Sequence record: OR896827.1
DNA length: 50,759 bases
Reading direction: 5' to 3' (one strand)
Origin: Escherichia phage MikeNSara
This document shows positions 1 through 50,759 of the stretch, one piece after another. The notes beneath the pieces are model-generated. The model had not been told where the DNA came from, made no database searches, and saw nothing but the letters and a program-made list of their open reading frames with translations. The position numbers were made by a program, and so were the translations under genes. How positions within the stretch are numbered: position 1 is the stretch's first letter; each line of letters starts with the position of its first letter.

Positions 1-1569
1 ATGATCATATGGGAAGATTTGACGGCGGCGCAAAAGCGAGCCATTAAAGAAATCAGTGAGCATTCATTCGAAAAGATGATCAGAATCTGGTTCCAATTAT
101 TGCAGGGGCAAAAATTCCAGAGCAACTGGCATTTTAGCTTATTGTGCAGTGAGGTAGAGAAGATCATCAATGGAGAGTCGCAGAATGTGATTTTCAACAT
201 TACGCCAGGTAGCGGTAAGACTGAGATTTTCTCGATCCACATGTCACCCTACGCGTCATTGAAAAGCCGAAAGGTGAGAAATCTTAACCTTTCGTTTAGT
301 GATGGCCTTGTCCAGCAAAACAGCAACCGGATAAAGGAGATTATTGGTTCTCCTGAGTGGCAAGAGCTATGGCCTGGTAAACTGGCAAAGGCGAGCGCTA
401 AAGATCTGATAGTCACCGAAGGCGGCAAGGTTAAATTGCAAGTTAACTCACGTTCTATTGGCGGCCAGGTAACAGGTTTGCGTGGCGGCTATATGGACGA
501 TGGTTTTACTGGTATGCTGGTTCTTGACGATCCAGACAAGCCGGATGATATGCTTTCTAAGGTCAAGCGTGAGGCGATCCACATGCGGTTAAAAAACACA
601 GTGCGATCGCGTCGAATGAAAGACACCACGCCGATTGTTATGGTGCAACAGCGACTACACGTTAATGATTCCACCTGGTTCATGCTTAATGGCGGGATGG
701 GTGGCATTGAGTTTAAAGTTGTGAGCATTCCGGCGCTGGTTACGAAAGAATACCGCGAAACGCTTCCTGATTGGTTGAAGCCTGAATTTGATCGTGATGT
801 GCTGTCAAGTAAGCCAGTGATGATAGATGGCGTCGCTCATTATTCATTTTGGCCTGCGAAGGAAAGCGCGGAGGAGTTGCTTGCATTGCGCAATGCAGAT
901 CCTTACACGTTCGCCAGCCAATACCAACAGCAACCAATCGCGCTTGGCGGTAACGTGTTTAAAACAGAGTGGTTCCAGTATTACGGCAGCGGAGAAAAGT
1001 GCGCACTACCAAAACCGGATCGCTTTGAATACACATTTATTACTGGAGATACCGCGCAGAAGGCCGGAGAGCTTAACGACTATTCGGTTTTTTGTTATTG
1101 GGGGATGTATAAGAATCGCGTTTACTTCATTGATGGCATTCGCGGAAAGTGGGAAGCGCCGGATCTTGAATTAAATTTTATTGCCTTCGTTAACCAGTGC
1201 TGGAAGCGCAATAAGGAGTGTGGCAGCTTGCGACGTATCCACATTGAGGATAAGGCCAGCGGCACGGGTTTGATTCAGGGGGCCAAAAAGAAGATCCCGA
1301 TTGATATAAATCCCGTTCAGCGAAGCAATGACAAGGTGACGCGAGCAATGGACGCCGCGCCAGTAATGAGGGCAGGACGTGTGGCGCTGCCAGAAAATCA
1401 CCCAATGCTGCCTGAGATACTGGCAGAGGTTGCAGCATTCACTTTTGATGATTCTCATCCCCATGATGATATTGTCGATAATATAGTTGATGCTGTTAAC
1501 GTCGAAATGAATTTGGCAGATGATCCGGTAGCAAGGATGAAAAAGCTGGCAGGTCTACGCAATAAATAG
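1..1569 (+). CDS. terminase large subunit
   Basis: 522-aa ORF with P-loop (TPGSGKT) near N-terminus and nuclease-like C-terminal half; sits immediately after the terminase-small-like ORF when the window is circularised; ATG at position 1 may be the true start. Confidence 0.8.
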   Translation: MIIWEDLTAAQKRAIKEISEHSFEKMIRIWFQLLQGQKFQSNWHFSLLCSEVEKIINGESQNVIFNITPGSGKTEIFSIHMSPYASLKSRKVRNLNLSFSDGLVQQNSNRIKEIIGSPEWQELWPGKLAKASAKDLIVTEGGKVKLQVNSRSIGGQVTGLRGGYMDDGFTGMLVLDDPDKPDDMLSKVKREAIHMRLKNTVRSRRMKDTTPIVMVQQRLHVNDSTWFMLNGGMGGIEFKVVSIPALVTKEYRETLPDWLKPEFDRDVLSSKPVMIDGVAHYSFWPAKESAEELLALRNADPYTFASQYQQQPIALGGNVFKTEWFQYYGSGEKCALPKPDRFEYTFITGDTAQKAGELNDYSVFCYWGMYKNRVYFIDGIRGKWEAPDLELNFIAFVNQCWKRNKECGSLRRIHIEDKASGTGLIQGAKKKIPIDINPVQRSNDKVTRAMDAAPVMRAGRVALPENHPMLPEILAEVAAFTFDDSHPHDDIVDNIVDAVNVEMNLADDPVARMKKLAGLRNK

Positions 1570-1585
1570 CACTAATTGCTAAAAA
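1566..1585 (+). repeat. degenerate copy of the 20-bp motif (no canonical spacer/-10)
   Basis: ATAGCACTAATTGCTAAAAA overlapping terminase stop TAG; followed by TATAAT after only 4 nt and then an intrinsic terminator. Confidence 0.5.
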
Positions 1586-1598
1586 GTTATATAATCAA

Positions 1599-1624
1599 GG
1601 CTGGATTTTTCCAGCCTTTTTTAT
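1599..1624 (+). terminator. intrinsic terminator
   Basis: GGCTGGA-loop-TCCAGCC stem followed by T-run. Confidence 0.6.
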
Positions 1625-1639
1625 TATGGAGATTTGACG

Positions 1640-2932
1640 ATGAGCGAAAAAACAAGGCTAGTTAAGGCCGATGGATACAACGAGATTTTCAAGGGTAGCA
1701 AGGGTAATGGGCGTGTAGAGTTGCCTTTCTTTATGCAAGGGTTCGAATACACCACGCACGCTGATTTTTACATTCGCGACGGCCTAGCAAAACGAATTAT
1801 CGACGTTGTTCCAGAAGAAATGGTGACGCCTGGATTTAATATTGATGGCGTGGAAGATGAGGAGAGTTTTAGATCTTTGTGGGATGAGAAGCGACTAAAC
1901 GATAAAATCATTGATGCGCTTTGCTGGTCGCGTCTTTTTGGTGGCGCTGCAATCGTGGCAATCGTTCAGGATGGCAGGTCGTTAAAGTCACCTGTAGCGC
2001 CTGGTGCAATCCTTGAAGATGTTCGCGTTTACGATCGCTTTCAGGTTAGGGTAGAAAAGCGCGAAACTAATCCACGCAAGGTACGATATGGTGAGCCATT
2101 AATTTACACCATTGCACCTGGTGCCGACTTGCCAGAATACCAGGTTCACTATTCGCGAGTCTGTATCATCGACGGTGAGCGGCTACCGAATCAGCGACGT
2201 CAGTCAAATGATGGTTGGGGTGAGTCGATCTTGAATAAGCGACTTGTTGAGGCCATTTGTGATTATAACTACTGCGAAAACTTAGCAACTCAATTGTTGC
2301 GACGTAAGCAACAGGCGGTATGGAAAGCTAAAGGTCTTGCTGATCTTTGTGATGATGATGATGGTGTTAACGCCGCACGTTTGCGCCTTGCTCAAGTTGA
2401 TGATGAGGGTGGCGTAGGCCGTGCGATCGGCATTGATGCGGAAGATGAGGAATATGATGTTTTAAATTCTGATATTTCCGGCGTCGATTCATTCCTGGAA
2501 AAGAAGATGGATCGCATTGTATCTCTTTCCGGCATCCATGAAATCATCCTCAAAAATAAGAACGTTGGCGGTGTTAGCGCGAGCCAAAACACGGCGCTTG
2601 AAACCTTCTACAAGCTGATCGATCGAAAGCGAAAGGAAGAATACAAACCAATCCTTGAATTTCTGATCCCGTTCCTGATTCAAGAGGAAGAATGGAGTAT
2701 TCAGTTTGCGCCGTTAAGCGTTCCCAGCGAAAAGGACCAGGCCGAGATCTTGAACAAGAATATTGATTCTTTGAGCAAGGCTATTGACGGTCAATTCATG
2801 GATACAGAGGAGGCGCGCGACACATTGCGAGCCATTGCGCCTAACGTTAAACTAAAAGACGGCAATAACATTAAATTACCTGAGCAGGACGTAGAGCCGG
2901 AGCCAGGAACAACCGAGGGTAACGATCAATGA
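1640..2932 (+). CDS. portal protein
   Basis: ~430-aa ORF directly after terminase; start moved from TTG 1634 to ATG 1640 with GGAG 8 nt upstream; acidic C-terminus typical of portals; position in morphogenesis order. Confidence 0.7.
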   Translation: MSEKTRLVKADGYNEIFKGSKGNGRVELPFFMQGFEYTTHADFYIRDGLAKRIIDVVPEEMVTPGFNIDGVEDEESFRSLWDEKRLNDKIIDALCWSRLFGGAAIVAIVQDGRSLKSPVAPGAILEDVRVYDRFQVRVEKRETNPRKVRYGEPLIYTIAPGADLPEYQVHYSRVCIIDGERLPNQRRQSNDGWGESILNKRLVEAICDYNYCENLATQLLRRKQQAVWKAKGLADLCDDDDGVNAARLRLAQVDDEGGVGRAIGIDAEDEEYDVLNSDISGVDSFLEKKMDRIVSLSGIHEIILKNKNVGGVSASQNTALETFYKLIDRKRKEEYKPILEFLIPFLIQEEEWSIQFAPLSVPSEKDQAEILNKNIDSLSKAIDGQFMDTEEARDTLRAIAPNVKLKDGNNIKLPEQDVEPEPGTTEGNDQ

Positions 2933-3684
2933 TAGTGAAAGGCGTCGTTAAACAATGGCGCTTTCCTGAAGCAAGCGAGCGGCAATTGCGCCGCTCAATT
3001 CAGGAGGCGATAAGGGATCTTGTTGTGCTGATGCGCAGCAAAACAAAGGAAATGAAATTTGACGCGGACACCGAAGAAATCAACGCCGCAGAGGATGAGA
3101 TTAGTAGCTTCGCGTTAAAGCTAATAGCTGGCATCGCCGCATCACTTCCGGCTATCGGCCTTGCTGTTTATAAATTCAACGCAAAGCAATTTATTAACGT
3201 AGCGAAATCAACGGGAGGTAAGTCAAATTCAGCCGTTATCATCCTTATGGCTATTGGGGCCAATGCGAATGAGAGTTGGTATAGGACGCTATACGGTCAA
3301 TGGCATGACATGACGATCGCATCTCTTCAAAAACTATTTGGAAACATCGTGTCTGACTGGTCAACCAATATTAGATCGGCAAACTTTCGCGGAATGAGAG
3401 ATAGTCAGGTTAATGAATTGGCTGGTAAGAGATTTGCAGTGTATAGCTCTTGGGGTAAGACAAGGGCTGAAAATATCATAGGCGCTTGGAATAGTAGACT
3501 CATGCGCCAGCGTCTTTATGATGCAAAAGTAACTCATTATTTTTGGCATGGTATGCTTGATGACAGAGAACGATTGCAGCATGTACAATGGGAAGGTAAG
3601 CGCATTGCGCTAGATTCTGAACATGATTTTCCTGGTGAGCCTTTCGGTTGTCGTTGTTGGGCCATACCAGATTGGAACAGTTAA
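2929..3684 (+). CDS. head morphogenesis protein (Mu F / SPP1 gp7-like)
   Basis: ATGA overlap with portal stop; C-terminal HxxH...GxxxCRC pattern resembles Mu-F minor head protein family; position after portal. Confidence 0.65.
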   Translation: MIVKGVVKQWRFPEASERQLRRSIQEAIRDLVVLMRSKTKEMKFDADTEEINAAEDEISSFALKLIAGIAASLPAIGLAVYKFNAKQFINVAKSTGGKSNSAVIILMAIGANANESWYRTLYGQWHDMTIASLQKLFGNIVSDWSTNIRSANFRGMRDSQVNELAGKRFAVYSSWGKTRAENIIGAWNSRLMRQRLYDAKVTHYFWHGMLDDRERLQHVQWEGKRIALDSEHDFPGEPFGCRCWAIPDWNS

Positions 3685-3694
3685 GAGGTGTTAA

Positions 3695-4810
3695 ATGAAG
3701 GCAAAACAAAGATTTGATAGCGCCAAAGTAAAGGCGCACTTTGATGATAACGGTTTTTTAGTTGATCGCCCTATCGTGGCGCGAATTGGTTTACAAGTCT
3801 ATCAGACTCCTTTCGGTGAGCGCAGAGAATTTCGTCCGGCGTCCGAAGTATTCAAGGCCGACTCACTCGCCACCTTCGCAGGGAAGCCAGTCACGGTTGG
3901 TCACGTTACGGTAACTCCAGAAAACGCCGAAAAGGTTGTGGTTGGTTCTTGTGCTGGCGCTGGTGTGCCGAACGGGATCGGCGTAGAGGTTCCGTTAAGC
4001 ATTTACTCAAAACGAGCAATCGAAAGCGCGAAGAAGCGAGACACGGCTGAAATTTCAGTTGGTTATACATCGGTTGATATTGATAAACCAGGCTGGGGCA
4101 ATAATAAAACTGGTGAGTACGTTTTCGATGAGGATGTTAGCGAAGACTGGAAACCTGATTCTCCTGATTGGGTTAAGTTTGATGCAATCCAGACTGAAAT
4201 CAAGGTAAACCACATCGCGTTAGTTTTCCGAGGTCGAGCTGGCATTGCAAAATTAAACCTTGATAGCCAGCAAGATTTTCCGTATAGTGACGATGTTATT
4301 AACAACAAAGAGGATCAAATCATGACTGTAAAAATTAAACTGGATGGCGCTGTAGAATTTGATGTGCCGAAAGCAGTTGCGGATCACATTGAAACGCTTA
4401 AAGCTGATGCCAAAGCACAGAAAGAAAAGGCGGACAGCCTGGAAGCTGAGCGAGACGCACTGCAAACCAAAGTAGATGGCATTCAGGATCAGATTGATGC
4501 CGCAGTCAAGAAGGCCAAAGAAGATGCCGAGCAATATGCTCAATTAGTGGCAGACGCTAAAGAGTTAGGCATCAAGTGCGACGGCCTGGATGCGAAAGCA
4601 ATCAAGGTTGCATACATTAAAGAAGTTATGGGCAATGACGTTTCCGATAAAACTGATGCCTATATCGAAACAGCTTTCGACATCGCCAAAAACTCTGATA
4701 AAATGGCGGCGCAGCGTAAGAGCATTAAGGGTGACTCTTTCGCGAATGAAAAACAGGATGAAGCAGGTTCTAAGCTGAATCCTAACGCTCGTTTTGAGAA
4801 ACTGAAATAA
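3695..4810 (+). CDS. putative scaffold / prohead core protein
   Basis: RBS AAGAGGTG; C-terminal third is K/E/A/D/Q-rich predicted coiled coil typical of scaffolds; sits between head-morphogenesis and capsid genes. Confidence 0.5.
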   Translation: MKAKQRFDSAKVKAHFDDNGFLVDRPIVARIGLQVYQTPFGERREFRPASEVFKADSLATFAGKPVTVGHVTVTPENAEKVVVGSCAGAGVPNGIGVEVPLSIYSKRAIESAKKRDTAEISVGYTSVDIDKPGWGNNKTGEYVFDEDVSEDWKPDSPDWVKFDAIQTEIKVNHIALVFRGRAGIAKLNLDSQQDFPYSDDVINNKEDQIMTVKIKLDGAVEFDVPKAVADHIETLKADAKAQKEKADSLEAERDALQTKVDGIQDQIDAAVKKAKEDAEQYAQLVADAKELGIKCDGLDAKAIKVAYIKEVMGNDVSDKTDAYIETAFDIAKNSDKMAAQRKSIKGDSFANEKQDEAGSKLNPNARFEKLK

Positions 4811-4822
4811 GGAGTAATTAAA

Positions 4823-5332
4823 ATGGCTAAAATTGGAGCAAGTTATTTTGACACTATGGCGCGTGCGCTTCCTGGTCAGGTATCCGACACGTCAGCATAT
4901 AACATCGACGGCGCTTGCGTTCTTGACAAGGAAGACGGCATCCCAATCCTGGTTGGCGTGGCTGTTAAGCTAAAAGGCGTTGACTCAATGGGTAATAAGC
5001 TGATCGACGCTATTTCTGGTGGTGGTGATGTTCCTTATGGCGTTGGCGTTCGTTCGCACTTTCAAACCACGACTGATAATGGTCGAATGGTTTATGAGGC
5101 TGGCGGCGGAATCAACGTTATGACCGAGGGCCGTGTTTGGATGATTGGCGATGATTCCGATAAAAGCAAAAAGCCAGAATATCGTGAGCCTGTAAAAATT
5201 GATGAAAACTCTGGCAAGGTGAAAAGTGCTGGCGCTATCAATACAAACTGGGTTTACACTGGCGATAAAACCACTTTTGGAACTGGTAATAATATGTTGA
5301 CTTTGTTTGAAGTTCAGGTCTTCCCAAGCTAA
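4823..5332 (+). CDS. capsid-associated structural protein (decoration-like), paralog 1
   Basis: RBS GGAG; shares YNIDG and RG.VW motifs with the next ORF; followed by intrinsic terminator. Confidence 0.45.
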   Translation: MAKIGASYFDTMARALPGQVSDTSAYNIDGACVLDKEDGIPILVGVAVKLKGVDSMGNKLIDAISGGGDVPYGVGVRSHFQTTTDNGRMVYEAGGGINVMTEGRVWMIGDDSDKSKKPEYREPVKIDENSGKVKSAGAINTNWVYTGDKTTFGTGNNMLTLFEVQVFPS

Positions 5333-5336
5333 AATC

Positions 5337-5362
5337 AAGGCGCTCGCTTGAGCGCCTTTTTT
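5337..5362 (+). terminator. intrinsic terminator
   Basis: AAGGCGCTC-GCTT-GAGCGCCTT stem plus T6. Confidence 0.7.
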
Positions 5363-5382
5363 ATTATGTAAGGAGAAATGAA

Positions 5383-6165
5383 ATGGCTAAAGATTATTCA
5401 TCTGTTATGGGTCTTTCTTGTCCTGGTTGTTTGGTTGATTCTACTCGCTACAATATTGATGGTACTGGCGTTTGTGGTTCTGAATCGATCATTGCTGGTA
5501 AGGTTGTTTTCTTTAAGGAGAGAATCGGCGGTTACAATATATTTGTTGACCACAAAGAGGAGGACGCTGTGGTTGCGGGTGTTGCGCTAAGGAGCAACAT
5601 AACAACGACAGTTAACGAGGAAGACGGGTATTCCGACTACAAGGAAGGAGACGCCATCAACATTTTGACAAGAGGTGTTGTATGGTGTGTAACTCAAACA
5701 ATTGAATCTCCCCCTGAGCATGGGGATCTTGTTTATGTTAACAATGATGGTTTTGTAGCAAAGAGTGATGGCGATGAAATCGTCGATGGCTGGATTTTTA
5801 CTGGTGACTTCTACAAGTTTGATGAAACAATAAACATAGTCGGAGTCAGAATAACGCCGCTTTATCATAGAAAATATCTTCTCACTGGTGCGATCATTGA
5901 GGCTGAAAATGGATACATAGAGGGAACAGAGACGATTGATAACGTACAATTAAAGGTGACAGTTGTTCCGACTTGGGCCGATGACAAAACTGGTCAGTGG
6001 ACAATTACAAATCCACAAGATCCAATGGTTGCCAGTGTTAGTCGAACAGGCCTTGTTGTTCCTACTGGTGTGGGAGGTAGAGTTAACGTCAACTGGACTG
6101 CTAATGATGGTTCTGGAGTTGCTGACCAGTTTGATATTGTATTTACGAAAACCGCTGGCGAATAA
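5383..6165 (+). CDS. capsid-associated structural protein with C-terminal Ig-like domain, paralog 2
   Basis: RBS AAGGAG; N-terminal half paralogous to 4823..5332 (YNIDG, RGVVW); C-terminal beta-rich T/V/G region resembles Ig-like (Big_2-type) decoration domains. Confidence 0.45.
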   Translation: MAKDYSSVMGLSCPGCLVDSTRYNIDGTGVCGSESIIAGKVVFFKERIGGYNIFVDHKEEDAVVAGVALRSNITTTVNEEDGYSDYKEGDAINILTRGVVWCVTQTIESPPEHGDLVYVNNDGFVAKSDGDEIVDGWIFTGDFYKFDETINIVGVRITPLYHRKYLLTGAIIEAENGYIEGTETIDNVQLKVTVVPTWADDKTGQWTITNPQDPMVASVSRTGLVVPTGVGGRVNVNWTANDGSGVADQFDIVFTKTAGE

Positions 6166-6190
6166 CTAATAGCATAAAAAAACATTGCAC

Positions 6191-6209
6191 GTTTAACAAA
6201 AAGTGCTAT
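6191..6209 (-). repeat. 20-bp motif copy in reverse orientation inside late operon
   Basis: GTTTAACAAAAAGTGCTAT on + strand (complement of motif), immediately upstream of terminator 6216..6241; no good -10 at expected position. Confidence 0.5.
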
Positions 6210-6215
6210 CATCTA

Positions 6216-6241
6216 GGCCGTTACATTTAACGGCCTTTTTT
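6216..6241 (+). terminator. intrinsic terminator
   Basis: GGCCGTTA-loop-TAACGGCC stem plus T6. Confidence 0.65.
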
Positions 6242-6255
6242 ATGGAGGAAGCAAA

Positions 6256-7227
6256 ATGACTAAAAAATATGATGAACTAGATGCTACGATTGTGGCGAAT
6301 CATTTGCAGATTCAGGGTGTTAAGTCCGACGCTTCTGATATGGGTATTTGGACCGCTCAAGAGCTACACAAGATCCGCTCTACCGCATACGAGAAAGAGT
6401 ATCCGGCAGGTTCCGCGCTTCGCGTATTCCCTGTAACAAACGAGCTTTCTGATACTGACAAGACTTTCGAATATCAGACTTTTGATAAGGTTGGCTACGC
6501 GAAAATTATCGCCGACTACACCGATGATCTGCCGACTGTGGACGCGTTGATGACTTCTGAGTTTGGCAAAGTGTTCCGCCTGGGTAACGCTTATCTGATC
6601 TCCATTGATGAGATTAAAACAGGTCAGCGAACTGGCAAGAGCCTGTCAACTCGCAAGGCTAACGCTGCGCAAAATGCGCATGATCAGTTGATTAACTTCC
6701 TGGTGTTCAAAGGTTCCAAGCCTCATAAGATCGTTTCCGTTTTCGATCATCCTAACCTTACGAAAATTGTTTCTAAAGGCTGGATGAGCCAGGACGGCAA
6801 TACCAAGTTCCCGGAAGTGGCAAGCGATGAACTGGAGGCCGCAATCGAAACGATCGAGGAAGTAACCAAAGGTCAGCACCGCGCGACCAATATCCTGATC
6901 CCGCCGTCCATGCGCAAAGTCCTGACGGTTCGAATGGAAAATACCACTGAAAGTTATCTGGAATACTTCCAGAAGCAAAACGGCGGTATCACTATCGACT
7001 CTATCGCAGAGCTTGAGGATATTGACGGCAAAGGTACGAAAGGTTGCTTGGTTTACGAAAAAGATCCAATGAACATGAGCATTGAGATTCCAGAAGCGTT
7101 TAACATGCTTCCGGCGCAGCCAAAAGACCTACATTTCAAGGTTCCTTGCACTTCCAAGTGTACTGGCCTTACGATTTATCGTCCGTTTACGATGGTGCTC
7201 ATTACCGGCTTGAAAAAAGCTGAGTAA
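6256..7227 (+). CDS. major capsid protein
   Basis: 323-aa ORF with strong RBS GGAGG, bracketed by intrinsic terminators (high-expression unit); position in head module. Confidence 0.65.
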   Translation: MTKKYDELDATIVANHLQIQGVKSDASDMGIWTAQELHKIRSTAYEKEYPAGSALRVFPVTNELSDTDKTFEYQTFDKVGYAKIIADYTDDLPTVDALMTSEFGKVFRLGNAYLISIDEIKTGQRTGKSLSTRKANAAQNAHDQLINFLVFKGSKPHKIVSVFDHPNLTKIVSKGWMSQDGNTKFPEVASDELEAAIETIEEVTKGQHRATNILIPPSMRKVLTVRMENTTESYLEYFQKQNGGITIDSIAELEDIDGKGTKGCLVYEKDPMNMSIEIPEAFNMLPAQPKDLHFKVPCTSKCTGLTIYRPFTMVLITGLKKAE

Positions 7228-7238
7228 TTAGATAACAT

Positions 7239-7269
7239 GGGGAGCCTTAAGGGTTCCCCTTTTTTTTTA
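7239..7269 (+). terminator. intrinsic terminator after major capsid gene
   Basis: GC-rich hairpin followed by T10. Confidence 0.7.
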
Positions 7270-7286
7270 TTTATGGAGTGCATAAA

Positions 7287-7553
7287 ATGAGCAAAAATTT
7301 AAAACTTAAAGTAACTGGCGTTTGCATGATTATTATGGACGGTAAGCGTTATCATCCTGGTGATGAAGTTGAAATTGAATCTGAACGCATTAATGATTCC
7401 GCAATTGAATACCTGATCGCTCGCGGTGATGTGGAAGTTAAAGACAATTCCGAAATTAACGAGCAAATCAAGGCGAAAGCGGAGAAGAAGCGCAAAAAAG
7501 ATCCTACCGAGGGCAAGAGCCGCAAAGAGCTAGAGGACGGCGGCGAATATTAA
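7287..7553 (+). CDS. hypothetical protein (lysine-rich C-terminus)
   Basis: ORF after capsid gene; start moved from GTG 7278 to ATG 7287 with GGAG upstream. Confidence 0.45.
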
Positions 7554-7558
7554 TAATT

Positions 7559-7580
7559 GGGGCGCTTATGCGCCCTTTGT
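7559..7580 (+). terminator. possible weak terminator
   Basis: GGGCGC-TTAT-GCGCCC stem with short T-run. Confidence 0.4.
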
Positions 7581-7599
7581 CACATCTGGAGAAAACAAA

Positions 7600-8019
7600 A
7601 TGGTAGATGAATTTTACACAGACGCTGAAATCATGCAGCAAATCGTAAAGTTAGCGCCGCCAATGCAACAAGTTGATCCCGATTTAATTGTGGCATGGAT
7701 TGAGCTTGCTAAAGAGTTTGTTTGCAAAAAGCGGTTTAAAAACTCATACCCGAAAGCGGTTGCGCTTTACACTCTTCACCTTATGACCTTAGACGGGGCA
7801 ATGAAACAGGAAGGTGAAAGCGTAGAAAGCTATTCCCGCCGCGTCGCCTCGTTCACTCTGACTGGTGAGTTTAGTCAGACGTTTGATCGAATCTCTTCCG
7901 ATACAAGCGGAAAGCAGATCCGACAAACGCCGTGGGGCAAAATGTACGAAGTGTTAAACCGTAAGCACGGTGGCGGTTTTGGCCTTGTAACTGGATTGCG
8001 CCGGAGATGTTGCCGATGA
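7600..8019 (+). CDS. head-tail connector-like protein
   Basis: ORF with RBS; position between capsid and tail genes. Confidence 0.45.
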
Positions 8020-8387
8020 ACTACAATGAGATTGCAAGAATGGCTACGGCTGGGATTAACTTTTTCAGCGACGCTAACGGTATGTTTAAGTGCATCACGC
8101 AGCAGGGTGGAGTTGAGATTATCGGCGGAGAGGAAGTTACCAAGCCGGAGATTTCAGTGATGATAAAGGGGCTTGTTAGATCCCCTAGAACTAGAGAGGT
8201 TGACGGTGAAACAATCCGAGTAACCGACAAGTTGGGGATATTCACCAATGAAACTGAGATCAAAAATGGTTATCAGATTGAAATTGATGGCGAACGTTAT
8301 GTTGTCGTTGAAGCAAGACCAGTCAGGCAGACTAACATCACGGCGGCTTATCGTCCGATATTAAGGAGGATTGCTGTGCATGGCTGA
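8016..8387 (+). CDS. head-tail adaptor-like protein
   Basis: ATGA start/stop overlap with upstream gene; position. Confidence 0.45.
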
Positions 8388-8823
8388 TAACTATAAGATC
8401 AGGGAATTTCACGGTGATATAAGCAGGTGGATTGATTCAGTAAGCAGCGGCCTTGTTGATTGCGTTGAAATGTTCGCGACAAACGTCCACGAGGATCTTG
8501 TAAATCGCTCGCCAGTTGATACGGGCCGATATAAAGCCAACTGGCAGATAACAGCAAACAAGCCGCCGCTATATGCGCTCAACCAATACGATCGCGATGG
8601 TAGTAAAACCATTGCAGAAGGCAAGCGAGCAATATATGCAATCATGCGTGGCGGTGGCGCGGTGCGGTCAATCTATTTTTCAAACATGCTCATTTACGCC
8701 AACGCGCTTGAATACGGTCATTCAAAACAAGCGCCGTCCGGCGTACTTGGAATCGTGGCGGTAAAGCTGCGATCTTATATGGCTAAGGCAATAAAGGATT
8801 CGAGGGCAAAAAATGCACTATGA
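8380..8823 (+). CDS. neck / tail completion protein (HK97 gp10-like)
   Basis: RBS AGGAGG 9 nt upstream of ATG 8380; NRSPVDTGRYKANW motif typical of HK97 gp10 family. Confidence 0.5.
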   Translation: MADNYKIREFHGDISRWIDSVSSGLVDCVEMFATNVHEDLVNRSPVDTGRYKANWQITANKPPLYALNQYDRDGSKTIAEGKRAIYAIMRGGGAVRSIYFSNMLIYANALEYGHSKQAPSGVLGIVAVKLRSYMAKAIKDSRAKNAL

Positions 8824-9214
8824 TTTAATGTTGGCGGCAAGAAAGGCGCTGGCGGCTGAATATGAATCACGATTTAAGATAGCCTATGAAAACGTTGATT
8901 TTGTGCCGCCTGGAGATGGTTCTATGTGGTTAAAATTTAACTACATGGAAGCAGACACGGATCGCATATCTCTTGATAGAAAATGTGTTTCTTATATCGG
9001 TTTGGTTCAGGTTGGCATTGTCATTCCTCCTGGCGGTGGCACTGATAAAGCGCGTTTGCTGGCTAAAGAGATTGCGAGATTTTTCTATGATGGTAGAATG
9101 CTTGAAACTGGCTATATTAGCGAGGGGGCAAACGTCCACGCATTACTAAAAAGTGAAACAGGTTGGTTATTGCCGATCCGTTTCAGTGTTAGGCTTGACA
9201 CAAAGGAGGAATAA
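8813..9214 (+). CDS. tail terminator-like protein
   Basis: ORF overlapping upstream stop; position immediately before major tail protein. Confidence 0.45.
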   Translation: MHYDLMLAARKALAAEYESRFKIAYENVDFVPPGDGSMWLKFNYMEADTDRISLDRKCVSYIGLVQVGIVIPPGGGTDKARLLAKEIARFFYDGRMLETGYISEGANVHALLKSETGWLLPIRFSVRLDTKEE

Positions 9215-9216
9215 TC

Positions 9217-9879
9217 ATGCACTTGCCTAATGGTTCTCAAATTTTCATCGGCGTTAATATGGGTGAGCCTATTCAGGCTACGGCTATTTCAAATGCTGAT
9301 GATCCTGTTTTTACGACTGCAAACACTCAAAGCATCAAAAAAGGCGCTTATGTTCTTATTGAAACATCTTCCTGGGGCAAACTTGTTAGTCGCGTGCTTC
9401 GAGTTAAGGAGGTATCAGATGATGCAAGCGTTACTCTTGAGGGTGTAAGCACGAAAGACACCAATGTTTTTCCGGCTGGTTCTAATACCGCAACTTTCCG
9501 AGAAGTAAAATCTTGGGTAGAGATTCCTTGCGTACAGGATCTTGCGCAGGACGGCGGCGAGCAACAGTATTACACTTATCAGTGTTTGGCTGATGACCAG
9601 GAGCAGCAGTTACCGACCTATAAGAGCGCCGTTTCTCTTACCTACACTTTCGCGCATGAATATGACAACCCTATTTATCCGATCTTGCGCGAGGCTGAGG
9701 AATCCGGCGACGTAACCGCTTTGCGTATGTACGTTCCGAAAGCTAAAGAGATGCGTTGCTGGGCTGGCGTATTGTCCTTTAATGACATTCCGCAAACCAC
9801 TATGAACGAAATGGAAACTGTTTCCCTTTCCGTATCTCTGAAAGGTAGATTTACGTTCTTATCTTCCGACATCAATTAA
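9217..9879 (+). CDS. major tail protein
   Basis: RBS AAGGAGGA; 220 aa; followed by strong intrinsic terminator and then the chaperone with frameshift site (canonical V-G-GT-H order). Confidence 0.65.
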   Translation: MHLPNGSQIFIGVNMGEPIQATAISNADDPVFTTANTQSIKKGAYVLIETSSWGKLVSRVLRVKEVSDDASVTLEGVSTKDTNVFPAGSNTATFREVKSWVEIPCVQDLAQDGGEQQYYTYQCLADDQEQQLPTYKSAVSLTYTFAHEYDNPIYPILREAEESGDVTALRMYVPKAKEMRCWAGVLSFNDIPQTTMNEMETVSLSVSLKGRFTFLSSDIN

Positions 9880-9882
9880 AAC

Positions 9883-9906
9883 AAGGGGCGTTGCGCCCCT
9901 TTTTTC
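9883..9906 (+). terminator. intrinsic terminator after major tail protein gene
   Basis: AGGGGCG-TTG-CGCCCCT stem plus T6. Confidence 0.75.
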
Positions 9907-9944
9907 ATTCCTGTAAAATCAATCTATCAAATAAATCAATTCCA

Positions 9945-9964
9945 CTTTTAACAAAAAGTGCTAT
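9945..9964 (-). repeat. 20-bp motif copy in reverse orientation inside late operon
   Basis: CTTTTAACAAAAAGTGCTAT on + strand between major tail terminator and chaperone gene; -10-like TAGATT weak. Confidence 0.5.
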
Positions 9965-9978
9965 AAGGAGATCTTGAG

Positions 9979-10296
9979 ATGGCAAAGATGAAACTAACGT
10001 TAGGCCCACTGCCTGATTTTAAGCTACCTGTTTCTTTCGTGCTTCCAAATGGTGATGAGCAAGTTATTGTTTTTACCGTGCGCCACAAGAAGGCAAGCGA
10101 GATTCACGAACGATACACGGCAGAAAAGCCGATGAGCGACGTAGAAATGATCACCTTCCTTGCTTCCGGTTGGGATCTGGAAGATGAATTTAACGAGGAA
10201 AACGTTGCTAAATTGCTGGATTATTACCCTTCTGCGTCATTATCGCTGACTGGTCATTATATGAAAGCACTTGCGGGGCAGCGGGTAAAAAACTAA
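9979..10296 (+). CDS. tail assembly chaperone (lambda G-like)
   Basis: RBS AAGGAG; 105-aa acidic protein immediately upstream of tape measure; ends just after slippery heptamer A_AAA_AAC. Confidence 0.65.
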   Translation: MAKMKLTLGPLPDFKLPVSFVLPNGDEQVIVFTVRHKKASEIHERYTAEKPMSDVEMITFLASGWDLEDEFNEENVAKLLDYYPSASLSLTGHYMKALAGQRVKN

Positions 10297-10613
10297 AGCG
10301 GGCGGTTTACCTGTTTTACCTCAAGCCGCCAACTGACGCACAATTAGAGGCCGTCGGCCTATCCCGTTCAGACTACGAAGGGGAGGAGCCGCCGGAGGTA
10401 ATTTTTGATGAATCAATGTTTCAATCTTGGGATCTGTTTTGCGCTATGCAGACGCAATGGAGGTCGACTAGCGGCAGTGTGTATGGGTTCGACTATAACG
10501 TTTTGCCTATGCTTTTTGACATTTACAAGATTGAGGATCGGGAGATGGCGCTAAATGATTTGCGCATCATGGAACAAAAGGCGCTAGAAATGATTCATTC
10601 AAACAAAACATAA
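9979..10613 (+). CDS. tail assembly chaperone frameshift product (lambda GT-like, -1 shift at 10287..10293)
   Basis: The -1 frame is open from 10293 to stop at 10613 with no intervening stop; heptamer AAAAAAC sits 1 nt before the 0-frame stop; GC-rich hairpin potential just downstream. Confidence 0.55.
10287..10293 (+). other. -1 programmed ribosomal frameshift slippery heptamer A_AAA_AAC
   Basis: X_XXY_YYZ heptamer in 0-frame of chaperone gene, 1 nt before its stop; -1 frame open to 10613. Confidence 0.6.
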
Positions 10614-10634
10614 GCGCCGCAAGGCGCTTTTTTA
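10612..10634 (+). terminator. intrinsic terminator after chaperone frameshift ORF
   Basis: AAGCGCC-GCAA-GGCGCTT stem plus T6. Confidence 0.65.
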
Positions 10635-10652
10635 ATATCTGGAGGTTTTAAA

Positions 10653-13334
10653 ATGGCTGAGAAATACGCTGGCCTAACGCTAGGCGTTGACGTGTCGCAG
10701 GTCAATAATGCTGTTAAATCATTGCAGCAATTCAAGAAGGCAAACGACGACGCAAAAAAAAGCGTTAATGAATTTGTTGATTCTGAGGTTGTGGCGCGAC
10801 AGCAAGCTAAACAGTTTGCCGAAGAATTGGCGCGCCAGAAAGCAGAATTTAAGAAAATCCAGGAGTCAATTGATCCCACCGCGTCAAAGATGGATAAGCT
10901 GCGAAAGGCAGCGACACAGCTTGATGCGCTATGGAAAAAGGGTATTGTTCCTGATGAGACTTTTTTTGAGCTTGGGGCAATTCTTGAGACACAGCAAAAC
11001 AAGCTGATCGCAACCAAAAAAGCGATGACAGAGGAAGGCCGCGCGGCGCTTGAGGAATCAAAGAACAAAGCGCGTGCAGCGGAAGAGGCTAAAAAATTCA
11101 TCCAGGCTTTGCGTGAGCAGGAAGAAGCAGCCGGAAAAAGCAAGTCTGAATTGCTGGAAATGAAAGCGGCACAGCTTGGAGTTAGCCAGGAGGCAGCACC
11201 TTACATCGCAAGACTGAAAGAGCAGGAAAAGCAGATCCAAAAACTTGGGATTTCTACAGGCCAATACAATCAAGCAATGAAGCTATTGCCAATGCAGATC
11301 ACAGACGTGGTGACTTCACTTGCTTCTGGTATGCCTGTTTGGCTGGTCGCAATCCAGCAGGGCGGACAGATTAAGGATTCTTTTGGGGGCGCATCCAATG
11401 CTTTAAAAGCGTTGCTATCTTTCCTTAATCCGGTAAACGTGGCGTTTGGCTTACTTTCCGGCACGCTGGCAATTGCTGCATATAATGCCTACAAAACACA
11501 GACAGAGTTTGAGGCAATTAAAAAAACCGTTCAGGAAACAACTGGCTTGACTGGTGATTTTGCCGAAAAGATTGCTACCGGAATCCAGGAGCTTTCCGAC
11601 AAGACAGGCGAAAGCGCAGAAGATCTGGCAAAGGCTTACATCACCACGAAAGACGGCGCGAGCGAGGCGATTAAAAAACTGGTTGACGTTGGCATGACTT
11701 ATGATGATGCAAAAAAGAAAGTCAACGAGTACAAAGGCGCGTCTAGCTTTGTCAGCTTGAATAACGAAATTGCAAACCACAAAAACAAAGTCCTTGAGTT
11801 GGGCGACTCGTGGTATGAAGTTTTGAAAGCGAAGCGTGATTACGCTTCCCCGTCCGGCGGCCTGTTAGGTAAAGAGCTTGGCTATGTTAATCCTATGCTT
11901 AAGTTTGCACTTAACACTTATGAAGACATTGGAAAGGTCGTAAAAGATGCGAATAAGGACATGGCTGAACGAGCGGAGCGAATCGACAAAGAAAACCTTG
12001 CCTTGAACAGAGTGAGAGCAGCACAGGAGGCTTTAAACAAAGCCATTGAAGATCAGAAGGGCGTGGCGCGTTCGGCTGATGAAGAACTGAAAAAGCGCGC
12101 GGCTGAAAACGTGGAGTTCAGACGCAAAGAGCTTGAGGAGATCAAGAAGCAGGAGCAGAAAAAGAAAGAGGCTAAAGGTGGAATAGTTCGCGGCCCTACT
12201 GAGCAGCTTGATAAAGAGTTGTACGTTTTAAAAGCGCAACTGGAAACTCTTAAAGAGCATCGCACTGTTAACGATGTTATTTCTCGCCAGCGTAAATCTT
12301 TATGGAGCATCGAAAAGCAGATCGAGATCCTGGAGGGTGCGCAGAGCAAGCGTAAATTGACAGGAGCGGAACAGGCGCTACTAAACGAGCAAAAAGCCGT
12401 TCTTGAAATGGCAAGGCAAAAGGCTGAATTAGGGGATCAGATTGTTTTGCAGGAGCGCAAAAACAAGCTGGAGCAAGATAGCATTAAGTTTATCCGTGAA
12501 ACGCAGGCGGCTATTGATGTGCTTGGCCTTAAGCAACTTGGCTACACTGAAAAGCAGATCGAGCGTGAGCTAGAGTTACGCAAGCTGCGCACCGACTACG
12601 AGGCGCAAGGAGGAAGCGTTAGCGATGAAGTTTTTCAGCAAATGGAGGCGAAACTTAAGCAGTATTATCAGACACAGGATGAGGTTCAAGGCAACTGGTT
12701 GGCAGGAGCAAAAAACGCATGGGAGCTATTCGCGGAAGATGCAAACAATGCCTATGGCAATGTTCAGCAGATCGCAAGCGAGGCGTTAAACGGCCTTACA
12801 AACCAATTAGCGAATTTTATCGCTACTGGCAAGGCAAACTTTAAAGACTTCTCGACGGCTATCATCAAAATGATTATTCAGATGATCACGAAAATGGTTG
12901 TCTTTAATGCGTTATCTGGCCTGATGGGTGGTCAAACCTGGACGATGGGGAGCTTGCTTAAGAACATTGGCGGATTTGCTGGCGGTGGATACACTGGCGA
13001 CGGCGGGAAGTATGAGCCAGCCGGAATTGTCCATAAAGGTGAATTTGTCATGACGAAGGAGGCGACGCAGCGTATCGGGGTAGGCAACTTGTACCGCATG
13101 ATGCGAGGCTATGCTAACGGCGGCGCGGTTGGTAGTTCCGGCTATACTGGCGGTGGAGTTGTCACTGGTGGAGCACCTCAATTTAACATCGGTGGGATTG
13201 ATGTTAGCATCAATAACGGCAGCGATCCGAAGGGCATCGAAACTGGCGTTAAGATGATCTTTACTGATATGATTAAACGTTCCTGTATGCAGGGCGGAGA
13301 GGTTTACGAATTTGTTATGAGCAAGCGAGGTTGA
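10653..13334 (+). CDS. tail tape measure protein
   Basis: 893 aa, long coiled-coil A/E/K/Q-rich N-terminal region, central hydrophobic segment, glycine-rich C-terminus; follows chaperone pair. Confidence 0.85.
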   Translation: MAEKYAGLTLGVDVSQVNNAVKSLQQFKKANDDAKKSVNEFVDSEVVARQQAKQFAEELARQKAEFKKIQESIDPTASKMDKLRKAATQLDALWKKGIVPDETFFELGAILETQQNKLIATKKAMTEEGRAALEESKNKARAAEEAKKFIQALREQEEAAGKSKSELLEMKAAQLGVSQEAAPYIARLKEQEKQIQKLGISTGQYNQAMKLLPMQITDVVTSLASGMPVWLVAIQQGGQIKDSFGGASNALKALLSFLNPVNVAFGLLSGTLAIAAYNAYKTQTEFEAIKKTVQETTGLTGDFAEKIATGIQELSDKTGESAEDLAKAYITTKDGASEAIKKLVDVGMTYDDAKKKVNEYKGASSFVSLNNEIANHKNKVLELGDSWYEVLKAKRDYASPSGGLLGKELGYVNPMLKFALNTYEDIGKVVKDANKDMAERAERIDKENLALNRVRAAQEALNKAIEDQKGVARSADEELKKRAAENVEFRRKELEEIKKQEQKKKEAKGGIVRGPTEQLDKELYVLKAQLETLKEHRTVNDVISRQRKSLWSIEKQIEILEGAQSKRKLTGAEQALLNEQKAVLEMARQKAELGDQIVLQERKNKLEQDSIKFIRETQAAIDVLGLKQLGYTEKQIERELELRKLRTDYEAQGGSVSDEVFQQMEAKLKQYYQTQDEVQGNWLAGAKNAWELFAEDANNAYGNVQQIASEALNGLTNQLANFIATGKANFKDFSTAIIKMIIQMITKMVVFNALSGLMGGQTWTMGSLLKNIGGFAGGGYTGDGGKYEPAGIVHKGEFVMTKEATQRIGVGNLYRMMRGYANGGAVGSSGYTGGGVVTGGAPQFNIGGIDVSINNGSDPKGIETGVKMIFTDMIKRSCMQGGEVYEFVMSKRG

Positions 13335-13336
13335 TA

Positions 13337-13687
13337 ATGAAGCTGGATCAGTTTAAGTGGTGTACGCAGGTTCAGAATGGCGGCGGGGCCATGACGTCAT
13401 CGAATAACGATCGAGAGATTGCATTCGGTAACGGATACACACAGGTAGCATCTGGAGGTTTTAACACAATCCGGCGAGAGTTTAGCATTGTTTACGTTGG
13501 GCTTGACTACAGAGATGTTGTCAATTTCCTGAATGAGCACAGGCTAAAACCTTTCTTGTGGATCATGCCTGATGGAAGCCCTGGATTGTTCAGGGTGAAA
13601 AGCGGCAGCGTCGGCCTTACTCCACTGTCGCCAACCGTTCAGGAAGTAAAAGCCACTTTTACGGAGCAATTTACATCAATGCAGTAA
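13337..13687 (+). CDS. minor tail protein (lambda M-like)
   Basis: Start moved to ATG 13337 just after tape measure stop; size and position match lambda gpM. Confidence 0.65.
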   Translation: MKLDQFKWCTQVQNGGGAMTSSNNDREIAFGNGYTQVASGGFNTIRREFSIVYVGLDYRDVVNFLNEHRLKPFLWIMPDGSPGLFRVKSGSVGLTPLSPTVQEVKATFTEQFTSMQ

Positions 13688-13691
13688 TTTA

Positions 13692-13716
13692 AAGCCGCCT
13701 TTGTGCGGCTTTTTTC
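13692..13716 (+). terminator. intrinsic terminator
   Basis: AAGCCGC-loop-GCGGCTT stem plus T6. Confidence 0.65.
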
Positions 13717-13749
13717 TTGATGTTACAATGAGCAAAAAGGAGGTAGAAA

Positions 13750-14511
13750 ATGGCTAATAAAGAATCAGGTAGAGTTGAATTTGAGAACTGCCTACAAAGT
13801 TTGTACCCAGGAGAAATTATAACGCTTGTAGAGATTGACGGGACGAAGTTCGGGGCAAATATTTACCGATTTCACAATGAGAACATCTCTTATACTGCCG
13901 AAGAATTAATGCAAGCGCAGCAAACCGGAATCTTGCCGCCGAAAGATATTATTTTCCAGGGTGAGGTTTACGGAGCGCGGCCTTTCGGTGTGAGCGGGAT
14001 TAACTTCACAAGTAACGGCAGGGCAGATAAGCCTCAGCTTATAGTGTCAAACCTTGACAGCAGGGTTAGCGCCATGATCAGAAATTACAATGGCATGATG
14101 CAAGCAAAGGTGACTTTCTGGATTACGGCAAAGGAATTTATAGGAGAAGGCGGAGCAATCAAAGATGGCGCTTACAGAAAATTGGTTTATTACATTGAGC
14201 GCCCAAGCCAGTATAATAGAGAGGTGGCGAAATTTGATCTGACATCGCCTTACGATATGGATGGATTAATGATCCCGCCGCGCATCACTCAAAGCGTTTG
14301 CTATTGGGCGCAAAGGGGGTGGTACAGGAGCGGAAAGGGTTGCTCTTATAACGGATCGGCAATGTTCGATAAAGACAATAAGCCAGTAACAGATCCATCA
14401 CAAGACTATTGCGCCGGAACTGTAACGGCTTGCAAATTGAGGTTCGGTCAGCAAAACGAATTGGATTTCGGCGGTTGCGCGGTTGCTTCACTGCTACGGA
14501 GGAATCAATAA
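13750..14511 (+). CDS. minor tail protein (lambda L-like)
   Basis: RBS AAGGAGG; ~250 aa; position between M-like and K-like genes. Confidence 0.7.
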   Translation: MANKESGRVEFENCLQSLYPGEIITLVEIDGTKFGANIYRFHNENISYTAEELMQAQQTGILPPKDIIFQGEVYGARPFGVSGINFTSNGRADKPQLIVSNLDSRVSAMIRNYNGMMQAKVTFWITAKEFIGEGGAIKDGAYRKLVYYIERPSQYNREVAKFDLTSPYDMDGLMIPPRITQSVCYWAQRGWYRSGKGCSYNGSAMFDKDNKPVTDPSQDYCAGTVTACKLRFGQQNELDFGGCAVASLLRRNQ

Positions 14512-15242
14512 TGATTAGTGCAAAAATTAAACTTGAAATAATGCAGCACGTTAAAGAGGAATACCCTAAAGAGGCTTGCGGCGTCATAACTCAAAAGTCA
14601 CGGGTACAGAAATATCACCGCATAACCAACGTGCATGACGATCCAGAAAATCATTTTGAAATGGACGCTGTAGAATACGCTGAATCGCTCGACAAAGGCG
14701 AATTAATCGCGGTGGTGCATTCCCATTGCGGGGATGGTGCTAGCACGATACCGAGCGCGCACGACTCATGTATGTGCGATGAAATGGGTGTGTCGTGGAT
14801 TATAGTGTCATGGCCCGAAGGTGATATGAGAATTGTCGAGCCGCAGGAGAGGCCGCTTATCGGTCGCCCGTGGTCGCTTGGGTCGTTCGATTGCTGGGGT
14901 CTTATCATGGCGTGGCATAAACAGCACGGAGTAGTATTGAATGACTTCCGAAAGCCTTACGAGTGGTGGAAGTCAGAATATGGTGAAAATCTTTACCAGG
15001 ATAATTATTTAAAAGAGGGATTTATTGAAACTAACGAGCCTCCAAAGCCTGGCGATATGGTTATCATGCAACTATCATCGCCAGTCTGGAATCATGCGGG
15101 TATATATTTGGGAAACAACCAGCTATTACATCATGCGTTTGGAAAGCTATCTCGCATTGACTTGTATTCTGGATGGTATCAGGAGCACACTGTAAAAATT
15201 TGCCGACATAAGGATCTGAAATATGACATTGAAAGTAATTAA
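14511..15242 (+). CDS. tail assembly protein (lambda K-like; MPN/JAB + NlpC/P60 domains)
   Basis: Start moved from upstream non-ATG extension to ATG 14511 (RBS GGAGG); N-terminal HSH...D metalloprotease-like motif and C-terminal Cys/His NlpC-P60-like region (FDCWGL...H). Confidence 0.7.
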   Translation: MISAKIKLEIMQHVKEEYPKEACGVITQKSRVQKYHRITNVHDDPENHFEMDAVEYAESLDKGELIAVVHSHCGDGASTIPSAHDSCMCDEMGVSWIIVSWPEGDMRIVEPQERPLIGRPWSLGSFDCWGLIMAWHKQHGVVLNDFRKPYEWWKSEYGENLYQDNYLKEGFIETNEPPKPGDMVIMQLSSPVWNHAGIYLGNNQLLHHAFGKLSRIDLYSGWYQEHTVKICRHKDLKYDIESN

Positions 15243-15819
15243 GCTATCTGGTTCCCTGGGGCGTAGATTTGGCGTCTTTCACAAAATGGCGGTTGACTCA
15301 TACCCCGAAGCAATACGCGCGCTATCTTCCCAGGTTGAAGGGTTCAAAGACTACATGCAAAGCGAAGTAGGATCGCGCATGAAGTATGCTGTATTCGTTG
15401 ACGGTAAAAACGTTGGTCAGCATGATGAAAAATCATGGAAGTGCGCGCGAGAGGTTAGAATAATTCCCGTTCCAACTGGTTCTAAGTCCGGCGGCCTGTT
15501 CAATGTTGTTTTTGGCGCTGTAATTATGGCTACTGCGTTCATTACTGGTGGTGCAAGCCTTGCGGCTATGGGCGCTTTTGCATCTTCCGCATTTATGATG
15601 GGTGGTGCTATCGCGCTGGGGGGTGTCATGCAAATGATTTCGCCGCAGCAGGGCGGAATGAAACTGCAAAGCCAATCAGCAGAAAACAGGCCTTCTTACG
15701 CTTTCGGCGGTGCAGTAAATACCACGGCGGCAGGTTATCCGGTTCCTTTGCCATATGGATATAGGACGGTAGGCGGCGCGATCTGGTCGGCTGGCAGCTA
15801 CGCAGAAGATAAAGCATAA
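15223..15819 (+). CDS. tail assembly protein (lambda I-like)
   Basis: Overlaps K-like gene 3' end; glycine/alanine-rich hydrophobic C-terminal half as in gpI. Confidence 0.65.
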   Translation: MTLKVIKLSGSLGRRFGVFHKMAVDSYPEAIRALSSQVEGFKDYMQSEVGSRMKYAVFVDGKNVGQHDEKSWKCAREVRIIPVPTGSKSGGLFNVVFGAVIMATAFITGGASLAAMGAFASSAFMMGGAIALGGVMQMISPQQGGMKLQSQSAENRPSYAFGGAVNTTAAGYPVPLPYGYRTVGGAIWSAGSYAEDKA

Positions 15820-15825
15820 AAAAAT

Positions 15826-15849
15826 ACCCGCCTTGCGCGGGTTTTTTTG
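15826..15849 (+). terminator. intrinsic terminator
   Basis: ACCCGC-loop-GCGGGT stem plus T7. Confidence 0.7.
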
Positions 15850-15897
15850 TGCCTTTATAATGTGTAAACCAAGAAACAGCACAAAAGGTTAAAAGTC

Positions 15898-18800
15898 ATG
15901 GCTAAATATATGATAAGCGGCAGTAAAGGGGGCGGTCAAAAGCCCTACGTGCCAAAAGAGATGGAAGATAACCTGATCTCGATAAACAAGATTAAAGTTT
16001 TGCTGGCTGTATCTGATGGCGAGTGCGATCCAGATTTTACGTTGCGTGATCTTTATCTTGATGATGTTCCGGTTATTGCCAGCGATGGCACTGTTAACTA
16101 CGAGGGAGTTACGGCTGAATATAGGCCAGGTACGCAGACGCAAGATTACATCCAGGGTTTTACTGACACATCAAGTGAGGTTACAGTTGCCAGAGATATT
16201 ACCGGAGACAATCCTTATGTTATTTCTGTTACAAATAAAAACCTATCTGCGGTAAGAATAAAGATCCTGATGCCAGTAGGCATTAAAACAGAGGATAATG
16301 GCGATCTTGTTGGCGTAAGGGTTGAGTATGCCGTAGATATGGCTGTTGATGGCGGTTCTTATAGCGAGGTTATGAGAGATGTAATTGACGGCAAGACAAG
16401 ATCAGGATACGACCGCAGCAGAAGGATTGATCTTCCTAAGTTTGATGAGCGCGTTTTAATCAGGGTTAAGCGACTTACCCCAGACAGCACATCTTCAAAG
16501 GTGACTGATAAAATCAAACTGCAAAGTTACGCTGAGGTTGTGGATGCAAAATTCCGTTATCCTCTGACTGGCCTTGTATTTGTAGAGTTTGACAGCGAAT
16601 TGTTTCCTACACAAATCCCTAACATTTCTATAAAAAAGAAATGGAAGATTATTAATGTGCCAAGCAACTATGATCCAATATCAAGAGAATATCACGGGTC
16701 ATGGGATGGGACTTTTAAAAAAGCGTGGTCAAATAATCCTGCATGGGTTCTTTATGATCTGGTGACTAATCAGCGTTATGGACTTGACCAGCGAGAGTTA
16801 GGAATACAGATCGACAAGTGGAGCTTATACGAGGCAGGCGTTTACTGTGATCAGAAAGTTCCAGACGGTAAGGGCGGTACAGAGCCTCGCTACCTATGCG
16901 ATGTGGTGATCCAGAATCAGGTTGAGGCTTATCAGCTAATCCGTGACATTTGCTCAATCTTTCGCGGAATGAGCTTTTGGAATGGTGAGAGCTTATCAAT
17001 CGTGATTGATAAGCCGCGCGATCCATCATACGTGTTTACTAATGAAAACGTCATCAACGGTGATTTTCAGTACACAACCGCAAGCGAAAAAAGCATGTAC
17101 ACGCAATGTAATGTGACGTTTGACGACGAACAAAACATGTATCAACAGGACGTCGAGGGGGTTTTTGATACTGAGGCGGCATTACGATTTGGATACAATC
17201 CAACAAGCATTACAGCGATCGGGTGTACACGCAGGAGCGAAGCGAATCGTCGAGGTCGGTGGGTTTTGAAAACAAACCTTAGAAGCACTACTGTAAACTT
17301 TGCTACTGGACTGGAGGGGATGATTCCATCCATAGGTGATGTGATTGCTATCGCTGATAATTTTCAGAGCAGCAATCTAACGTTAAATCTTTCGGGCCGA
17401 GTAATGGAAGTTTCAGGCTTGCAAGTTTTCGTTCCGTTTAAAGTTGATGCGCGTCCTGGTGATTTTATTATCATCAATAAGCCGGACGGCAAGCCAGTTA
17501 AGCGAACGATCTCAAAGGTGAGCGCGGACGGAAAAACCATTGAGTTAAATATTGGCTTTGGTTTTGATGTTAAGCCAGACACTGTTTTTGCGATTGACCG
17601 TACTGACCTTGCGTTGCAGCAATACGTTGTGACCACTATCAGCAAGGGAGATGACGAAAACGAGTTTACCTATTCAATCACGGCTGTGGAGTACGATCCG
17701 AACAAATACGACGAGATTGATTATGGCGTAAACATTGATGACAGGCCTACTTCAATTGTTCAGCCTGACGTGATGGCAGCGCCGGAGAATGTTCAGATCT
17801 CATCTTATTCTCGCGTCGTGCAGGGTGTTAGCGTTGAAACTATGGTTGTTTCATGGGATAAGGTTCCTTACGCATCGCTTTATGAAATGCAGTGGCGAAA
17901 AGGTGATGGTAACTGGCTGAATACGCCGCAGACCGCTAACAAAGAGATAGAGGTAGAAGGAATTTATTCAGGCAACTACCAAGTAAGGGTGAGATCCGTT
18001 TCTGCAAGCGGTAACACTTCCCCGTGGTCAAAGATTGCAACAGCTACCCTGACAGGTAAAGTTGGCGAGCCAGGAGCGCCGATTAATCTTACAGCTTCTG
18101 ATAATGAAGTTTTTGGCATTCGTGTTAAATGGGGTATGCCGGAAGGATCAGGAGATACGGCTTACATTGAGCTTCACCAATCGCCAGATGGAACGGTGGA
18201 AAACTCAAGTTTGCTTACGCTGATCCCGTATCCTCAATATGAGTATTGGCATAGCACGTTACCAGCGGGTAAAGTTGTATGGTATAGAATCCGTAGCGTT
18301 GACAGGATCGGCAATGTTTCAGGCTGGACTGACTTTGTTCGTGGCATGGCGTCAGATGATGTTGAATCTGTTTTAGGCGACATTCTTGACAAGATTTTTG
18401 ATACCGAAGCTGGTCAAGAAATCAAAGAGAACGCCATAGACAGTGCCAACAAAATCAAAGACCAAGCGCAATCAATCATCCAGAACGCATTGGCAAATGA
18501 TTCTGATGTTAGAGTTATGAAAAAGGAGAATGGGAAACGGAAAGCTGAATTTAGGCAATCTATACAGATGATTGCTGATGAAACAGAGGCAAGGGTAACA
18601 GCGTTAACGCAATTAAAAGCAGAATTTGATGAGGAGATAACTAGCGAAGTAACAAGACTTGATCAGGCGATCGCAACAGAATCAGAAACGCGAGCAACAG
18701 CTATAGAGGAATTAAAATCACAGATTGGTGATGATATTCAGGGGCAGTTAACGAGAGTTGAGGAAGCGATTGCAAGCGAAACAGAAGCGCGCGTTTCTGC

Positions 18801-19323
18801 CGATACTGCATTAACGGCAAAGTTTGGTGATCTTGAGTCAGCACTTACTGAAAAACTTGATTCATGGGCTGGCGTTGATTCAGTTGGTGCTCAATATTCA
18901 ATGAAGCTGGGCCTAACCTATAACGGTCAGCAGTACAGCGCCGGAATGGTTATGCAGTTAACGCAATCACCGCAAGGATTAATATCACAGATTCTGTTTG
19001 ACGCTAACAGATTCGCGATCATGACAAGTTCTAGCGGAGGGGTATATACGCTTCCTTTCGTGGTTGAGAATAACCAGGTTTTCATCAATAGCTTACTTGT
19101 GAAAGATGGTTCAATAACTAATGCTATGATTGGAAACTTTATTCAGTCAAACAATTTTGTTCAAAATCAGCAAGGTTGGAGGCTTGATAAAAACGGAATA
19201 TTTGAAAACTACGGATCAACTCCAGGAGAGGGAGCTACTAAATTCACCAACGAAGGATTGAAGGTAAAAGATGCAAGCGGAGTATTGAGGGTTGAAGTCG
19301 GAAGGATTACCGGAAGCTGGTAA
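15898..19323 (+). CDS. central tail fibre / host specificity protein (lambda J-like)
   Basis: 1141-aa ORF closing the tail operon; conserved J-like N-terminal region, fibronectin-III-like repeats, divergent C-terminal region; followed by bidirectional terminator. Confidence 0.85.
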   Translation: MAKYMISGSKGGGQKPYVPKEMEDNLISINKIKVLLAVSDGECDPDFTLRDLYLDDVPVIASDGTVNYEGVTAEYRPGTQTQDYIQGFTDTSSEVTVARDITGDNPYVISVTNKNLSAVRIKILMPVGIKTEDNGDLVGVRVEYAVDMAVDGGSYSEVMRDVIDGKTRSGYDRSRRIDLPKFDERVLIRVKRLTPDSTSSKVTDKIKLQSYAEVVDAKFRYPLTGLVFVEFDSELFPTQIPNISIKKKWKIINVPSNYDPISREYHGSWDGTFKKAWSNNPAWVLYDLVTNQRYGLDQRELGIQIDKWSLYEAGVYCDQKVPDGKGGTEPRYLCDVVIQNQVEAYQLIRDICSIFRGMSFWNGESLSIVIDKPRDPSYVFTNENVINGDFQYTTASEKSMYTQCNVTFDDEQNMYQQDVEGVFDTEAALRFGYNPTSITAIGCTRRSEANRRGRWVLKTNLRSTTVNFATGLEGMIPSIGDVIAIADNFQSSNLTLNLSGRVMEVSGLQVFVPFKVDARPGDFIIINKPDGKPVKRTISKVSADGKTIELNIGFGFDVKPDTVFAIDRTDLALQQYVVTTISKGDDENEFTYSITAVEYDPNKYDEIDYGVNIDDRPTSIVQPDVMAAPENVQISSYSRVVQGVSVETMVVSWDKVPYASLYEMQWRKGDGNWLNTPQTANKEIEVEGIYSGNYQVRVRSVSASGNTSPWSKIATATLTGKVGEPGAPINLTASDNEVFGIRVKWGMPEGSGDTAYIELHQSPDGTVENSSLLTLIPYPQYEYWHSTLPAGKVVWYRIRSVDRIGNVSGWTDFVRGMASDDVESVLGDILDKIFDTEAGQEIKENAIDSANKIKDQAQSIIQNALANDSDVRVMKKENGKRKAEFRQSIQMIADETEARVTALTQLKAEFDEEITSEVTRLDQAIATESETRATAIEELKSQIGDDIQGQLTRVEEAIASETEARVSADTALTAKFGDLESALTEKLDSWAGVDSVGAQYSMKLGLTYNGQQYSAGMVMQLTQSPQGLISQILFDANRFAIMTSSSGGVYTLPFVVENNQVFINSLLVKDGSITNAMIGNFIQSNNFVQNQQGWRLDKNGIFENYGSTPGEGATKFTNEGLKVKDASGVLRVEVGRITGSW

Positions 19324-19353
19324 AAAAAAGGGGGCATAGCCCCCTTTAATTTT
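19322..19353. terminator. bidirectional intrinsic terminator between tail operon and convergent minus-strand genes
   Basis: A8-GGGGGC-ATA-GCCCCC-TTT; A-run upstream and T-run downstream. Confidence 0.7.
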
Positions 19354-19966
19354 AATCATAGTGTGATGCATTTATAACCAAAACAGATGAGGCGGTGTAA
19401 ATACCAACAGGTCCAGGGGTTTGTGCAACCTGCCTGGAAAAAGAGTAGATCCCGTTACCATACGCGGCAGCTTGAGACTCAAAAATCATAAATCCACCTA
19501 AAGCCGGATTAGGTACAGAGTTTAACGCTGTTAGTGATGGCATTATTGCGCAAGGGTAGCCCAGGTTAACATCAAACGCGATCCCGCTCACACCAACTTG
19601 CTTTGCATCAAGCGGCCTCATTTTTCCATGATAAACCATTTCACCATGAGCGTTATAAAACGCTATGCCGTGACTACCTGGAGGAGTCACCATGTTACTA
19701 AAAGCATAAACAATAACCTCCCCTTGATTATCAGATCTATCAATTCTTATTGCGTGCCTTCCACCATTGTTAAATTGCGTAAATGATATGTATGATTTAG
19801 CAGTCAATCTAACAAAGAAAAAACATACCCTATCAACAGGAATTGACGAAGTAAAAACGGTTCCGGTATTAGCAGATATTACGGCCCGATCAATTAGATT
19901 AACTGGAGTGAAATCTGGACTTAACCATAACGATCCGTCTGGTTTTTTTATGCTCATCCCGTACAT
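19352..19966 (-). CDS. hypothetical protein (tail-region accessory)
   Basis: Minus-strand ORF converging on J terminator; start moved from TTG 19978 to ATG 19966; N-terminal motif shared with upstream 92-aa ORF. Confidence 0.5.
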   Translation of the reverse strand: MYGMSIKKPDGSLWLSPDFTPVNLIDRAVISANTGTVFTSSIPVDRVCFFFVRLTAKSYISFTQFNNGGRHAIRIDRSDNQGEVIVYAFSNMVTPPGSHGIAFYNAHGEMVYHGKMRPLDAKQVGVSGIAFDVNLGYPCAIMPSLTALNSVPNPALGGFMIFESQAAAYGNGIYSFSRQVAQTPGPVGIYTASSVLVINASHYD

Positions 19967-19968
19967 TA

Positions 19969-20247
19969 TCACCCCCAAAAAGTATATATATATCTTGAAT
20001 CAGATCCAGAAAGTCCACTCCATGTAACGGTGTCGCCACTTACTCCTAAGCTTGGTGCGCCAGGGTCGCCACCGCGCCAGGAATTCATGCCAACATATAT
20101 TGCTTTCAATGATTTACCTGGCGGCCTGTTTTGGTAAGTCTTGCTACCTGATGGCTGAGTGAATTTATCAAGAAAGAAAACAGGCGTTAAAAGTCCTGTA
20201 ACTTCCCTCCCTCGATCGTCATATATTGCATAACCATATTGCGCCAT
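19969..20247 (-). CDS. hypothetical protein
   Basis: RBS GAGGTG; TAATG overlap with lipoprotein gene stop; N-terminal D.G...TPV..LD motif shared with 19352..19966. Confidence 0.5.
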   Translation of the reverse strand: MAQYGYAIYDDRGREVTGLLTPVFFLDKFTQPSGSKTYQNRPPGKSLKAIYVGMNSWRGGDPGAPSLGVSGDTVTWSGLSGSDSRYIYTFWG

Positions 20248-20516
20248 TAATTACACCTCAAATCAATAAATTTACTTTCATTTTGCCAGCGGTTGATAAA
20301 TTTAACTTCTTTATTGTCAACGCTCAACCTGTATTGCTTTTGGCTGAATCTGTTTTCGCGGACTGCATTAATTTTAACTTCATGGAATCCGTTAACAGGG
20401 AATGTTTTAACGTTAAATTTTGCCGTGCAGTCGATCTCATTGAAGTTGCCAGTAGGAGACGCTGCGCACCCGGTCAGAGCGGCTACGGTGGCGATAACTG
20501 CGATTAATTTTTTCAT
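20247..20516 (-). CDS. outer-membrane lipoprotein, Cor-like superinfection exclusion candidate
   Basis: Signal peptide plus lipobox LTGC (MKKLIAVIATVAALTGC); ~89 aa; sits next to the host-specificity gene as cor does in T1/phi80/N15; start moved from TTG 20522 to ATG 20516 with RBS AAGGAG. Confidence 0.55.
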   Translation of the reverse strand: MKKLIAVIATVAALTGCAASPTGNFNEIDCTAKFNVKTFPVNGFHEVKINAVRENRFSQKQYRLSVDNKEVKFINRWQNESKFIDLRCN

Positions 20517-20547
20517 CTTCAATACTCCTTAGTTGTCGTTTCCTGTA

Positions 20548-20590
20548 ACTATACACGATCCGACAAGCGGCGTTTAGCAAAAAGTGCTAC
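20548..20590 (-). promoter_or_regulatory. motif-type promoter cassette (leftward, 19-nt variant) for Cor-like operon
   Basis: GTTTAGCAAAAAGTGCTAC at 20572..20590, 18-bp spacer, -10 TATAGT on minus strand; lipoprotein ATG 20516 downstream. Confidence 0.45.
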
Positions 20591-20689
20591 TTGTTATTTT
20601 TTGTTTTTCGGTGTTATCGAATTTAAGACGGCGTAAATTTAGTGCAAATTTTAGCCAACATAAGGGCAATAAACAATCAATAAAATAGA

Positions 20690-21017
20690 TATATACATAT
20701 AAAATCAATAGTTTATTTATTTATGTATGTATATTTGTTTTTTCTTGTTATCTGTGTTTCTTGTGGTTTTGGTTGTTTGTGGTGATTTTTCTTTATGAGT
20801 ATCTGTATGTGCCATCATTCATGTGTATGTATATAATCCGGCGTATCTGAGAGAACAATGGAACAAGAAAAATAACACATATTAATCATTAACTTACGTG
20901 TCAAATTTGTTTTCTTGCCATCTGAGAACGTTTAGAAAACAGAAAAAACAAAACAACTATTGACTAAATCAACCAAATGGCTACAATGCACAAACAAAGC
21001 AACCAGGAGCATTAAAG
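20690..21017 (+). repeat. AT-rich control region, paralog A
   Basis: Shares ordered blocks with 40960..41298: TTTATTTATTTAT(G/A)T..TGTAT, TTTTGTTATCT, GTATCTGTATGTG, AACAAGAAAAA, TTGAC(T/A) promoter, AACCAGGAG RBS. Confidence 0.6.
20960..20987 (+). promoter_or_regulatory. sigma70-type promoter (TTGACT-16-TACAAT) upstream of recombination module
   Basis: Near-consensus -35 and -10 hexamers with 16-bp spacer, AT-rich upstream region; RBS and ATG 21018 about 30 nt downstream. Confidence 0.6.
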
Positions 21018-22073
21018 ATGAGTGATTTTAACGCCTACACTAGCGAAGAAATGAGCAACGAGCTTTATCATGATCCTAACGCATGGACGGCTGAATATGT
21101 CAGCGGTTCCAGCCTGGCGGAGATTTACAGCACTTGCCCGGCGTACTGGAAGTACAAGCCTCGCCAGGAAACCAAAGCACTTGTTTTCGGTACGCAGTCG
21201 CATACCAATTTTGAAAGCAAGGAGTTATTCGAAAAAACATATCGCCGCGCACCGTCGCAGGATGATTTTAAAGATCTGATCACAAGTCAAACGGCGTTAG
21301 CCTCAAAGCTGAAATCTTTTGGCCTGAAAGGTACGACGGGTAAGCAATACCCTGAATTGCTGGAAATGCTGTACAAGTGCGGTGAGGATCTCAATGTGTG
21401 GTGGCTTATCGAAATGATGGCAGAATGCCAGGCCGCAGCGGACGGCGTGCAGCTAATCGACGCGAAAGATTATGATGCCTGTGTAGCGATGCGGCGCGTA
21501 CTTGAGGCAATACCTGAGCATAATGCTTGCATGAATAGCCCAACCGCGCAGCGTGAAATGTCAATATTCGGGATCATCAATGGCGTAAAAGTTAAAGTGC
21601 GCCTTGATCACGTTGACGTAAACAAGGATGTAAAGGCCACAATCATTAACGGTTACGACGAAAAAGGCCGACCGATTTATGAAGAAGTCATCTATCCAGA
21701 AGCTGTGATTATCACTGACTATAAAACAACGGTTAGCGCAAATCCGGTTGACTTCCAGCGCCTGGCTTACAATCACGGCTATTATCTCAAAATGGCTTTG
21801 CAGCATGATTTATTTAAAAAGGCGTATCCAGACGAGGAAAGGCCAGTAATTGTGAGATTGCTTGCTCAAGAAAAGAAAGAGCCTTACTTGCCGCTCGCAT
21901 TCCGCATGAACATTGAGCAATTGAAGATCGGGCGTATCCAGTACATGAGCGTGATCAACAAGTTCAACGTTTGCCAACAGTTAGATGAATGGCCTTCGTA
22001 TGCAAACGGGCAACCAGAGATTGATCTTGATACTCCTGATTGGGTCCGCGCTCAATTCAGGCAGTATCTATGA
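21018..22073 (+). CDS. PD-(D/E)XK family recombination exonuclease
   Basis: First gene after a consensus sigma70 promoter; RBS AGGAG; (D/E)xK-type motif ...IITDYKT...; precedes Erf and SSB. Confidence 0.55.
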   Translation: MSDFNAYTSEEMSNELYHDPNAWTAEYVSGSSLAEIYSTCPAYWKYKPRQETKALVFGTQSHTNFESKELFEKTYRRAPSQDDFKDLITSQTALASKLKSFGLKGTTGKQYPELLEMLYKCGEDLNVWWLIEMMAECQAAADGVQLIDAKDYDACVAMRRVLEAIPEHNACMNSPTAQREMSIFGIINGVKVKVRLDHVDVNKDVKATIINGYDEKGRPIYEEVIYPEAVIITDYKTTVSANPVDFQRLAYNHGYYLKMALQHDLFKKAYPDEERPVIVRLLAQEKKEPYLPLAFRMNIEQLKIGRIQYMSVINKFNVCQQLDEWPSYANGQPEIDLDTPDWVRAQFRQYL

Positions 22074-22134
22074 CAAACTAAATAAATAGCTAAACTTTTA
22101 TAATGGTTGGTGATATAATTCGCCAACCAGATAA

Positions 22135-22803
<669 letters not shown>

Positions 22804-22807
22804 TAAA

Positions 22808-22830
22808 CGGGGCGCTTGCGCCCCTTTTGT
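22808..22830 (+). terminator. intrinsic terminator after erf
   Basis: GGGGCGC-TTG-CGCCCC plus T4. Confidence 0.55.
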
Positions 22831-22846
22831 CATAGGAGAAAACAAA

Positions 22847-23299
22847 ATGCACGTTATTACAGGTGAGATCCGAAAAGAGCCAAAAGTAAAGCAAATGCCT
22901 AACGGCAGCACGCTATATGTTGTTGAGCTTTCCGAACGATATAAAGACCGTGAAGGCAATTGGCAGTATACAAACTATGTATTTTTCTTTAACGCGAAAA
23001 CAGACGGCCTGAATGGTTGGTATGCTGAGGCGTTCCAGGTTGGTAAGGTTATTTCTGTTTCCTGCGACACCTTGCGGGTTGAAACGCGAGAATACAACGG
23101 AAAGATTTACAGCACCGTGCAGCCTGGCGGATTTGCAAACTTGCTATTTAGCCAGCGAGGTGAAAGCCAGCAACAATATCAGCAGCGAACGCAAGGAGGC
23201 TTGGGGCAACCACAACAGCAACAGCAACAAAACCATCAACAGCAACCACAGCAAAGCAATCAGCCTCCGATTGACTTTGACGACGACATACCCTTCTAA
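22847..23299 (+). CDS. ssb: single-stranded DNA-binding protein
   Basis: OB-fold N-terminal domain, Q/G-rich linker, acidic C-terminal tail DFDDDIPF; start set to ATG 22847 with RBS AGGAG. Confidence 0.85.
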   Translation: MHVITGEIRKEPKVKQMPNGSTLYVVELSERYKDREGNWQYTNYVFFFNAKTDGLNGWYAEAFQVGKVISVSCDTLRVETREYNGKIYSTVQPGGFANLLFSQRGESQQQYQQRTQGGLGQPQQQQQQNHQQQPQQSNQPPIDFDDDIPF

Positions 23300-23303
23300 T
23301 AAC

Positions 23304-23336
23304 AAAAATCCCCGCACAAGCGGGGATTTTTTTATT
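23304..23336. terminator. bidirectional terminator between ssb and convergent tail fibre gene
   Basis: AAAAATCCCCGC-ACAA-GCGGGGATTTTTTT. Confidence 0.75.
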
Positions 23337-25467
23337 CTGTATCTGTTGGATTGTTGATTAATTTCGCTACCGCTTTTTTTAGATCCTCTATCTCTTTCTC
23401 CATTTTCTCAATTTTGTTTCCCATGTAGACCATAGCGCAAGCCATATCAGCCATTATAACGTTATTGTCAAGAGCTAGTGTATCATCTGCTTTGTCAACC
23501 ACAATCTGACGATCCACATATTCTTCACCTTCATCATTAACGCCTATAACATCTGCAAAAATGTCCCCTCCAGGTATTAGCTTTACATATTCAGGATCTA
23601 TTTTTAACAGATCCTGCGCTATCATCCCGAATCGCTGGATGTTGCTTCCATTGTATTTAAACATTGTCGGCATCCACTGCATAACGCGATCATAGCTTTC
23701 CTTTCCATCTGTATAAATTATATCGTGCTTTAAATCTCTGTCAGAGTTAGCGGCCTTTTGAAAAATGAAATTTCCACTTGATGACCATGTGGTTATATCG
23801 TTTGATACTGGATTAAACTGGAAGTTACAGAAAAAATCATGATCACCACGAAGCCTTAACGAGCAAAGAGGCCATGCATTATTACCTTGTGAGATAAGAC
23901 CCCAAGTTGCACGAATCGGGTATCCACCAGTTGATTGTGTAGCCCAAGATAATCCAGGACACCAGCCGCCATCATTATTGGTTATAATTTCACCCCAAAC
24001 AAGAGCATTACCCCAATAATTTGGATCGTCCCACCCCATTTGTTGAGTTCTTCCGGTGTATTGAGCAGAATGCGTTCTGCCGTCAGGGTAAAACTTGTGC
24101 ATATAGCTTTGAACACCATGCTTATACAGTTCAATCCCAAAAGACTCAATTTGGGTAGAGCCACCTCTGATCAAACCTGCGATAGCGTAATCGTCATACC
24201 AGTTGTAACGACTTACACCAGTCCATGTGCTGATTGGTGGATTCATAATTGAAAACAATTGCGACGCATTTCGCTCATTCCCATCTACATAAATACCAGC
24301 CCCAGGAGCTAAGGAAATGCTTTTCGCTCCTGAAAAAGCACCATTTTCATTAAACTGATAATACTGTGATGCCCCATTATGAAATACGCCTATTGTATGC
24401 TTTCCTACGCCTAATTGAGTTTCAAAATAAGACTGAGAAGATCCAATATCTTCACCTTGTGTATTCTTTAGTTTTGAATGGTATATACCTGCGTTTGCAG
24501 TAGTTGCATTTTCCGTTTCGTTTTCAACATTAAGACTCAAAAACTTTGGTGAATGTTTTTCGCCAAGTCCTATATTGTTTCTGATGCCATTTGCGTCAAT
24601 AGCTCCAGTGCCACCAGAAGAAATAGCTAAAGGAACAGTTTCAAATGACCCATACCCTGATACGTCCCTCTGGAAAACAAGAAGACCATCATCTCTGATA
24701 ACAAGCCTATATTCTCTATTTCTAGAGTACAAGATAGTATGCACGTAGTCCTGAAAAAATGAATCAATGCTAAGCGTCCGGCGAGCTTCATCAATGTCAG
24801 AAAGATCTTTAAGGTTCTGATCCTTATGCACTAGATTTTCAGGATTTACCTGTTGCGCCCACTGGCGAGCTTCATCACGCGCAGTTTCAGCGCCAGCCTT
24901 TGCATTATTTGCCTCAACGGCATGATTGCCAGCAGTATCGCGCGCCAGTTCAGCCTGATCGCGAGCATCAAAAGCCTCCTGTTTAATAGCTTCCGTTTCT
25001 GCAATAGCAGAATCCTTTATCTGTTGAGTGTCATTTTTTAATTGTTCAGTGGCTGCGCGATCTGTTGCTACTTGTTGCGCAGATTCCTTAGCTTGATTCA
25101 CCAGATCCTTTAAGCCATCCAAATCAAAATCTTTAAAAAACTCTATTGCTTCTGCAATTTCTGTTTCCTTGCTCTGGTAATAACGCAAAGTTTCCGCTAC
25201 ATCCTGCGCAAGCCCGTCAACCGTTAACGAGTCATGAAGCAAGATCAGGTAATTTGTCTTCTGGACTACCGCGCCGCCAGTAGTAATTGCGCGAATGCTT
25301 GTATCGCTAATCACTTCTGTGATCACAGCAGCTTGCAAAGGTTGAGTGAGAAAGAAAATGGTTGCACCTGGGCGAATCAATGTTAATTGCTCGCGCCATT
25401 TTGTGTCGTAACCAGTTACATAACCTTGAGCGTCCATAGACGCTTGGCCTTGTCTGTAAATCGCCAT
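23332..25467 (-). CDS. tail fibre protein with C-terminal intramolecular chaperone (peptidase S74-like) domain
   Basis: C-terminal ~130 aa ([13 protein letters not shown]...[15 protein letters not shown]...coiled coil) resembles auto-cleaving chaperone domain of endosialidase/T5 L-shaped fibres; start moved from GTG 25491 to ATG 25467 (RBS AGGAGG); flanked by bidirectional terminators. Confidence 0.7.
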
Positions 25468-25484
25468 TTGTAAAATCCTCCTAA

Positions 25485-25504
25485 ATAGCACTTTTTGCTA
25501 ATGA
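25485..25504 (+). repeat. 20-bp motif copy (variant) next to tail-fibre start, no canonical -10
   Basis: ATAGCACTTTTTGCTAATGA; expected -10 position reads TTTCAA. Confidence 0.45.
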
Positions 25505-25532
25505 CAATTCAGATAATAGCATTTTCAAATGC

Positions 25533-25558
25533 AAAAAAAAACCCCGCATAAGCGGGGC
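25533..25558 (-). terminator. intrinsic terminator after primase gene (minus strand)
   Basis: CCCCGC-ATAA-GCGGGG preceded on + strand by A9, i.e. T-run on minus strand. Confidence 0.7.
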
Positions 25559-25573
25559 AATACTAGCGGAGTT

Positions 25574-26503
25574 TTATAGTAGTGATTCGGGCTTGTAGAG
25601 TTTTCTTTCTACGCCCTGTTTAAAATTATCGTCAACAGGCATCATTATGTCAAGACCTCTTTCCTCTGCCGCGATTATCACATCACGATCATCTTTCCGG
25701 CAGACTACTCGCATTCTTCTTTCTCCTTTATATCTATGCGCAACCATTTCAAGATTTGAAGGAGTAAAGCAAGCCCACACCTCTTGACCAGTTGATAAAT
25801 GAACATGCTGGGAATCAACCCAATCAAGGCACAAATAGATCGTCTTATCTGTGCTACCTGTTTTAACAACAGATCCGCGCGTGTAGTCGCGAGCTAAAAA
25901 CCAATCCTTTCCATCCTCATCAATGAAAAGCACGTTACACATTTCATCATCAAGCCCGTCATCATGCACCAAGTGACAAGGTAGCGCGTGAATGTATCGA
26001 CCATCCTTGACGCCGCAATCATAATGACAACCTTCCGTCGGATATATCCCCTCATAAACGCTTAAAGGTGTGCGATCGAATTTTAATGTTTTTGCCATCA
26101 CTTTTTCGCAGCATTCATGACTTGCCTGTTTCCCGAACAAGTAACCAGAAGAACGCGAAGCGCGTTTGTTTGCTCTGATCCTGTAATCCTGCGGCACTTT
26201 TCCGAGGAAGCGACCCAAAATATTGATGGCCTCGCTGTAAGGTTCGCCAGTTAATTTCATTAACCAACCGATCCCCGTGTCGTTACCGCATACGTTGCAG
26301 ATAGCGCCGCCGTCGCCCTCTTCATTTAGCTTATCAGTCCATCTAAAACGATCCTTGCCGCCGCAGTGTGGGCAAGGCTGATGCTTTTTGTTGAAAACAT
26401 CGCTATGCAGTCCGCAAATGCTTTGTAGTGCTTCACGCCATAACCCCTTCATATATGGCAAAACATCTTCTTTCTGATAGGTCATAAAGTTTTCAGTATT
26501 CAT
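25574..26503 (-). CDS. DNA primase (zinc-ribbon + Toprim-like)
   Basis: CxxC...CxxC zinc ribbon (CPHCGGKDRFRW ... CNVCGN) followed by acidic Toprim-like region (DEDGKDW, DD); start moved to ATG 26503 with RBS GAGG; intrinsic terminator downstream. Confidence 0.7.
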   Translation of the reverse strand: MNTENFMTYQKEDVLPYMKGLWREALQSICGLHSDVFNKKHQPCPHCGGKDRFRWTDKLNEEGDGGAICNVCGNDTGIGWLMKLTGEPYSEAINILGRFLGKVPQDYRIRANKRASRSSGYLFGKQASHECCEKVMAKTLKFDRTPLSVYEGIYPTEGCHYDCGVKDGRYIHALPCHLVHDDGLDDEMCNVLFIDEDGKDWFLARDYTRGSVVKTGSTDKTIYLCLDWVDSQHVHLSTGQEVWACFTPSNLEMVAHRYKGERRMRVVCRKDDRDVIIAAEERGLDIMMPVDDNFKQGVERKLYKPESLL

Positions 26504-26558
26504 GGCAAACCTCAATAAAAAAGCCCAGCAAATATTATCATTTCGCTGGGCCTTATCA

Positions 26559-27035
26559 TTAGCTATTCGTGCTGTTATCACCTTTGTAGAATCGTCCGCC
26601 TGGTTCGTAGTCTGAATTTTTGACTACGCGCAACATTTCGTATTTGTCGCAACGGGTAGTAAGAGGCTTGCCGTTAGAATCAAACCGCAGATCTGGACGA
26701 CAAAATGATGCGCGGTATCCTTTGCACCCATTATATTTGTAGTCGTTATGCACCTTTTGTGCTCCAGCGGCTGAAATCATACCACGCTTTCGCCACTGGT
26801 TAACGACTTGCTGAGATACGCGCAGACGTCGGGCCATAGCAGGAACACCGCCGTAATACTCGATCAGAATGTCAAGGCGAGATTTCAGACTTGCTTTTAC
26901 CTCATCTCGCAGGATAAGAAATCCGGTTCGGTGTTTTCGTGGCTTTTTGTCTTTACCTCGTCGCGTTCCGTTGTTACCGTTAATAGTGCGCTTGTCGATC
27001 TCACCAGTAGATACTGCAATTCGTGCATCTTTCAT
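26559..27035 (-). CDS. HTH DNA-binding protein (Cro/YdaS-like)
   Basis: RBS GAGGTG; central helix-turn-helix GGVPAMARRLRVSQQVVNQWRKRG; basic N-terminus. Confidence 0.5.
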   Translation of the reverse strand: MKDARIAVSTGEIDKRTINGNNGTRRGKDKKPRKHRTGFLILRDEVKASLKSRLDILIEYYGGVPAMARRLRVSQQVVNQWRKRGMISAAGAQKVHNDYKYNGCKGYRASFCRPDLRFDSNGKPLTTRCDKYEMLRVVKNSDYEPGGRFYKGDNSTNS

Positions 27036-27046
27036 CTAGTCACCTC

Positions 27047-27090
27047 ATAGCATTTTTTGTTAAAACAGTTTATTGTAATGAGTCTATTAT
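27047..27090 (+). promoter_or_regulatory. motif-type promoter cassette (20-mer + 18-bp spacer + TATTAT)
   Basis: ATAGCATTTTTTGTTAAAAC followed after 18 bp by TATTAT; helicase ATG 27123 downstream. Confidence 0.55.
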
Positions 27091-27122
27091 ATACTCCAAA
27101 TGGCATTTTTTAAAGGTTTAAG

Positions 27123-29120
27123 ATGATTCCAAATATCGAAAAACAAATATCAGCGTTAGGCGAGGCAGTAATAAAAAGCATCCAAGAGCGATTCACGGTT
27201 GGCAATATAGTGCCTTATCCTTATCAGTGCGTTGCGTATGCCGAGATCGCAAAGCGCATGAAAAACTATGAGCATCCTTTCTTTGTTAAGGCTTCTGTGT
27301 CGGCTGGCAAAACATTGATGTTTGCGATGGTTGCGGCGCAATGCCGCAAAATGGGATTGAAAATGATGGTCCTTGCTCGCCAGGCTGAAATTGTTGATCA
27401 GGATTCGGAAGAGATCAGCAATCTTGGCGTGCCAAACTCAATCTATTGCGCCGGACTGAAAACAAAAAGCGCATACTTTCCGATCGTAGTCGGTTCTGAG
27501 GGCACTGTAGTAAACGGATTGTTTAAGTCTTTAGGTGATTATGTTCCGCACGTTATCGGTATTGATGAATGTCACCAGGTGGATTGGGAGGATCTCGCGG
27601 ACGCGATAGAAAATAATGAATCTTACCAGCAGATGACCACTAAGAAGGATTTGCCTGTACTGATTGGAGAAGAACAGCAATTTGATTCCAATGGCGATCC
27701 AATGTTCGGAACAGGGCGCACACAGTACACGGTAATAATCATGGAAATGATGCGCAGGTGTCGCGAGGCATACGGGCACGAATTGCGAATATTCGGTATG
27801 ACTGGATCTGAATTTCGCGGCGTGGTTCCAATACTGGTTGAAGATAAGAACAAAAAGGGATTCTGGCGTGAGCAGGTGACTAACATAGACACAAACTACT
27901 TAATCAAATTCGGTTCTGTAGTGCCAACAAATTTCGGCGACGTAGGCGACCTGGGGTATGACCTTTCAGAGTTCGAAGCCAGTAGCGAGGATGGCGTTTC
28001 AGACTTTGACGCTAAAACATTGCGCAAGATGGAAGAAAAAATCCATCAAGACGCAACAATGACACAGAAAATCATGGCTAAAGTCCATGAGATATGCAAA
28101 GACAGGAACGGAGTTTTAGTTACATGCGCAGGGGAAAGACACTGCAAGGAGGCCGCCGCCGCACTGCCGCCAGGCGTTGAATACAGGATCATAACTGGCA
28201 AGACTGGAGATAATCAGCGTAAAGAGTGGCTGAGGGAGGCATACGAGGGAAAAGTAAAATACATCTTCCAGGTACAGGCGCTTACCACTGGCGTTAACGT
28301 TCCGTTTTGGGATACTTCTGTAATACTGAGAAAGATAGGATCTCTAACATTGCTTATCCAGCTTTTGGGGCGCGGTATGCGACTGCTTAAGCAATGGCAC
28401 ATTGAGCAGGGATTCAAGAAAAAAGACCATCTTGTATTGGATTTTGCCGGTACTATGGATGAGTTAGGGGATTTGTATTTCGATCCAATCCTTGAGCAAG
28501 CGCAATTCCAAAAGAGATTTACAAACGGGAAAGAGCCTAAGACTTGTCCGATATGTGGAACGCTAAACAGCTTTTACGCTCGCCGATGTATGCACGTAGA
28601 CGATAACGGGAAGAGATGCGAGCATTTTTGGACTTACAGAATTTGCGAGGACCAGGTAGATCCGAGAACGAAAAAGATAATCAAGCGCGGTTGCGGAACA
28701 AAAAACGACGTAGTGGCGAGAGTATGCCGTTGTTGCGATATTTCTCTTGTCGATCCTAACGAGAAGTTAAGCGGCAAGCACTACACCAAAAACGATTGGT
28801 GCAACGTTAAATCTTTCCGCGTTGATATGACGAAAAACCAGAAAGGAATTGTTTTTTGCTATGAGCTTGAGGCCAACGGCGACACGTTCAAGGCATACGA
28901 AAGATTTTTCCCTGAGTCAGAAAGCAACATTTGCCGTACGATATGGAGAAAAATAGCATTGCAGCACATACCGGATCGCAAGATTGCTGGTATGGTGGCG
29001 AGCTATAGAAATGCGCGCAAAATAATGTCATACGCTCATCACATCATGCCTCCTGTACGCGTAACGCATCGCAAAAACGGCAAAGGTGAGGATAACATTG
29101 CAAAACGGGAGTTTGTTTAA
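27123..29120 (+). CDS. superfamily 2 DNA helicase (DExH) with C-terminal zinc fingers
   Basis: Walker A-like SAGKT, DExH box (GIDECHQ), C-terminal Cys clusters (CPICG, CRCC); preceded by motif-type promoter. Confidence 0.8.
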   Translation: MIPNIEKQISALGEAVIKSIQERFTVGNIVPYPYQCVAYAEIAKRMKNYEHPFFVKASVSAGKTLMFAMVAAQCRKMGLKMMVLARQAEIVDQDSEEISNLGVPNSIYCAGLKTKSAYFPIVVGSEGTVVNGLFKSLGDYVPHVIGIDECHQVDWEDLADAIENNESYQQMTTKKDLPVLIGEEQQFDSNGDPMFGTGRTQYTVIIMEMMRRCREAYGHELRIFGMTGSEFRGVVPILVEDKNKKGFWREQVTNIDTNYLIKFGSVVPTNFGDVGDLGYDLSEFEASSEDGVSDFDAKTLRKMEEKIHQDATMTQKIMAKVHEICKDRNGVLVTCAGERHCKEAAAALPPGVEYRIITGKTGDNQRKEWLREAYEGKVKYIFQVQALTTGVNVPFWDTSVILRKIGSLTLLIQLLGRGMRLLKQWHIEQGFKKKDHLVLDFAGTMDELGDLYFDPILEQAQFQKRFTNGKEPKTCPICGTLNSFYARRCMHVDDNGKRCEHFWTYRICEDQVDPRTKKIIKRGCGTKNDVVARVCRCCDISLVDPNEKLSGKHYTKNDWCNVKSFRVDMTKNQKGIVFCYELEANGDTFKAYERFFPESESNICRTIWRKIALQHIPDRKIAGMVASYRNARKIMSYAHHIMPPVRVTHRKNGKGEDNIAKREFV

Positions 29121-29539
29121 TGGCTATAACTGATAAAGGCGATTATCTTGAGTTTTACGAAAGGGATCCAACCGACACGAGAAGGGAAGTTAATCACCAG
29201 ATAGATAGTTTTCAGTGGTTGACTTATGCTCATCCTTATTTGCTGGCGTGGCATACGGTAAACGAGAATGAGAAGTCTAAAGCAACGGCGATGATTGATC
29301 AGCAGTCCGGCTTGGTTAAGGGAGTAAGCGATTTCATCATCCTGATTGGTTTAAACGGAAAATACCCCTTTGCAGCGATTGAGATCAAACGAGTGAATAA
29401 ATCAGGCAAGGGGAAAGCATCACCAGTCAGCGATGAACAAAAGGCTTTTTTGCGTCGCGTTCGCAGCTTAGGAGGATTCGCTGCGGTAGCCTACGGATTC
29501 AATCAGTTTAAGTTGGCTATTGAATACATGCTTAAATAG
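29120..29539 (+). CDS. VRR-NUC domain nuclease
   Basis: TAATG overlap with helicase; PD-(D/E)XK core GVSDFIILIG...AIEIK and SDEQKAFL typical of VRR-NUC. Confidence 0.65.
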   Translation: MAITDKGDYLEFYERDPTDTRREVNHQIDSFQWLTYAHPYLLAWHTVNENEKSKATAMIDQQSGLVKGVSDFIILIGLNGKYPFAAIEIKRVNKSGKGKASPVSDEQKAFLRRVRSLGGFAAVAYGFNQFKLAIEYMLK

Positions 29540-29579
29540 CACTTTTTGTTAAAACTGGCGCGATGGATTGCGCCATAAT
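29536..29579 (+). promoter_or_regulatory. motif-type promoter cassette
   Basis: ATAGCACTTTTTGTTAAAAC, 18-bp GC-palindromic spacer, CATAAT; overlaps VRR-NUC stop; Dam ATG 29619 downstream. Confidence 0.55.
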
Positions 29580-29618
29580 TCAATAACACGAGATGGCTTT
29601 TAATAGCGGAGAAATGAA

Positions 29619-30344
29619 ATGGCTAAAGATATTTTAGATAAAGACACCCATGACGCATTCGTTAGCTTTGAGCAGTTGGAGAGAGAAACGTTTATAGGGA
29701 ATGCCCTTGCAATTGGAGGCCATTACCATGCAGTAAAGCCAAATCAATATTATAAGGTAAGCGGCAACCGATACGCTGGAAGCACCACGCCTGACGTTGT
29801 GCGCGATATGTGGAGCACGCCTCAAGAGATCGTGGAGTGGATGGAATCAGAATTTGGTGAATACGATCTCGACGCGGCAGCAAGCCAGGAAAACGCAGTT
29901 TGCGAGAAGTTCTATAGCAAGGAAACAAACTGCTTAAAGCGTTGGTGGGGTAGCAACAAGCACGTATGGCTTAACCCGCCGTACAGCAACCCAACTCCAT
30001 TTATCAAGAAAGCAATTGAGCAAATGGAGCACAACAACCAAATTGATGTTTTGTTGCCAGCCGACAACTCTACAGCATGGTTTTATGAGGCGCAGAAAAA
30101 CGCGGCTGAAATCATCTGGATCACTGGTGAGGTTTACGAAGAGGGTGGAGTAGAATACTCCCGCACCGGAAGAATTGCCTTTGTGTCTGGATTGACTGGT
30201 GAGCCTGTGCAGGGAAACAACAAGGGAAGCGTGATTTTTGTCATGCGCAAACTTAAAGAAGGCGAGGAGCAGAAAACGCGATACGTTAAGATCAGCGATA
30301 TTTGCCCTTCTGTAACCGAACGTCGCGCACGCAAACGGAGCTAA
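29619..30344 (+). CDS. dam: DNA N6-adenine methyltransferase (phage Dam family)
   Basis: WSTPQ, DLDAAAS and catalytic NPPYS motifs of phage Dam-type MTases; RBS GGAG; motif promoter upstream. Confidence 0.8.
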   Translation: MAKDILDKDTHDAFVSFEQLERETFIGNALAIGGHYHAVKPNQYYKVSGNRYAGSTTPDVVRDMWSTPQEIVEWMESEFGEYDLDAAASQENAVCEKFYSKETNCLKRWWGSNKHVWLNPPYSNPTPFIKKAIEQMEHNNQIDVLLPADNSTAWFYEAQKNAAEIIWITGEVYEEGGVEYSRTGRIAFVSGLTGEPVQGNNKGSVIFVMRKLKEGEEQKTRYVKISDICPSVTERRARKRS

Positions 30345-30348
30345 CACG

Positions 30349-30606
30349 ATGGAAAAAGAGAGAAGCGTTTATTTAAATGAAACTGGCGAGTGGTTGTTAT
30401 TTCGCGCTATGGTGTGCGATGCACTTGATAAAAACCCTAACGTGAAAAAGATGATTGATTGCGATCCGTGGGAATTTTCAAGCGCATTAGATATGAGCTT
30501 TGAGGAGACAAGAAAACTCCCGCTTGAAAAATGGCACGAACAAATCAGAAATGACATGCAAGAGTTTGTTGATTCGTGGAATTTTCAGCACGGAATGATC
30601 CACTAA
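30349..30606 (+). CDS. hypothetical protein
   Basis: ORF with RBS ACGGAG; stop abuts 20-bp motif. Confidence 0.5.
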   Translation: MEKERSVYLNETGEWLLFRAMVCDALDKNPNVKKMIDCDPWEFSSALDMSFEETRKLPLEKWHEQIRNDMQEFVDSWNFQHGMIH

Positions 30607-30649
30607 TAGCACTTTTTGTTAAAACGCCCGGCCTAGTGTCGGGCATAAT
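30606..30649 (+). promoter_or_regulatory. motif-type promoter cassette
   Basis: ATAGCACTTTTTGTTAAAAC, 18-bp spacer gcccggcctagtgtcggg, CATAAT; the same spacer occurs inverted at 33829..33846. Confidence 0.55.
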
Positions 30650-30681
30650 TATTTCAACGAAGCAAACATGAGGAAATAAAA

Positions 30682-30861
30682 ATGGTGGTATTCGATAAAC
30701 GCGCTTTTAATCTTGCTCAAGAAGTAGCAAAAGGTTCAGTAGAGGGCGGATCAAAGGAAGGATTCCAGTTTGATTGGGGAATCGCGATGTTCTTACTGAA
30801 AGTTGCATACGGTCACGCGCCAATTGAACAAGCGGAGGCATATTATAAGCATGAAGGTTGA
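30682..30861 (+). CDS. hypothetical small protein (59 aa)
   Basis: Not in ORF track (<60 aa); ATG 30682 with RBS GAGGA, ~30 nt downstream of a motif-type promoter. Confidence 0.4.
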   Translation: MVVFDKRAFNLAQEVAKGSVEGGSKEGFQFDWGIAMFLLKVAYGHAPIEQAEAYYKHEG

Positions 30862-31093
30862 GCAAGGAAGAGATGCGGTATGGAATCACGCTAAAGAATG
30901 CGGTATTGCCGACGATATAAAGAAGATCGCGCAATACTTTGATATTGCAGATGTGAGCATAATTAGCGGCGACAAGATGACTTTCCTCAAGGAAAGGCCG
31001 CGAAAAATGGTAAGAGTTCCAGCAGTTCCAACAAAAATTGATTTCAAAGAGGCAATGGCTAAAATCCGAGAGCCTCGCAAATATTATAAATGA
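30851..31093 (+). CDS. hypothetical protein
   Basis: ORF overlapping previous small gene; track start was TTG 30803, ATG 30851 preferred. Confidence 0.4.
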   Translation: MKVEQGRDAVWNHAKECGIADDIKKIAQYFDIADVSIISGDKMTFLKERPRKMVRVPAVPTKIDFKEAMAKIREPRKYYK

Positions 31094-31187
31094 GGATAGT
31101 TATCATGTGGCGCTTGTTTGTTCTACCGTTACCCGTTATCATCGCTGTTACAGTTATGTACCATATAGTAATGAGATAGGTAGCAGA

Positions 31188-32303
31188 ATGAAAAATGTAA
31201 AAATTACAGATGAGCAATTCAAGATCGAACGGGCGGCGGGTAAGACATATAAACAGATCGCTCAAGAGTACGGGATGAATGTGAGAAGCGTCGAGCGTCG
31301 CGCTGCGCGTCTTGCAAAACAAGGACAGGTGTCAACCATTGGAGCGCCTGGTTTTGGTGTTCATGGTGAGTCAGTAATGACAGACAAAGAAGGCAATATA
31401 ATCCTCAAGTGGACAAAAACCAGCAAGGACAAAGAGCAATTAGAAGCATTGATGCGCGCAGCAATGGAGGCGTTTAGCGAGGAAGTGCCGCGATTAGATC
31501 CAGTTCCATTGCAGGAGCGTAACTATAATGAAACGCTTTCATTGTATCCGATCTTTGACATGCACTTAGGAGCTATGGCCCATAAGCACGAATGCGGAGA
31601 AAATTGGGATACAGCTACGGCTGAGCGCGTTATGAATAACTTTATCGACTATGCTTTGATGTGCGCACCGGACAGCGAAAAGGCTGTTATCCTGATTGGT
31701 GGCGATATGCTGCATAGCGACGGCCTGGAGGCTGTGACACCTGCAAGCGGTCACGTACTTGATCAAGATAGCCGATATGCAAAATTGGTTTACGTTGCAA
31801 TCCGCGCAATGCGTCGCGCAATTAATAAAATGCTGTTAAAGCATAAACATGTTGAGGTCCAGATCGTAGAGGGCAATCACGACCAATCAGGAATGATTTG
31901 GCTACGCGCAGCAATGGCGGCAGCATATGAGAACGAGCCGCGCGTTTACGTTGATGTTTCTCCTCGCGTTGTTCACCACACGCAATACGGAAAAACTTTC
32001 CTTGCGTACCATCACGGGCACACAGTGCGCAAACCTGAGACTTTGCTAATGATGTGCGCGTCAGATTGGCGGGAGGACTTCGGAAACTCAAAAACGATGT
32101 ATGCGCACGTAGGGCACTGGCATCACCAGACAGTGACGGAAACGTCGCTTGGGATCGTGGAGGTACATAGCACCCTGGCGGCAAAAGACGCATACGCCGC
32201 GCGAGGTGGCTGGAGATCTCGACGCCGTGCGGCGGTTATCATTTACGACAAAGAGCATGGAGAAGTCGGGCGATTTGTTCACTATCCAGAAATGATGAAT
32301 TGA
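31188..32303 (+). CDS. HTH-containing calcineurin-like metallophosphoesterase
   Basis: N-terminal HTH (KTYKQIAQEYGMNVRSVERRAARLAKQG) fused to phosphoesterase motifs DMHLG, GGDMLHSD, GNHD, HHGH, GHWHH; start moved from TTG 31038 to ATG 31188. Confidence 0.6.
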   Translation: MKNVKITDEQFKIERAAGKTYKQIAQEYGMNVRSVERRAARLAKQGQVSTIGAPGFGVHGESVMTDKEGNIILKWTKTSKDKEQLEALMRAAMEAFSEEVPRLDPVPLQERNYNETLSLYPIFDMHLGAMAHKHECGENWDTATAERVMNNFIDYALMCAPDSEKAVILIGGDMLHSDGLEAVTPASGHVLDQDSRYAKLVYVAIRAMRRAINKMLLKHKHVEVQIVEGNHDQSGMIWLRAAMAAAYENEPRVYVDVSPRVVHHTQYGKTFLAYHHGHTVRKPETLLMMCASDWREDFGNSKTMYAHVGHWHHQTVTETSLGIVEVHSTLAAKDAYAARGGWRSRRRAAVIIYDKEHGEVGRFVHYPEMMN

Positions 32304-32350
32304 TGAATTTTTATTTAAATCAATGACAAATTAAATCAAAAACTTGCAAA

Positions 32351-32378
32351 GGGGCGGCGTTTGTCGCCTCTTTTTTTT
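32351..32378 (+). terminator. intrinsic terminator before lysis cassette
   Basis: GC-rich hairpin followed by T8. Confidence 0.6.
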
Positions 32379-32448
32379 GTTTAATTTTTTACCATGTGCG
32401 TTTATCATGCGGTCAATATATTGACTTTAATTAATATGGAGAATAAAA

Positions 32449-32664
32449 ATGAAAGATTTTATTAACGCAGCTACCGCCGGATCTGGCGGTTCATCTATCG
32501 CAAGCGCCGCTACAGGGCAGTTAACCATTGCTATTGCCAGTTTTGTTTTAATGGCTGCATTCGGTGCGTGGGGCGCTTACCTTCGCTGGCGTGATAGTAA
32601 AAAATTCCACGAGGCGATCGAAAAAGGTGATATTCAAAAAGCTATTGAGATCAGGGGCAAGTAA
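32449..32664 (+). CDS. holin (pinholin-like, two TMDs)
   Basis: 71 aa; weakly hydrophobic G/A/S-rich TMD1, hydrophobic TMD2, charged C-terminus; immediately upstream of SAR endolysin. Confidence 0.7.
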
Positions 32665-33155
32665 TGAGCATAAAGAACAGGGTAGCGGCGGCGGCCTTTG
32701 GCGTTGCGGTTGCCTTGACTTCTCCACTTCTTGAAGAGATCGAAGGGGTAAGATACAAGCCATACAAAGATATTGCGGGAGTATGGACGGTTTGCGCAGG
32801 AATCACCGGACCAGATGTTATCCTGGGGAAAACGTACACTAAAAAAGAGTGTGATGATTTGTTGGCTAAGCATATCCATGTTGCTAAAAAGGAAGTTGAC
32901 AAGCAGGTTAAGGTTGACATTCCTGATAGTATGCGTGCAGCAATGTACTCATTCACTTATAATGCAGGCGTGGGAGCTTTCAGAAATTCAACAATGCTGA
33001 AACTCATCAACCAGGGGAAATTAAACGAGGCTTGCGATCAGCTTTATCGTTGGACGTATTACCATAACCCCAAAACAGGAAGGCGCGAGAAGTCTAAAGG
33101 CTTACTTAACAGGCGCAAGGTCGAATACAAATATTGCACAATGGATCTGAAATGA
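32664..33155 (+). CDS. SAR endolysin (GH24 lysozyme, phage 21 R / P1 Lyz type)
   Basis: N-terminal Ala/Gly-rich signal-anchor-release segment then [23 protein letters not shown] (E-D-T catalytic triad) and [10 protein letters not shown]; close resemblance to phage 21 R recalled from memory. Confidence 0.85.
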
Positions 33156-33547
33156 TGAGGAAATTTTTACTTACACCAATCGCAATGGCGGTGATCTTGT
33201 CTGGATGTTCAAGCGTTACGCCACTGACCGGATTAATCGGCAGTAAGCCGGAAATCACAGCACAGGCTGGCGCGGAGAACGTGAGGCAGGCAGTTGGCAT
33301 TACAGCAAAGCAGGACGCCAGCACAAAACAGAAAACCACAATAAAGGAATCTGCGGTTGACAAGGTGGACACGTCCAGCAAGAAGCATTTCACAACATCA
33401 ACCATTCAGGCCAATACCATCAAGGCAGACAAAATTCAGGTCGTGCAGGGTAATAACGGCAGATGGTACGATCCAATAATCATATGCGTGGTTGTGTTAA
33501 TTGTGCTGATTTGTCTTTACTGGAGAGAAAAGAAAAAGGAGGCTTAA
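33152..33547 (+). CDS. unimolecular spanin (u-spanin, T1 gp11-like)
   Basis: N-terminal lipoprotein signal with lipobox LSGC plus C-terminal transmembrane helix ([16 protein letters not shown]) and basic tail; overlaps endolysin stop (ATGATG); last lysis gene. Confidence 0.7.
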
Positions 33548-33564
33548 TGCCTCCTTTATTTTTA
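33530..33564. terminator. bidirectional terminator between spanin gene and convergent leftward early operon
   Basis: AGGAGGC-TTAAT-GCCTCCT with A-rich upstream and T-rich downstream flanks; overlaps spanin stop. Confidence 0.7.
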
Positions 33565-33786
33565 TGCGTCGGGCCACATATGAGTTTCGTTTGTTGGCTT
33601 GTTCGATTCGTCGTACCGCCTTACTTCAATGCTGCAAGTGTCGCCGTACATTTCTGCAATCTTGCGCTCATTTTCAACCGCCGATTGCTCACTCCATCCA
33701 AAATCCCTGTCGTAAATTGTCGGTATTTCAGCAGAAGATCCGTTGTCATGATTATATACGCGAACTACTAAAAACTTGCTGGACAT
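33562..33786 (-). CDS. hypothetical protein
   Basis: Minus-strand ORF ~35 nt downstream of motif-type promoter 33823..33866. Confidence 0.5.
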   Translation of the reverse strand: MSSKFLVVRVYNHDNGSSAEIPTIYDRDFGWSEQSAVENERKIAEMYGDTCSIEVRRYDESNKPTNETHMWPDA

Positions 33787-33822
33787 AATTTTACCTTTTG
33801 GTTGTTTCGTTTCGATGAAACA

Positions 33823-33866
33823 AATATACCCGACACTAGGCCGGGCGTTTTAACAAAAAATGCTAT
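33823..33866 (-). promoter_or_regulatory. motif-type promoter cassette (leftward)
   Basis: 20-mer 33847..33866 (one A/G change), 18-bp spacer identical to that of 30606..30649 cassette, -10 TATATT; gene ATG 33786 downstream. Confidence 0.55.
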
Positions 33867-34057
33867 TCCATACGCTTTACCGTAACCAGTAATACACCAT
33901 CATCATTGCATAAAACATGTTCAGTGGTGCTAAAAGCGCGCATATCTGAATAAAGTAGCGTAAGTAAAGCATGAATAAAATCCTCATGTGATATTGAATT
34001 TACGGCGCAGTGCTTCAAGATCTTGTCTATTAGCTTTTGCCTGGAACAATTCATCAT
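33863..34057 (-). CDS. hypothetical protein (uncertain)
   Basis: ORF whose stop is the TAG inside the 20-bp motif, as for other genes; GGGAG upstream of ATG; overlaps 3' end of 33984..34379 by 74 nt. Confidence 0.3.
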   Translation of the reverse strand: MMNCSRQKLIDKILKHCAVNSISHEDFIHALLTLLYSDMRAFSTTEHVLCNDDGVLLVTVKRME

Positions 34058-34379
34058 CGCCCATCTCCCCTATTCTCGCCATATCCCTGATCCAGTCGTT
34101 GCGCATACCATCCAGGCTATACAATTCGAATCCGAAAGGCCGCTTTGATGATCCTTTGGACCAGTATTTTCCGCAGACCCCATCTATATAACCAGCCGTC
34201 ATCATTCTTGCGCAAAATTCCTTAGATGCAAGGCTGGCGAACATTCGCGGCGTAAGTCCGGCGGCCCGCGCGAGCCGCTCGCATTCTCTATGCTGATAGA
34301 TAAATTTGGCTATGTGCTGCCTGTTAAACCAGTCGTATGACTCACACCATTTATACAGATCAAGCAAAAACATAATCAT
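33984..34379 (-). CDS. hypothetical protein
   Basis: ATGA overlap with upstream ATPase gene stop. Confidence 0.5.
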   Translation of the reverse strand: MIMFLLDLYKWCESYDWFNRQHIAKFIYQHRECERLARAAGLTPRMFASLASKEFCARMMTAGYIDGVCGKYWSKGSSKRPFGFELYSLDGMRNDWIRDMARIGEMGDDELFQAKANRQDLEALRRKFNIT

Positions 34380-35956
34380 CCCAGCAGTATTGGATTGACA
34401 AAAATAACACCATTAATCACGCAAACATAATTTCTTTCTTCCAGCATTGGAAGCAAGTGCCCTTCTATCCTCTTCATTACGCCAGCTTGACCAACGAAAG
34501 GTTTTACCTTTCTCGCTGATTCGTACAGGGCGCGAATATTCAGAATCCCTTTATTAGCCTTGCCGTGTCTAGTGATCAATTCAATCAATTTGCCCATTTC
34601 AGCATCATCACCAGCATAACCAGAAGCATTGGCGGCGCTAATGTATGTTTTGCTCAATTCCTGAAACATGATCAGCGCCTCTTGCATTGTTTCCACGTCG
34701 ATCTCTTTCGACTTCTGCGGGTATCCAGCAGGATTAAACCAATTGCGGATAACATGCAGGACGGAAGCAAGCCTGATCACCTGTTTATCCATTTTACCCA
34801 GCGCACCGCGTAACATTGTATGAGAATACTTTCCGCCGTCTGCAAGATGCGGTTCCATATCCTGGCGAGCAATGTTGAGCACTCGCATAGCTGAACGGCT
34901 TATTTTCAGCGATATATTTGATTCGCTCATGATGTTATGCACCAATTGATAATATTGGGCCTTCAATTCAGGATCCACCGCCTCATAGGTAGAATCACCA
35001 TTTTCATCAATGAATGAGCGACGGCCTAAGAATGATTCCTCACGGACCAACAAAAAGCGCTCACTCACACCGATACCGCGCGATCCAGCGTCCATGATTC
35101 CGCTTATCGTTTCATCCTGGGCTATAACGCTCATACATCCAAGCGCGCGAAAACTCATGTTATTGTCAGCATTAGCACGGGCAATTGATACGTGACCATT
35201 ATCCCACGCCTTAAGCACTAGCTCGCTGTTAGTCTTCCTTTCGCTATTGGCATAGGTCAAGCCTAACAGGCTGTTAATACTTGTTGCTTCGTCAGATATT
35301 ACGGCAAAGTTACCTTGCTTGTTGTTGATTTTCGCCAAGCCTTCTGGAGTGGTATCTGAAACAGGGAAAGTTATATCACACATCTTTTCCAGCTTCTCCT
35401 CCAGATCCTCTTTTTCCTGGTATAGAGATTCCATATCAGCGCCTGATCTTTCGCTTTTCATCTCCTTTGCAAGACCTGCCAACTTTGCCTGTATTTTCTT
35501 TCTTTCCTTGCGGCGTTGCTCGTTGATCTTCTCAACTTCCGCAATCATCGGAGCAATAGCCATACTGTTGATCGCAGATTTACCAGTTGACGGCGGCTGG
35601 CTTGTAACGACGTAAAGCGCAGTCGGCTGATCGGTTCCGTGATAGTCAACCGTAAAGCGTCCAAGCATAGCGGCAGAAATGCAGCCGATAAAGTGCATGT
35701 AAGCCGATGATTCAGGAAATTGAACGGATCGCGCAATACTGCGTGATAACTTGCCGACAACATCAATATCATTACCAAGAGAAATAACGGGGTAGCGATC
35801 GTGACCGCTATTTACATCCTTCACGTCGCCCCAAAAGCTGGACGACTGGCGATAGCCGTTAGCCTGAATTGATACGCGAACTGGTGAAAGGTTCTGGCTT
35901 TCAGCCATAGCGATTATTTGCTGTGGAGTTAATTTGTTCGTTTCTAATGAAAACAT
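34376..35956 (-). CDS. P-loop ATPase (DUF3987-like, putative replication/helicase-associated)
   Basis: Walker A-like SQPPSTGKSA and Walker B-like FAVISDEA; 526 aa; RBS AAGGAG; motif promoter upstream. Confidence 0.5.
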   Translation of the reverse strand: MFSLETNKLTPQQIIAMAESQNLSPVRVSIQANGYRQSSSFWGDVKDVNSGHDRYPVISLGNDIDVVGKLSRSIARSVQFPESSAYMHFIGCISAAMLGRFTVDYHGTDQPTALYVVTSQPPSTGKSAINSMAIAPMIAEVEKINEQRRKERKKIQAKLAGLAKEMKSERSGADMESLYQEKEDLEEKLEKMCDITFPVSDTTPEGLAKINNKQGNFAVISDEATSINSLLGLTYANSERKTNSELVLKAWDNGHVSIARANADNNMSFRALGCMSVIAQDETISGIMDAGSRGIGVSERFLLVREESFLGRRSFIDENGDSTYEAVDPELKAQYYQLVHNIMSESNISLKISRSAMRVLNIARQDMEPHLADGGKYSHTMLRGALGKMDKQVIRLASVLHVIRNWFNPAGYPQKSKEIDVETMQEALIMFQELSKTYISAANASGYAGDDAEMGKLIELITRHGKANKGILNIRALYESARKVKPFVGQAGVMKRIEGHLLPMLEERNYVCVINGVIFVNPILLG

Positions 35957-35984
35957 TCGTTAGCTTCTCCTTTGTGGGCCGTAA

Positions 35985-36028
35985 ATTTTAACGGCCCAAT
36001 ACTACCCCGTTTTGTCAAAAAGTGCTAT
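35985..36028 (-). promoter_or_regulatory. motif-type promoter cassette (leftward, variant)
   Basis: GTTTTGTCAAAAAGTGCTAT at 36009..36028, 18-bp spacer, -10 TAAAAT; ATPase gene ATG 35956 downstream. Confidence 0.5.
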
Positions 36029-36246
36029 TTGATCCGCTCTATTGCAACCAGAAGTCGATCAGGCTGGCGGTCGCTGTAGCATTCTCCTGTAATCCCATCC
36101 TTAAACGTAAAGTAAAGCGCCTTATGATATGAAAAACCAATCAGCCAACCTACCGCCGTTTTTTTGATGGGCCTGACTATATCGCCAGGCTTGAAAGTCT
36201 TTGTGGTAGAATGCGTTACTTTGTAACGGTTTTCACTGTTTATCAC
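36025..36246 (-). CDS. hypothetical protein
   Basis: GTG start overlapping upstream stop (GTGA), RBS GAGGG; stop is TAG of motif 36009..36028. Confidence 0.45.
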   Translation of the reverse strand: MINSENRYKVTHSTTKTFKPGDIVRPIKKTAVGWLIGFSYHKALYFTFKDGITGECYSDRQPDRLLVAIERIK

Positions 36247-36629
36247 AGATATTTGCCCTCAAAAAGATAACAGCCGCCAGCAGAGAATCCGACCTCTTCA
36301 CGGTACAGGTTCCAGCGGTCGCCGCACTCATCAAAAACATAACCCGCAACGCTTCCAAGCGGTCGCCCTTTCTCGATCTGGTATCGCTTGCCCTGCTTAA
36401 AGTGCTTTTTGCACGGCATGTTATGATCTACAAACGTGCAAAGAACGGTTTTTGTGTTAATGGCGCGGTAATCATCTCGGTTTGCTGGAAGCCAGCGGCT
36501 ACCCTTAACAAGCGTCTTAACCTGGAACTCTTCCACCTCGATCACATCATTACTTCCTGCAATCTTCTGATAAACCGTTTTAAAACGTCCTTTCATCAAT
36601 ACGTTGGTTTCATTACAGATAACATTCAT
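36243..36629 (-). CDS. hypothetical protein
   Basis: RBS AAGGAG; ~30 nt downstream of motif promoter 36659..36702. Confidence 0.5.
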   Translation of the reverse strand: MNVICNETNVLMKGRFKTVYQKIAGSNDVIEVEEFQVKTLVKGSRWLPANRDDYRAINTKTVLCTFVDHNMPCKKHFKQGKRYQIEKGRPLGSVAGYVFDECGDRWNLYREEVGFSAGGCYLFEGKYL

Positions 36630-36658
36630 GATTAGATCTCCTTTGTTTGTTCGATGTG

Positions 36659-36702
36659 ATTATGCCAGGTTTTTACACCTGGCTTTTAACAAAAAGTGCT
36701 AT
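36659..36702 (-). promoter_or_regulatory. motif-type promoter cassette (leftward)
   Basis: 20-mer 36683..36702, hairpin-forming 18-bp spacer, -10 CATAAT; gene ATG 36629 downstream. Confidence 0.55.
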
Positions 36703-37409
36703 TTTGAGTTTGACTCAAAGACGGCGCGAGCAAAGCCGCGCGGAGTGAGAGAGCGGATCATCTTTGTGCGCGATGACTTGCCGCCAGTTTTGGCCCAGCC
36801 TGGATTATCTTTGTCTTCCTCTTTCGGCAGGATTAAAGCGCGTGGAGGAATAACAAAGCCGTTGCCAGTCCAGAGGCACGTTTTCTTAAAATAGCGATCC
36901 CGCGCCGGAATAATATCAGGGAAGTCGGGATGTTTATCATCTTCCGGCAGATAGCCAGCGTAATCGCACGGATGGAACGTATAATCAGGCTTTCGCCATA
37001 ACGTTGACAACTTGCCAACCGGATTTTCGATCATGTAAGGAACGCCGAAATAATCAGCTATATCAGCCGCGATCCTGCAAGTGTCGGCGGCCTCATCCTG
37101 GAACGATGGATTCTCAAGGCGTTTTTTGGCCCAATGGCGAGATCCGCTATTTGCAAGGTCAGTGCACGGCGGAAATGCCATAATAAAGTCAGGAATGCCC
37201 CATTCCTCCCAGCGCGCGCGGTGGTAAAATCTTTCATCAATCCAGACGTTAACATATTCGATATTCTCATGCTGTATGCGCACTGACTGGTAATCACCGT
37301 GATCGCCGCCGTCAGCATTAAAGCAAATGCACTTATAGCCATTATCAGCCCAATCTTTAACGGCTTTACCAGATCCATCAAATAGGGAGAATATTAAACC
37401 TTTATACAT
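36699..37409 (-). CDS. putative DNA (cytosine-5)-methyltransferase-like protein (short form)
   Basis: FSLFDGSG (motif I-like), PPCTD (PC motif), ENPVG (ENV motif); only ~236 aa; start moved to ATG 37409 with RBS GAGGT. Confidence 0.5.
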   Translation of the reverse strand: MYKGLIFSLFDGSGKAVKDWADNGYKCICFNADGGDHGDYQSVRIQHENIEYVNVWIDERFYHRARWEEWGIPDFIMAFPPCTDLANSGSRHWAKKRLENPSFQDEAADTCRIAADIADYFGVPYMIENPVGKLSTLWRKPDYTFHPCDYAGYLPEDDKHPDFPDIIPARDRYFKKTCLWTGNGFVIPPRALILPKEEDKDNPGWAKTGGKSSRTKMIRSLTPRGFARAVFESNSK

Positions 37410-37419
37410 CGTAATTACC

Positions 37420-37644
37420 TCAAAACGGAAAACAGCGCGCACAACCAGGATCGAAATCGCATCCACAATCATTAACAATCATAGTGGGATCTGCAAATAT
37501 TGCGCTTGATTCAAGATCCATATCCATATCACCTAAAGCCTCATCAAGAGTCTTAATTTTATATGCCACTTCAAGCGCCGCCTCTTTATTTAGTCCGGCA
37601 TCTTCTGCCATTTGAAGGCGTTCAAAAAATCCGTCTTGACTCAT
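37420..37644 (-). CDS. hypothetical protein
   Basis: RBS AAGGAG; acidic; C-terminal CGCDFDPGCARC cysteine cluster. Confidence 0.5.
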   Translation of the reverse strand: MSQDGFFERLQMAEDAGLNKEAALEVAYKIKTLDEALGDMDMDLESSAIFADPTMIVNDCGCDFDPGCARCFPF

Positions 37645-37757
37645 CGCATAATCTCCTTAATAACAACCAAGATAATAGCCAGGCCAGCAGCAGTAACCAA
37701 AAAGCCAGCCGCGCCAATAATCGAATAAAAAAAGAAATCAATAGCTTTATCCATCAT
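37641..37757 (-). CDS. hypothetical small membrane protein (38 aa)
   Basis: Not in ORF track; RBS GAGGTG; single hydrophobic helix; stop overlaps next ATG (ATGA). Confidence 0.35.
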   Translation of the reverse strand: MMDKAIDFFFYSIIGAAGFLVTAAGLAIILVVIKEIMR

Positions 37758-37799
37758 TTTTCACCTCATTTAAAAGGCGGCAAAACGCCGCCAGATTAA

Positions 37800-38027
37800 T
37801 TAAAGAGCGCGCCAACTTTGAATATAGAAAGCGTTTTCTTCCAGTAATTCTTTTACCTGATCTTTATTGTATTTGCGCACCTTGCCGCCTGGATGGATAC
37901 CAATAAGATAGCCGCCTTTGCCCTCGGTGATAGTGATTTGGCTAATTCCGCAGGACTTATCAAGTTTTACAGCCACGCGGTGATGAGCGTCAATAGTTGC
38001 CATAATGTTTAAAACTTTTGCTTTCAT
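37800..38027 (-). CDS. hypothetical protein
   Basis: RBS GAGGAT upstream of ATG 38027. Confidence 0.5.
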   Translation of the reverse strand: MKAKVLNIMATIDAHHRVAVKLDKSCGISQITITEGKGGYLIGIHPGGKVRKYNKDQVKELLEENAFYIQSWRAL

Positions 38028-38135
38028 TTAAATATCCTCAATTGAAATATGAATGACGTGGCGCTCTTTTTCCGTCGCCGCCGTAATGGTCATTTGCAAC
38101 CGCCACCATCCAAGCGTTTTTGAAAATAAATAGCC

Positions 38136-38348
38136 TCATTTCTTATTTTTCAGCTTAAATTTATGACTTGGAACACCAGCGCCAATATACCCATCGTTGT
38201 ATTCCATTAAATAAAGGTGAATACCATTATCTGAAATTACATGAGGATCTTCTTTGAGATTTCCCATTAGTGGATATTCTTTTCCGCGCGTAAATTTCCA
38301 AATTGAGTTATAAGTTTCTACGCATTTAAGTTTTAATTGCTTTGCCAT
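38136..38348 (-). CDS. hypothetical protein
   Basis: ATG overlapping upstream stop. Confidence 0.45.
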   Translation of the reverse strand: MAKQLKLKCVETYNSIWKFTRGKEYPLMGNLKEDPHVISDNGIHLYLMEYNDGYIGAGVPSHKFKLKNKK

Positions 38349-38629
38349 TATGCGATCCCAGTTACGTTAAAACTTACAGCCCTTGTTGCGCTAAATACAT
38401 AAGCATCAACAGCGCCGCCAAATACACGAATTTTACCCTGGCCGTACTGCGCATTCATATTTCGCCAAACCGTTCTATTAGAGCAGAATGCGCTACCAGT
38501 CTTAATAAGCGTATCCATCTCTTTTCTTAGATCGCGATAGTCAAGCCAGAATCTAAAGGCGCGCTGTTTAATTCGCGCCGCCTTGATTTTTTCTCTTGCG
38601 CTATTGAAATCATTCTTTTCGTATGCCAT
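38348..38629 (-). CDS. hypothetical protein
   Basis: ATG overlapping upstream stop. Confidence 0.45.
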   Translation of the reverse strand: MAYEKNDFNSAREKIKAARIKQRAFRFWLDYRDLRKEMDTLIKTGSAFCSNRTVWRNMNAQYGQGKIRVFGGAVDAYVFSATRAVSFNVTGIA

Positions 38630-38826
38630 TAAATGATCTCCATGTATGTTTCAAAGCCATTTAACTTGAACAGGCCGTTTTCACATTTGCGCACGTTCCA
38701 AGTTAGCCCTGAGTGGTACGCCTCCATATCATCAAGGTCAATGGTGATTTCAGCACCTTTCTTAAACAAACCTTTTTCGTGAGACTTGTCGCGCTTAACA
38801 ACTTTAACATCAACCTGATTTTCCAT
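38629..38826 (-). CDS. hypothetical protein
   Basis: ~30 nt downstream of motif promoter 38858..38901. Confidence 0.5.
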   Translation of the reverse strand: MENQVDVKVVKRDKSHEKGLFKKGAEITIDLDDMEAYHSGLTWNVRKCENGLFKLNGFETYMEII

Positions 38827-38857
38827 CTTTAAATCCTCGTTTGTTGTCGATGCGCAT

Positions 38858-38901
38858 AATATACCAATCAGAGGCGCATCGGTTTTAACAAAAAGTGCTA
38901 T
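38858..38901 (-). promoter_or_regulatory. motif-type promoter cassette (leftward)
   Basis: 20-mer 38882..38901, 18-bp spacer, -10 TATATT; gene ATG 38826 downstream. Confidence 0.5.
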
Positions 38902-39179
38902 TCAACAACAGATCCAGTTAAAGAGATAAGTGCTCTTGTGATCTTGTGTCTGCGATACTTACGCGCAACAACAGGAAGATTTTCACCGCTTTGATGCCCA
39001 AAAGTGATCGGCAACTCTTCTCCTCCAGACATACCGAACTCAGTGTGTGTTGGTTTGTTCCGCCAACCCTGGATAAAACCGAAACGGTCACGAGTTATGT
39101 ACCTGTAGTTGTTAGGTAGGGGCAATTGTATCCCCTCAAAATCCACTGTGTCGGTGTAGCTGTAAAACTTAGAACTCAT
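38898..39179 (-). CDS. hypothetical protein
   Basis: Start moved from TTG 39194 to ATG 39179 (RBS GGAG); stop is TAG of motif. Confidence 0.45.
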   Translation of the reverse strand: MSSKFYSYTDTVDFEGIQLPLPNNYRYITRDRFGFIQGWRNKPTHTEFGMSGGEELPITFGHQSGENLPVVARKYRRHKITRALISLTGSVVE

Positions 39180-39321
39180 AGTCAACAACTCCAAATTCGT
39201 TTACGATTTGCGCCTTGTAGAAGCCGCCATTTTTCGCCAGGTTGTAACAAGCGGCTACGGTTTCAAATTCGCGCGCTTCCGGCTGGCTGTTTTCGTTTTC
39301 CCAGGTAATCAGAGTAACCAT
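39169..39321 (-). CDS. hypothetical small protein (50 aa)
   Basis: Not in ORF track; RBS GAGGA 8 nt upstream of ATG 39321, ~27 nt downstream of motif promoter 39355..39398. Confidence 0.4.
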   Translation of the reverse strand: MVTLITWENENSQPEAREFETVAACYNLAKNGGFYKAQIVNEFGVVDYEF

Positions 39322-39354
39322 TTTCAAATCCTCGCATTCGTTGTCGATGCGTGT

Positions 39355-39398
39355 AATGTACAGGAATGCGAGGATTGAGTTTTAACAAAAAGTGCTAT
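39355..39398 (-). promoter_or_regulatory. motif-type promoter cassette (leftward)
   Basis: 20-mer 39379..39398, 18-bp spacer, -10 TACATT; small gene ATG 39321 downstream. Confidence 0.55.
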
Positions 39399-39662
39399 TT
39401 AGTCCAGGAATTCGATTTCACGCTCTCCAGTTAACGGATCCACAAGCCAGAATCCAAGCGGTTCGCCGTGAACACCGCCATAGAATCCAAGCGCCGTCAG
39501 ATCTTCACCTTTAACGAATACCAGATTCCCGCTACGGCTTACGTGAGACACGTTAACGATAACCGGAAATGTGCGATCCTTAAATGCAGGCCGCAGGGCG
39601 TAGCATCCGTTGTTGAGTAAACGTGCTTTGCGCTTAACTGGAATAGGTGCATTAATTTTCAT
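39399..39662 (-). CDS. hypothetical protein
   Basis: RBS AAGGAG; stop abuts motif. Confidence 0.5.
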   Translation of the reverse strand: MKINAPIPVKRKARLLNNGCYALRPAFKDRTFPVIVNVSHVSRSGNLVFVKGEDLTALGFYGGVHGEPLGFWLVDPLTGEREIEFLD

Positions 39663-39888
39663 GGTTATTACTCCTTATCGTAAAGATTTAAAGACGTATA
39701 GTTTATTGCGGTAACTATATATCCGCATTGTTATTTCTCGCAGTGCAATATATTCCTTCCTGTTTTCCGGCAGACTGGCGAGCAACAACAGGCAGTATTT
39801 ATAAGCGCGGTCAAGATTCCTTTCCGTGCCCCTGCAATATCCCTTGTTGCGCCTGGAGCGGTACAGCCATAACAATTTCTTGAACATT

Positions 39889-40098
39889 TCAGATACGCCC
39901 ATACAGATCACAGACTTCGTTGATAAAACAGCGTTGAGACTCTTTATCCTGCTTCTCAAACATCGCACGGCACTCATAGCGGTGATTATGCACGATGACA
40001 ACAACCATATTTTCAGGTGCTGACGGGTGACGCGCGGAAGCATCGCAGATTGAAACATCCATACCCATCTCATGTGCTTTCTTGATCACATCCAACAT
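39889..40098 (-). CDS. hypothetical protein
   Basis: Start moved from TTG 40122 to ATG 40098 (RBS AGGAG). Confidence 0.45.
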   Translation of the reverse strand: MLDVIKKAHEMGMDVSICDASARHPSAPENMVVVIVHNHRYECRAMFEKQDKESQRCFINEVCDLYGRI

Positions 40099-40352
40099 TT
40101 TTTCTTCTCCTGCAATAAGCAAACATCATTGATAAAATCAGCACGGCCCTTAATGTTGCTGATGTGGAACGTCTTTTCAGCGTACAGGCCATCACCTTCA
40201 ATCACGATCATTACGCGAGTCGGTTTATTCACGGGCGCACACGAAAAGAGTGGTCGCGCCGGAAGAAATTTAGTAGCCACATCCAGGTTAGCCCTGGCGG
40301 CCCTGCAAAATGCCTCCGCCAGATCCAAATCATTTTCGGTAATCACCGCCAT
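40086..40352 (-). CDS. hypothetical protein
   Basis: RBS GAGGAG; ATG overlaps upstream stop. Confidence 0.5.
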   Translation of the reverse strand: MAVITENDLDLAEAFCRAARANLDVATKFLPARPLFSCAPVNKPTRVMIVIEGDGLYAEKTFHISNIKGRADFINDVCLLQEKKKCWM

Positions 40353-40624
40353 TACTTCTTGATCTCCTCACTGATAAATTTCAGCACCTGACGCAAGAAA
40401 ACCTCGTTGTTGATAGTCGCTGGCAATTCTTCTTTCACTTCTTGCGGCAGATAGATATTGCCGTGCCAGGTCAAGCAATCGTAGTTGATACGATAAGAGC
40501 AAAGCCACTCGCAATCGTTATCTGCTTCCCAAATGCAGAGTTGCAGAACATCGCCAAAATCTTCAACAGTCAGATCCAGACCGTGACGCTTAGCGAAATT
40601 GAAAGTGGTTTTGCTGATGTTCAT
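40352..40624 (-). CDS. hypothetical protein (first gene of leftward early operon)
   Basis: RBS AGGAG; ~30 nt downstream of motif promoter 40659..40702. Confidence 0.5.
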   Translation of the reverse strand: MNISKTTFNFAKRHGLDLTVEDFGDVLQLCIWEADNDCEWLCSYRINYDCLTWHGNIYLPQEVKEELPATINNEVFLRQVLKFISEEIKK

Positions 40625-40658
40625 TGCTATCTCCTGAGCGGTTCGTTTCGATGTGTGT

Positions 40659-40702
40659 AATGTACCCGATCAGACGGCCTGAGTTTTAACAAAAAGTGCT
40701 AT
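40659..40702 (-). promoter_or_regulatory. motif-type promoter cassette (leftward)
   Basis: Reverse complement of canonical 20-mer at 40683..40702, 18-bp spacer, -10 TACATT (as read on minus strand); ATG 40624 downstream. Confidence 0.55.
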
Positions 40703-40733
40703 TTGACGGTTAGCGCCAGGATTGTGATCGAAA

Positions 40734-40824
40734 TAATCAAAAGTAATCATTCGTAATCAAATCACGTCAAAATGATGATTGCCTTTGCAAATTTGATGAG
40801 AAAAGTAATCACGTTTAATCATTG
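40734..40824. promoter_or_regulatory. iteron-like cluster of (G)TAATCA repeats
   Basis: At least six copies of TAATCA / AGTAATCA within ~90 bp, just upstream of the leftward motif promoter. Confidence 0.4.
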
Positions 40825-40959
40825 GTTGCAGGGGAGATAGTGAAACCTCCTCCTCTTGCCTCACTTTTCCGCCTGGCTGTCAGTGGTTGTTATGTTCCGT
40901 TCCCGCCTGTTCTTTTGTTGACCTTCCGCAAAATACGATAACAAAAAATAACAAACAAT

Positions 40960-41298
40960 ACCTATATAATACATTGAAAAATAAGGATTATTTATTTATA
41001 TGTATCTATATATTCTCTTTTGTTATCTTGGTTATTGTGGTATTTGGTGGGGGTATATAGTTTTTGTGTATCTGTATGTGTGTATGGGTATGTAGGGGCA
41101 TATATATCTATATGGCACTTTCCGCGAGAAAACTTCGATAACAGGCAATGATAACATTGATTTATAAGGAAAAATAACGCCTATATTGTTATTGTGCCAC
41201 CATATAAAATTGATAAAACACGCGGGAACAAGAAAAAACAGTTGACACATTAAATAGCATTATTGATAATGCCCACACCTAACAACCAGGAGGCAGAA
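40960..41298 (+). repeat. AT-rich control region, paralog B
   Basis: See paralog A; alternating purine-pyrimidine TG/TA tracts and A-tracts upstream of consensus sigma70 promoter. Confidence 0.6.
41242..41270 (+). promoter_or_regulatory. sigma70-type promoter (TTGACA-17-GATAAT) for rightward early operon
   Basis: Consensus -35, 17-bp spacer, GATAAT -10; A-tract upstream; ATG 41299 about 28 nt downstream. Confidence 0.65.
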
Positions 41299-41763
41299 AT
41301 GAGCGAGCAATCATTCACTGACACGCTGCGCCGTGCCGCTATTATGCTGGCTAATGGCGAGGAAGAGACGATCAAGATTCCTGACGCGTATTTGCAGGTC
41401 CACATGTTCGGCAAGAAGTCGGCAAGCAATCCGGCGGCCTACATTCGCCAGATCATGAGTCGAGTGCCAGAAGTCGCCGAGCGGGGGCGCGTATCCGTTA
41501 CCCGTGGCGTTTACGGGCCGGAAGATGAAAACTTCGGTAGCACTTTCTACGAGGTGCGGATTGTTGAAGGCCGTCGCAAGGTTTACAACAAAGAGGCACT
41601 GGAAAGGGCAGTACGCCAGGCTAAGCGCAAGGTTGCAGAGGCGATCATTGATATGTCACCCAACCTGGCAAACTATGCGCCGGAAGAGTACGAAACATTA
41701 TCAAAGGCCGTCGCTGACTTTCACGCGATGATCAAAAAAACTTTCCTGGAGGATGAGCAATGA
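41299..41763 (+). CDS. hypothetical early protein (first gene of rightward early operon)
   Basis: Start moved to ATG 41299 with RBS AGGAGG; ~25 nt downstream of TTGACA-17-GATAAT promoter. Confidence 0.55.
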   Translation: MSEQSFTDTLRRAAIMLANGEEETIKIPDAYLQVHMFGKKSASNPAAYIRQIMSRVPEVAERGRVSVTRGVYGPEDENFGSTFYEVRIVEGRRKVYNKEALERAVRQAKRKVAEAIIDMSPNLANYAPEEYETLSKAVADFHAMIKKTFLEDEQ

Positions 41764-42032
41764 AAAAGGCATTAATCAGTGTTTTGGTGGCAATGGCATT
41801 CCTGACCGGATGTAAAGAAGATGGCGCGCATGTTGGCAATGTGCAGATGGCTAACCCTGGCGATGACTACAACGTAAGGGAGCTATTCACCGCTGACGGA
41901 TGCACTGTTTACCGATTCTATGACGATCGCACTGTTTACTTTACCAACTGCAAGGGCGCGACTAGCTGGGAAGCATCGAAAAGCAATGGCAAAGGCACGA
42001 CAACAGAATATATGACCGTAGAAACAAAATAG
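41760..42032 (+). CDS. putative lipoprotein
   Basis: ATGA overlap; signal peptide with lipobox LTGC (MKKALISVLVAMAFLTGC). Confidence 0.55.
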   Translation: MKKALISVLVAMAFLTGCKEDGAHVGNVQMANPGDDYNVRELFTADGCTVYRFYDDRTVYFTNCKGATSWEASKSNGKGTTTEYMTVETK

Positions 42033-42072
42033 CACTTTTTGTTAAAACGCCAGGCGCAAAGCCTGGCATAAT
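42029..42072 (+). promoter_or_regulatory. motif-type promoter cassette
   Basis: Canonical 20-mer overlapping stop of 41760..42032, palindromic 18-bp spacer, CATAAT. Confidence 0.55.
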
Positions 42073-42104
42073 AGCCTCATCGAAACGAGATTGAGGAAAC
42101 AAAA

Positions 42105-42290
42105 ATGGCACGTCGCATCACCAAAGACCTTAAAGTCCTGAACAAAGAAAACGTAGTTAAAATCCTGGTTATCTGGGGCTACAACGAAGAAACAGCAAAG
42201 CAGAAGGTAGAGGCAGGTTATGATCTGGCTGTAAAAGCAATGCCAAACGACGACGCCAAAGGCATTGCAAACTATGTAGCGTTCTTTTAA
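42105..42290 (+). CDS. hypothetical protein
   Basis: RBS GAGGAA; downstream of motif promoter 42029..42072. Confidence 0.5.
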   Translation: MARRITKDLKVLNKENVVKILVIWGYNEETAKQKVEAGYDLAVKAMPNDDAKGIANYVAFF

Positions 42291-42305
42291 TTAGCAGGTG
42301 AATAA

Positions 42306-42491
42306 ATGAAAACGAAATTAGCCCATAAATCAGAAATCAAGATCGGCGATACTGTGATTCACAACGGCGAGCTTAGAACGGTTGGCAAAGAGTCAATAAG
42401 CCACGATGAATTTATGGGGATCTTGTTGTTCGGTGACTCTTATCGTCTTGGTTACAAGATGGTTGAGCTTGTGGAAGAGGTAAAATTCTAA
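42306..42491 (+). CDS. hypothetical protein
   Basis: RBS AGGTGA. Confidence 0.5.
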   Translation: MKTKLAHKSEIKIGDTVIHNGELRTVGKESISHDEFMGILLFGDSYRLGYKMVELVEEVKF

Positions 42492-42535
42492 ATAGCACTT
42501 TTTGTTAAAACTCGAAAACGATAACCAGGCATAAT
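42492..42535 (+). promoter_or_regulatory. motif-type promoter cassette
   Basis: Canonical 20-mer, 18-bp spacer, CATAAT; gene 42590 downstream. Confidence 0.55.
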
Positions 42536-42589
42536 AAATCACATAGGGCGGCACGGCGTCGCCCACAAAACCAATCAGGAGAAAGCACC

Positions 42590-43480
42590 ATGTTAAAACT
42601 TACTGACATTAAATTCCCGATCACCTTCGAATCTCGCGGCGTTGGTCATTTCATGTTTACAGACGAGAAGACATGCACTAAGTTTAACGAATACGGAAGT
42701 CCAAACGCTTCAACAATGGAGATTGAACACTTCATTGAAGCGCACAATAAACACTACAACTCACTCAGAGACTACGGTTACGCAATGCCAGGCTACACCT
42801 GTTTCCACTACAAGCCATATAAAGGCCAGGTGTTGCCAGTGCGCTCACCGGAACGCGCAGAGATTCCGATGGTCAATATGAAAACCTGCGACTACAAAAA
42901 GCTGTGGTGCTTAAGTGTGGACAATATCAAGTATCCGATCACGTTCCACACGACTGGTAAGTCAACGATTCGCTACACATCACGCGACAATGGCGTTTAT
43001 AGCGATGGTACGAAATCAGAGTTGAAAGTTGATTTCTTTGTCAACGGTCACAACAAATTCAATCCGCACAACGAAGAGGATAAAGTGTACTACGTGGAAG
43101 ACATTACAAAACACTTGTTTGGAGAAACTCCATTCGGCGGCGGAAAGACGTCAATTCAAAAAATCATTGGCGAGGAGATCCACAAAGCGGCTGCCGAAAT
43201 GAAAGCGCCTGGAGGCTGGCGTATTGATAAGAGCGCCTTTGCAAATCAAGAAATCGTAACGCAGGGCGCGATTGAAGATATGCCAGTTGCAGCCACGCTA
43301 AAAGGAGTCCGGCTTGATGATGGTGTGTGGTTTGAATTAACGGCTACACCAAAGACGATCGAGATTCATGATGATGTTGTTATCCTCCTGCTTCACTACG
43401 GCGGCACTAAAAATCGGACTGTTGCAGGTGAGATCAGCATCAAGCGCGGAACGATGGTTAAGTGGAAGGTAAAGATTTGA
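42590..43480 (+). CDS. hypothetical protein with internal tandem duplication
   Basis: RBS AGGAG; two ~55-aa modules share IK(F/Y)PITF ... F(I/V).(A/G)HNK pattern. Confidence 0.55.
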   Translation: MLKLTDIKFPITFESRGVGHFMFTDEKTCTKFNEYGSPNASTMEIEHFIEAHNKHYNSLRDYGYAMPGYTCFHYKPYKGQVLPVRSPERAEIPMVNMKTCDYKKLWCLSVDNIKYPITFHTTGKSTIRYTSRDNGVYSDGTKSELKVDFFVNGHNKFNPHNEEDKVYYVEDITKHLFGETPFGGGKTSIQKIIGEEIHKAAAEMKAPGGWRIDKSAFANQEIVTQGAIEDMPVAATLKGVRLDDGVWFELTATPKTIEIHDDVVILLLHYGGTKNRTVAGEISIKRGTMVKWKVKI

Positions 43481-43556
43481 GTTTGTTCACTGCGGCGCAC
43501 GTCGCCGCATGGATCGGATTGTTTGCCTACCTGTTTAGATTTTATTGAGGTGAGAG

Positions 43557-43709
43557 ATGGCTACCTGGATTTTGCTGATTCTTATGATTGATGGCGGCGT
43601 TGACCATATCGAAATGAATAGCCAGCAATCTTGCATTGAGGCACGAGAGCAGATCAAGAACAACAACAGGTTTTATGCGTACACTCACACGCTATGTATT
43701 AAGAAATAG
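43557..43709 (+). CDS. hypothetical small membrane protein (50 aa)
   Basis: Not in ORF track; RBS GAGGTGAG; hydrophobic N-terminus; stop is TAG of motif 43706..43725. Confidence 0.35.
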   Translation: MATWILLILMIDGGVDHIEMNSQQSCIEAREQIKNNNRFYAYTHTLCIKK

Positions 43710-43748
43710 CACTTTTTGTTAAAACTCAAATGTGGGGCCAGGTATAAT
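43706..43748 (+). promoter_or_regulatory. motif-type promoter cassette
   Basis: Canonical 20-mer, 17-bp spacer, TATAAT; gene 43779 downstream. Confidence 0.55.
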
Positions 43749-43778
43749 GGCCTCACTTTCAACGAAGGAGATCAAACG

Positions 43779-43997
43779 ATGTACATTAAAAAGAAGATGA
43801 AATGCGTTTCCGTTAACTATGCTTGCTCTGGCATGTTCAAGCCTGGCGAAATCTATACGGCGCAAAAACTGAAATCATCAACCGGATCTTTTTACGTGAG
43901 CAATAGTAAGGGGCATCGCATGTTCCTGAACGGCGGCGAAGGCACTAAGGTTATGGCACACGCTATGGTAATGGCTGAATTTGAGGAAGTGAAATAA
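43779..43997 (+). CDS. hypothetical protein
   Basis: Start moved to ATG 43779 with RBS AAGGAG, ~30 nt after motif promoter. Confidence 0.5.
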   Translation: MYIKKKMKCVSVNYACSGMFKPGEIYTAQKLKSSTGSFYVSNSKGHRMFLNGGEGTKVMAHAMVMAEFEEVK

Positions 43998-43999
43998 TC

Positions 44000-44209
44000 A
44001 TGGACCAGAACAAAACAGCAAAATATAAATTCACTGACGACTACGGAGACACTATCGACGTTTATCAGCGTGGGAATCAGATCTTTATAGATGGCACTTT
44101 CGAATATGGCCGGATGCCAGACTTTCGGGGAATACTTTCGGCAGATAGCGCGCGACGCATGGCGAACGTGTTAAATAAACTGGCGGCAAAGATTGAGGCG
44201 ATGCAATGA
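44000..44209 (+). CDS. hypothetical protein
   Basis: ORF immediately after upstream stop. Confidence 0.45.
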   Translation: MDQNKTAKYKFTDDYGDTIDVYQRGNQIFIDGTFEYGRMPDFRGILSADSARRMANVLNKLAAKIEAMQ

Positions 44210-44742
44210 AAAAATACACTTTCGAACTGTGGGGCAAGAAGTACGAATTAATGACCAGTAAGCCGATTGTTATCGTTGACCTGGACGGCACACTATCGGA
44301 CGGATCGCATCGTTTGCATTTGCTGCCAACTGAAAACTTGCACCTTACGGAATCGTGGCGCGAGTTTAACAGGGTCGCCGCCGGAGATTCACCTATTAAA
44401 AGCACTATCGCGGTTATTAACGGTTTATGGGTGTCGGGATTTGCCATCGTCATCTTGACCGGACGCAGCGACGAGGTTCGCTATGAAACCTGCAAATGGT
44501 TGAATGAGAACGGCGTGAAGTTTGACGAAATCATCATGCGCCGCCAGGAGGACAACCGAAAGGATACGGTTATTAAAGAAGAAGCCTTGCGCGCTATTGG
44601 CCTGGACAACATTGTTTGCGCCTTTGACGATTCGCCTAACGTGGTTAAGCACTTCCGCAGCTTGGGGGTCACAACCTATCAGGTCACGGAATACGACAAG
44701 CCACACGCTCACATACAATCTCACGGCGTGGAGAAATTATAA
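44206..44742 (+). CDS. HAD-superfamily phosphatase (T4 Pnk phosphatase-domain-like)
   Basis: HAD motif I VIVDLDGTL, motif II ILTGR, C-terminal FDDSP; overall pattern resembles the 3'-phosphatase domain of T4 polynucleotide kinase (from memory). Confidence 0.6.
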   Translation: MKKYTFELWGKKYELMTSKPIVIVDLDGTLSDGSHRLHLLPTENLHLTESWREFNRVAAGDSPIKSTIAVINGLWVSGFAIVILTGRSDEVRYETCKWLNENGVKFDEIIMRRQEDNRKDTVIKEEALRAIGLDNIVCAFDDSPNVVKHFRSLGVTTYQVTEYDKPHAHIQSHGVEKL

Positions 44743-44934
44743 ATGGCTGACTTTATGCATCAAATGATTGTTGTATTTAAGGGCAGTGAAGATGAAGAGG
44801 TTCGCGAATGCTTCACCATTGAGAAATCATACAGCGCATCTTTAACCAGTTTTGGCAACATATCTATGATTGATGATAATGGCGATCCGTGGATTTTTGA
44901 AGATGATACGGATTGCTTTGAGATTAAAGAATAG
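44743..44934 (+). CDS. hypothetical acidic protein
   Basis: RBS GGAG; strongly acidic 63-aa product; stop is TAG of motif. Confidence 0.45.
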   Translation: MADFMHQMIVVFKGSEDEEVRECFTIEKSYSASLTSFGNISMIDDNGDPWIFEDDTDCFEIKE

Positions 44935-44974
44935 CACTTTTTGCAAAAACAGATTATCGGGCTTGCGGTATAGT
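44931..44974 (+). promoter_or_regulatory. motif-type promoter cassette
   Basis: ATAGCACTTTTTGCAAAAAC, 18-bp spacer, TATAGT; gene 45006 downstream. Confidence 0.55.
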
Positions 44975-45005
44975 AAGCCCATCGACAACGAAAGAGGAAA
45001 CGGCG

Positions 45006-45305
45006 ATGTTAGTACGCAATGCGATGTATAAAATCAAATCTGATGAGCGTGTCCACCTGTTTCATGTGAACGAGCACGGCGACCTTTCGATCGCGATGTA
45101 CCGTAACGACCGAGGCGGTTGCGAGGAATCAATAGGCGGTAAAGTGCATCCAATGTTTTTCATGTTCCGCCACAAGGCCGATCAATACAGCCATCACAAC
45201 CACTGGATCGGTGACTTGCTGCAATATGGGAAATTGGTTGCGTCGCACGTTGTAGATCCTGGCAAGTTAACCAGCCGCCAGCTTCGCAAAATGGCGCGCA
45301 AATAG
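45006..45305 (+). CDS. hypothetical protein
   Basis: RBS GAGGAA; downstream of motif promoter 44931..44974. Confidence 0.5.
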   Translation: MLVRNAMYKIKSDERVHLFHVNEHGDLSIAMYRNDRGGCEESIGGKVHPMFFMFRHKADQYSHHNHWIGDLLQYGKLVASHVVDPGKLTSRQLRKMARK

Positions 45306-45345
45306 CACTTTTTGTTAAAATCAACTTTACGGCCTGCGGTATAGT
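45302..45345 (+). promoter_or_regulatory. motif-type promoter cassette
   Basis: ATAGCACTTTTTGTTAAAAT, 18-bp spacer, TATAGT; gene 45377 downstream. Confidence 0.55.
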
Positions 45346-45376
45346 AGGCCCATCAACAACAAACGAGGATTAAATC

Positions 45377-45640
45377 ATGGCTAACAAGATCGAGTTTTTT
45401 AAAGCGGTAGACATTATTGATGGCGCGCCTAGCTTCTTCGCTATCCATTCTATTGACGGCAAGGATATTGGGTACAACGTTATCCGTCGAGATGGAATAT
45501 CAAAACTTAGTGACCTGGTAGGCCATATTGTGTCAATCGGGAAATGCGCATGGCCCGATTCGCCACGAGAGCCGCGCCGCCGCGACATGATTAATCCTGA
45601 ATTGCTTTACACGCTGGTAGTAGAGGGAGAAAATAAATGA
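45377..45640 (+). CDS. hypothetical protein
   Basis: RBS GAGGA; downstream of motif promoter 45302..45345. Confidence 0.5.
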   Translation: MANKIEFFKAVDIIDGAPSFFAIHSIDGKDIGYNVIRRDGISKLSDLVGHIVSIGKCAWPDSPREPRRRDMINPELLYTLVVEGENK

Positions 45641-45822
45641 TTTGGTTACTTGCTTTTTTGGTTGTTTTTCTTTACATTTCAGGCTTGTTTACGTTCCGCG
45701 CGTTGGTGAAATATTCTGACGCGACAGACAAAGACGATAAAATCGTTCTCGCTTTCTGGTTTGTTTGGGTGTGGTTAGCAATTTACGAGATCATCAGAGA
45801 CAAACAGAAATTTGAGTGGTGA
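45637..45822 (+). CDS. hypothetical membrane protein
   Basis: ATGA overlap; two hydrophobic helices. Confidence 0.45.
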   Translation: MIWLLAFLVVFLYISGLFTFRALVKYSDATDKDDKIVLAFWFVWVWLAIYEIIRDKQKFEW

Positions 45823-45878
45823 TTCTTGCTATGGCGCATTCATGCAGTGCGCCATGTTGAGAAAACCTAAAGGGGGAA

Positions 45879-46031
45879 ATGATGCGTAACTTTGAAAAAA
45901 TCATTACCAAAAAGAAGCGTCGCGGGTACGATGAGCATGTGGAGCTTGTGAAAAAGCAACGCAAGAAGCGCAACGAAGACAAGAAGCGCGGGAAAAAATT
46001 TAATGCGATTTTTCGCTATGGAGGAAACTAA
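45879..46031 (+). CDS. hypothetical small basic protein (50 aa)
   Basis: Not in ORF track; RBS AAGGGGGA; K/R-rich. Confidence 0.35.
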   Translation: MMRNFEKIITKKKRRGYDEHVELVKKQRKKRNEDKKRGKKFNAIFRYGGN

Positions 46032-46223
46032 ATGCAATTGCCACCATTTAACGAAAAAAGCGAAGAGATTGCCAAAACTGCATGTCACCTTCGAGAGCTT
46101 GCCGACATGATAGAGCGCGGTCAGGTTATGATTGTCAATATGACTATCAAAAGCGAGAATAGAAATTTCAAGGTTTTAAGCGAGACAACAGAAATTACCG
46201 TCTTGAAAGCAAGGGGAGAGTAA
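46032..46223 (+). CDS. hypothetical protein
   Basis: TAAATG junction with previous small ORF. Confidence 0.45.
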   Translation: MQLPPFNEKSEEIAKTACHLRELADMIERGQVMIVNMTIKSENRNFKVLSETTEITVLKARGE

Positions 46224-46225
46224 TC

Positions 46226-46816
46226 ATGAAACGAGACATTATCATCCTTAATGGGCCTCCAGGTTGCGGGAAGGACACTATTGCAGCTTACCTAACAGGC
46301 CATCGTTACCCAGCGGTTAAGGCATCATTCAAGCAACCTATGTTCGACATTGCTTTTTCTATGCTTGGCCCGACTCGATACGATGAATTTATGGACCTGT
46401 ACAACGACCGAGAGCAAAAAGAAAAGCCTCAAGTTATCTTAGGCGGCAAGTCACCTCGACAATTCATGATCTGGATTAGCGAGGATGTAATGAAGCCAGT
46501 TTTTGGAGATCACTATTTCGGGCGTCGAATGGTTGAAGAGATTCACGAGATGTACCGAGATTTGGAGGTTGTGATCAGTGATGGCGGATTCCCCGAAGAA
46601 ATCAAGCCGCTCGTTAAGGCGGGGCATGAGGTGCATATTTGCCGATTGCATCGAGACGGCTTCACGTTTGCTGGCGATTCGAGAGACTACATTGACCTGA
46701 GCGGTTATCACTATCGAATCCATCACTATGATTTCCACTTGCAGGACGGTAAGCCGGAACTGGCTGTAAGCGAGATCGTCAATGCAGTCAAATGGAAGCA
46801 CACACAGATTAAATAG
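46226..46816 (+). CDS. P-loop nucleotide kinase (dNMP-kinase-like)
   Basis: Walker A GPPGCGKDT at N-terminus; overall pattern reminiscent of T4 gp1 dNMP kinase (from memory); RBS GGGGAGAG; stop is TAG of motif. Confidence 0.6.
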   Translation: MKRDIIILNGPPGCGKDTIAAYLTGHRYPAVKASFKQPMFDIAFSMLGPTRYDEFMDLYNDREQKEKPQVILGGKSPRQFMIWISEDVMKPVFGDHYFGRRMVEEIHEMYRDLEVVISDGGFPEEIKPLVKAGHEVHICRLHRDGFTFAGDSRDYIDLSGYHYRIHHYDFHLQDGKPELAVSEIVNAVKWKHTQIK

Positions 46817-46856
46817 CACGAATTGCTAAACGCGGGGTTATCGGCCCCGCTATAAT
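46813..46856 (+). promoter_or_regulatory. motif-type promoter cassette (variant 20-mer)
   Basis: ATAGCACGAATTGCTAAACG, 18-bp palindromic spacer, TATAAT; gene 46887 downstream. Confidence 0.5.
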
Positions 46857-46886
46857 GCTCGCATCAACAATCAAGAGGAAATCACA

Positions 46887-47267
46887 ATGGTTAACATCCG
46901 AAAAATCCGCGTCGGCACTAAATTCTTAGTTACTTATGCAATTCCAGAGAGCGGAATGAAGAAGGGCCAGATTGTTAAGGTTGATAGCAAAAGGTTCGGG
47001 ATCCCTGGTATCAATGGCTATCTAATCAATAGAGATCTTGGATTCGACGGATTCGCTATCCGTGCGCTTGAGGGTATTGTTGCCACTCTTAAACGAATCA
47101 CTAATCATCGCGGCTGCCCAATCAAGACGATTAAAGCGCCAATAAATTACGGCAAACTGGATAATCGTCGAATCCGCCGCCTGGCGCGTAACGCGTTAAA
47201 ATTCCGTGGCGTAGGCGATGATTTCTACTATGGATACAAGAGGATTGCGCGCAATGCTGGCAAATAA
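46887..47267 (+). CDS. hypothetical basic protein
   Basis: RBS AGAGGA; downstream of motif promoter 46813..46856. Confidence 0.5.
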   Translation: MVNIRKIRVGTKFLVTYAIPESGMKKGQIVKVDSKRFGIPGINGYLINRDLGFDGFAIRALEGIVATLKRITNHRGCPIKTIKAPINYGKLDNRRIRRLARNALKFRGVGDDFYYGYKRIARNAGK

Positions 47268-47366
47268 CAATAACGCAACGAATCCTAAGCCACCTTTTGA
47301 TTTTCATTCCGCAATGATTGCGGTATTATCAATGCTACTTTTTCTTTATAGCATGAGGGCGCTACT

Positions 47367-47615
47367 ATGGTTTTTAACGCATTGAAACGACTGTTTAAGC
47401 CGGAATACCGGATCGTATTTTGCCGCGACTGTTCTACTTATCATGTGCAGCGACGCAGCTTAGGCGGCAATTGGCACTATGTTACAGACGACTTTTTCGG
47501 CATCATTGCCACTGAATTTAAGTATTACAGTGATGCTTATATGTACGTGAAGAAGCGCCACCGCTTACGCAAGTGTCGTTTTTCCGTGCTGATTCACGTT
47601 AATGATTGTTACTGA
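47367..47615 (+). CDS. hypothetical protein (Cys-containing, possible zinc-binding)
   Basis: RBS GAGGG; CRDC...HRLRKC pattern. Confidence 0.45.
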   Translation: MVFNALKRLFKPEYRIVFCRDCSTYHVQRRSLGGNWHYVTDDFFGIIATEFKYYSDAYMYVKKRHRLRKCRFSVLIHVNDCY

Positions 47616-47622
47616 GGTGAAA

Positions 47623-47805
47623 ATGAAAACTGGTATTATTATTCTTTTCCTGATCCTTTTCGGTAGCCATTTAACCATTAACTATGAGGGCATTATGGCC
47701 TTTTGGGGCAACTTGATGGTTTTTGCCGCTGGTTCAATTACTGGCTACTCTGACGGGAAAAAGGACGGCGTTCGCAAGATGCTGATGGGACTTAAACAAA
47801 AATAA
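47623..47805 (+). CDS. hypothetical membrane protein
   Basis: Start moved to ATG 47623 (RBS GAGGTGA); two hydrophobic helices. Confidence 0.4.
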   Translation: MKTGIIILFLILFGSHLTINYEGIMAFWGNLMVFAAGSITGYSDGKKDGVRKMLMGLKQK

Positions 47806-47816
47806 GGGGATCTGAA

Positions 47817-48107
47817 ATGGCAAACAAAACTTACCGCAAACTACTGGTTAACGCTTTTGAAAACATCGCGCAGTCTAACAAGTGGAACGACTCTAAACAC
47901 TCGCCAGTCACAATGAAGCGCGTCGGATTCAAAAATGCTCGTTCATGGGCGCGAGCTTTCGCAGCTTGCTATATGCCGGATGGTGGACTAGGAGCGATGG
48001 ACGATTTTTTGATCAACATGATAGAGGAAGCTGCGCGAGAGGATCGACCGCTGACACAGCGAGATTTTGATGACTTCGCGCGCGATGAGCTTTACTATCT
48101 GAGCTAA
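47817..48107 (+). CDS. hypothetical protein
   Basis: RBS AAGGGGA; stop abuts motif 48107..48126. Confidence 0.5.
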   Translation: MANKTYRKLLVNAFENIAQSNKWNDSKHSPVTMKRVGFKNARSWARAFAACYMPDGGLGAMDDFLINMIEEAAREDRPLTQRDFDDFARDELYYLS

Positions 48108-48150
48108 TAGCACTTTTTGTTAAAACTTCCGCAAGGGCATTTGATAAAGT
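48107..48150 (+). promoter_or_regulatory. motif-type promoter cassette
   Basis: Canonical 20-mer, 18-bp spacer, TAAAGT; gene 48183 downstream. Confidence 0.5.
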
Positions 48151-48182
48151 GCCCTTATTGAAGCGAAACAGAGGAAAGCGCA

Positions 48183-48395
48183 ATGAAAATCAAAATCACC
48201 AAAATCGACACCATCAACGGCGACGGATCAATCACTCTTGAGCAATGCGGTTTGGTTGTTGGTGATGTGCTGGAAGTTGATGGACATTTCAGCGACGGAT
48301 CTTATTGTGTTATTGCGCCGCGTAACAGCGAGTTTATCAAGGCTGGCGACAATATTAGTGTTAACCATGACGAATGCGAGGTAGTAGAAGAATGA
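48183..48395 (+). CDS. hypothetical acidic protein
   Basis: RBS GAGGAAAG; downstream of motif promoter; net strongly acidic. Confidence 0.5.
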   Translation: MKIKITKIDTINGDGSITLEQCGLVVGDVLEVDGHFSDGSYCVIAPRNSEFIKAGDNISVNHDECEVVEE

Positions 48396-48655
48396 TCACG
48401 ATTAACCTGTCAGAGCAGCAAGCGCGCATTATGTTGTCGGCCTTCGGTTGGCGAGACAATGACGGTTTACAGGCCACAGTTAAAATTTATGAGCCAGTGG
48501 CGCGTGAGGTTTTCAGCCAGCTAGAACACGCATTTGATCCTGCTGGGACTGAGCAAGCGGAAACTGCCGCATGGTTCGGAGAGAACGGATACAGAGATCA
48601 GCAAGTCGAAAACTGGAAGCGCATAAACGAGACTATGGAGGAATCAGGTTTATGA
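48392..48655 (+). CDS. hypothetical protein
   Basis: ATGA overlap with upstream stop. Confidence 0.45.
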   Translation: MITINLSEQQARIMLSAFGWRDNDGLQATVKIYEPVAREVFSQLEHAFDPAGTEQAETAAWFGENGYRDQQVENWKRINETMEESGL

Positions 48656-48966
48656 TTTACATTCACTACTACCAAATCGGAACTAACGAGAACAAAAAAG
48701 AGCATCGTTTCATCCACGATGATTTGGACAAGGCAAAGGCCCAGCAACAGGTTTTAGGCGGCGTCATTCAGGCTTTTGAGCCTGTAGAAGATATTGAGTA
48801 CCGCGAGCATTTAAAAGATGTTGTTATTGATGAGATCTCTTGCTTGATTGATGATATGACAAATCACGGCCCTGGTTCCCCGTGGGAAGACGCAGGATCT
48901 GTAACGTGGGACAAGGCCAAAATTAAGACGCTAAACAACTTTCGAGAGATTCTCGACGGTTTTTAA
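48652..48966 (+). CDS. hypothetical protein
   Basis: ATGA overlap; RBS GGAGGA. Confidence 0.45.
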   Translation: MIYIHYYQIGTNENKKEHRFIHDDLDKAKAQQQVLGGVIQAFEPVEDIEYREHLKDVVIDEISCLIDDMTNHGPGSPWEDAGSVTWDKAKIKTLNNFREILDGF

Positions 48967-49036
48967 TTAAAAACTCATAGCCGTTAGAGCGCCTCAATCG
49001 CATTCTAACGAGCTATTTTTCTGGTAAGGTGATTTA

Positions 49037-49165
49037 ATGGATGAGTACAAACAACCTTCGCAGTGGTGCAAAGAGAAGCAAGAAGAGGCACTGGAGCGCG
49101 GAGATGTGGAAGAAGCTATGAACTATTTCAAACTTGCGGAAGAATGGAAGGGGAGAGGATACTGA
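49037..49165 (+). CDS. hypothetical small protein (42 aa)
   Basis: Not in ORF track; RBS AAGGTGA; stop overlaps next ATG. Confidence 0.3.
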   Translation: MDEYKQPSQWCKEKQEEALERGDVEEAMNYFKLAEEWKGRGY

Positions 49166-49395
49166 TGTTCGGCATGAATGAGGCGCAATTCAACGCAGCT
49201 AAACGCCAGGCTAAAAAGTGCGGCGAGGCGATGAAAGCGGATGTGGAAAAGCGCGGGAAGTATGTTGATGAAGTAATGAAGGGCATCATTGCAGAACACT
49301 ACCAGCCAATCGCGCCAATGTTGACGATCACTCAATTCATTTGGCTATGTGGTTACTTGCGTGGACGTTGGGGGAACGCTTTCGACAGGGAATGA
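49165..49395 (+). CDS. hypothetical protein
   Basis: Internal ATG of track ORF 49063..49395 chosen; TGATG coupling. Confidence 0.4.
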   Translation: MFGMNEAQFNAAKRQAKKCGEAMKADVEKRGKYVDEVMKGIIAEHYQPIAPMLTITQFIWLCGYLRGRWGNAFDRE

Positions 49396-49557
49396 TTGAC
49401 AACTCTTTCCTGATTGGTTAGCATGGCGTCGTTTACATAAGAGCGGCTTAGTCCGAACGCGTGACGCGATAGTCACACAACAACGGCGATATGCAGGAGG
49501 TTTTTGCAATGCAAAATAATCCGTAAGACGTATCGCCTTTTTTAATGGAGATTCAAA

Positions 49558-49791
49558 ATGATCAAATACAAATTAACCGTTTCTTTCCGTGATACCGTTA
49601 TTCATCCTTTCTACAATAGCTTTGTTAACAGCTTTACAGTAGAAGTTACAGAGGATCAGCTAGACGGTGACGAAACTTGCATTTCTATTGGAAATGTTGC
49701 TTACCCGATTCACAACATTACCAGCATTAAGCGTGAGGTTGTCGCTGATGAATTACAAAGTGAAGATGACGATCCGGCGAATGGGGCGTAA
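49558..49791 (+). CDS. hypothetical protein
   Basis: RBS GGAG upstream of ATG 49558. Confidence 0.5.
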   Translation: MIKYKLTVSFRDTVIHPFYNSFVNSFTVEVTEDQLDGDETCISIGNVAYPIHNITSIKREVVADELQSEDDDPANGA

Positions 49792-49933
49792 TTGCCAATC
49801 ATGCAAACAGGAATATGAATGCGTAGTTGATGCTCTTGATGAACTGGAAGCAGTAGCAAAAGCAAAAGAGCAATCGGGCGCTAATCCTGAAACACATCAA
49901 TTTTCAATTAACCTTGTGAGGGCTTTACAATGA
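49781..49933 (+). CDS. hypothetical small Cys-rich protein (uncertain)
   Basis: Internal ATG of track ORF 49667..49933; CQSCKQEYEC motif; weak RBS. Confidence 0.3.
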   Translation: MGRNCQSCKQEYECVVDALDELEAVAKAKEQSGANPETHQFSINLVRALQ

Positions 49934-50154
49934 TCGCATTATCTTTCTGCATTGGTTTTATCATGGCTATCATTATCTTTTCCGTTGTCATGCGCTTTGC
50001 TTATAAGTTCGTGATTAATAAAGGTTGGTACGCTTCTGCCATCTGGAGCGAAAAACAAAAGAAATGGCTTGTCCGTGGTCAATACCTGATGATCGGTAGC
50101 AAGATCCTAAATTCCATTCGAGCCAAAGATGGGAAAGTAAAATATACAGCTTAA
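49930..50154 (+). CDS. hypothetical membrane protein
   Basis: ATGA overlap; N-terminal hydrophobic helix; followed by intrinsic terminator. Confidence 0.45.
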   Translation: MIALSFCIGFIMAIIIFSVVMRFAYKFVINKGWYASAIWSEKQKKWLVRGQYLMIGSKILNSIRAKDGKVKYTA

Positions 50155-50157
50155 AAA

Positions 50158-50183
50158 TCACCCGCCGCACGGCGGGTTTTTTA
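50158..50183 (+). terminator. intrinsic terminator before terminase small subunit gene
   Basis: CCCGCCG-CA-CGGCGGG plus T6. Confidence 0.7.
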
Positions 50184-50232
50184 TTGCCCGTTGTTTGGTA
50201 TAATCAGGCATCTAACCAAAGGAGGATTAACA

Positions 50233-50759
50233 ATGGCTAAAAACGTTGAGCCTGCTGTAAAGGCATTAAATTTCAAAGAGTTATATAATAAAACCTATGG
50301 CGATATTGTTACGCTAAACAACCGCCACAAGTACACGCCGGAACAGGTTTTTGATATGGCGATCCGCTATTTTACGTGGGCCGAAGAGAATCACATCCAG
50401 GCGGCTGAAACAGCTTCCTTTCAGGGTGACGTGTACGAGAGCAGAGTTTACAAGCCTCGCGTTTTCACGGTTAACGGATTCAGCTTGTATCTCGGCGTTA
50501 CTGAGGCGGCTGTAAGCAAATGGCGTAAAGAGCCTGGATTCTGCGATGTGATGGAGTTTGTTGATAAAGTAATTTACGAGCAAAAATTCCAGCTTGCGGC
50601 AAATAACATGATTAACGCTGGATTTATCGGTAAAGAGATCGGAGTAGAGAAGCCAGCAACAGTGAGCGTTGAAGCGAGCGCGGCAGCTAATGCAAGCATT
50701 GACGCAGTAACTGCCGATGAGGTGAAAGAGGCTGTGATTGATATTCTGGAGCAACTTTA
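50233..50759 (+). CDS. terminase small subunit (3' end runs off window; closes on base 1 if circularised)
   Basis: RBS AAAGGAGG; open frame from ATG 50233 to window end with no stop; HTH-like segment FTVNGFSLYLGVTEAAVSKWRK typical of small terminase DNA-binding domains; the last two bases TA plus window base 1 (A) form an in-frame TAA. Confidence 0.6.
   Translation, partial: MAKNVEPAVKALNFKELYNKTYGDIVTLNNRHKYTPEQVFDMAIRYFTWAEENHIQAAETASFQGDVYESRVYKPRVFTVNGFSLYLGVTEAAVSKWRKEPGFCDVMEFVDKVIYEQKFQLAANNMINAGFIGKEIGVEKPATVSVEASAAANASIDAVTADEVKEAVIDILEQL

What the first reader, a model, noticed from the sequence alone, without database searches (positions are those of the whole stretch)
42029..42048. 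The promoter motif doubles as the stop codon of the upstream gene
In most copies the TAG inside ATAGCAC, or a TAA one base before it, is the stop codon of the preceding gene (ends at 1569, 29539, 42032, 43709, 44934, 45305, 46816 on +; 36025, 36699, 38898, 33863 on -). Coding sequence ends exactly where the next promoter begins, so early genes sit in a chain of stop-promoter-leader-gene modules with almost no free intergenic DNA. Each gene's C-terminus is therefore constrained by the regulatory element.
Basis: seen in the sequence. Interest (0 to 1): 0.6.

Follow-up and report, generated by a model that had tools for sequence, protein, structure and literature searches.

The report
Stop codon inside repeated phage promoter
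In this T1-like coliphage, a known 20-base repeat that looks like the upstream half of a promoter has a fixed TAG at its first bases, which most upstream genes use as their stop codon, and the same repeat is where gene cassettes are gained and lost; T4-like phages have a similar, already described arrangement.

Summary
The window is a Warwickvirus (Drexlerviridae, T1-like). It carries 21 copies of ATAGCACTTTTTGTTAAAAC-like sequence, all in the 9% non-coding DNA. Fourteen of the 15 copies with a same-strand upstream gene hold that gene's stop at offset -3 to +1: 10 use the motif TAG, 2 TAATAG and 2 TAA|ATAG. One listed end (33863) is doubtful. All 10 TAG stops among 86 genes are motif TAGs.

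The pattern holds in T1's own 2004 annotation (10 of 10) and in about 220 dereplicated copies from other phages (TAG frame 88 against 22 and 19). The TAG is intrinsic: 93% conserved with or without an incoming gene.

The motif was described in phage TLS in 2024 as a 21-nt repeat of unknown function. Here it sits at predicted -50 to -31 of an extended -10 promoter. A hairpin follows that only read-through RNA can form, then a conserved leader and ribosome-binding site.

Relatives differ from the window by cassette deletions whose junctions lie inside the motif.

This matches the promoter-stem-loop (PeSL) cassettes of T4-like phages. Identical modules occur in T4-like phage KP15.

Promoter activity remains unproven. 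The C-terminal constraint is one codon, giving Lys or Glu.

The parts
42029..42048 (+). Focus copy of the 20-nt repeat ATAGCACTTTTTGTTAAAAC, at predicted -50 to -31 of the module's promoter
41760..42032 (+). Upstream gene (90 aa, DUF4884-like). Its stop is the motif TAG at 42030-42032.
   Evidence: annotated in EC167 and atuna
42049..42067 (+). Hairpin GCCAGGC-gcaaa-GCCTGGC between the motif and the -10. It lies upstream of the predicted start, so it exists only in read-through RNA.
   Evidence: -15.7 kcal/mol
42067..42072 (+). -10-like hexamer CATAAT preceded by TGg (extended -10). Predicted start is the A at 42079, in a conserved CA.
   Evidence: inferred, not measured
42079..42104 (+). Conserved leader CATCGAAACGA with ribosome-binding site GAGG at 42093-42096
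42105..42290 (+). Downstream gene (61 aa, DUF7421). Its ATG is 76 nt after the first base of the motif.
1566..1585 (+). Motif copy. Its TAG (1567-1569) ends the large terminase gene. Geometry is atypical: TATAAT at +24, then a strong terminator.
6190..6209 (-). Motif copy pointing antisense in the late operon, upstream of the major capsid gene. No upstream or downstream same-strand gene.
   Evidence: same place in T1
9945..9964 (-). Motif copy pointing antisense, after the major tail gene, with TGaTAGATT as an extended -10
   Evidence: same place in T1
20571..20590 (-). Variant copy GTAGCAC... heading the leftward operon 20522-19352. No upstream gene.
25485..25504 (+). Variant copy in a divergent intergenic region. 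No upstream same-strand gene, yet TAAATAG is kept.
27047..27066 (+). Copy (ATAGCAT...) driving the helicase gene, divergent from the HTH regulator gene 26559-27035
29536..29555 (+). Copy whose TAG ends gene 29120-29539. T1 gene ST21 (38540-38956), which occupies the same position after the helicase gene, also ends on a motif TAG.
30606..30625 (+). Copy whose first A is the last base of the TAA of gene 30349-30606 (TAATAG)
33847..33866 (-). Copy (ATAGCAT...) driving ORF 33786-33562. The upstream stop-in-motif is doubtful: the likelier 31-aa ORF ends 10 nt before the motif.
36009..36028 (-). Copy whose TAG ends gene 36246-36025
36683..36702 (-). Copy whose TAG ends the methylase-like gene 37409-36699
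38882..38901 (-). Copy whose TAG ends gene 39179-38898 (annotated in phage aalborv). It is the right-hand joint of a 497-bp cassette.
39379..39398 (-). Copy abutted by the TAA of gene 39662-39399. It is the left-hand joint of the 497-bp cassette. The upstream arm CCTCGCATTC pairs with the ribosome-binding site region.
40683..40702 (-). First leftward copy at the edge of the central non-coding region. No upstream gene.
42492..42511 (+). Copy abutted by the TAA of gene 42306-42491. It is the left joint of a 1214-bp cassette absent from phage atuna.
43706..43725 (+). Copy whose TAG ends gene 43557-43709. It is the right joint of the 1214-bp cassette.
44931..44950 (+). Copy whose TAG ends gene 44743-44934. 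It is the left joint of a 371-bp cassette absent from SECphi27.
45302..45321 (+). Copy whose TAG ends gene 45006-45305. It is the right joint of the 371-bp cassette.
46813..46832 (+). GAA-type copy ATAGCACGAATTGCTAAACG whose TAG ends gene 46226-46816
48107..48126 (+). Copy whose first A is the last base of the TAA of gene 47817-48107 (TAATAG)

Best explanation
The 20-21-nt repeat is the conserved upstream half of a repeated promoter-plus-hairpin module. The module type is the one known in T4-like phages as PeSL (promoter-early stem-loop).

Each module runs in this order, counted from the first A of the motif:
- the motif, at predicted -50 to -31
- a G+C-rich hairpin that starts right after the motif
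- an extended -10 hexamer at +38 to +43, with G at +36
- a predicted start at a conserved CA at +49/+50
- a conserved leader (CATCGAAACGA), a ribosome-binding site, and an ATG about 75 nt from the motif start.

The TAG at motif positions 2-4 is an intrinsic, invariant part of the element. Because the whole gap is regulatory, upstream genes run right up to it. They end on that TAG, on a TAA abutting or overlapping it, or more rarely on the TAA inside GTTAAAA.

I infer an indel ratchet as the source of the excess in the TAG frame. A gene that drifts into the TAG frame needs no stop of its own and gains no tail. A gene that drifts out of it gains a 5-residue or longer tail.

The hairpin's 5' arm lies upstream of the predicted start, so only transcripts arriving from upstream can fold it. 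I infer that it attenuates, ends or translationally silences read-through. Stopping the ribosome at the TAG, about 16 nt before the hairpin, leaves the hairpin free to form.

The identical 20-nt patches also act as homology for recombination. Cassettes bounded by two copies are deleted, inserted or replaced without damage to the upstream gene, because its stop lies in the shared patch.

What is shown: the anatomy, the statistics, the conservation and the recombinant junctions. What is inferred: promoter activity, the role of the hairpin, and the ratchet.
For: Known element:
- The window is a Warwickvirus.
- The motif equals the published TLS repeat aaATAGCACnnnTTGnTAAAA, which has 18 intergenic copies about 76 nt upstream of start codons.

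Stop positions:
- 14 of 15 in the window.
- 10 of 10 in T1's independent annotation.
- In 219 dereplicated copies from IMG/VR contigs: TAG 73, TAA abutting 20, TAATAG 12, TAA at +14 13. Frames are 88:22:19, chi-square p = 4e-16.
- All TAG stops in the window are motif TAGs.

TAG is intrinsic. It is kept in 68 of 73 copies with no incoming ORF and in 99 of 106 with one.

Promoter-like geometry in 223 dereplicated modules: TATAAT at +38 to +43, G at +36 in 181 of 223, CA at +49/+50, then leader and ribosome-binding site. Gaps are mostly 68-79 nt.

Structure:
- Mean z is -2.1 against shuffles.
- 202 of 223 modules have at least 5 bp whose 5' arm lies upstream of the predicted start.
- The stem differs in sequence between the window and atuna but pairing is kept.
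- T1's annotators called two of these hairpins terminators.
- The hairpin starts later when the stop is at +14: median 25 against 20, p = 0.005.

Recombination:
- 15 of 59 alignment breakpoints fall in modules (3.8% expected, p = 4e-9). Seven fall at the motif (p = 7e-6).
- Junctions for the 1214-, 371- and 497-bp cassettes lie within the motif.

Comparison with PeSLs. Their published anatomy starts with the stop codon of the upstream gene in the AT-rich region, with the stem-loop between -35 and -10 or over the -10, and they recombine to shuffle ORFs.

The same module occurs in T4-like phage KP15, annotated as putative promoter plus terminator.
Against: - No experimental start-site, termination or binding data exist for any T1-like phage in the searched literature.
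- The -35 region is poor. TTGYTA lies 22 bp from the -10, and TTAAAA or TAAAAC at 18-19 bp matches only weakly. A generic sigma-70 scan finds only one of the modules.
- The invariant GCAC and TTG suggest a sequence-specific protein that has not been identified.
- Most hairpins lack a U-run, so they are not canonical intrinsic terminators.
- Three or four copies (1566, 6209-, 9964-, 25485) have atypical geometry or no downstream gene.
- The ratchet model for the frame bias is untested.
- Breakpoints and dereplicated clusters are not fully independent events.
Confidence: 0.68

Rival explanations
1. The motif is mainly the binding site of a phage-encoded regulator. That regulator could be an activator replacing the -35 contact, or a repressor in the manner of a stoperator. 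The stop overlap would then be incidental packing. The conserved Cro/YdaS-like HTH protein (26559-27035, - strand) is the obvious candidate.
For: - Invariant TAGCAC and TTGnTAAAA, with a weak -35, look like a protein site.
- The TLS authors proposed stoperators or enhancer sites.
- The HTH protein is present in 849 phage records; every sampled record was a 44-52-kb Drexlerviridae-size genome.
- The homologous region of TLS carries a canonical sigma-70 promoter (P57). In the window, a TTTAAA-17-TATAAT match lies upstream of the regulator gene.
- A canonical promoter at 41242-41270 precedes the first rightward module, which would fit a cascade.
Against: - The motif is not palindromic, as most Cro-type sites are.
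- It keeps a fixed distance to a -10 with the extended -10 G, so RNA polymerase is involved in any case.
- Identical modules work in front of T4-like genes in KP15-type phages, and no T4-like genome appeared among the sampled tblastn hits for this regulator.
- The idea does not by itself explain the stop positions or the recombinant junctions.
Confidence: 0.18
2. The element works mainly in RNA. The stop codon, the U-rich tract and the hairpin would together form a signal for ribosome release and transcript 3'-end formation or processing for the upstream gene, so the stop is a functional part of the element.
For: - The hairpin begins right after the motif in most modules.
- Stops lie upstream of the U tract in about 90% of cases.
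- The hairpin shifts downstream when the stop is at +14.
- T1's annotators marked these hairpins as terminators.
Against: - Six of 21 copies have no upstream co-directional gene to terminate, yet they keep the full motif.
- The TAG is as well conserved without an incoming ORF as with one.
- Orientation and spacing follow the downstream -10 and start codon.
- No Rfam family matches.
Confidence: 0.1
3. The 5' end of the 'motif' is only a shared stop-codon context (A-rich, TAA or TAG) kept by translation. It is not part of a regulatory element, and the apparent overlap comes from where the motif boundary was drawn.
For: - A-rich sequence and TAA commonly end genes.
- Positions -1 and -2 are more A-rich when a gene ends there: 93% against 70% A at -1.
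Against: - ATAG is kept in 93% of copies with no incoming ORF in any frame, and in all six window copies without an upstream gene.
- TAG is otherwise never used as a stop in this genome: 0 of 72 genes.
Confidence: 0.04

Closest known systems
21-nt direct repeat of phage TLS and other T1-like phages (aaATAGCACnnnTTGnTAAAA; PMC11447400, 2024)
   Same: - Same sequence, including the TTT, GAA and AAA sub-types.
- Same copy number (18-21 per genome).
- Same orientation with the downstream gene, about 76 nt upstream of start codons.
- Same phage subfamily (Tempevirinae).
   Different: - The paper calls the repeats intergenic and leaves their function as an open question, offering stoperator, enhancer or UP-element ideas.
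- In the text I read, it does not report that the TAG is the upstream gene's stop, the fixed -10 and hairpin that follow, or recombination at the repeat.
PeSLs (promoter-early stem-loops) of T4-like phages RB49, phi1, PST and nt-1 (PMC2839356, PMC4122927)
   Same: The layout has the same order:
[quoted passage not shown]
- promoter
- stem-loop between -35 and -10 or over the -10
- ribosome-binding site and ATG.

PeSLs also flank small genes of unknown function, and recombination between copies deletes, inserts or replaces ORFs (compared).
   Different: - PeSL promoters match the sigma-70 consensus. Here the -35 is non-consensus, and a 20-nt near-invariant element places the stop at one fixed nucleotide.
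- Promoter, terminator and mini-circle activity were shown experimentally for PeSLs. Nothing has been shown here.
- The phage family differs (siphovirus, about 50 kb).
'Putative middle promoters' annotated in T4-like Klebsiella phage KP15 (NC_014036)
   Same: One KP15 module is the same from end to end: TAATAGCACTTTTTGTTAAAAC, a GGGGTA...TACCCC hairpin round TATAGT, a CATCGAAAC leader, ribosome-binding site and ATG. The upstream gene's TAA overlaps the motif. Neighbouring KP15 promoter features overlap terminator features.
   Different: - There are only 2-4 copies per T4-like genome, against 5-18 in Drexlerviridae.
- The gene it drives has only T4-like homologues.
- The label 'middle promoter' is a MEME prediction.
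UP elements and mycobacteriophage L5 stoperators (the two analogies offered by the TLS authors)
   Same: - Like a UP element, the motif lies upstream of the promoter core (about -50 to -38) and has an A/T tract at -43 to -39.
- Like stoperators, it is asymmetric, has many copies and is co-oriented with transcription.
   Different: - UP elements have no invariant GCAC and do not extend over the -35 (my own knowledge of the consensus).
- Stoperators lie inside transcription units of temperate phages and are bound by the repressor. This phage is virulent, and its copies keep a fixed distance to a -10.

Membership tests
T1-like (Drexlerviridae) 21-nt direct repeat | Consensus aaATAGCACnnnTTGnTAAAA | tested here: met
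   There are 21 copies. The matrix from 223 dereplicated copies shows the same invariant positions.
T1-like (Drexlerviridae) 21-nt direct repeat | About 18-21 intergenic copies per genome, co-oriented with the downstream gene and about 76 nt from its start codon | tested here: met
   All 21 copies are non-coding. The ATG lies 68-98 nt from the motif start in 17 copies. Three copies have no downstream gene, and one has atypical geometry.
T1-like (Drexlerviridae) 21-nt direct repeat | Host genome is a T1-like phage | tested here: met
   The window is 94-98% identical to Warwickvirus genomes.
PeSL composite promoter-terminator cassette | [quoted passage not shown] | tested here: met
   14 of 15 in the window and 10 of 10 in T1. 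The feature is stated in the PeSL figure legend.
PeSL composite promoter-terminator cassette | Sigma-70 consensus -35 and -10 boxes | tested here: inconclusive
   The -10 is clear, with G at -14. The -35 is weak: TTAAAA or TAAAAC at 18-19 bp, and TTGYTA at 22 bp.
PeSL composite promoter-terminator cassette | Stable stem-loop between -35 and -10, or overlapping the -10 | tested here: met
   65 modules have it before the -10 and 87 around it, out of 223. Mean z is -2.1. 14 of the 21 window copies reach -10 kcal/mol or lower.
PeSL composite promoter-terminator cassette | Ribosome-binding site and start codon at the 3' end of the cassette | tested here: met
PeSL composite promoter-terminator cassette | Recombination between copies produces ORF insertions, deletions and replacements between close relatives | tested here: met
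   Three exact junctions lie in the motif. Breakpoints are enriched there.
PeSL composite promoter-terminator cassette | Demonstrated promoter and terminator activity, and mini-circle formation | not testable with these tools
   This needs reporter assays and inverse PCR.
PeSL composite promoter-terminator cassette | Located in the hyperplastic regions of a T4-like genome | tested here: not met
   The window is a 50-kb T1-like siphovirus. Identical modules do occur in T4-like KP15.
Sigma-54 promoter | GG at -24 and GC at -12, with exactly 10 bases between those two G's (TGGCAC-N5-TTGCW) | tested here: not met
   Read from the sequence: the motif is TAGCAC-N3-TTG(C/T), so it has AG in place of GG and the spacing is 2 nt short. 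The consensus is from my own knowledge.
T4 MotA-dependent middle promoter | MotA box (a/t)(a/t)(a/t)TGCTT(t/c)A centred at -30, with MotA and AsiA encoded by the phage | not tested
   KP15's record uses the label 'middle promoter'. Here TTG(C/T)TAAAA lies at -40 to -32, which is upstream of the MotA-box position. The window's proteins were not all screened for MotA or AsiA.
L5-type stoperator | Asymmetric repressor sites inside transcription units of a temperate phage | tested here: inconclusive
   Asymmetry and co-orientation are met. A fixed distance to a -10 is not expected of stoperators. Repressor binding cannot be tested here.

The most novel reading that the evidence does not exclude
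The repeat is a cross-family, selected 'joint' for scarless gene-cassette exchange. It would combine a shared promoter-insulator module with a built-in stop: TAG in one frame, TAA of GTTAAAA in a second, often TAA just upstream in the third. Drexlerviridae and some T4-like phages would both use it, so that any gene dropped in front of it is correctly terminated and any gene behind it is expressed. The in-motif stop would then be maintained for evolvability and for ribosome-hairpin spacing, not merely captured passively.
Probability: 0.25. Interest if true: 0.6.

Novelty: new member of a known kind. Interest (0 to 1): 0.4.

Why it matters
- The authors of the TLS paper listed the function of this 21-base repeat among the open questions for T1-like phages. 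The anatomy found here gives a concrete, testable answer: promoter half, read-through-specific hairpin, built-in stop, recombination joint.
- It extends the PeSL idea from T4-like myoviruses to a large siphovirus family. The motif is found in about 1,100 phage records.
- It helps annotation. Gene ends and unannotated small genes can be placed from the motif, and strand conflicts between records can be resolved.
- It helps engineering. The motif copies mark natural, scarless insertion and deletion points in therapeutic T1-like phages.

Tried and rejected
- **Canonical sigma-70 promoter with TTGYTA as the -35:** rejected, because the spacer is 22 bp. The generic scan finds only one module.
- **Sigma-54 promoter:** rejected on spacing and on AG in place of GG.
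- **TAG conserved because it is a stop:** rejected.
- **KP15 module as a gene cassette acquired from a T1-like phage:** rejected. The gene it drives has only T4-like homologues.
- **HTH regulator as an obligatory partner:** weakened, because it was not found in the T4-like phages that carry the module. It is not excluded for T1-like phages.
- **Immediate-early proteins 41299-41763 and 41760-42032 as DNA-binding candidates:** only DUF7174 and DUF4884 hits.
- **Rfam and tRNA scans:** nothing.
- **Literature searches for start-site or transcriptome data on T1-like phages:** nothing usable.
- **Lateral transfer of the 38903-39318 cassette from phage aalborv:** not shown. The flanks are 90-95% identical and the cassette 97%.
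- **First breakpoint attempt on IMG/VR fragments:** too few overlaps to use.
- **My automatic gene caller:** it produced spurious antisense ORFs, so I replaced it with a curated list checked against the EC167 and atuna annotations.
Full report
**What the window is.** The early-region query (41000-49000) is 94-98% identical to Warwickvirus phages such as EC167, vB_Eco_Sip, atuna and SECphi27 (Drexlerviridae, Tempevirinae), which are relatives of coliphage T1. It starts inside the large terminase gene and ends in the small terminase gene.

**Checking the observation.**
- The focus copy ATAGCACTTTTTGTTAAAAC lies at 42029-42048. The TAG at 42030-42032 closes ORF 41760-42032.
- The 7-mer ATAGCAC occurs 21 times against 5.6 expected. 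The 16-mer core with up to 3 mismatches occurs 21 times against 1.5 expected. No shuffle reached either count.
- I count 21 full copies. All lie in the 9% of the window that is non-coding, apart from 1-4 nt of stop-codon overlap. Three bare 7-mers inside genes lack the rest of the motif.
- Fifteen copies have a co-directional gene upstream. Ten of those genes end on the motif TAG. Two end on a TAA that shares the motif's first A (TAATAG; 30606, 48107). Two end on a TAA directly abutting it (42491, 39399).
That ORF overlaps an annotated gene and is not annotated in relatives. A 31-aa ORF with a good ribosome-binding site ends on its own TAA 10 nt before the motif.
- The other gene ends agree with the independent annotations of EC167, atuna and aalborv.
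- In a curated 86-gene model, every TAG stop (10) is a motif TAG. The other 72 genes use TAA (44) or TGA (28) (Fisher p = 3e-10).
- Gaps that contain a motif are mostly 68-79 nt, so there is no free DNA between stop and motif. Other co-directional gaps range up to 162 nt.

**Does it hold elsewhere?**
- In T1 itself, a different subfamily annotated in 2004, all ten motif copies with an upstream co-directional CDS show the arrangement. ST76, ST72, ST69, ST62 and ST21 end on the TAG. ST65 and ST4 overlap by one base. ST16 and ST6 abut. ST66 reads in to the TAA of GCTAAAA at +14.
- A scan of IMG/VR for the exact 19-mer gave 120 stretches, almost all from contigs of about 50 kb.
- After dereplicating 506 copies on their upstream 45 nt (219 clusters at 60% identity), the stop offsets are: TAG 73, TAA abutting 20, TAATAG 12, TAA at +14 13, and no ORF of at least 50 aa 73. 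Frames are 88:22:19 (chi-square p = 4e-16). Clusters may still include distant orthologues, so the p-value is indicative.
- The codon before the TAG is AAA (46) or GAA (20) in 66 of 73 clusters. The 'constraint on the C-terminus' is therefore one residue, Lys or Glu.

**Is the TAG kept because it is a stop?** No. I anchored on the rest of the motif and asked what occupies positions +1 to +3. TAG is there in 68 of 73 copies that have no incoming ORF in any frame, and in 99 of 106 copies that do. The six window copies without an upstream gene also keep (A/G)TAG. The TAG belongs to the element, and genes borrow it.

**What the element is.** The motif is already published. The 2024 TLS paper reports a 21-nt direct repeat aaATAGCACnnnTTGnTAAAA, with 18 intergenic copies about 76 nt upstream of start codons. 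It is also said to occur in T1, Rtp and Rogue1. The function is unknown and is listed among the open questions. It is the only paper in the library that shows the motif in a phage.

A position matrix from 223 dereplicated modules shows what follows the motif:
- a variable 17-18 nt stretch
- G at +36 in 181 of 223 modules
- TATAAT at +38 to +43
- a conserved CA at +49/+50, seven bases after the hexamer and so the expected start
- a conserved leader CATCGAAACGA
- a ribosome-binding site and the ATG.

On this numbering the motif spans -50 to -31. TTGYTA is 22 bp from the -10, too far to be a -35. TTAAAA or TAAAAC at 18-19 bp is a weak one. So the module looks like an extended -10 promoter with a highly specific upstream element. 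This is inference from sequence. No start-site data were found.

**The hairpin.**
- The 60 nt after the motif fold better than shuffles: mean z is -2.1, and 63% of modules are below -1.5.
- In 202 of 223 modules there is a helix of at least 5 bp whose 5' arm lies upstream of the predicted start. Sixty-five sit between the motif and the -10, 87 enclose the -10, and 50 reach the ribosome-binding site region. Only RNA arriving from upstream can form these structures.
- In the 39398 module the read-through RNA folds at -21.9 kcal/mol and buries the ribosome-binding site. The promoter-initiated RNA folds at -2.3 kcal/mol.
- The window and atuna have different stem sequences at the same site but keep the pairing.
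- T1's annotators marked two of these hairpins as rho-independent terminators. Most lack a U-run, so their action is not established.
- When the upstream gene stops at +14, the hairpin starts later: median +25 against +20, p = 0.005, n = 12 against 93. This suggests that the stop and the hairpin are kept apart.

**The motif as a recombination joint.** I aligned the window to four relatives.
- Fifteen of 59 internal breakpoints fall inside modules (3.8% expected, p = 4e-9). Seven fall at the motif itself (1.2% expected, p = 7e-6). These are about eight distinct events.
- Three junctions are exact:
  - atuna lacks the 1214 bp between the copies at 42492 and 43706.
  - SECphi27 lacks the 371 bp between 44931 and 45302, with the crossover inside the first 13 nt of the motif.
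  - brachmannus lacks the 497 bp between 39398 and 38901.
- In atuna and SECphi27 the last slot holds other genes instead.
- The upstream gene keeps its stop in every case, because the stop lies in the shared patch.

**Comparison with what is known.** The architecture matches the PeSLs of T4-like phages. By their published description, PeSLs start with the stop codon of the upstream gene in an AT-rich region. A sigma-70-like promoter follows, with a stem-loop most often between -35 and -10 or over the -10, then the ribosome-binding site and ATG. They recombine to shuffle ORFs, and their promoter and terminator activities were shown experimentally. The differences here are the non-consensus -35, the near-invariant 20-mer that fixes the stop at one nucleotide, the phage family, and the absence of experiments.

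Unexpectedly, an identical module lies in T4-like Klebsiella phage KP15. It reads TAATAGCACTTTTTGTTAAAAC, then a hairpin round TATAGT, then CATCGAAAC. The record annotates a putative middle promoter there, and neighbouring KP15 promoter features overlap terminator features. It stands in front of a gene that has only T4-like homologues. A 30-nt BLAST finds the motif in 1,104 phage records, with 5-18 places per Drexlerviridae genome and 2-4 per T4-like genome. The conserved HTH regulator of T1-like phages did not appear in any T4-like genome among the sampled hits. This argues, weakly, that host polymerase can read the module without it.

**Why the TAG frame dominates.** This is inference only.
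- The element closes two frames by itself: TAG at +1 and TAA at +14.
- A gene in the TAG frame needs no stop of its own and gains no tail.
- An indel that moves a gene out of that frame adds a 5-residue tail (for example STFC) or a longer run into the promoter.
- An indel that moves a gene into that frame costs nothing.
- Over time the TAG frame should therefore collect genes.
- Keeping ribosomes off the hairpin may add selection.
- An actively selected 'universal stop' for cassette exchange is not excluded.

**Verdict.** The motif is known, and the arrangement is a new member of the PeSL kind rather than something new in kind. It offers a testable answer to a question that specialists have posed.

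Noticed in passing
L127 3005-3100 and 3345-3450 (- strand) = KP15 NC_014036 about 10004-10099 and 10344-10449; L020 about 10084: The complete T1-type module (motif, hairpin round the -10, CATCGAAAC leader) occurs in the T4-like Klebsiella phage KP15. It is annotated there as a putative middle promoter, and neighbouring KP15 promoter features overlap terminator features. A second KP15 module has a motif one T shorter. The driven gene has only T4-like homologues.
   Followed up: partly
window 6190-6209 (-) and 9945-9964 (-): Two motif copies point antisense inside the rightward structural operon, one before the major capsid gene and one after the major tail gene. Neither has a downstream ORF. 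T1 has copies at the same two places (15086-, 18850-). The 9964 copy has an extended -10 (TGaTAGATT). They may be antisense promoters. The TLS paper's statement that all repeats follow the direction of transcription does not hold for them.
   Followed up: partly
window 39310-39398 (-): CCTCGCATTC, upstream of the -10, pairs with GAATGCGAGG covering the ribosome-binding site (-21.9 kcal/mol). RNA starting at the predicted start cannot form this pairing (-2.3 kcal/mol). About 50 of 223 modules show such pairing across the start site.
   Followed up: partly
window 38840-38902 compared with L126 5898-5960: At the same module, the window and atuna have different hairpin sequences (GATGCGC/GCGCATC against TATGCGGTA/TACCGCATA) but keep the pairing. 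In atuna the motif's TAG is AAG, and the upstream gene carries its own TAA abutting the motif.
   Followed up: partly
window 40703-41298: This is a 600-nt non-coding region between the divergent early arms. It holds repeated GTAATCA/TAATCA units (40735-40830), long AT-rich TATATA-type stretches, and the best canonical sigma-70 match in the early region (TTGACA-17-GATAAT, 41242-41270), just before gene 41299-41763. It may be the immediate-early control region or an origin.
   Followed up: no
window 44206-44934: The polynucleotide kinase ORF (44206-44742, 178 aa) and a separate 63-aa ORF (44743-44934) are annotated in EC167 as one 241-aa protein that reads into the motif and stops at the +14 TAA. 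In that region EC167 has 182 nt where the window has 569 nt.
   Followed up: partly
window 33547-33786: Relatives disagree on the strand. EC167 annotates a + strand gene (equivalent to 33547-33771). atuna annotates a - strand gene (equivalent to 33562-33786). The motif at 33866 (-) with an ATG 80 nt downstream favours the - strand gene.
   Followed up: partly
window 33877-33971 (-): A 31-aa hydrophobic ORF (MLYLRYFIQICALLAPLNMFYAMMMVYYWLR) with a GAGGA ribosome-binding site follows gene 33984-34379 directly. It is not annotated in EC167 or atuna.
   Followed up: no
L002 (T1) 46085-46624 (-): The T1 HNH endonuclease gene ST8 reads straight through a motif copy at 46158 and the whole module, up to the start of ST9. 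This looks like a homing-endonuclease gene whose 3' end overprints a module.
   Followed up: no
window 1566-1640: The copy after the large terminase gene has a different layout. TATAAT lies 24 nt from the motif start, and a strong terminator hairpin with a T-run follows before the portal gene. T1 has no motif at this position.
   Followed up: no
window, whole: TAG is never used as a stop outside the motif (0 of 72 genes). At a TAG share of 7.5%, which is my own estimate for the host, the chance of that is about 0.004.
   Followed up: partly

What the first reader, a model, noticed from the sequence alone, without database searches (positions are those of the whole stretch)
44206..46816. HAD phosphatase resembling the T4 Pnk phosphatase domain, plus a separate dNMP-kinase-like P-loop kinase
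44206..44742 carries HAD motifs (DLDGTL, ILTGR, FDDSP) in a pattern I recall from the 3'-phosphatase domain of T4 polynucleotide kinase. 46226..46816 has an N-terminal GPPGCGKDT P-loop resembling T4 gp1 dNMP kinase. Together they point to nucleotide salvage or nucleic-acid end-healing in the early program. No RNA ligase motif (KxDG) was seen, so a full tRNA-repair system is not supported.
Basis: inference. Interest (0 to 1): 0.45.

Follow-up and report, generated by a model that had tools for sequence, protein, structure and literature searches.

The report
Linked phage phosphatase and nucleotide-kinase genes
A T1-like coliphage carries a stand-alone copy of the phosphatase half of T4 polynucleotide kinase and a separate kinase resembling T4 dNMP kinase; both genes are already routinely annotated in related phages, but they prove to be a conserved linked pair (adjacent, overlapping or even fused elsewhere), most likely helping the phage recycle host DNA into building blocks.

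Summary

The window is a T1-like coliphage (Drexlerviridae, Warwickvirus) 95-98% identical to published phages that already label these genes 'polynucleotide kinase' and 'dNMP kinase'.

New here: the two genes are a coupled pair. The kinase follows the phosphatase in 76 of 80 related loci, with stop/start overlap in the four junctions inspected. The pair recurs in an unrelated podophage, beside the nuclease genes. Three metagenomic protein clusters are single-chain phosphatase-kinase fusions.

Best reading (about 0.5): a host-DNA salvage module. Main rival (about 0.22): a Pnkp-like end-healing enzyme built with a different kinase. Nothing has been tested biochemically. Ordinary overall; modest interest.

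The parts
44206..44742 (+). ORF A, 178 aa: a stand-alone HAD (DxDxT) phosphatase of the T4 Pnkp 3'-phosphatase type. It has no kinase domain.
   Evidence: Pfam HAD_PNKP at 76 bits against a cut-off of 27.6. PHROG 415 at 3.5e-65. Top Foldseek hit is 5UJ0, the T4 Pnkp phosphatase. T4 residues D165/D167/T169/R176/S211/R213/D254/K258/D277/D278 align with D25/D27/T29/R36/T85/R87/D120/K124/D141/D142.
46226..46816 (+). ORF B, 196 aa: a P-loop (GPPGCGKDT) NMP-kinase-fold kinase. It resembles T4 gp1 in fold but lies outside the curated Pfam DNMK family.
44743..44934 (+). A 63-aa ORF starting at the base after the phosphatase stop codon. It is homologous to a roughly 58-aa C-terminal domain that is fused in frame to the phosphatase in 97-98% identical relatives.
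   Evidence: Homologs P0001 and P0029 (237 aa) and P0006 (264 aa) carry the extension. blastp of the P0001 C-terminus against this ORF gives E 2e-4. PHROG 11551, function unknown.
45006..46223 (+). Five small ORFs (99, 87, 61, 50 and 63 aa) lying between the two partner genes. They look like an insertion into an ancestrally adjacent pair and are not themselves part of the module.
   Evidence: All belong to PHROGs of unknown function. In 30 of 80 related loci the two partner genes abut with nothing between them, and spacing elsewhere ranges from 12 to 2171 nt. No + strand terminator-like site lies between the two genes.

Best explanation
The two genes form a functionally coupled phosphatase-kinase module of phage DNA-precursor metabolism. 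ORF A is a Mg-dependent DxDxT acyl-phosphatase built like the 3'-phosphatase half of T4 Pnkp. By inference it removes 3'-phosphates from DNA ends or from 3'-phosphorylated nucleotides that arise while the host chromosome is broken down. ORF B is an ATP-dependent kinase with the fold of T4 dNMP kinase. By inference it converts the released 5'-dNMPs to dNDPs, which host nucleoside-diphosphate kinase then takes to dNTPs. T1-like phages degrade the host chromosome and reuse its nucleotides, and they encode no ribonucleotide reductase or thymidylate synthase, so salvage is the obvious need for such a kinase. What is shown: the family and fold assignments, the conservation of catalytic residues, the genetic coupling, and the placement next to nuclease genes. 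What is inferred: the actual substrates and the salvage role.
For: ORF A is a Pnkp-type phosphatase by profile, fold and residue conservation. The roles of the T4 residues, and activity of T4 Pnkp on the mononucleotide 3'-TMP, are taken from PMC3592404.

gp1 residues K14/D15/T16, R68, R132, M135 and R197 have counterparts K16/D17/T18, R62, R78, M81 and R140 (using the residue list in PMC10653934; R78 and M81 are placed by my re-registration of the S-x-R-x-h-M motif). No acidic general base follows strand 2, as a hydroxyl kinase would need. The family has an invariant K36 there, and a DGGFP motif like the DGFPR of adenylate kinase (inference).

The genes are coupled. The kinase lies downstream on the same strand in 76 of 80 T1-like loci, abutting the phosphatase in 30 of them, with an ATGA overlap in the four junctions inspected. 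The same pair, with a 4-nt overlap, occurs in Aeromonas phage Ahp1 (Autographiviridae), one gene downstream of exonuclease and endonuclease VII. Three fusion clusters exist: P0259, P0387 and P0266.

The biological need is documented. T1 and TLS degrade the host chromosome and reuse its nucleotides, and the genes responsible are unidentified (PMC11447400). A relative's annotated genome lists no RNR, ThyA, polymerase or ligase. The KanT1 authors independently suggest a role in nucleotide supply (PMC13164509). A gp1-like kinase supplies all thymidylate kinase activity in P. putida (PMC10653934). One structural relative of the kinase is fused to a nucleoside 2-deoxyribosyltransferase, a nucleotide-metabolism enzyme.
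Against: No member of either subfamily has been assayed. ORF B fails the curated Pfam DNMK model, and the family HMM does not detect T4 gp1. Two of the four gp1 dNMP-phosphate ligands, K37 and R177, have no aligned counterpart. A 3'-phosphatase and a 5'-dNMP kinase do not catalyse obviously consecutive steps, so the reason for fusing them is less clear under this reading than under an end-healing reading. The fusion order, phosphatase then kinase, is the same as in mammalian PNKP. The phosphatase model is weak in residues 29-62 (pLDDT below 50), so nothing can be said about its substrate groove. Either gene can occur without the other: the phosphatase alone in Drulisvirus and LIMElight, and the kinase alone in Kuravirus.
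Confidence: 0.5

Rival explanations
1. The pair is a non-orthologous Pnkp, that is, a nucleic-acid end-healing enzyme. ORF A converts 3'-phosphate (or 2',3'-cyclic phosphate) ends to 3'-OH. ORF B, despite its gp1-like fold, phosphorylates 5'-OH polynucleotide ends. Host DNA ligase LigA (or a phage ligase in podophages) can then reseal phage DNA or RNA cut by host nucleases.
For: A single-chain fusion of a Pnkp-type phosphatase with a P-loop kinase is exactly the PNKP logic of two activities acting on the two ends of one break. Three fusion clusters exist. The phosphatase-then-kinase order matches mammalian PNKP (my own knowledge). Translational coupling is seen in many phages. ORF B fails the curated DNMK model and lacks gp1's K37 and R177. 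The phosphatase keeps every catalytic residue of an enzyme whose physiological substrate is a polynucleotide end. The pair is placed next to recombination and repair nucleases.
Confidence: 0.22
2. The two enzymes have independent functions and are only neighbours within a DNA-metabolism gene block. On this reading the kinase is a dNMP kinase, the phosphatase does something unrelated, and the fusions are rare accidents.
For: In the window they are 1.5 kb apart, separated by six small ORFs. Each occurs alone in some phage groups. Only three fusion clusters were found among about 4100 kinase representatives.
Against: The order and strand are conserved in 76 of 80 loci, and a stop/start overlap was seen in the four abutting junctions inspected. 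The pair recurs in an unrelated phage family. The fused form has persisted through divergence to 37% identity.
Confidence: 0.13
3. The module is a counter-defence device. It would act on a phosphorylated small molecule such as an immune signalling nucleotide, or it would reshape nucleotide pools against host nucleotide-depletion defences.
For: The genes sit among small early ORFs of the kind that often encode host-takeover or anti-defence functions. HAD phosphatases and NMP-fold kinases are versatile in substrate.
Against: There is no positive evidence. PADLOC was not searched, so no anti-defence library was consulted. In other phages the pair sits in the replication and nuclease module, not among accessory genes. 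The catalytic residues match a nucleic-acid 3'-phosphatase.
Confidence: 0.08

Closest known systems
T4 polynucleotide kinase-phosphatase (Pnkp, PseT), C-terminal 3'-phosphatase domain (PDB 1LTQ, 2IA5, 5UJ0)
   Same: It has the same DxDxT acyl-phosphatase fold and belongs to the same Pfam family. The nucleophile, general acid, phosphate-binding Ser/Thr and Lys, and Mg-binding Asp pair are all conserved.
   Different: ORF A is a stand-alone 178-aa protein with no N-terminal Pnk kinase domain. It is 25-28% identical to the T4 domain. It has a family-conserved 15-residue insertion after R36 and a conserved C-terminal tail. It has no RNA ligase partner in the genome. The GenBank label 'polynucleotide kinase' is therefore a misnomer.
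T4 gp1 deoxynucleoside monophosphate kinase (PDB 1DEK/1DEL; Pfam PF21448 DNMK)
   Different: Identity is only 16%. ORF B is 45 residues shorter and lacks gp1's insertion at about residues 97-131. It does not reach the PF21448 threshold, and the family HMM does not find gp1. K37 and R177 are not conserved.
Mammalian PNKP and other bifunctional phosphatase-kinase end-healing enzymes
   Same: The domain order is HAD phosphatase followed by P-loop kinase. This matches the gene order here and the natural fusions P0259, P0387 and P0266.
   Different: The kinase module of PNKP enzymes is of the Pnk type. Here it is gp1-like. There is no FHA domain. Activity on polynucleotides is untested.
T7 gp1.7 and T5 Dnk (phage dNMP kinases that feed dNMPs into dNTP synthesis)
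   Same: The proposed physiological role is the same: rephosphorylating dNMPs during infection. In Ahp1 the pair lies next to homologues of the nucleases that T7 uses to degrade host DNA (the T7 biology is from my own knowledge).
   Different: No sequence relationship was tested. I did not find T5 dnk in the stretch of the T5 genome I fetched. T7 gp1.7 has no P-loop (my own knowledge).
Pseudomonas putida PP_1964 (dNMPK_Pp)
   Same: It is a gp1-like kinase of probable viral origin, with thymidylate kinase function demonstrated in vivo (PMC10653934).
   Different: It is a chromosomal bacterial gene. It retains more of the gp1 pocket residues, including K38 and R200, than ORF B does.

Membership tests
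Pnkp-type HAD 3'-phosphatase (Pfam PF25109 HAD_PNKP; DxDxT acyl-phosphatases) | Score above the curated Pfam gathering threshold | tested here: met
   76 bits against a cut-off of 27.6, E 4.2e-21, covering profile positions 3-140 of 143.
Pnkp-type HAD 3'-phosphatase (Pfam PF25109 HAD_PNKP; DxDxT acyl-phosphatases) | DxDxT motif with a nucleophile Asp and a general acid-base Asp (T4 D165, D167) | tested here: met
   D25-L-D27-G-T29 aligns with T4 D165-V-D167-G-T169 and is invariant across the family alignment. The residue roles are from PMC3592404.
Pnkp-type HAD 3'-phosphatase (Pfam PF25109 HAD_PNKP; DxDxT acyl-phosphatases) | Phosphate-contacting Ser/Thr and Lys (T4 S211, K258) and the Mg-binding acidic pair (T4 D277, D278) | tested here: met
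   T85, K124, D141 and D142 align with these residues. R36, R87 and D120 also match T4 R176, R213 and D254.
Pnkp-type HAD 3'-phosphatase (Pfam PF25109 HAD_PNKP; DxDxT acyl-phosphatases) | Fold closest to the Pnkp phosphatase domain rather than to other HAD families | tested here: met
   The top 18 Foldseek PDB hits are all T4 Pnkp or Pnkp1 chains, with 5UJ0 best at E 1.6e-7. Other HAD proteins score lower. Caveat: the model's mean pLDDT is 74, and it is poor in residues 29-62.
Pnkp-type HAD 3'-phosphatase (Pfam PF25109 HAD_PNKP; DxDxT acyl-phosphatases) | 3'-phosphomonoesterase activity on nucleic-acid ends or on 3'-nucleotides | not testable with these tools
   This requires an enzyme assay.
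Bifunctional T4-type Pnkp / tRNA repair system | A Pnk-type 5'-kinase domain in the same protein or elsewhere in the genome | tested here: not met
   ORF A is 178 aa and consists of the phosphatase only. tblastn with T4 Pnk residues 1-150 finds nothing in the window or in 80 related loci.
Bifunctional T4-type Pnkp / tRNA repair system | A partner RNA ligase (Rnl1 or Rnl2) | tested here: not met
   There is no T4 RnlA homolog in the window or in the related loci. No ligase is annotated in a complete relative. Rnl2 was not searched separately.
T4 gp1 dNMP kinase family (Pfam PF21448 DNMK) | Score above the curated Pfam gathering threshold | tested here: not met
   ORF B gives no PF21448 hit at E up to 1. 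Its homologs in Ahp1 and SU10 and the fusion P0387 give none either, whereas T4 gp1 scores 358 bits.
T4 gp1 dNMP kinase family (Pfam PF21448 DNMK) | gp1-type fold (P-loop core plus helical NMP-binding domain) | tested here: met
T4 gp1 dNMP kinase family (Pfam PF21448 DNMK) | Same remote-homology cluster as gp1 | tested here: met
   ORF B hits PHROG 139 at 1.7e-50 over profile positions 81-261. T4 gp1 hits it at 1.8e-65 over positions 83-261.
T4 gp1 dNMP kinase family (Pfam PF21448 DNMK) | ATP-site residues (P-loop K14, D15, T16; R197) | tested here: met
   K16, D17, T18 and R140 align with these residues and are invariant in the family.
T4 gp1 dNMP kinase family (Pfam PF21448 DNMK) | dNMP phosphate ligands K37, R68, R132 and R177 | tested here: inconclusive
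   R62 and R78 correspond to R68 and R132. K37 aligns with F40 and R177 with G121 or F122, although an invariant K36 lies nearby. The C-terminal half of the alignment has low confidence.
T4 gp1 dNMP kinase family (Pfam PF21448 DNMK) | dNMP kinase activity | not testable with these tools
   This requires an enzyme assay or complementation of tmk, gmk or cmk mutants.
Pnk-type polynucleotide 5'-hydroxyl kinases | Homology beyond the P-loop, and the general-base Asp (T4 D35) with R38 | tested here: not met

The most novel reading that the evidence does not exclude
The phosphatase plus gp1-fold kinase pair, together with its natural single-chain fusions, would be a previously unrecognised type of polynucleotide kinase-phosphatase. 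In it a gp1-like module has replaced the canonical Pnk kinase. It would heal 3'-phosphate and 5'-OH breaks in phage DNA or RNA made by host nucleases, so that host ligase can reseal them. If true, the 'dNMP kinase' label on at least the phosphatase-linked members of this large family (about 4100 clusters at 50% identity) would be wrong.
Probability: 0.2. Interest if true: 0.6.

Novelty: new member of a known kind. Interest (0 to 1): 0.3.

Why it matters
For this window the result is mainly a confirmation. Both genes are near-identical to genes already annotated in dozens of T1-like phages. Three things add modest value.

- The common GenBank label 'polynucleotide kinase' for ORF A is misleading, because the protein has only the phosphatase half.
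- The 'dNMP kinase' label for ORF B rests on fold-level similarity alone, and the protein fails the curated gp1 model.
- The two genes are a conserved coupled unit, fused in rare cases. They should therefore be studied together, and at most one of the two current labels (polynucleotide versus mononucleotide substrate) is likely to describe the module's real job.

T1 and TLS are known to recycle the host chromosome, yet the genes responsible are unidentified (PMC11447400). This pair is a concrete candidate that can be tested cheaply.

Tried and rejected
- **Sequence searches for a gp1 link.** phmmer and a family-profile hmmsearch of ORF B against PDB sequences returned only P-loop matches and did not find 1DEK. 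The gp1 link therefore had to come from fold search and PHROGs.
- **Split T4-type Pnkp.** I considered that ORF B might be the missing Pnk kinase half. I rejected this as homology, because similarity to T4 Pnk stops at the P-loop. The functional analogue idea is kept as a rival.
- **Complete tRNA-repair system.** Rejected: no Pnk kinase or Rnl1 in the window or in 80 related loci, and no ligase annotated in a relative.
- **T5 Dnk as a characterised anchor.** I fetched T5 52-90 kb, but the gene is not in that stretch. I ran no further search on it.
- **Literature.** The search 'phage T1' plus 'kinase-phosphatase' gave nothing relevant. The retron Eco2 paper mentions PNK only as a reagent. The T4 gp1 structure paper (PubMed 8670851) is not held.
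- **The 376-aa gene upstream of the adjacent pair in other T1-like phages.** Pfam shows only an N-terminal HTH. Its 'DNA repair exonuclease' label could not be confirmed.
- **Promoter and terminator scan.** Counts are no higher than in shuffled sequence. I used the scan only to note that no + strand terminator-like site lies between the two genes.
Full report
**What the window is.** The 4-kb region around the finding is 93-98% identical at the nucleotide level to published T1-like coliphages. These include SECphi27, FritzSarasin/Bas04, atuna, tonijn, tunus and vB_Eco_Sip. They are classified as Drexlerviridae, Tempevirinae, Warwickvirus. In those records the two genes carry various labels. One is called 'polynucleotide kinase', '3'-phosphatase, 5'-polynucleotide kinase' or 'putative kinase-phosphatase'. 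The other is called 'ATP-binding protein', 'P-loop NTPase' or 'dNMP kinase'.

**Checking the observation.** Both ORFs are present at exactly the stated coordinates on the + strand, with the quoted motifs.

ORF A (44206..44742, 178 aa):
- Pfam PF25109 HAD_PNKP at 76 bits, against a cut-off of 27.6.
- PHROG 415 at 3.5e-65.
- Best PDB sequence matches are Pnkp1 and T4 Pnk.

ORF B (46226..46816, 196 aa):
- Only sub-threshold P-loop hits in Pfam and NCBIfam.
- PHROG 139 'deoxynucleoside monophosphate kinase' at 1.7e-50.

**The phosphatase in detail.** I fetched authentic T4 pseT and aligned its phosphatase domain with the ORF A family. T4 residues D165, D167, T169, R176, S211, R213, D254, K258, D277 and D278 align with D25, D27, T29, R36, T85, R87, D120, K124, D141 and D142.

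Das and Shuman (PMC3592404) define the roles of these T4 residues. D165 is the covalent nucleophile and D167 the general acid-base. S211 and K258 contact the phosphate, and D278 is a Mg ligand. They also note that 3'-TMP is a substrate.

The AF2 model has mean pLDDT 74. It is good in the core and poor in residues 29-62 and 162-178. Its best Foldseek PDB hit is 5UJ0, the T4 Pnkp 3' phosphatase, followed by Pnkp1 and the other T4 Pnkp chains. Other HAD families score lower.

T4 Pnkp itself belongs to the two-domain PHROG 505, and only its C-terminal half hits ORF A's PHROG 415. ORF A is therefore a stand-alone Pnkp-type phosphatase with no kinase domain. 'Polynucleotide kinase' is a misnomer for it.

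**The kinase in detail.** Sequence-only methods do not link ORF B to T4 gp1:
- phmmer and a 36-sequence family profile against PDB find only P-loops.
- The family HMM does not detect gp1 even at E 10.
- ORF B and its homologs miss the curated Pfam DNMK model PF21448, which gp1 hits at 358 bits.

The link does appear at three other levels:
- *PHROG clustering.* T4 gp1 falls in PHROG 139 over the same profile span.
- *hhalign.* The alignment extends 74 columns into gp1, at 84% probability. Against T4 Pnk it covers only the 25 P-loop columns.

I then checked the 1DEK residues tabulated in PMC10653934 against a global hhalign. The ATP-site residues K14/D15/T16 and R197, and R68, have counterparts K16/D17/T18, R140 and R62. 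R132 and M135 correspond to R78 and M81 once the S-x-R-x-h-M motif is put in register; the printed alignment places R78 opposite gp1 I96, at the edge of a 36-residue gap. K37 and R177 have no aligned counterpart. No acidic general base of the T4 Pnk D35 type is present.

'dNMP-kinase-like' is the right strength of claim. ORF B works like a gp1-type nucleotide kinase as far as the fold can tell. It is not a member of the curated gp1 family.

**The new point: the two genes are a coupled pair.** I fetched 80 viral-contig loci that encode relatives of ORF A. The kinase lies downstream on the same strand in 76 of them:

| Arrangement of the two genes | Loci |
|---|---|
| Alignments abut | 30 |
| 12-199 nt apart | 14 |
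| 490-2171 nt apart | 32 |
| No kinase found | 4 |

In the four abutting junctions that I inspected, the phosphatase stop codon overlaps the kinase start codon (…AAATGAAAA…). That is the classic sign of translational coupling. In the window's lineage, small ORFs of unknown function have been inserted between the two genes.

The pair is not confined to T1-like phages. In Aeromonas phage Ahp1 (Autographiviridae), gp26 and gp27 hit the phosphatase and kinase family HMMs at about 4e-43 and 4e-45. They overlap by 4 nt and lie one gene downstream of exonuclease and endonuclease VII, before the RNA polymerase gene.

An exhaustive profile search showed that the kinase family is large, with about 4100 representatives at 50% clustering. 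It includes single-chain fusions:
- P0259, 403 aa, with HAD_PNKP at residues 3-142 and the kinase at 211-394.
- P0266, 461 aa.
- P0387, 413 aa.

These appear. P0259 is encoded on a 60.8-kb phage contig and was recovered from two samples. The three fusions are 37-74% identical to each other, and their halves are 42-50% identical to ORF A and ORF B. The fused form is therefore real and has been maintained through divergence.

The coupling is not obligatory. Drulisvirus and LIMElight podophages carry the phosphatase alone in the same slot after endonuclease VII. Kuravirus carries the kinase alone, next to an exonuclease.

**Context that bears on function.** The window holds one copy of each gene. 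It has no Pnk-type kinase, gp1 or Rnl1 homolog. A complete annotated relative has no ligase, DNA polymerase, ribonucleotide reductase or thymidylate synthase.

T1 and TLS are documented to degrade the host chromosome and reuse its nucleotides, and the genes responsible are unidentified. TLS gp09 and gp14 are the same two genes (PMC11447400). The KanT1 authors noticed both kinase-labelled genes downstream of the exonuclease in many Drexlerviridae and suggested that they enhance nucleotide supply (PMC13164509).

**Interpretation.** Ribonucleotide reductase produces dNDPs directly. A phage without RNR or ThyA therefore needs extra dNMP kinase capacity mainly to handle dNMPs released from degraded DNA (established biochemistry; inference for this phage). 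That, the gp1-like fold, the position beside nucleases and the known physiology of T1 make a host-DNA salvage module the best reading. I give it about 0.5.

The phosphatase's part is the least certain step. It could clear 3'-phosphates that would block exonucleases or polymerases, or it could convert 3',5'-bisphosphates to 5'-dNMPs.

The main rival takes the fusion architecture at face value. On that reading the module is a Pnkp-like end-healing enzyme, in which a gp1-fold module serves as the 5'-kinase and a host or phage ligase does the sealing. I give it about 0.22. The fold and the absence of a general base argue against it, but they cannot exclude it. Mere neighbourhood (about 0.13) and a counter-defence role (about 0.08) are less likely.

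**Verdict.** The genes are ordinary, already-annotated components of T1-like phages. What this analysis adds is:
- two corrected labels;
- a failed curated-family test for the kinase;
- evidence that the two genes form one functional unit.

Neither subfamily has been characterised biochemically, so the substrates remain inferred.

Noticed in passing
window 44740-44934; proteins P0001, P0029, P0006, P0034: There is a gene fusion/fission polymorphism at the 3' end of the phosphatase gene. In 97-98% identical relatives the phosphatase continues in frame into a roughly 58-aa domain, giving proteins of 236-237 aa. That domain is homologous to the separate 63-aa ORF 44743..44934 here (blastp E 2e-4). 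Some variants also carry a Cys-rich, zinc-ribbon-like insert (206 and 264 aa forms).
   Followed up: partly
window 42306-42491, 43716-43997, 44743-44934, 48183-48395: By eye, several small + strand ORFs in this early-type region seem to share the flavour of one small beta-rich domain, with patterns such as (I/V)xVxxxG...DDxGxxW. They may be a paralogous family. No alignment was run.
   Followed up: no
window 42590-43480: This 296-aa ORF upstream of the pair contains an internal repeat (IKFPITFESRGVGHFMFTD and IKYPITFHTTGKSTIRYTS). It is annotated only as hypothetical in relatives.
   Followed up: no
one search hit statistics (phage collection): Nine records named 'Campylobacter phage' (host C. 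jejuni) match this coliphage region by megablast. Near-identical nucleotide sequence is unexpected for Campylobacter phages. It may reflect T1-like contamination or mislabelled records.
   Followed up: no
BFVD hits A0A7S6HV70 and A0A6J5RPH7: One structural relative of the kinase, in Escherichia phage JEP1, is 518 aa and is annotated as containing a DOD-type homing endonuclease domain, which may be an intein inside the kinase gene. Another relative is fused to a nucleoside 2-deoxyribosyltransferase-like domain.
   Followed up: no
window 50160-50177: A strong bidirectional terminator-like hairpin (7-bp stem, 6 GC pairs, with T-runs on both strands) lies near the right end of the window. It may close the long rightward block of small genes that begins after a near-consensus promoter-like site at 41242-41270.
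   Followed up: no
L089 4689-5582 (Kuravirus SU10 gp030): The Kuravirus homolog of the kinase is 297 aa. It has an N-terminal extension of about 100 aa with no Pfam match, and it lies next to an exonuclease gene.
   Followed up: partly
ORF A residues 30-62 and 162-178 (window about 44293-44391 and 44689-44739): Two segments of the phosphatase are strongly conserved across the family, including in the fused proteins, yet are predicted with very low confidence. They are HRLHLLPTxxLHLTESWxEFN and the C-terminal ...SHGV(E/D)K tail. They could form a substrate-specificity flap and a partner-binding tail.
   Followed up: no

What the first reader, a model, noticed from the sequence alone, without database searches (positions are those of the whole stretch)
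50233..50759. Window ends join to close the terminase small subunit gene on the terminase large subunit start
The small-terminase-like ORF runs off the 3' end of the window with the partial codon TA. Base 1 of the window is A, the first base of the large-subunit ATG, so circular joining makes TAATG: an in-frame TAA stop overlapping the ATG. This implies the window is a complete, circularly permuted genome opened at the large terminase start, as expected for headful packaging.
Basis: inference. Interest (0 to 1): 0.45.

Follow-up and report, generated by a model that had tools for sequence, protein, structure and literature searches.

The report
Complete T1-like phage genome, cut at terminase
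The two ends of this window really do join, closing the small terminase gene on the start of the large one. This only shows that the window is a complete genome of a well-known T1-like E. coli phage (genus Warwickvirus) whose circular map was opened, by annotation convention, at the large terminase gene.

Summary
Observation confirmed. The ORF from ATG 50233 runs 175 codons and ends in the partial codon TA. Base 1 supplies the A, giving TAATG: the terS stop overlaps the terL start by one base.

The same joint is continuous at 97-98% identity in dozens of GenBank Warwickvirus genomes (Drexlerviridae, Tempevirinae) and in two IMG/VR contigs. In those records it is annotated as terS/terL with a 1-nt overlap.

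The test also works in reverse. The record ends of phage atuna abut inside the window at 32943|32942. So the window is a complete, non-redundant rotation of the genus map.

Base 1 = terL ATG is a record convention (Dnaapler-style reorientation). At least five relatives open at the same base, so it is not a physical end.

Headful packaging is well supported, but by homology, not by the closure:
- TerL is 65% and TerS 54% identical to those of T1, the classic pac/headful phage.
- TerS is a P22 gp3 homologue.
- A Warwickvirus was called "Headful (pac)" by PhageTermVirome.

By synteny with T1, the pac end probably lies about 9.9 kb upstream of terL, in the divergent non-coding region 40625-41299. 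It is probably not next to terS.

This is ordinary and already known.

The parts
50233..50759 (+). Small terminase gene (terS): 175 codons plus TA. The stop codon TAA is completed by window base 1.
   Evidence: sequence and translation. Pfam PF16677 E 3.8e-11. PHROG 606 E 2.3e-53. P22 gp3 in PDB 3P9A E 1.7e-15. 54% identical to T1 TerS. Same 528-nt CDS annotated in tonijn and atuna.
1..1569 (+). Large terminase gene (terL), 522 aa. Its ATG shares the A with the terS stop (TAATG).
   Evidence: PHROG 38 E 4.8e-107 and Pfam Terminase_6C E 7e-11. 65% identical to T1 TerL over 520 aa.
50748..50751 (+). GGAG, a Shine-Dalgarno-like element for terL inside the 3' end of terS, 8 nt before the ATG at base 1.
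   Evidence: Read from the sequence. Conserved as CTGGAG in Warwickvirus and Hanrivervirus joints. Function is inferred.
50220..50225 (+). AGGAGG Shine-Dalgarno sequence for terS, 7 nt before ATG 50233.
   Evidence: Read from the sequence. Function is inferred.
50160..50183 (+). Intrinsic-terminator-like hairpin (7 bp, 6 G-C) plus T-run, between the early small-ORF cluster and terS. It is followed by TGGTATAAT (50196-50204), which looks like an extended -10 element.
   Evidence: The terminator was called by the scan. Terminators are annotated at the same place in T1 (8322..8344) and G29-2. The -10 element was seen by eye only and was not called by the scan.
40625..41299 (.). Divergent, AT-rich non-coding region between the leftward and rightward early genes. 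It is syntenic with the left end of the T1 record (start of the annotated 2.8-kb terminal repeat) and is the predicted region of the pac end. This is an inference.
   Evidence: T1 repeat_region 1..2800, with terS at 8396. Colinearity of T1 and the window. The XY3 record is opened at window 40839|40840. Sequence, repeats and the shared motif CAAAAAGTGCTAT. No read data, so not demonstrated.

Best explanation
The window is the complete, non-redundant genome (50,759 bp) of a virulent T1-like coliphage of the genus Warwickvirus (Drexlerviridae, Tempevirinae). The assembly closed as a circle. The record was then linearised by convention at the first base of the large terminase gene. That cuts the last base off the upstream small terminase gene, because the two genes overlap as TAATG.

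The overlap, together with a GGAG 8 nt upstream, most likely couples terL translation to terS translation (inferred).

In the virion the DNA is expected to be linear, terminally redundant and partly circularly permuted, as in T1. TerS (a P22 gp3-type protein) would recognise a pac site on concatemers. TerL would cut there once and then fill successive heads with slightly more than one genome length.

By synteny with T1, the pac end is predicted in the divergent non-coding region 40625-41299, about 9.9 kb upstream of terL. Packaging would proceed in the + direction. The window's own ends are not physical ends.
For: **Joint and gene identities**.

**Joint continuous in relatives**: more than 40 records at about 97-98% identity and two IMG/VR contigs. 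The 1-nt overlap is annotated in tonijn, atuna, aalborv and G29-2.

**Completeness**: reciprocal closure with atuna and 95% coverage. Whole-genome colinearity with T1 as a rotation. No terminal repeat in the window.

**Convention**:
- Other records open at the identical base.
- Others open at the terS ATG, which is the BASEL rule (PMC8594841).
- Others open at the primase CDS edge.
- The rest are scattered.
- Reorientation to terL by Dnaapler is described in PMC11783317.

**Headful packaging**:
- TerL 65% and TerS 54% identical to T1.
- T1 pac/headful packaging with terminal redundancy and permutation (PMC5238451; T1 record repeat_region 1..2800).
- Warwickvirus vB_EcoS-149_6D called 'Headful (pac)' by PhageTermVirome (PMC13507304).
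- T1-like SU57 gave circular-type restriction maps and showed no cos site (PMC7718038).
Against: - There are no reads or virion DNA data for this isolate, so terminal redundancy, permutation and the pac position are not demonstrated here.
- Circular closure is also produced by collapsed direct terminal repeats or by cos ends.
- PhageTerm failed to assign termini in some T1-like phages (KanT1, PMC13164509; 7WV, PMC13035648).
- No sequence match links the T1 left end to window 40625-41299 beyond architecture and a 13-nt motif.
- TerL has no sequence-level relative among solved structures, so its terminase class could not be checked that way.
Confidence: 0.88

Rival explanations
1. The genome is complete and closes, but virions carry fixed ends with exact direct terminal repeats (T7/T5-style) that collapsed during assembly. 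There would be no circular permutation.
For: Closure alone cannot exclude it (inference). The T1 record annotates a 2.8-kb repeat region starting at a defined position. T1 packaging series are short according to the classical literature (own knowledge), so many molecules share the pac end. PhageTerm on KanT1 only 'suggested terminal redundancy'.
Against: T1 is reported as pac/headful with circular permutation (PMC5238451). SU57 restriction patterns were those of a permuted genome. A congener was called 'Headful (pac)'. TerS is a homologue of P22 gp3, the small terminase of a pac/headful phage.
Confidence: 0.07
2. The genome has cohesive (cos) ends. The circle comes from annealed or ligated cos ends or from concatemer reads.
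For: Closure is compatible with it (inference).
Against: No cos behaviour was seen in T1-like SU57 in heat/cool restriction tests. The terminase proteins are orthologues of T1's. TerS belongs to the P22 gp3 family, not the lambda Nu1 type.
Confidence: 0.02
3. The window is only a fragment, or a mis-joined or mis-trimmed assembly, and the TAATG closure is coincidental.
For: By chance, a 2-base overhang TA followed by A would arise in roughly 1-2% of random cuts (own estimate).
Against: The joint is base-for-base continuous in dozens of independent genomes and two metagenomic contigs. Closure with atuna is reciprocal, lengths are near-identical (50,759 vs 50,732) and 95% is covered. All T1 modules are present in T1 order.
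Confidence: 0.01

Closest known systems
Warwickvirus phages (Drexlerviridae, Tempevirinae), e.g. atuna MN850620, tonnikala MN850613, tonijn MN850641, vB_EcoS-95 MF564201, swan01 LT841304
   Same: 97-98% nucleotide identity over about 90-100% of each half of the window. Same gene order and the same terS/terL TAATG overlap. Genome lengths 48.5-52.7 kb.
   Different: No identical record was found in the collection searched; the best match is about 97.9%. Small mosaic replacements lie in the early-gene region: window 38900-39379, 41813-42026, 42518-43703, 43766-43994 and 45037-45245 are not matched in atuna. The record opening point differs.
Escherichia phage T1 (Tunavirus, NC_005833), the classic pac-site headful packager
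   Same: Whole-genome colinearity at 64-72% nucleotide identity in conserved genes. TerL 65% and TerS 54% amino-acid identity. A terminator lies just upstream of terS. A divergent AT-rich non-coding region separates the leftward and rightward early genes.
   Different: In T1, terS and terL do not overlap: terS ends at 8920, the annotated terL starts at 8945, and the homologous ATG is at 8960, with a G+C-rich hairpin between them. The T1 record is opened at the start of its annotated 2.8-kb terminal-repeat region, presumably the pac end, not at terL. T1's early accessory genes are largely different.
Salmonella phage P22 gp3 small terminase (PDB 3P9A; Pfam PF16677)
   Same: The TerS core (residues 34-144) is homologous, E 1.7e-15. 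P22 is the textbook pac/headful phage.
   Different: The 22-bp P22 pac sequence lies inside P22 gene 3; both the sequence and its location are recalled from memory. It has no match in the window with up to 3 mismatches. In T1-like phages the packaging start is annotated about 8.4 kb upstream of terS.

Membership tests
Complete phage genome record that is an arbitrary rotation of a circular map | The last and first bases of the record are adjacent in independent relatives, with nothing missing or duplicated. | tested here: met
   One-piece 1400/1400-nt alignments across the joint in more than 40 records. L003 5711|5712 equals window 1|50759. atuna 33553|33554 equals window 1|50759.
Complete phage genome record that is an arbitrary rotation of a circular map | Reciprocal: the record ends of relatives are adjacent inside this window. 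| tested here: met
   atuna 50732|1 equals window 32943|32942. XY3 51345|1 equals window 40839|40840.
Complete phage genome record that is an arbitrary rotation of a circular map | No residual terminal duplication, and a length typical of the genus. | tested here: met
   No exact terminal repeat of 5-399 nt. 50,759 bp against 48.5-52.7 kb in relatives.
T1-like pac-site headful packaging (terminally redundant, partly circularly permuted virion DNA) | Terminase subunits orthologous to those of T1. | tested here: met
   TerL 65% identity over 520 aa. TerS 54% identity over 169 aa.
T1-like pac-site headful packaging (terminally redundant, partly circularly permuted virion DNA) | Virion DNA longer than the unique genome, with permuted ends. 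| not testable with these tools
   This needs reads or virion DNA. Indirect support only: a congener was called 'Headful (pac)', and SU57 restriction data fit permutation.
T1-like pac-site headful packaging (terminally redundant, partly circularly permuted virion DNA) | An identifiable pac site. | tested here: inconclusive
   Only a syntenic candidate region (40625-41299) with T1-like architecture was found. The P22 pac 22-mer is absent.
P22 gp3-type small terminase (Pfam PF16677) | A match to the family profile above Pfam's gathering score. | tested here: met
   43.5 bits against a cutoff of 29.4, E 3.8e-11. PDB 3P9A E 1.7e-15.
Translationally coupled overlapping gene pair (stop/start TAATG) | The stop of the upstream gene overlaps the start of the downstream gene, and the overlap is conserved in relatives. 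| tested here: met
   TAATG is present in the window, tonijn, atuna, L003, L004, aalborv and G29-2. It is absent in T1.
Translationally coupled overlapping gene pair (stop/start TAATG) | terL translation depends on terS translation. | not testable with these tools
   This needs reporter fusions or a premature stop in terS.

The most novel reading that the evidence does not exclude
The mildly novel readings still open are these. (1) This Warwickvirus, whose TerS is P22 gp3-like, may place its pac site somewhere other than the T1-type left end. It could lie inside or next to terS as in P22, which would make packaging initiation different within Drexlerviridae. (2) The exact terS-stop/terL-start joint may be a homing-endonuclease target. 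BEK26 and BEK12A carry an endonuclease gene inserted precisely there, with flanks resembling another genus, and the window would hold the empty, cleavable allele.
Probability: 0.1. Interest if true: 0.25.

Novelty: already known. Interest (0 to 1): 0.06.

Why it matters
It matters mainly for bookkeeping.
- The window can be treated as a whole, circularly closed phage genome.
- The 'truncated' terS at the 3' end is intact, not a pseudogene or a contig break.
- The coordinates of base 1 carry no biological meaning.

It also corrects one expectation. In T1-like phages the packaging start is probably about 10 kb upstream of the terminase genes, not beside them. Nothing here challenges current knowledge of phage packaging.

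Tried and rejected
- **P22 pac sequence.** I searched the window for the P22 pac 22-mer (recalled from memory) with up to 3 mismatches and found 0 matches. There is no evidence for a P22-type pac in terS.
- **TerL against PDB sequences.** No hit at E<=0.01, so no terminase class could be assigned by solved relatives.
- **Nucleotide or translated match of the T1 left end (1-540) to the window.** None beyond scattered short tblastx hits. Only the architecture and a 13-nt motif are shared.
- **Cluster of relatives' record starts about 23-25 kb upstream of terL.** I considered that this might mark real ends. It is rejected: those records simply begin at the edge of the primase CDS, which is a copied convention.
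- **Sigma-70 promoter upstream of terS.** The scan did not call one. The TGGTATAAT extended -10 was seen by eye only.
- **Residual terminal repeat in the window.** None found.
- **Expensive protein-database and structure tools.** Not used, because near-identical annotated genomes settled the question.

Full report
**1. The observation**

The sequence is as described.
- ATG at 50233 is preceded by AGGAGG at 50220-50225.
- It opens a frame that runs without a stop to the last base of the window: 527 nt, i.e. 175 codons plus the dinucleotide TA.
- The window begins ATGATCATATGG.... Joining end to start gives ...GAGCAACTT-TAATG-ATCATA, so a TAA stop shares its last A with the ATG of ORF 1..1569.
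- The 175-aa product is a small terminase: Pfam PF16677 GP3_package E 3.8e-11, above the gathering score; PHROG 606 E 2.3e-53; P22 gp3 in PDB 3P9A E 1.7e-15.
- ORF 1..1569 (522 aa) is a large terminase: PHROG 38 E 4.8e-107; Pfam Terminase_6C.
- ATG-1 is the first possible start after the upstream in-frame TGA, so the terL start is unambiguous.

**2. Is the joint real?**

Yes.
- An artificial 1400-nt joint (last 700 + first 700 nt) aligns in a single piece over its full length at about 97-98% identity in more than 40 phage records. All are Escherichia or Shigella phages of the genus Warwickvirus (Drexlerviridae, Tempevirinae).
- In these records the genes are annotated as small and large terminase subunits sharing one base. 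Examples are tonijn 45498..46025 / 46025..47593 and atuna 33553..34080 / 31985..33553.
- Two IMG/VR contigs contain the exact 27-mer across the joint. One of them, L003, aligns 5711|5712 to window 1|50759, so no base is missing or duplicated.
- The overlap is also present in the sister genus Hanrivervirus (aalborv, G29-2...GATATAATG...). It is absent in T1, where a short spacer with a G+C-rich hairpin separates the genes.

**3. Is the window a complete genome?**

Yes.
- The closest records (atuna, tonnikala, vB_Eco_Sip, NorthRox) are 97-98% identical over about 95-100% of each half of the window. No identical record was found.
- A full comparison with atuna (50,732 bp) shows the window (50,759 bp) is its reverse-complemented rotation. 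atuna 33553|33554 equals window 1|50759.
- The closure is reciprocal: atuna's own record ends 50732|1 equal window 32943|32942.
- 48,436 of 50,759 bases are covered. The gaps are small mosaic replacements in the early-gene region.
- The XY3 record ends map to window 40839|40840.
- The window is colinear with T1 across all modules, again as a rotation: T1 8960 maps to window 1, and T1 8435-8817 maps to window 50269-50657.
- The window has no residual terminal repeat and no tRNA genes.

**4. Why base 1 is the terL ATG**

It is a record convention, not a physical end.
- Several relatives open at exactly the same base: NorthRox and Tuinin, tunus OR912983, and ExeQuayColi and MartyMcPhage by coordinate arithmetic.
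- Others open at the terS ATG. These are the BASEL phages and EC167/195/125. The BASEL paper states that sequences were linearised at the small terminase gene or its operon (PMC8594841).
- Others open at an edge of the primase CDS: swan01, the JLBYU series and JK16.
- Two open at the T1-type left end (XY3, Kalemo).
- The Danish wastewater isolates are opened at scattered positions.
- Re-circularising phage assemblies to start at terL with Dnaapler is described in PMC11783317.

**5. Packaging mechanism**

Closure of an assembly is necessary for a circularly permuted genome but not sufficient. Collapsed direct terminal repeats and cos ends also give circles.

The conclusion is nevertheless well supported by other evidence.
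- TerL is 65% and TerS 54% identical to the T1 proteins.
- T1 recognises a pac site and packages by headfuls, which gives terminal redundancy and circular permutation (PMC5238451).
- The T1 RefSeq record annotates a 2.8-kb repeat region at its left end.
- T1-like SU57 gave restriction patterns of a permuted genome and showed no cos site (PMC7718038).
- The Warwickvirus vB_EcoS-149_6D was scored 'Headful (pac)' by PhageTermVirome (PMC13507304).
- TerS is homologous to P22 gp3, the small terminase of the archetypal pac phage.

Against over-confidence, PhageTerm failed to define termini in KanT1 and 7WV, and no reads exist here.

**6. Where the real end probably is**

- In T1 the annotated terminal-repeat region starts at record base 1. 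That is about 8.4 kb upstream of terS, inside the divergent non-coding region between the leftward genes (ST1...) and the rightward early genes (ST77...).
- The syntenic region in the window is the 675-bp AT-rich non-coding stretch 40625..41299. The same 675-bp gap is present in atuna at 42146..42821.
- It has short repeated motifs (GTAATCA, GATAACA), TA-rich tracts and the motif CAAAAAGTGCTAT, which it shares with T1 position 106.
- I therefore predict a packaging start there, about 9.9 kb upstream of terL, with packaging proceeding in the + direction. This is inference from synteny only.
- The P22 pac 22-mer (recalled from memory) is absent.

**7. How the joint itself most likely works (inferred)**

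- A terminator-like hairpin at 50160-50183 closes the early small-ORF cluster. Terminators are annotated at the same place in T1 and G29-2.
- terS has a strong Shine-Dalgarno sequence.
- terL has only a GGAG (50748-50751) inside terS, and its ATG overlaps the terS stop. That is the usual arrangement for termination-reinitiation coupling, which would tie TerL synthesis to TerS synthesis.

**8. Comparison and verdict**

This is a new isolate-level member of a densely sampled genus. Its terminase joint is identical to those already annotated in GenBank. The finding is correct and useful for interpreting the window: the genome is complete, terS is not truncated, and the ends are arbitrary. It is ordinary and already known.

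Noticed in passing
window 50759|1 (joint); L010 1001-1492 (BEK26 MN158216.1 31067-31558): In the Warwickvirus phages BEK26 and BEK12A, a CDS annotated 'homing endonuclease' is inserted exactly at the terS-stop/terL-start joint. Its ATG takes over the TAATG overlap. The flanks (terS ...GGAGAAGATATA, terL ATGCTAATTTGGGAAGAC) resemble the Hanrivervirus allele more than the window's allele, which looks like a co-conversion tract. The window has the empty site.
   Followed up: partly
window 40625-41299: A 675-bp divergent, AT-rich non-coding region with repeated GTAATCA and GATAACA motifs and TA-rich tracts. Its architecture and a CAAAAAGTGCTAT motif resemble the T1 region spanning its record ends. 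It is a candidate for early promoters, an origin and/or pac.
   Followed up: partly
window 50160-50204: A bidirectional terminator-like hairpin (ACCCGCCG-CACG-CGGCGGGT plus T-run) is followed immediately by TGGTATAAT (extended -10-like) and then the terS Shine-Dalgarno sequence. The consensus scan called the terminator but not the promoter.
   Followed up: partly
window 38900-39379, 41813-42026, 42518-43703, 43766-43994, 45037-45245: These early-region segments have no megablast match in the closest relative, atuna, while the rest of the genome is 97-99% identical. They are mosaic accessory-gene replacements among small ORFs of unknown function.
   Followed up: no
search results for window 1-25000, 25001-50000 and the joint: 19-21 GenBank records named 'Campylobacter phage' (host C. 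jejuni) match this T1-like coliphage DNA at 60-80% identity. This is unexpected for Campylobacter phages and may reflect mislabelled or contaminating Drexlerviridae.
   Followed up: no
window 50314-50754, minus strand: A 146-aa TTG-initiated ORF lies antisense within terS. It is not annotated in the relatives whose terS region was inspected and is most likely spurious.
   Followed up: no
relatives' record starts: Many Warwickvirus records from different labs start at the edge of the DNA primase CDS, equivalent to about window 25.6-26.6 kb. This is a copied convention that could be mistaken for a conserved physical end.
   Followed up: yes
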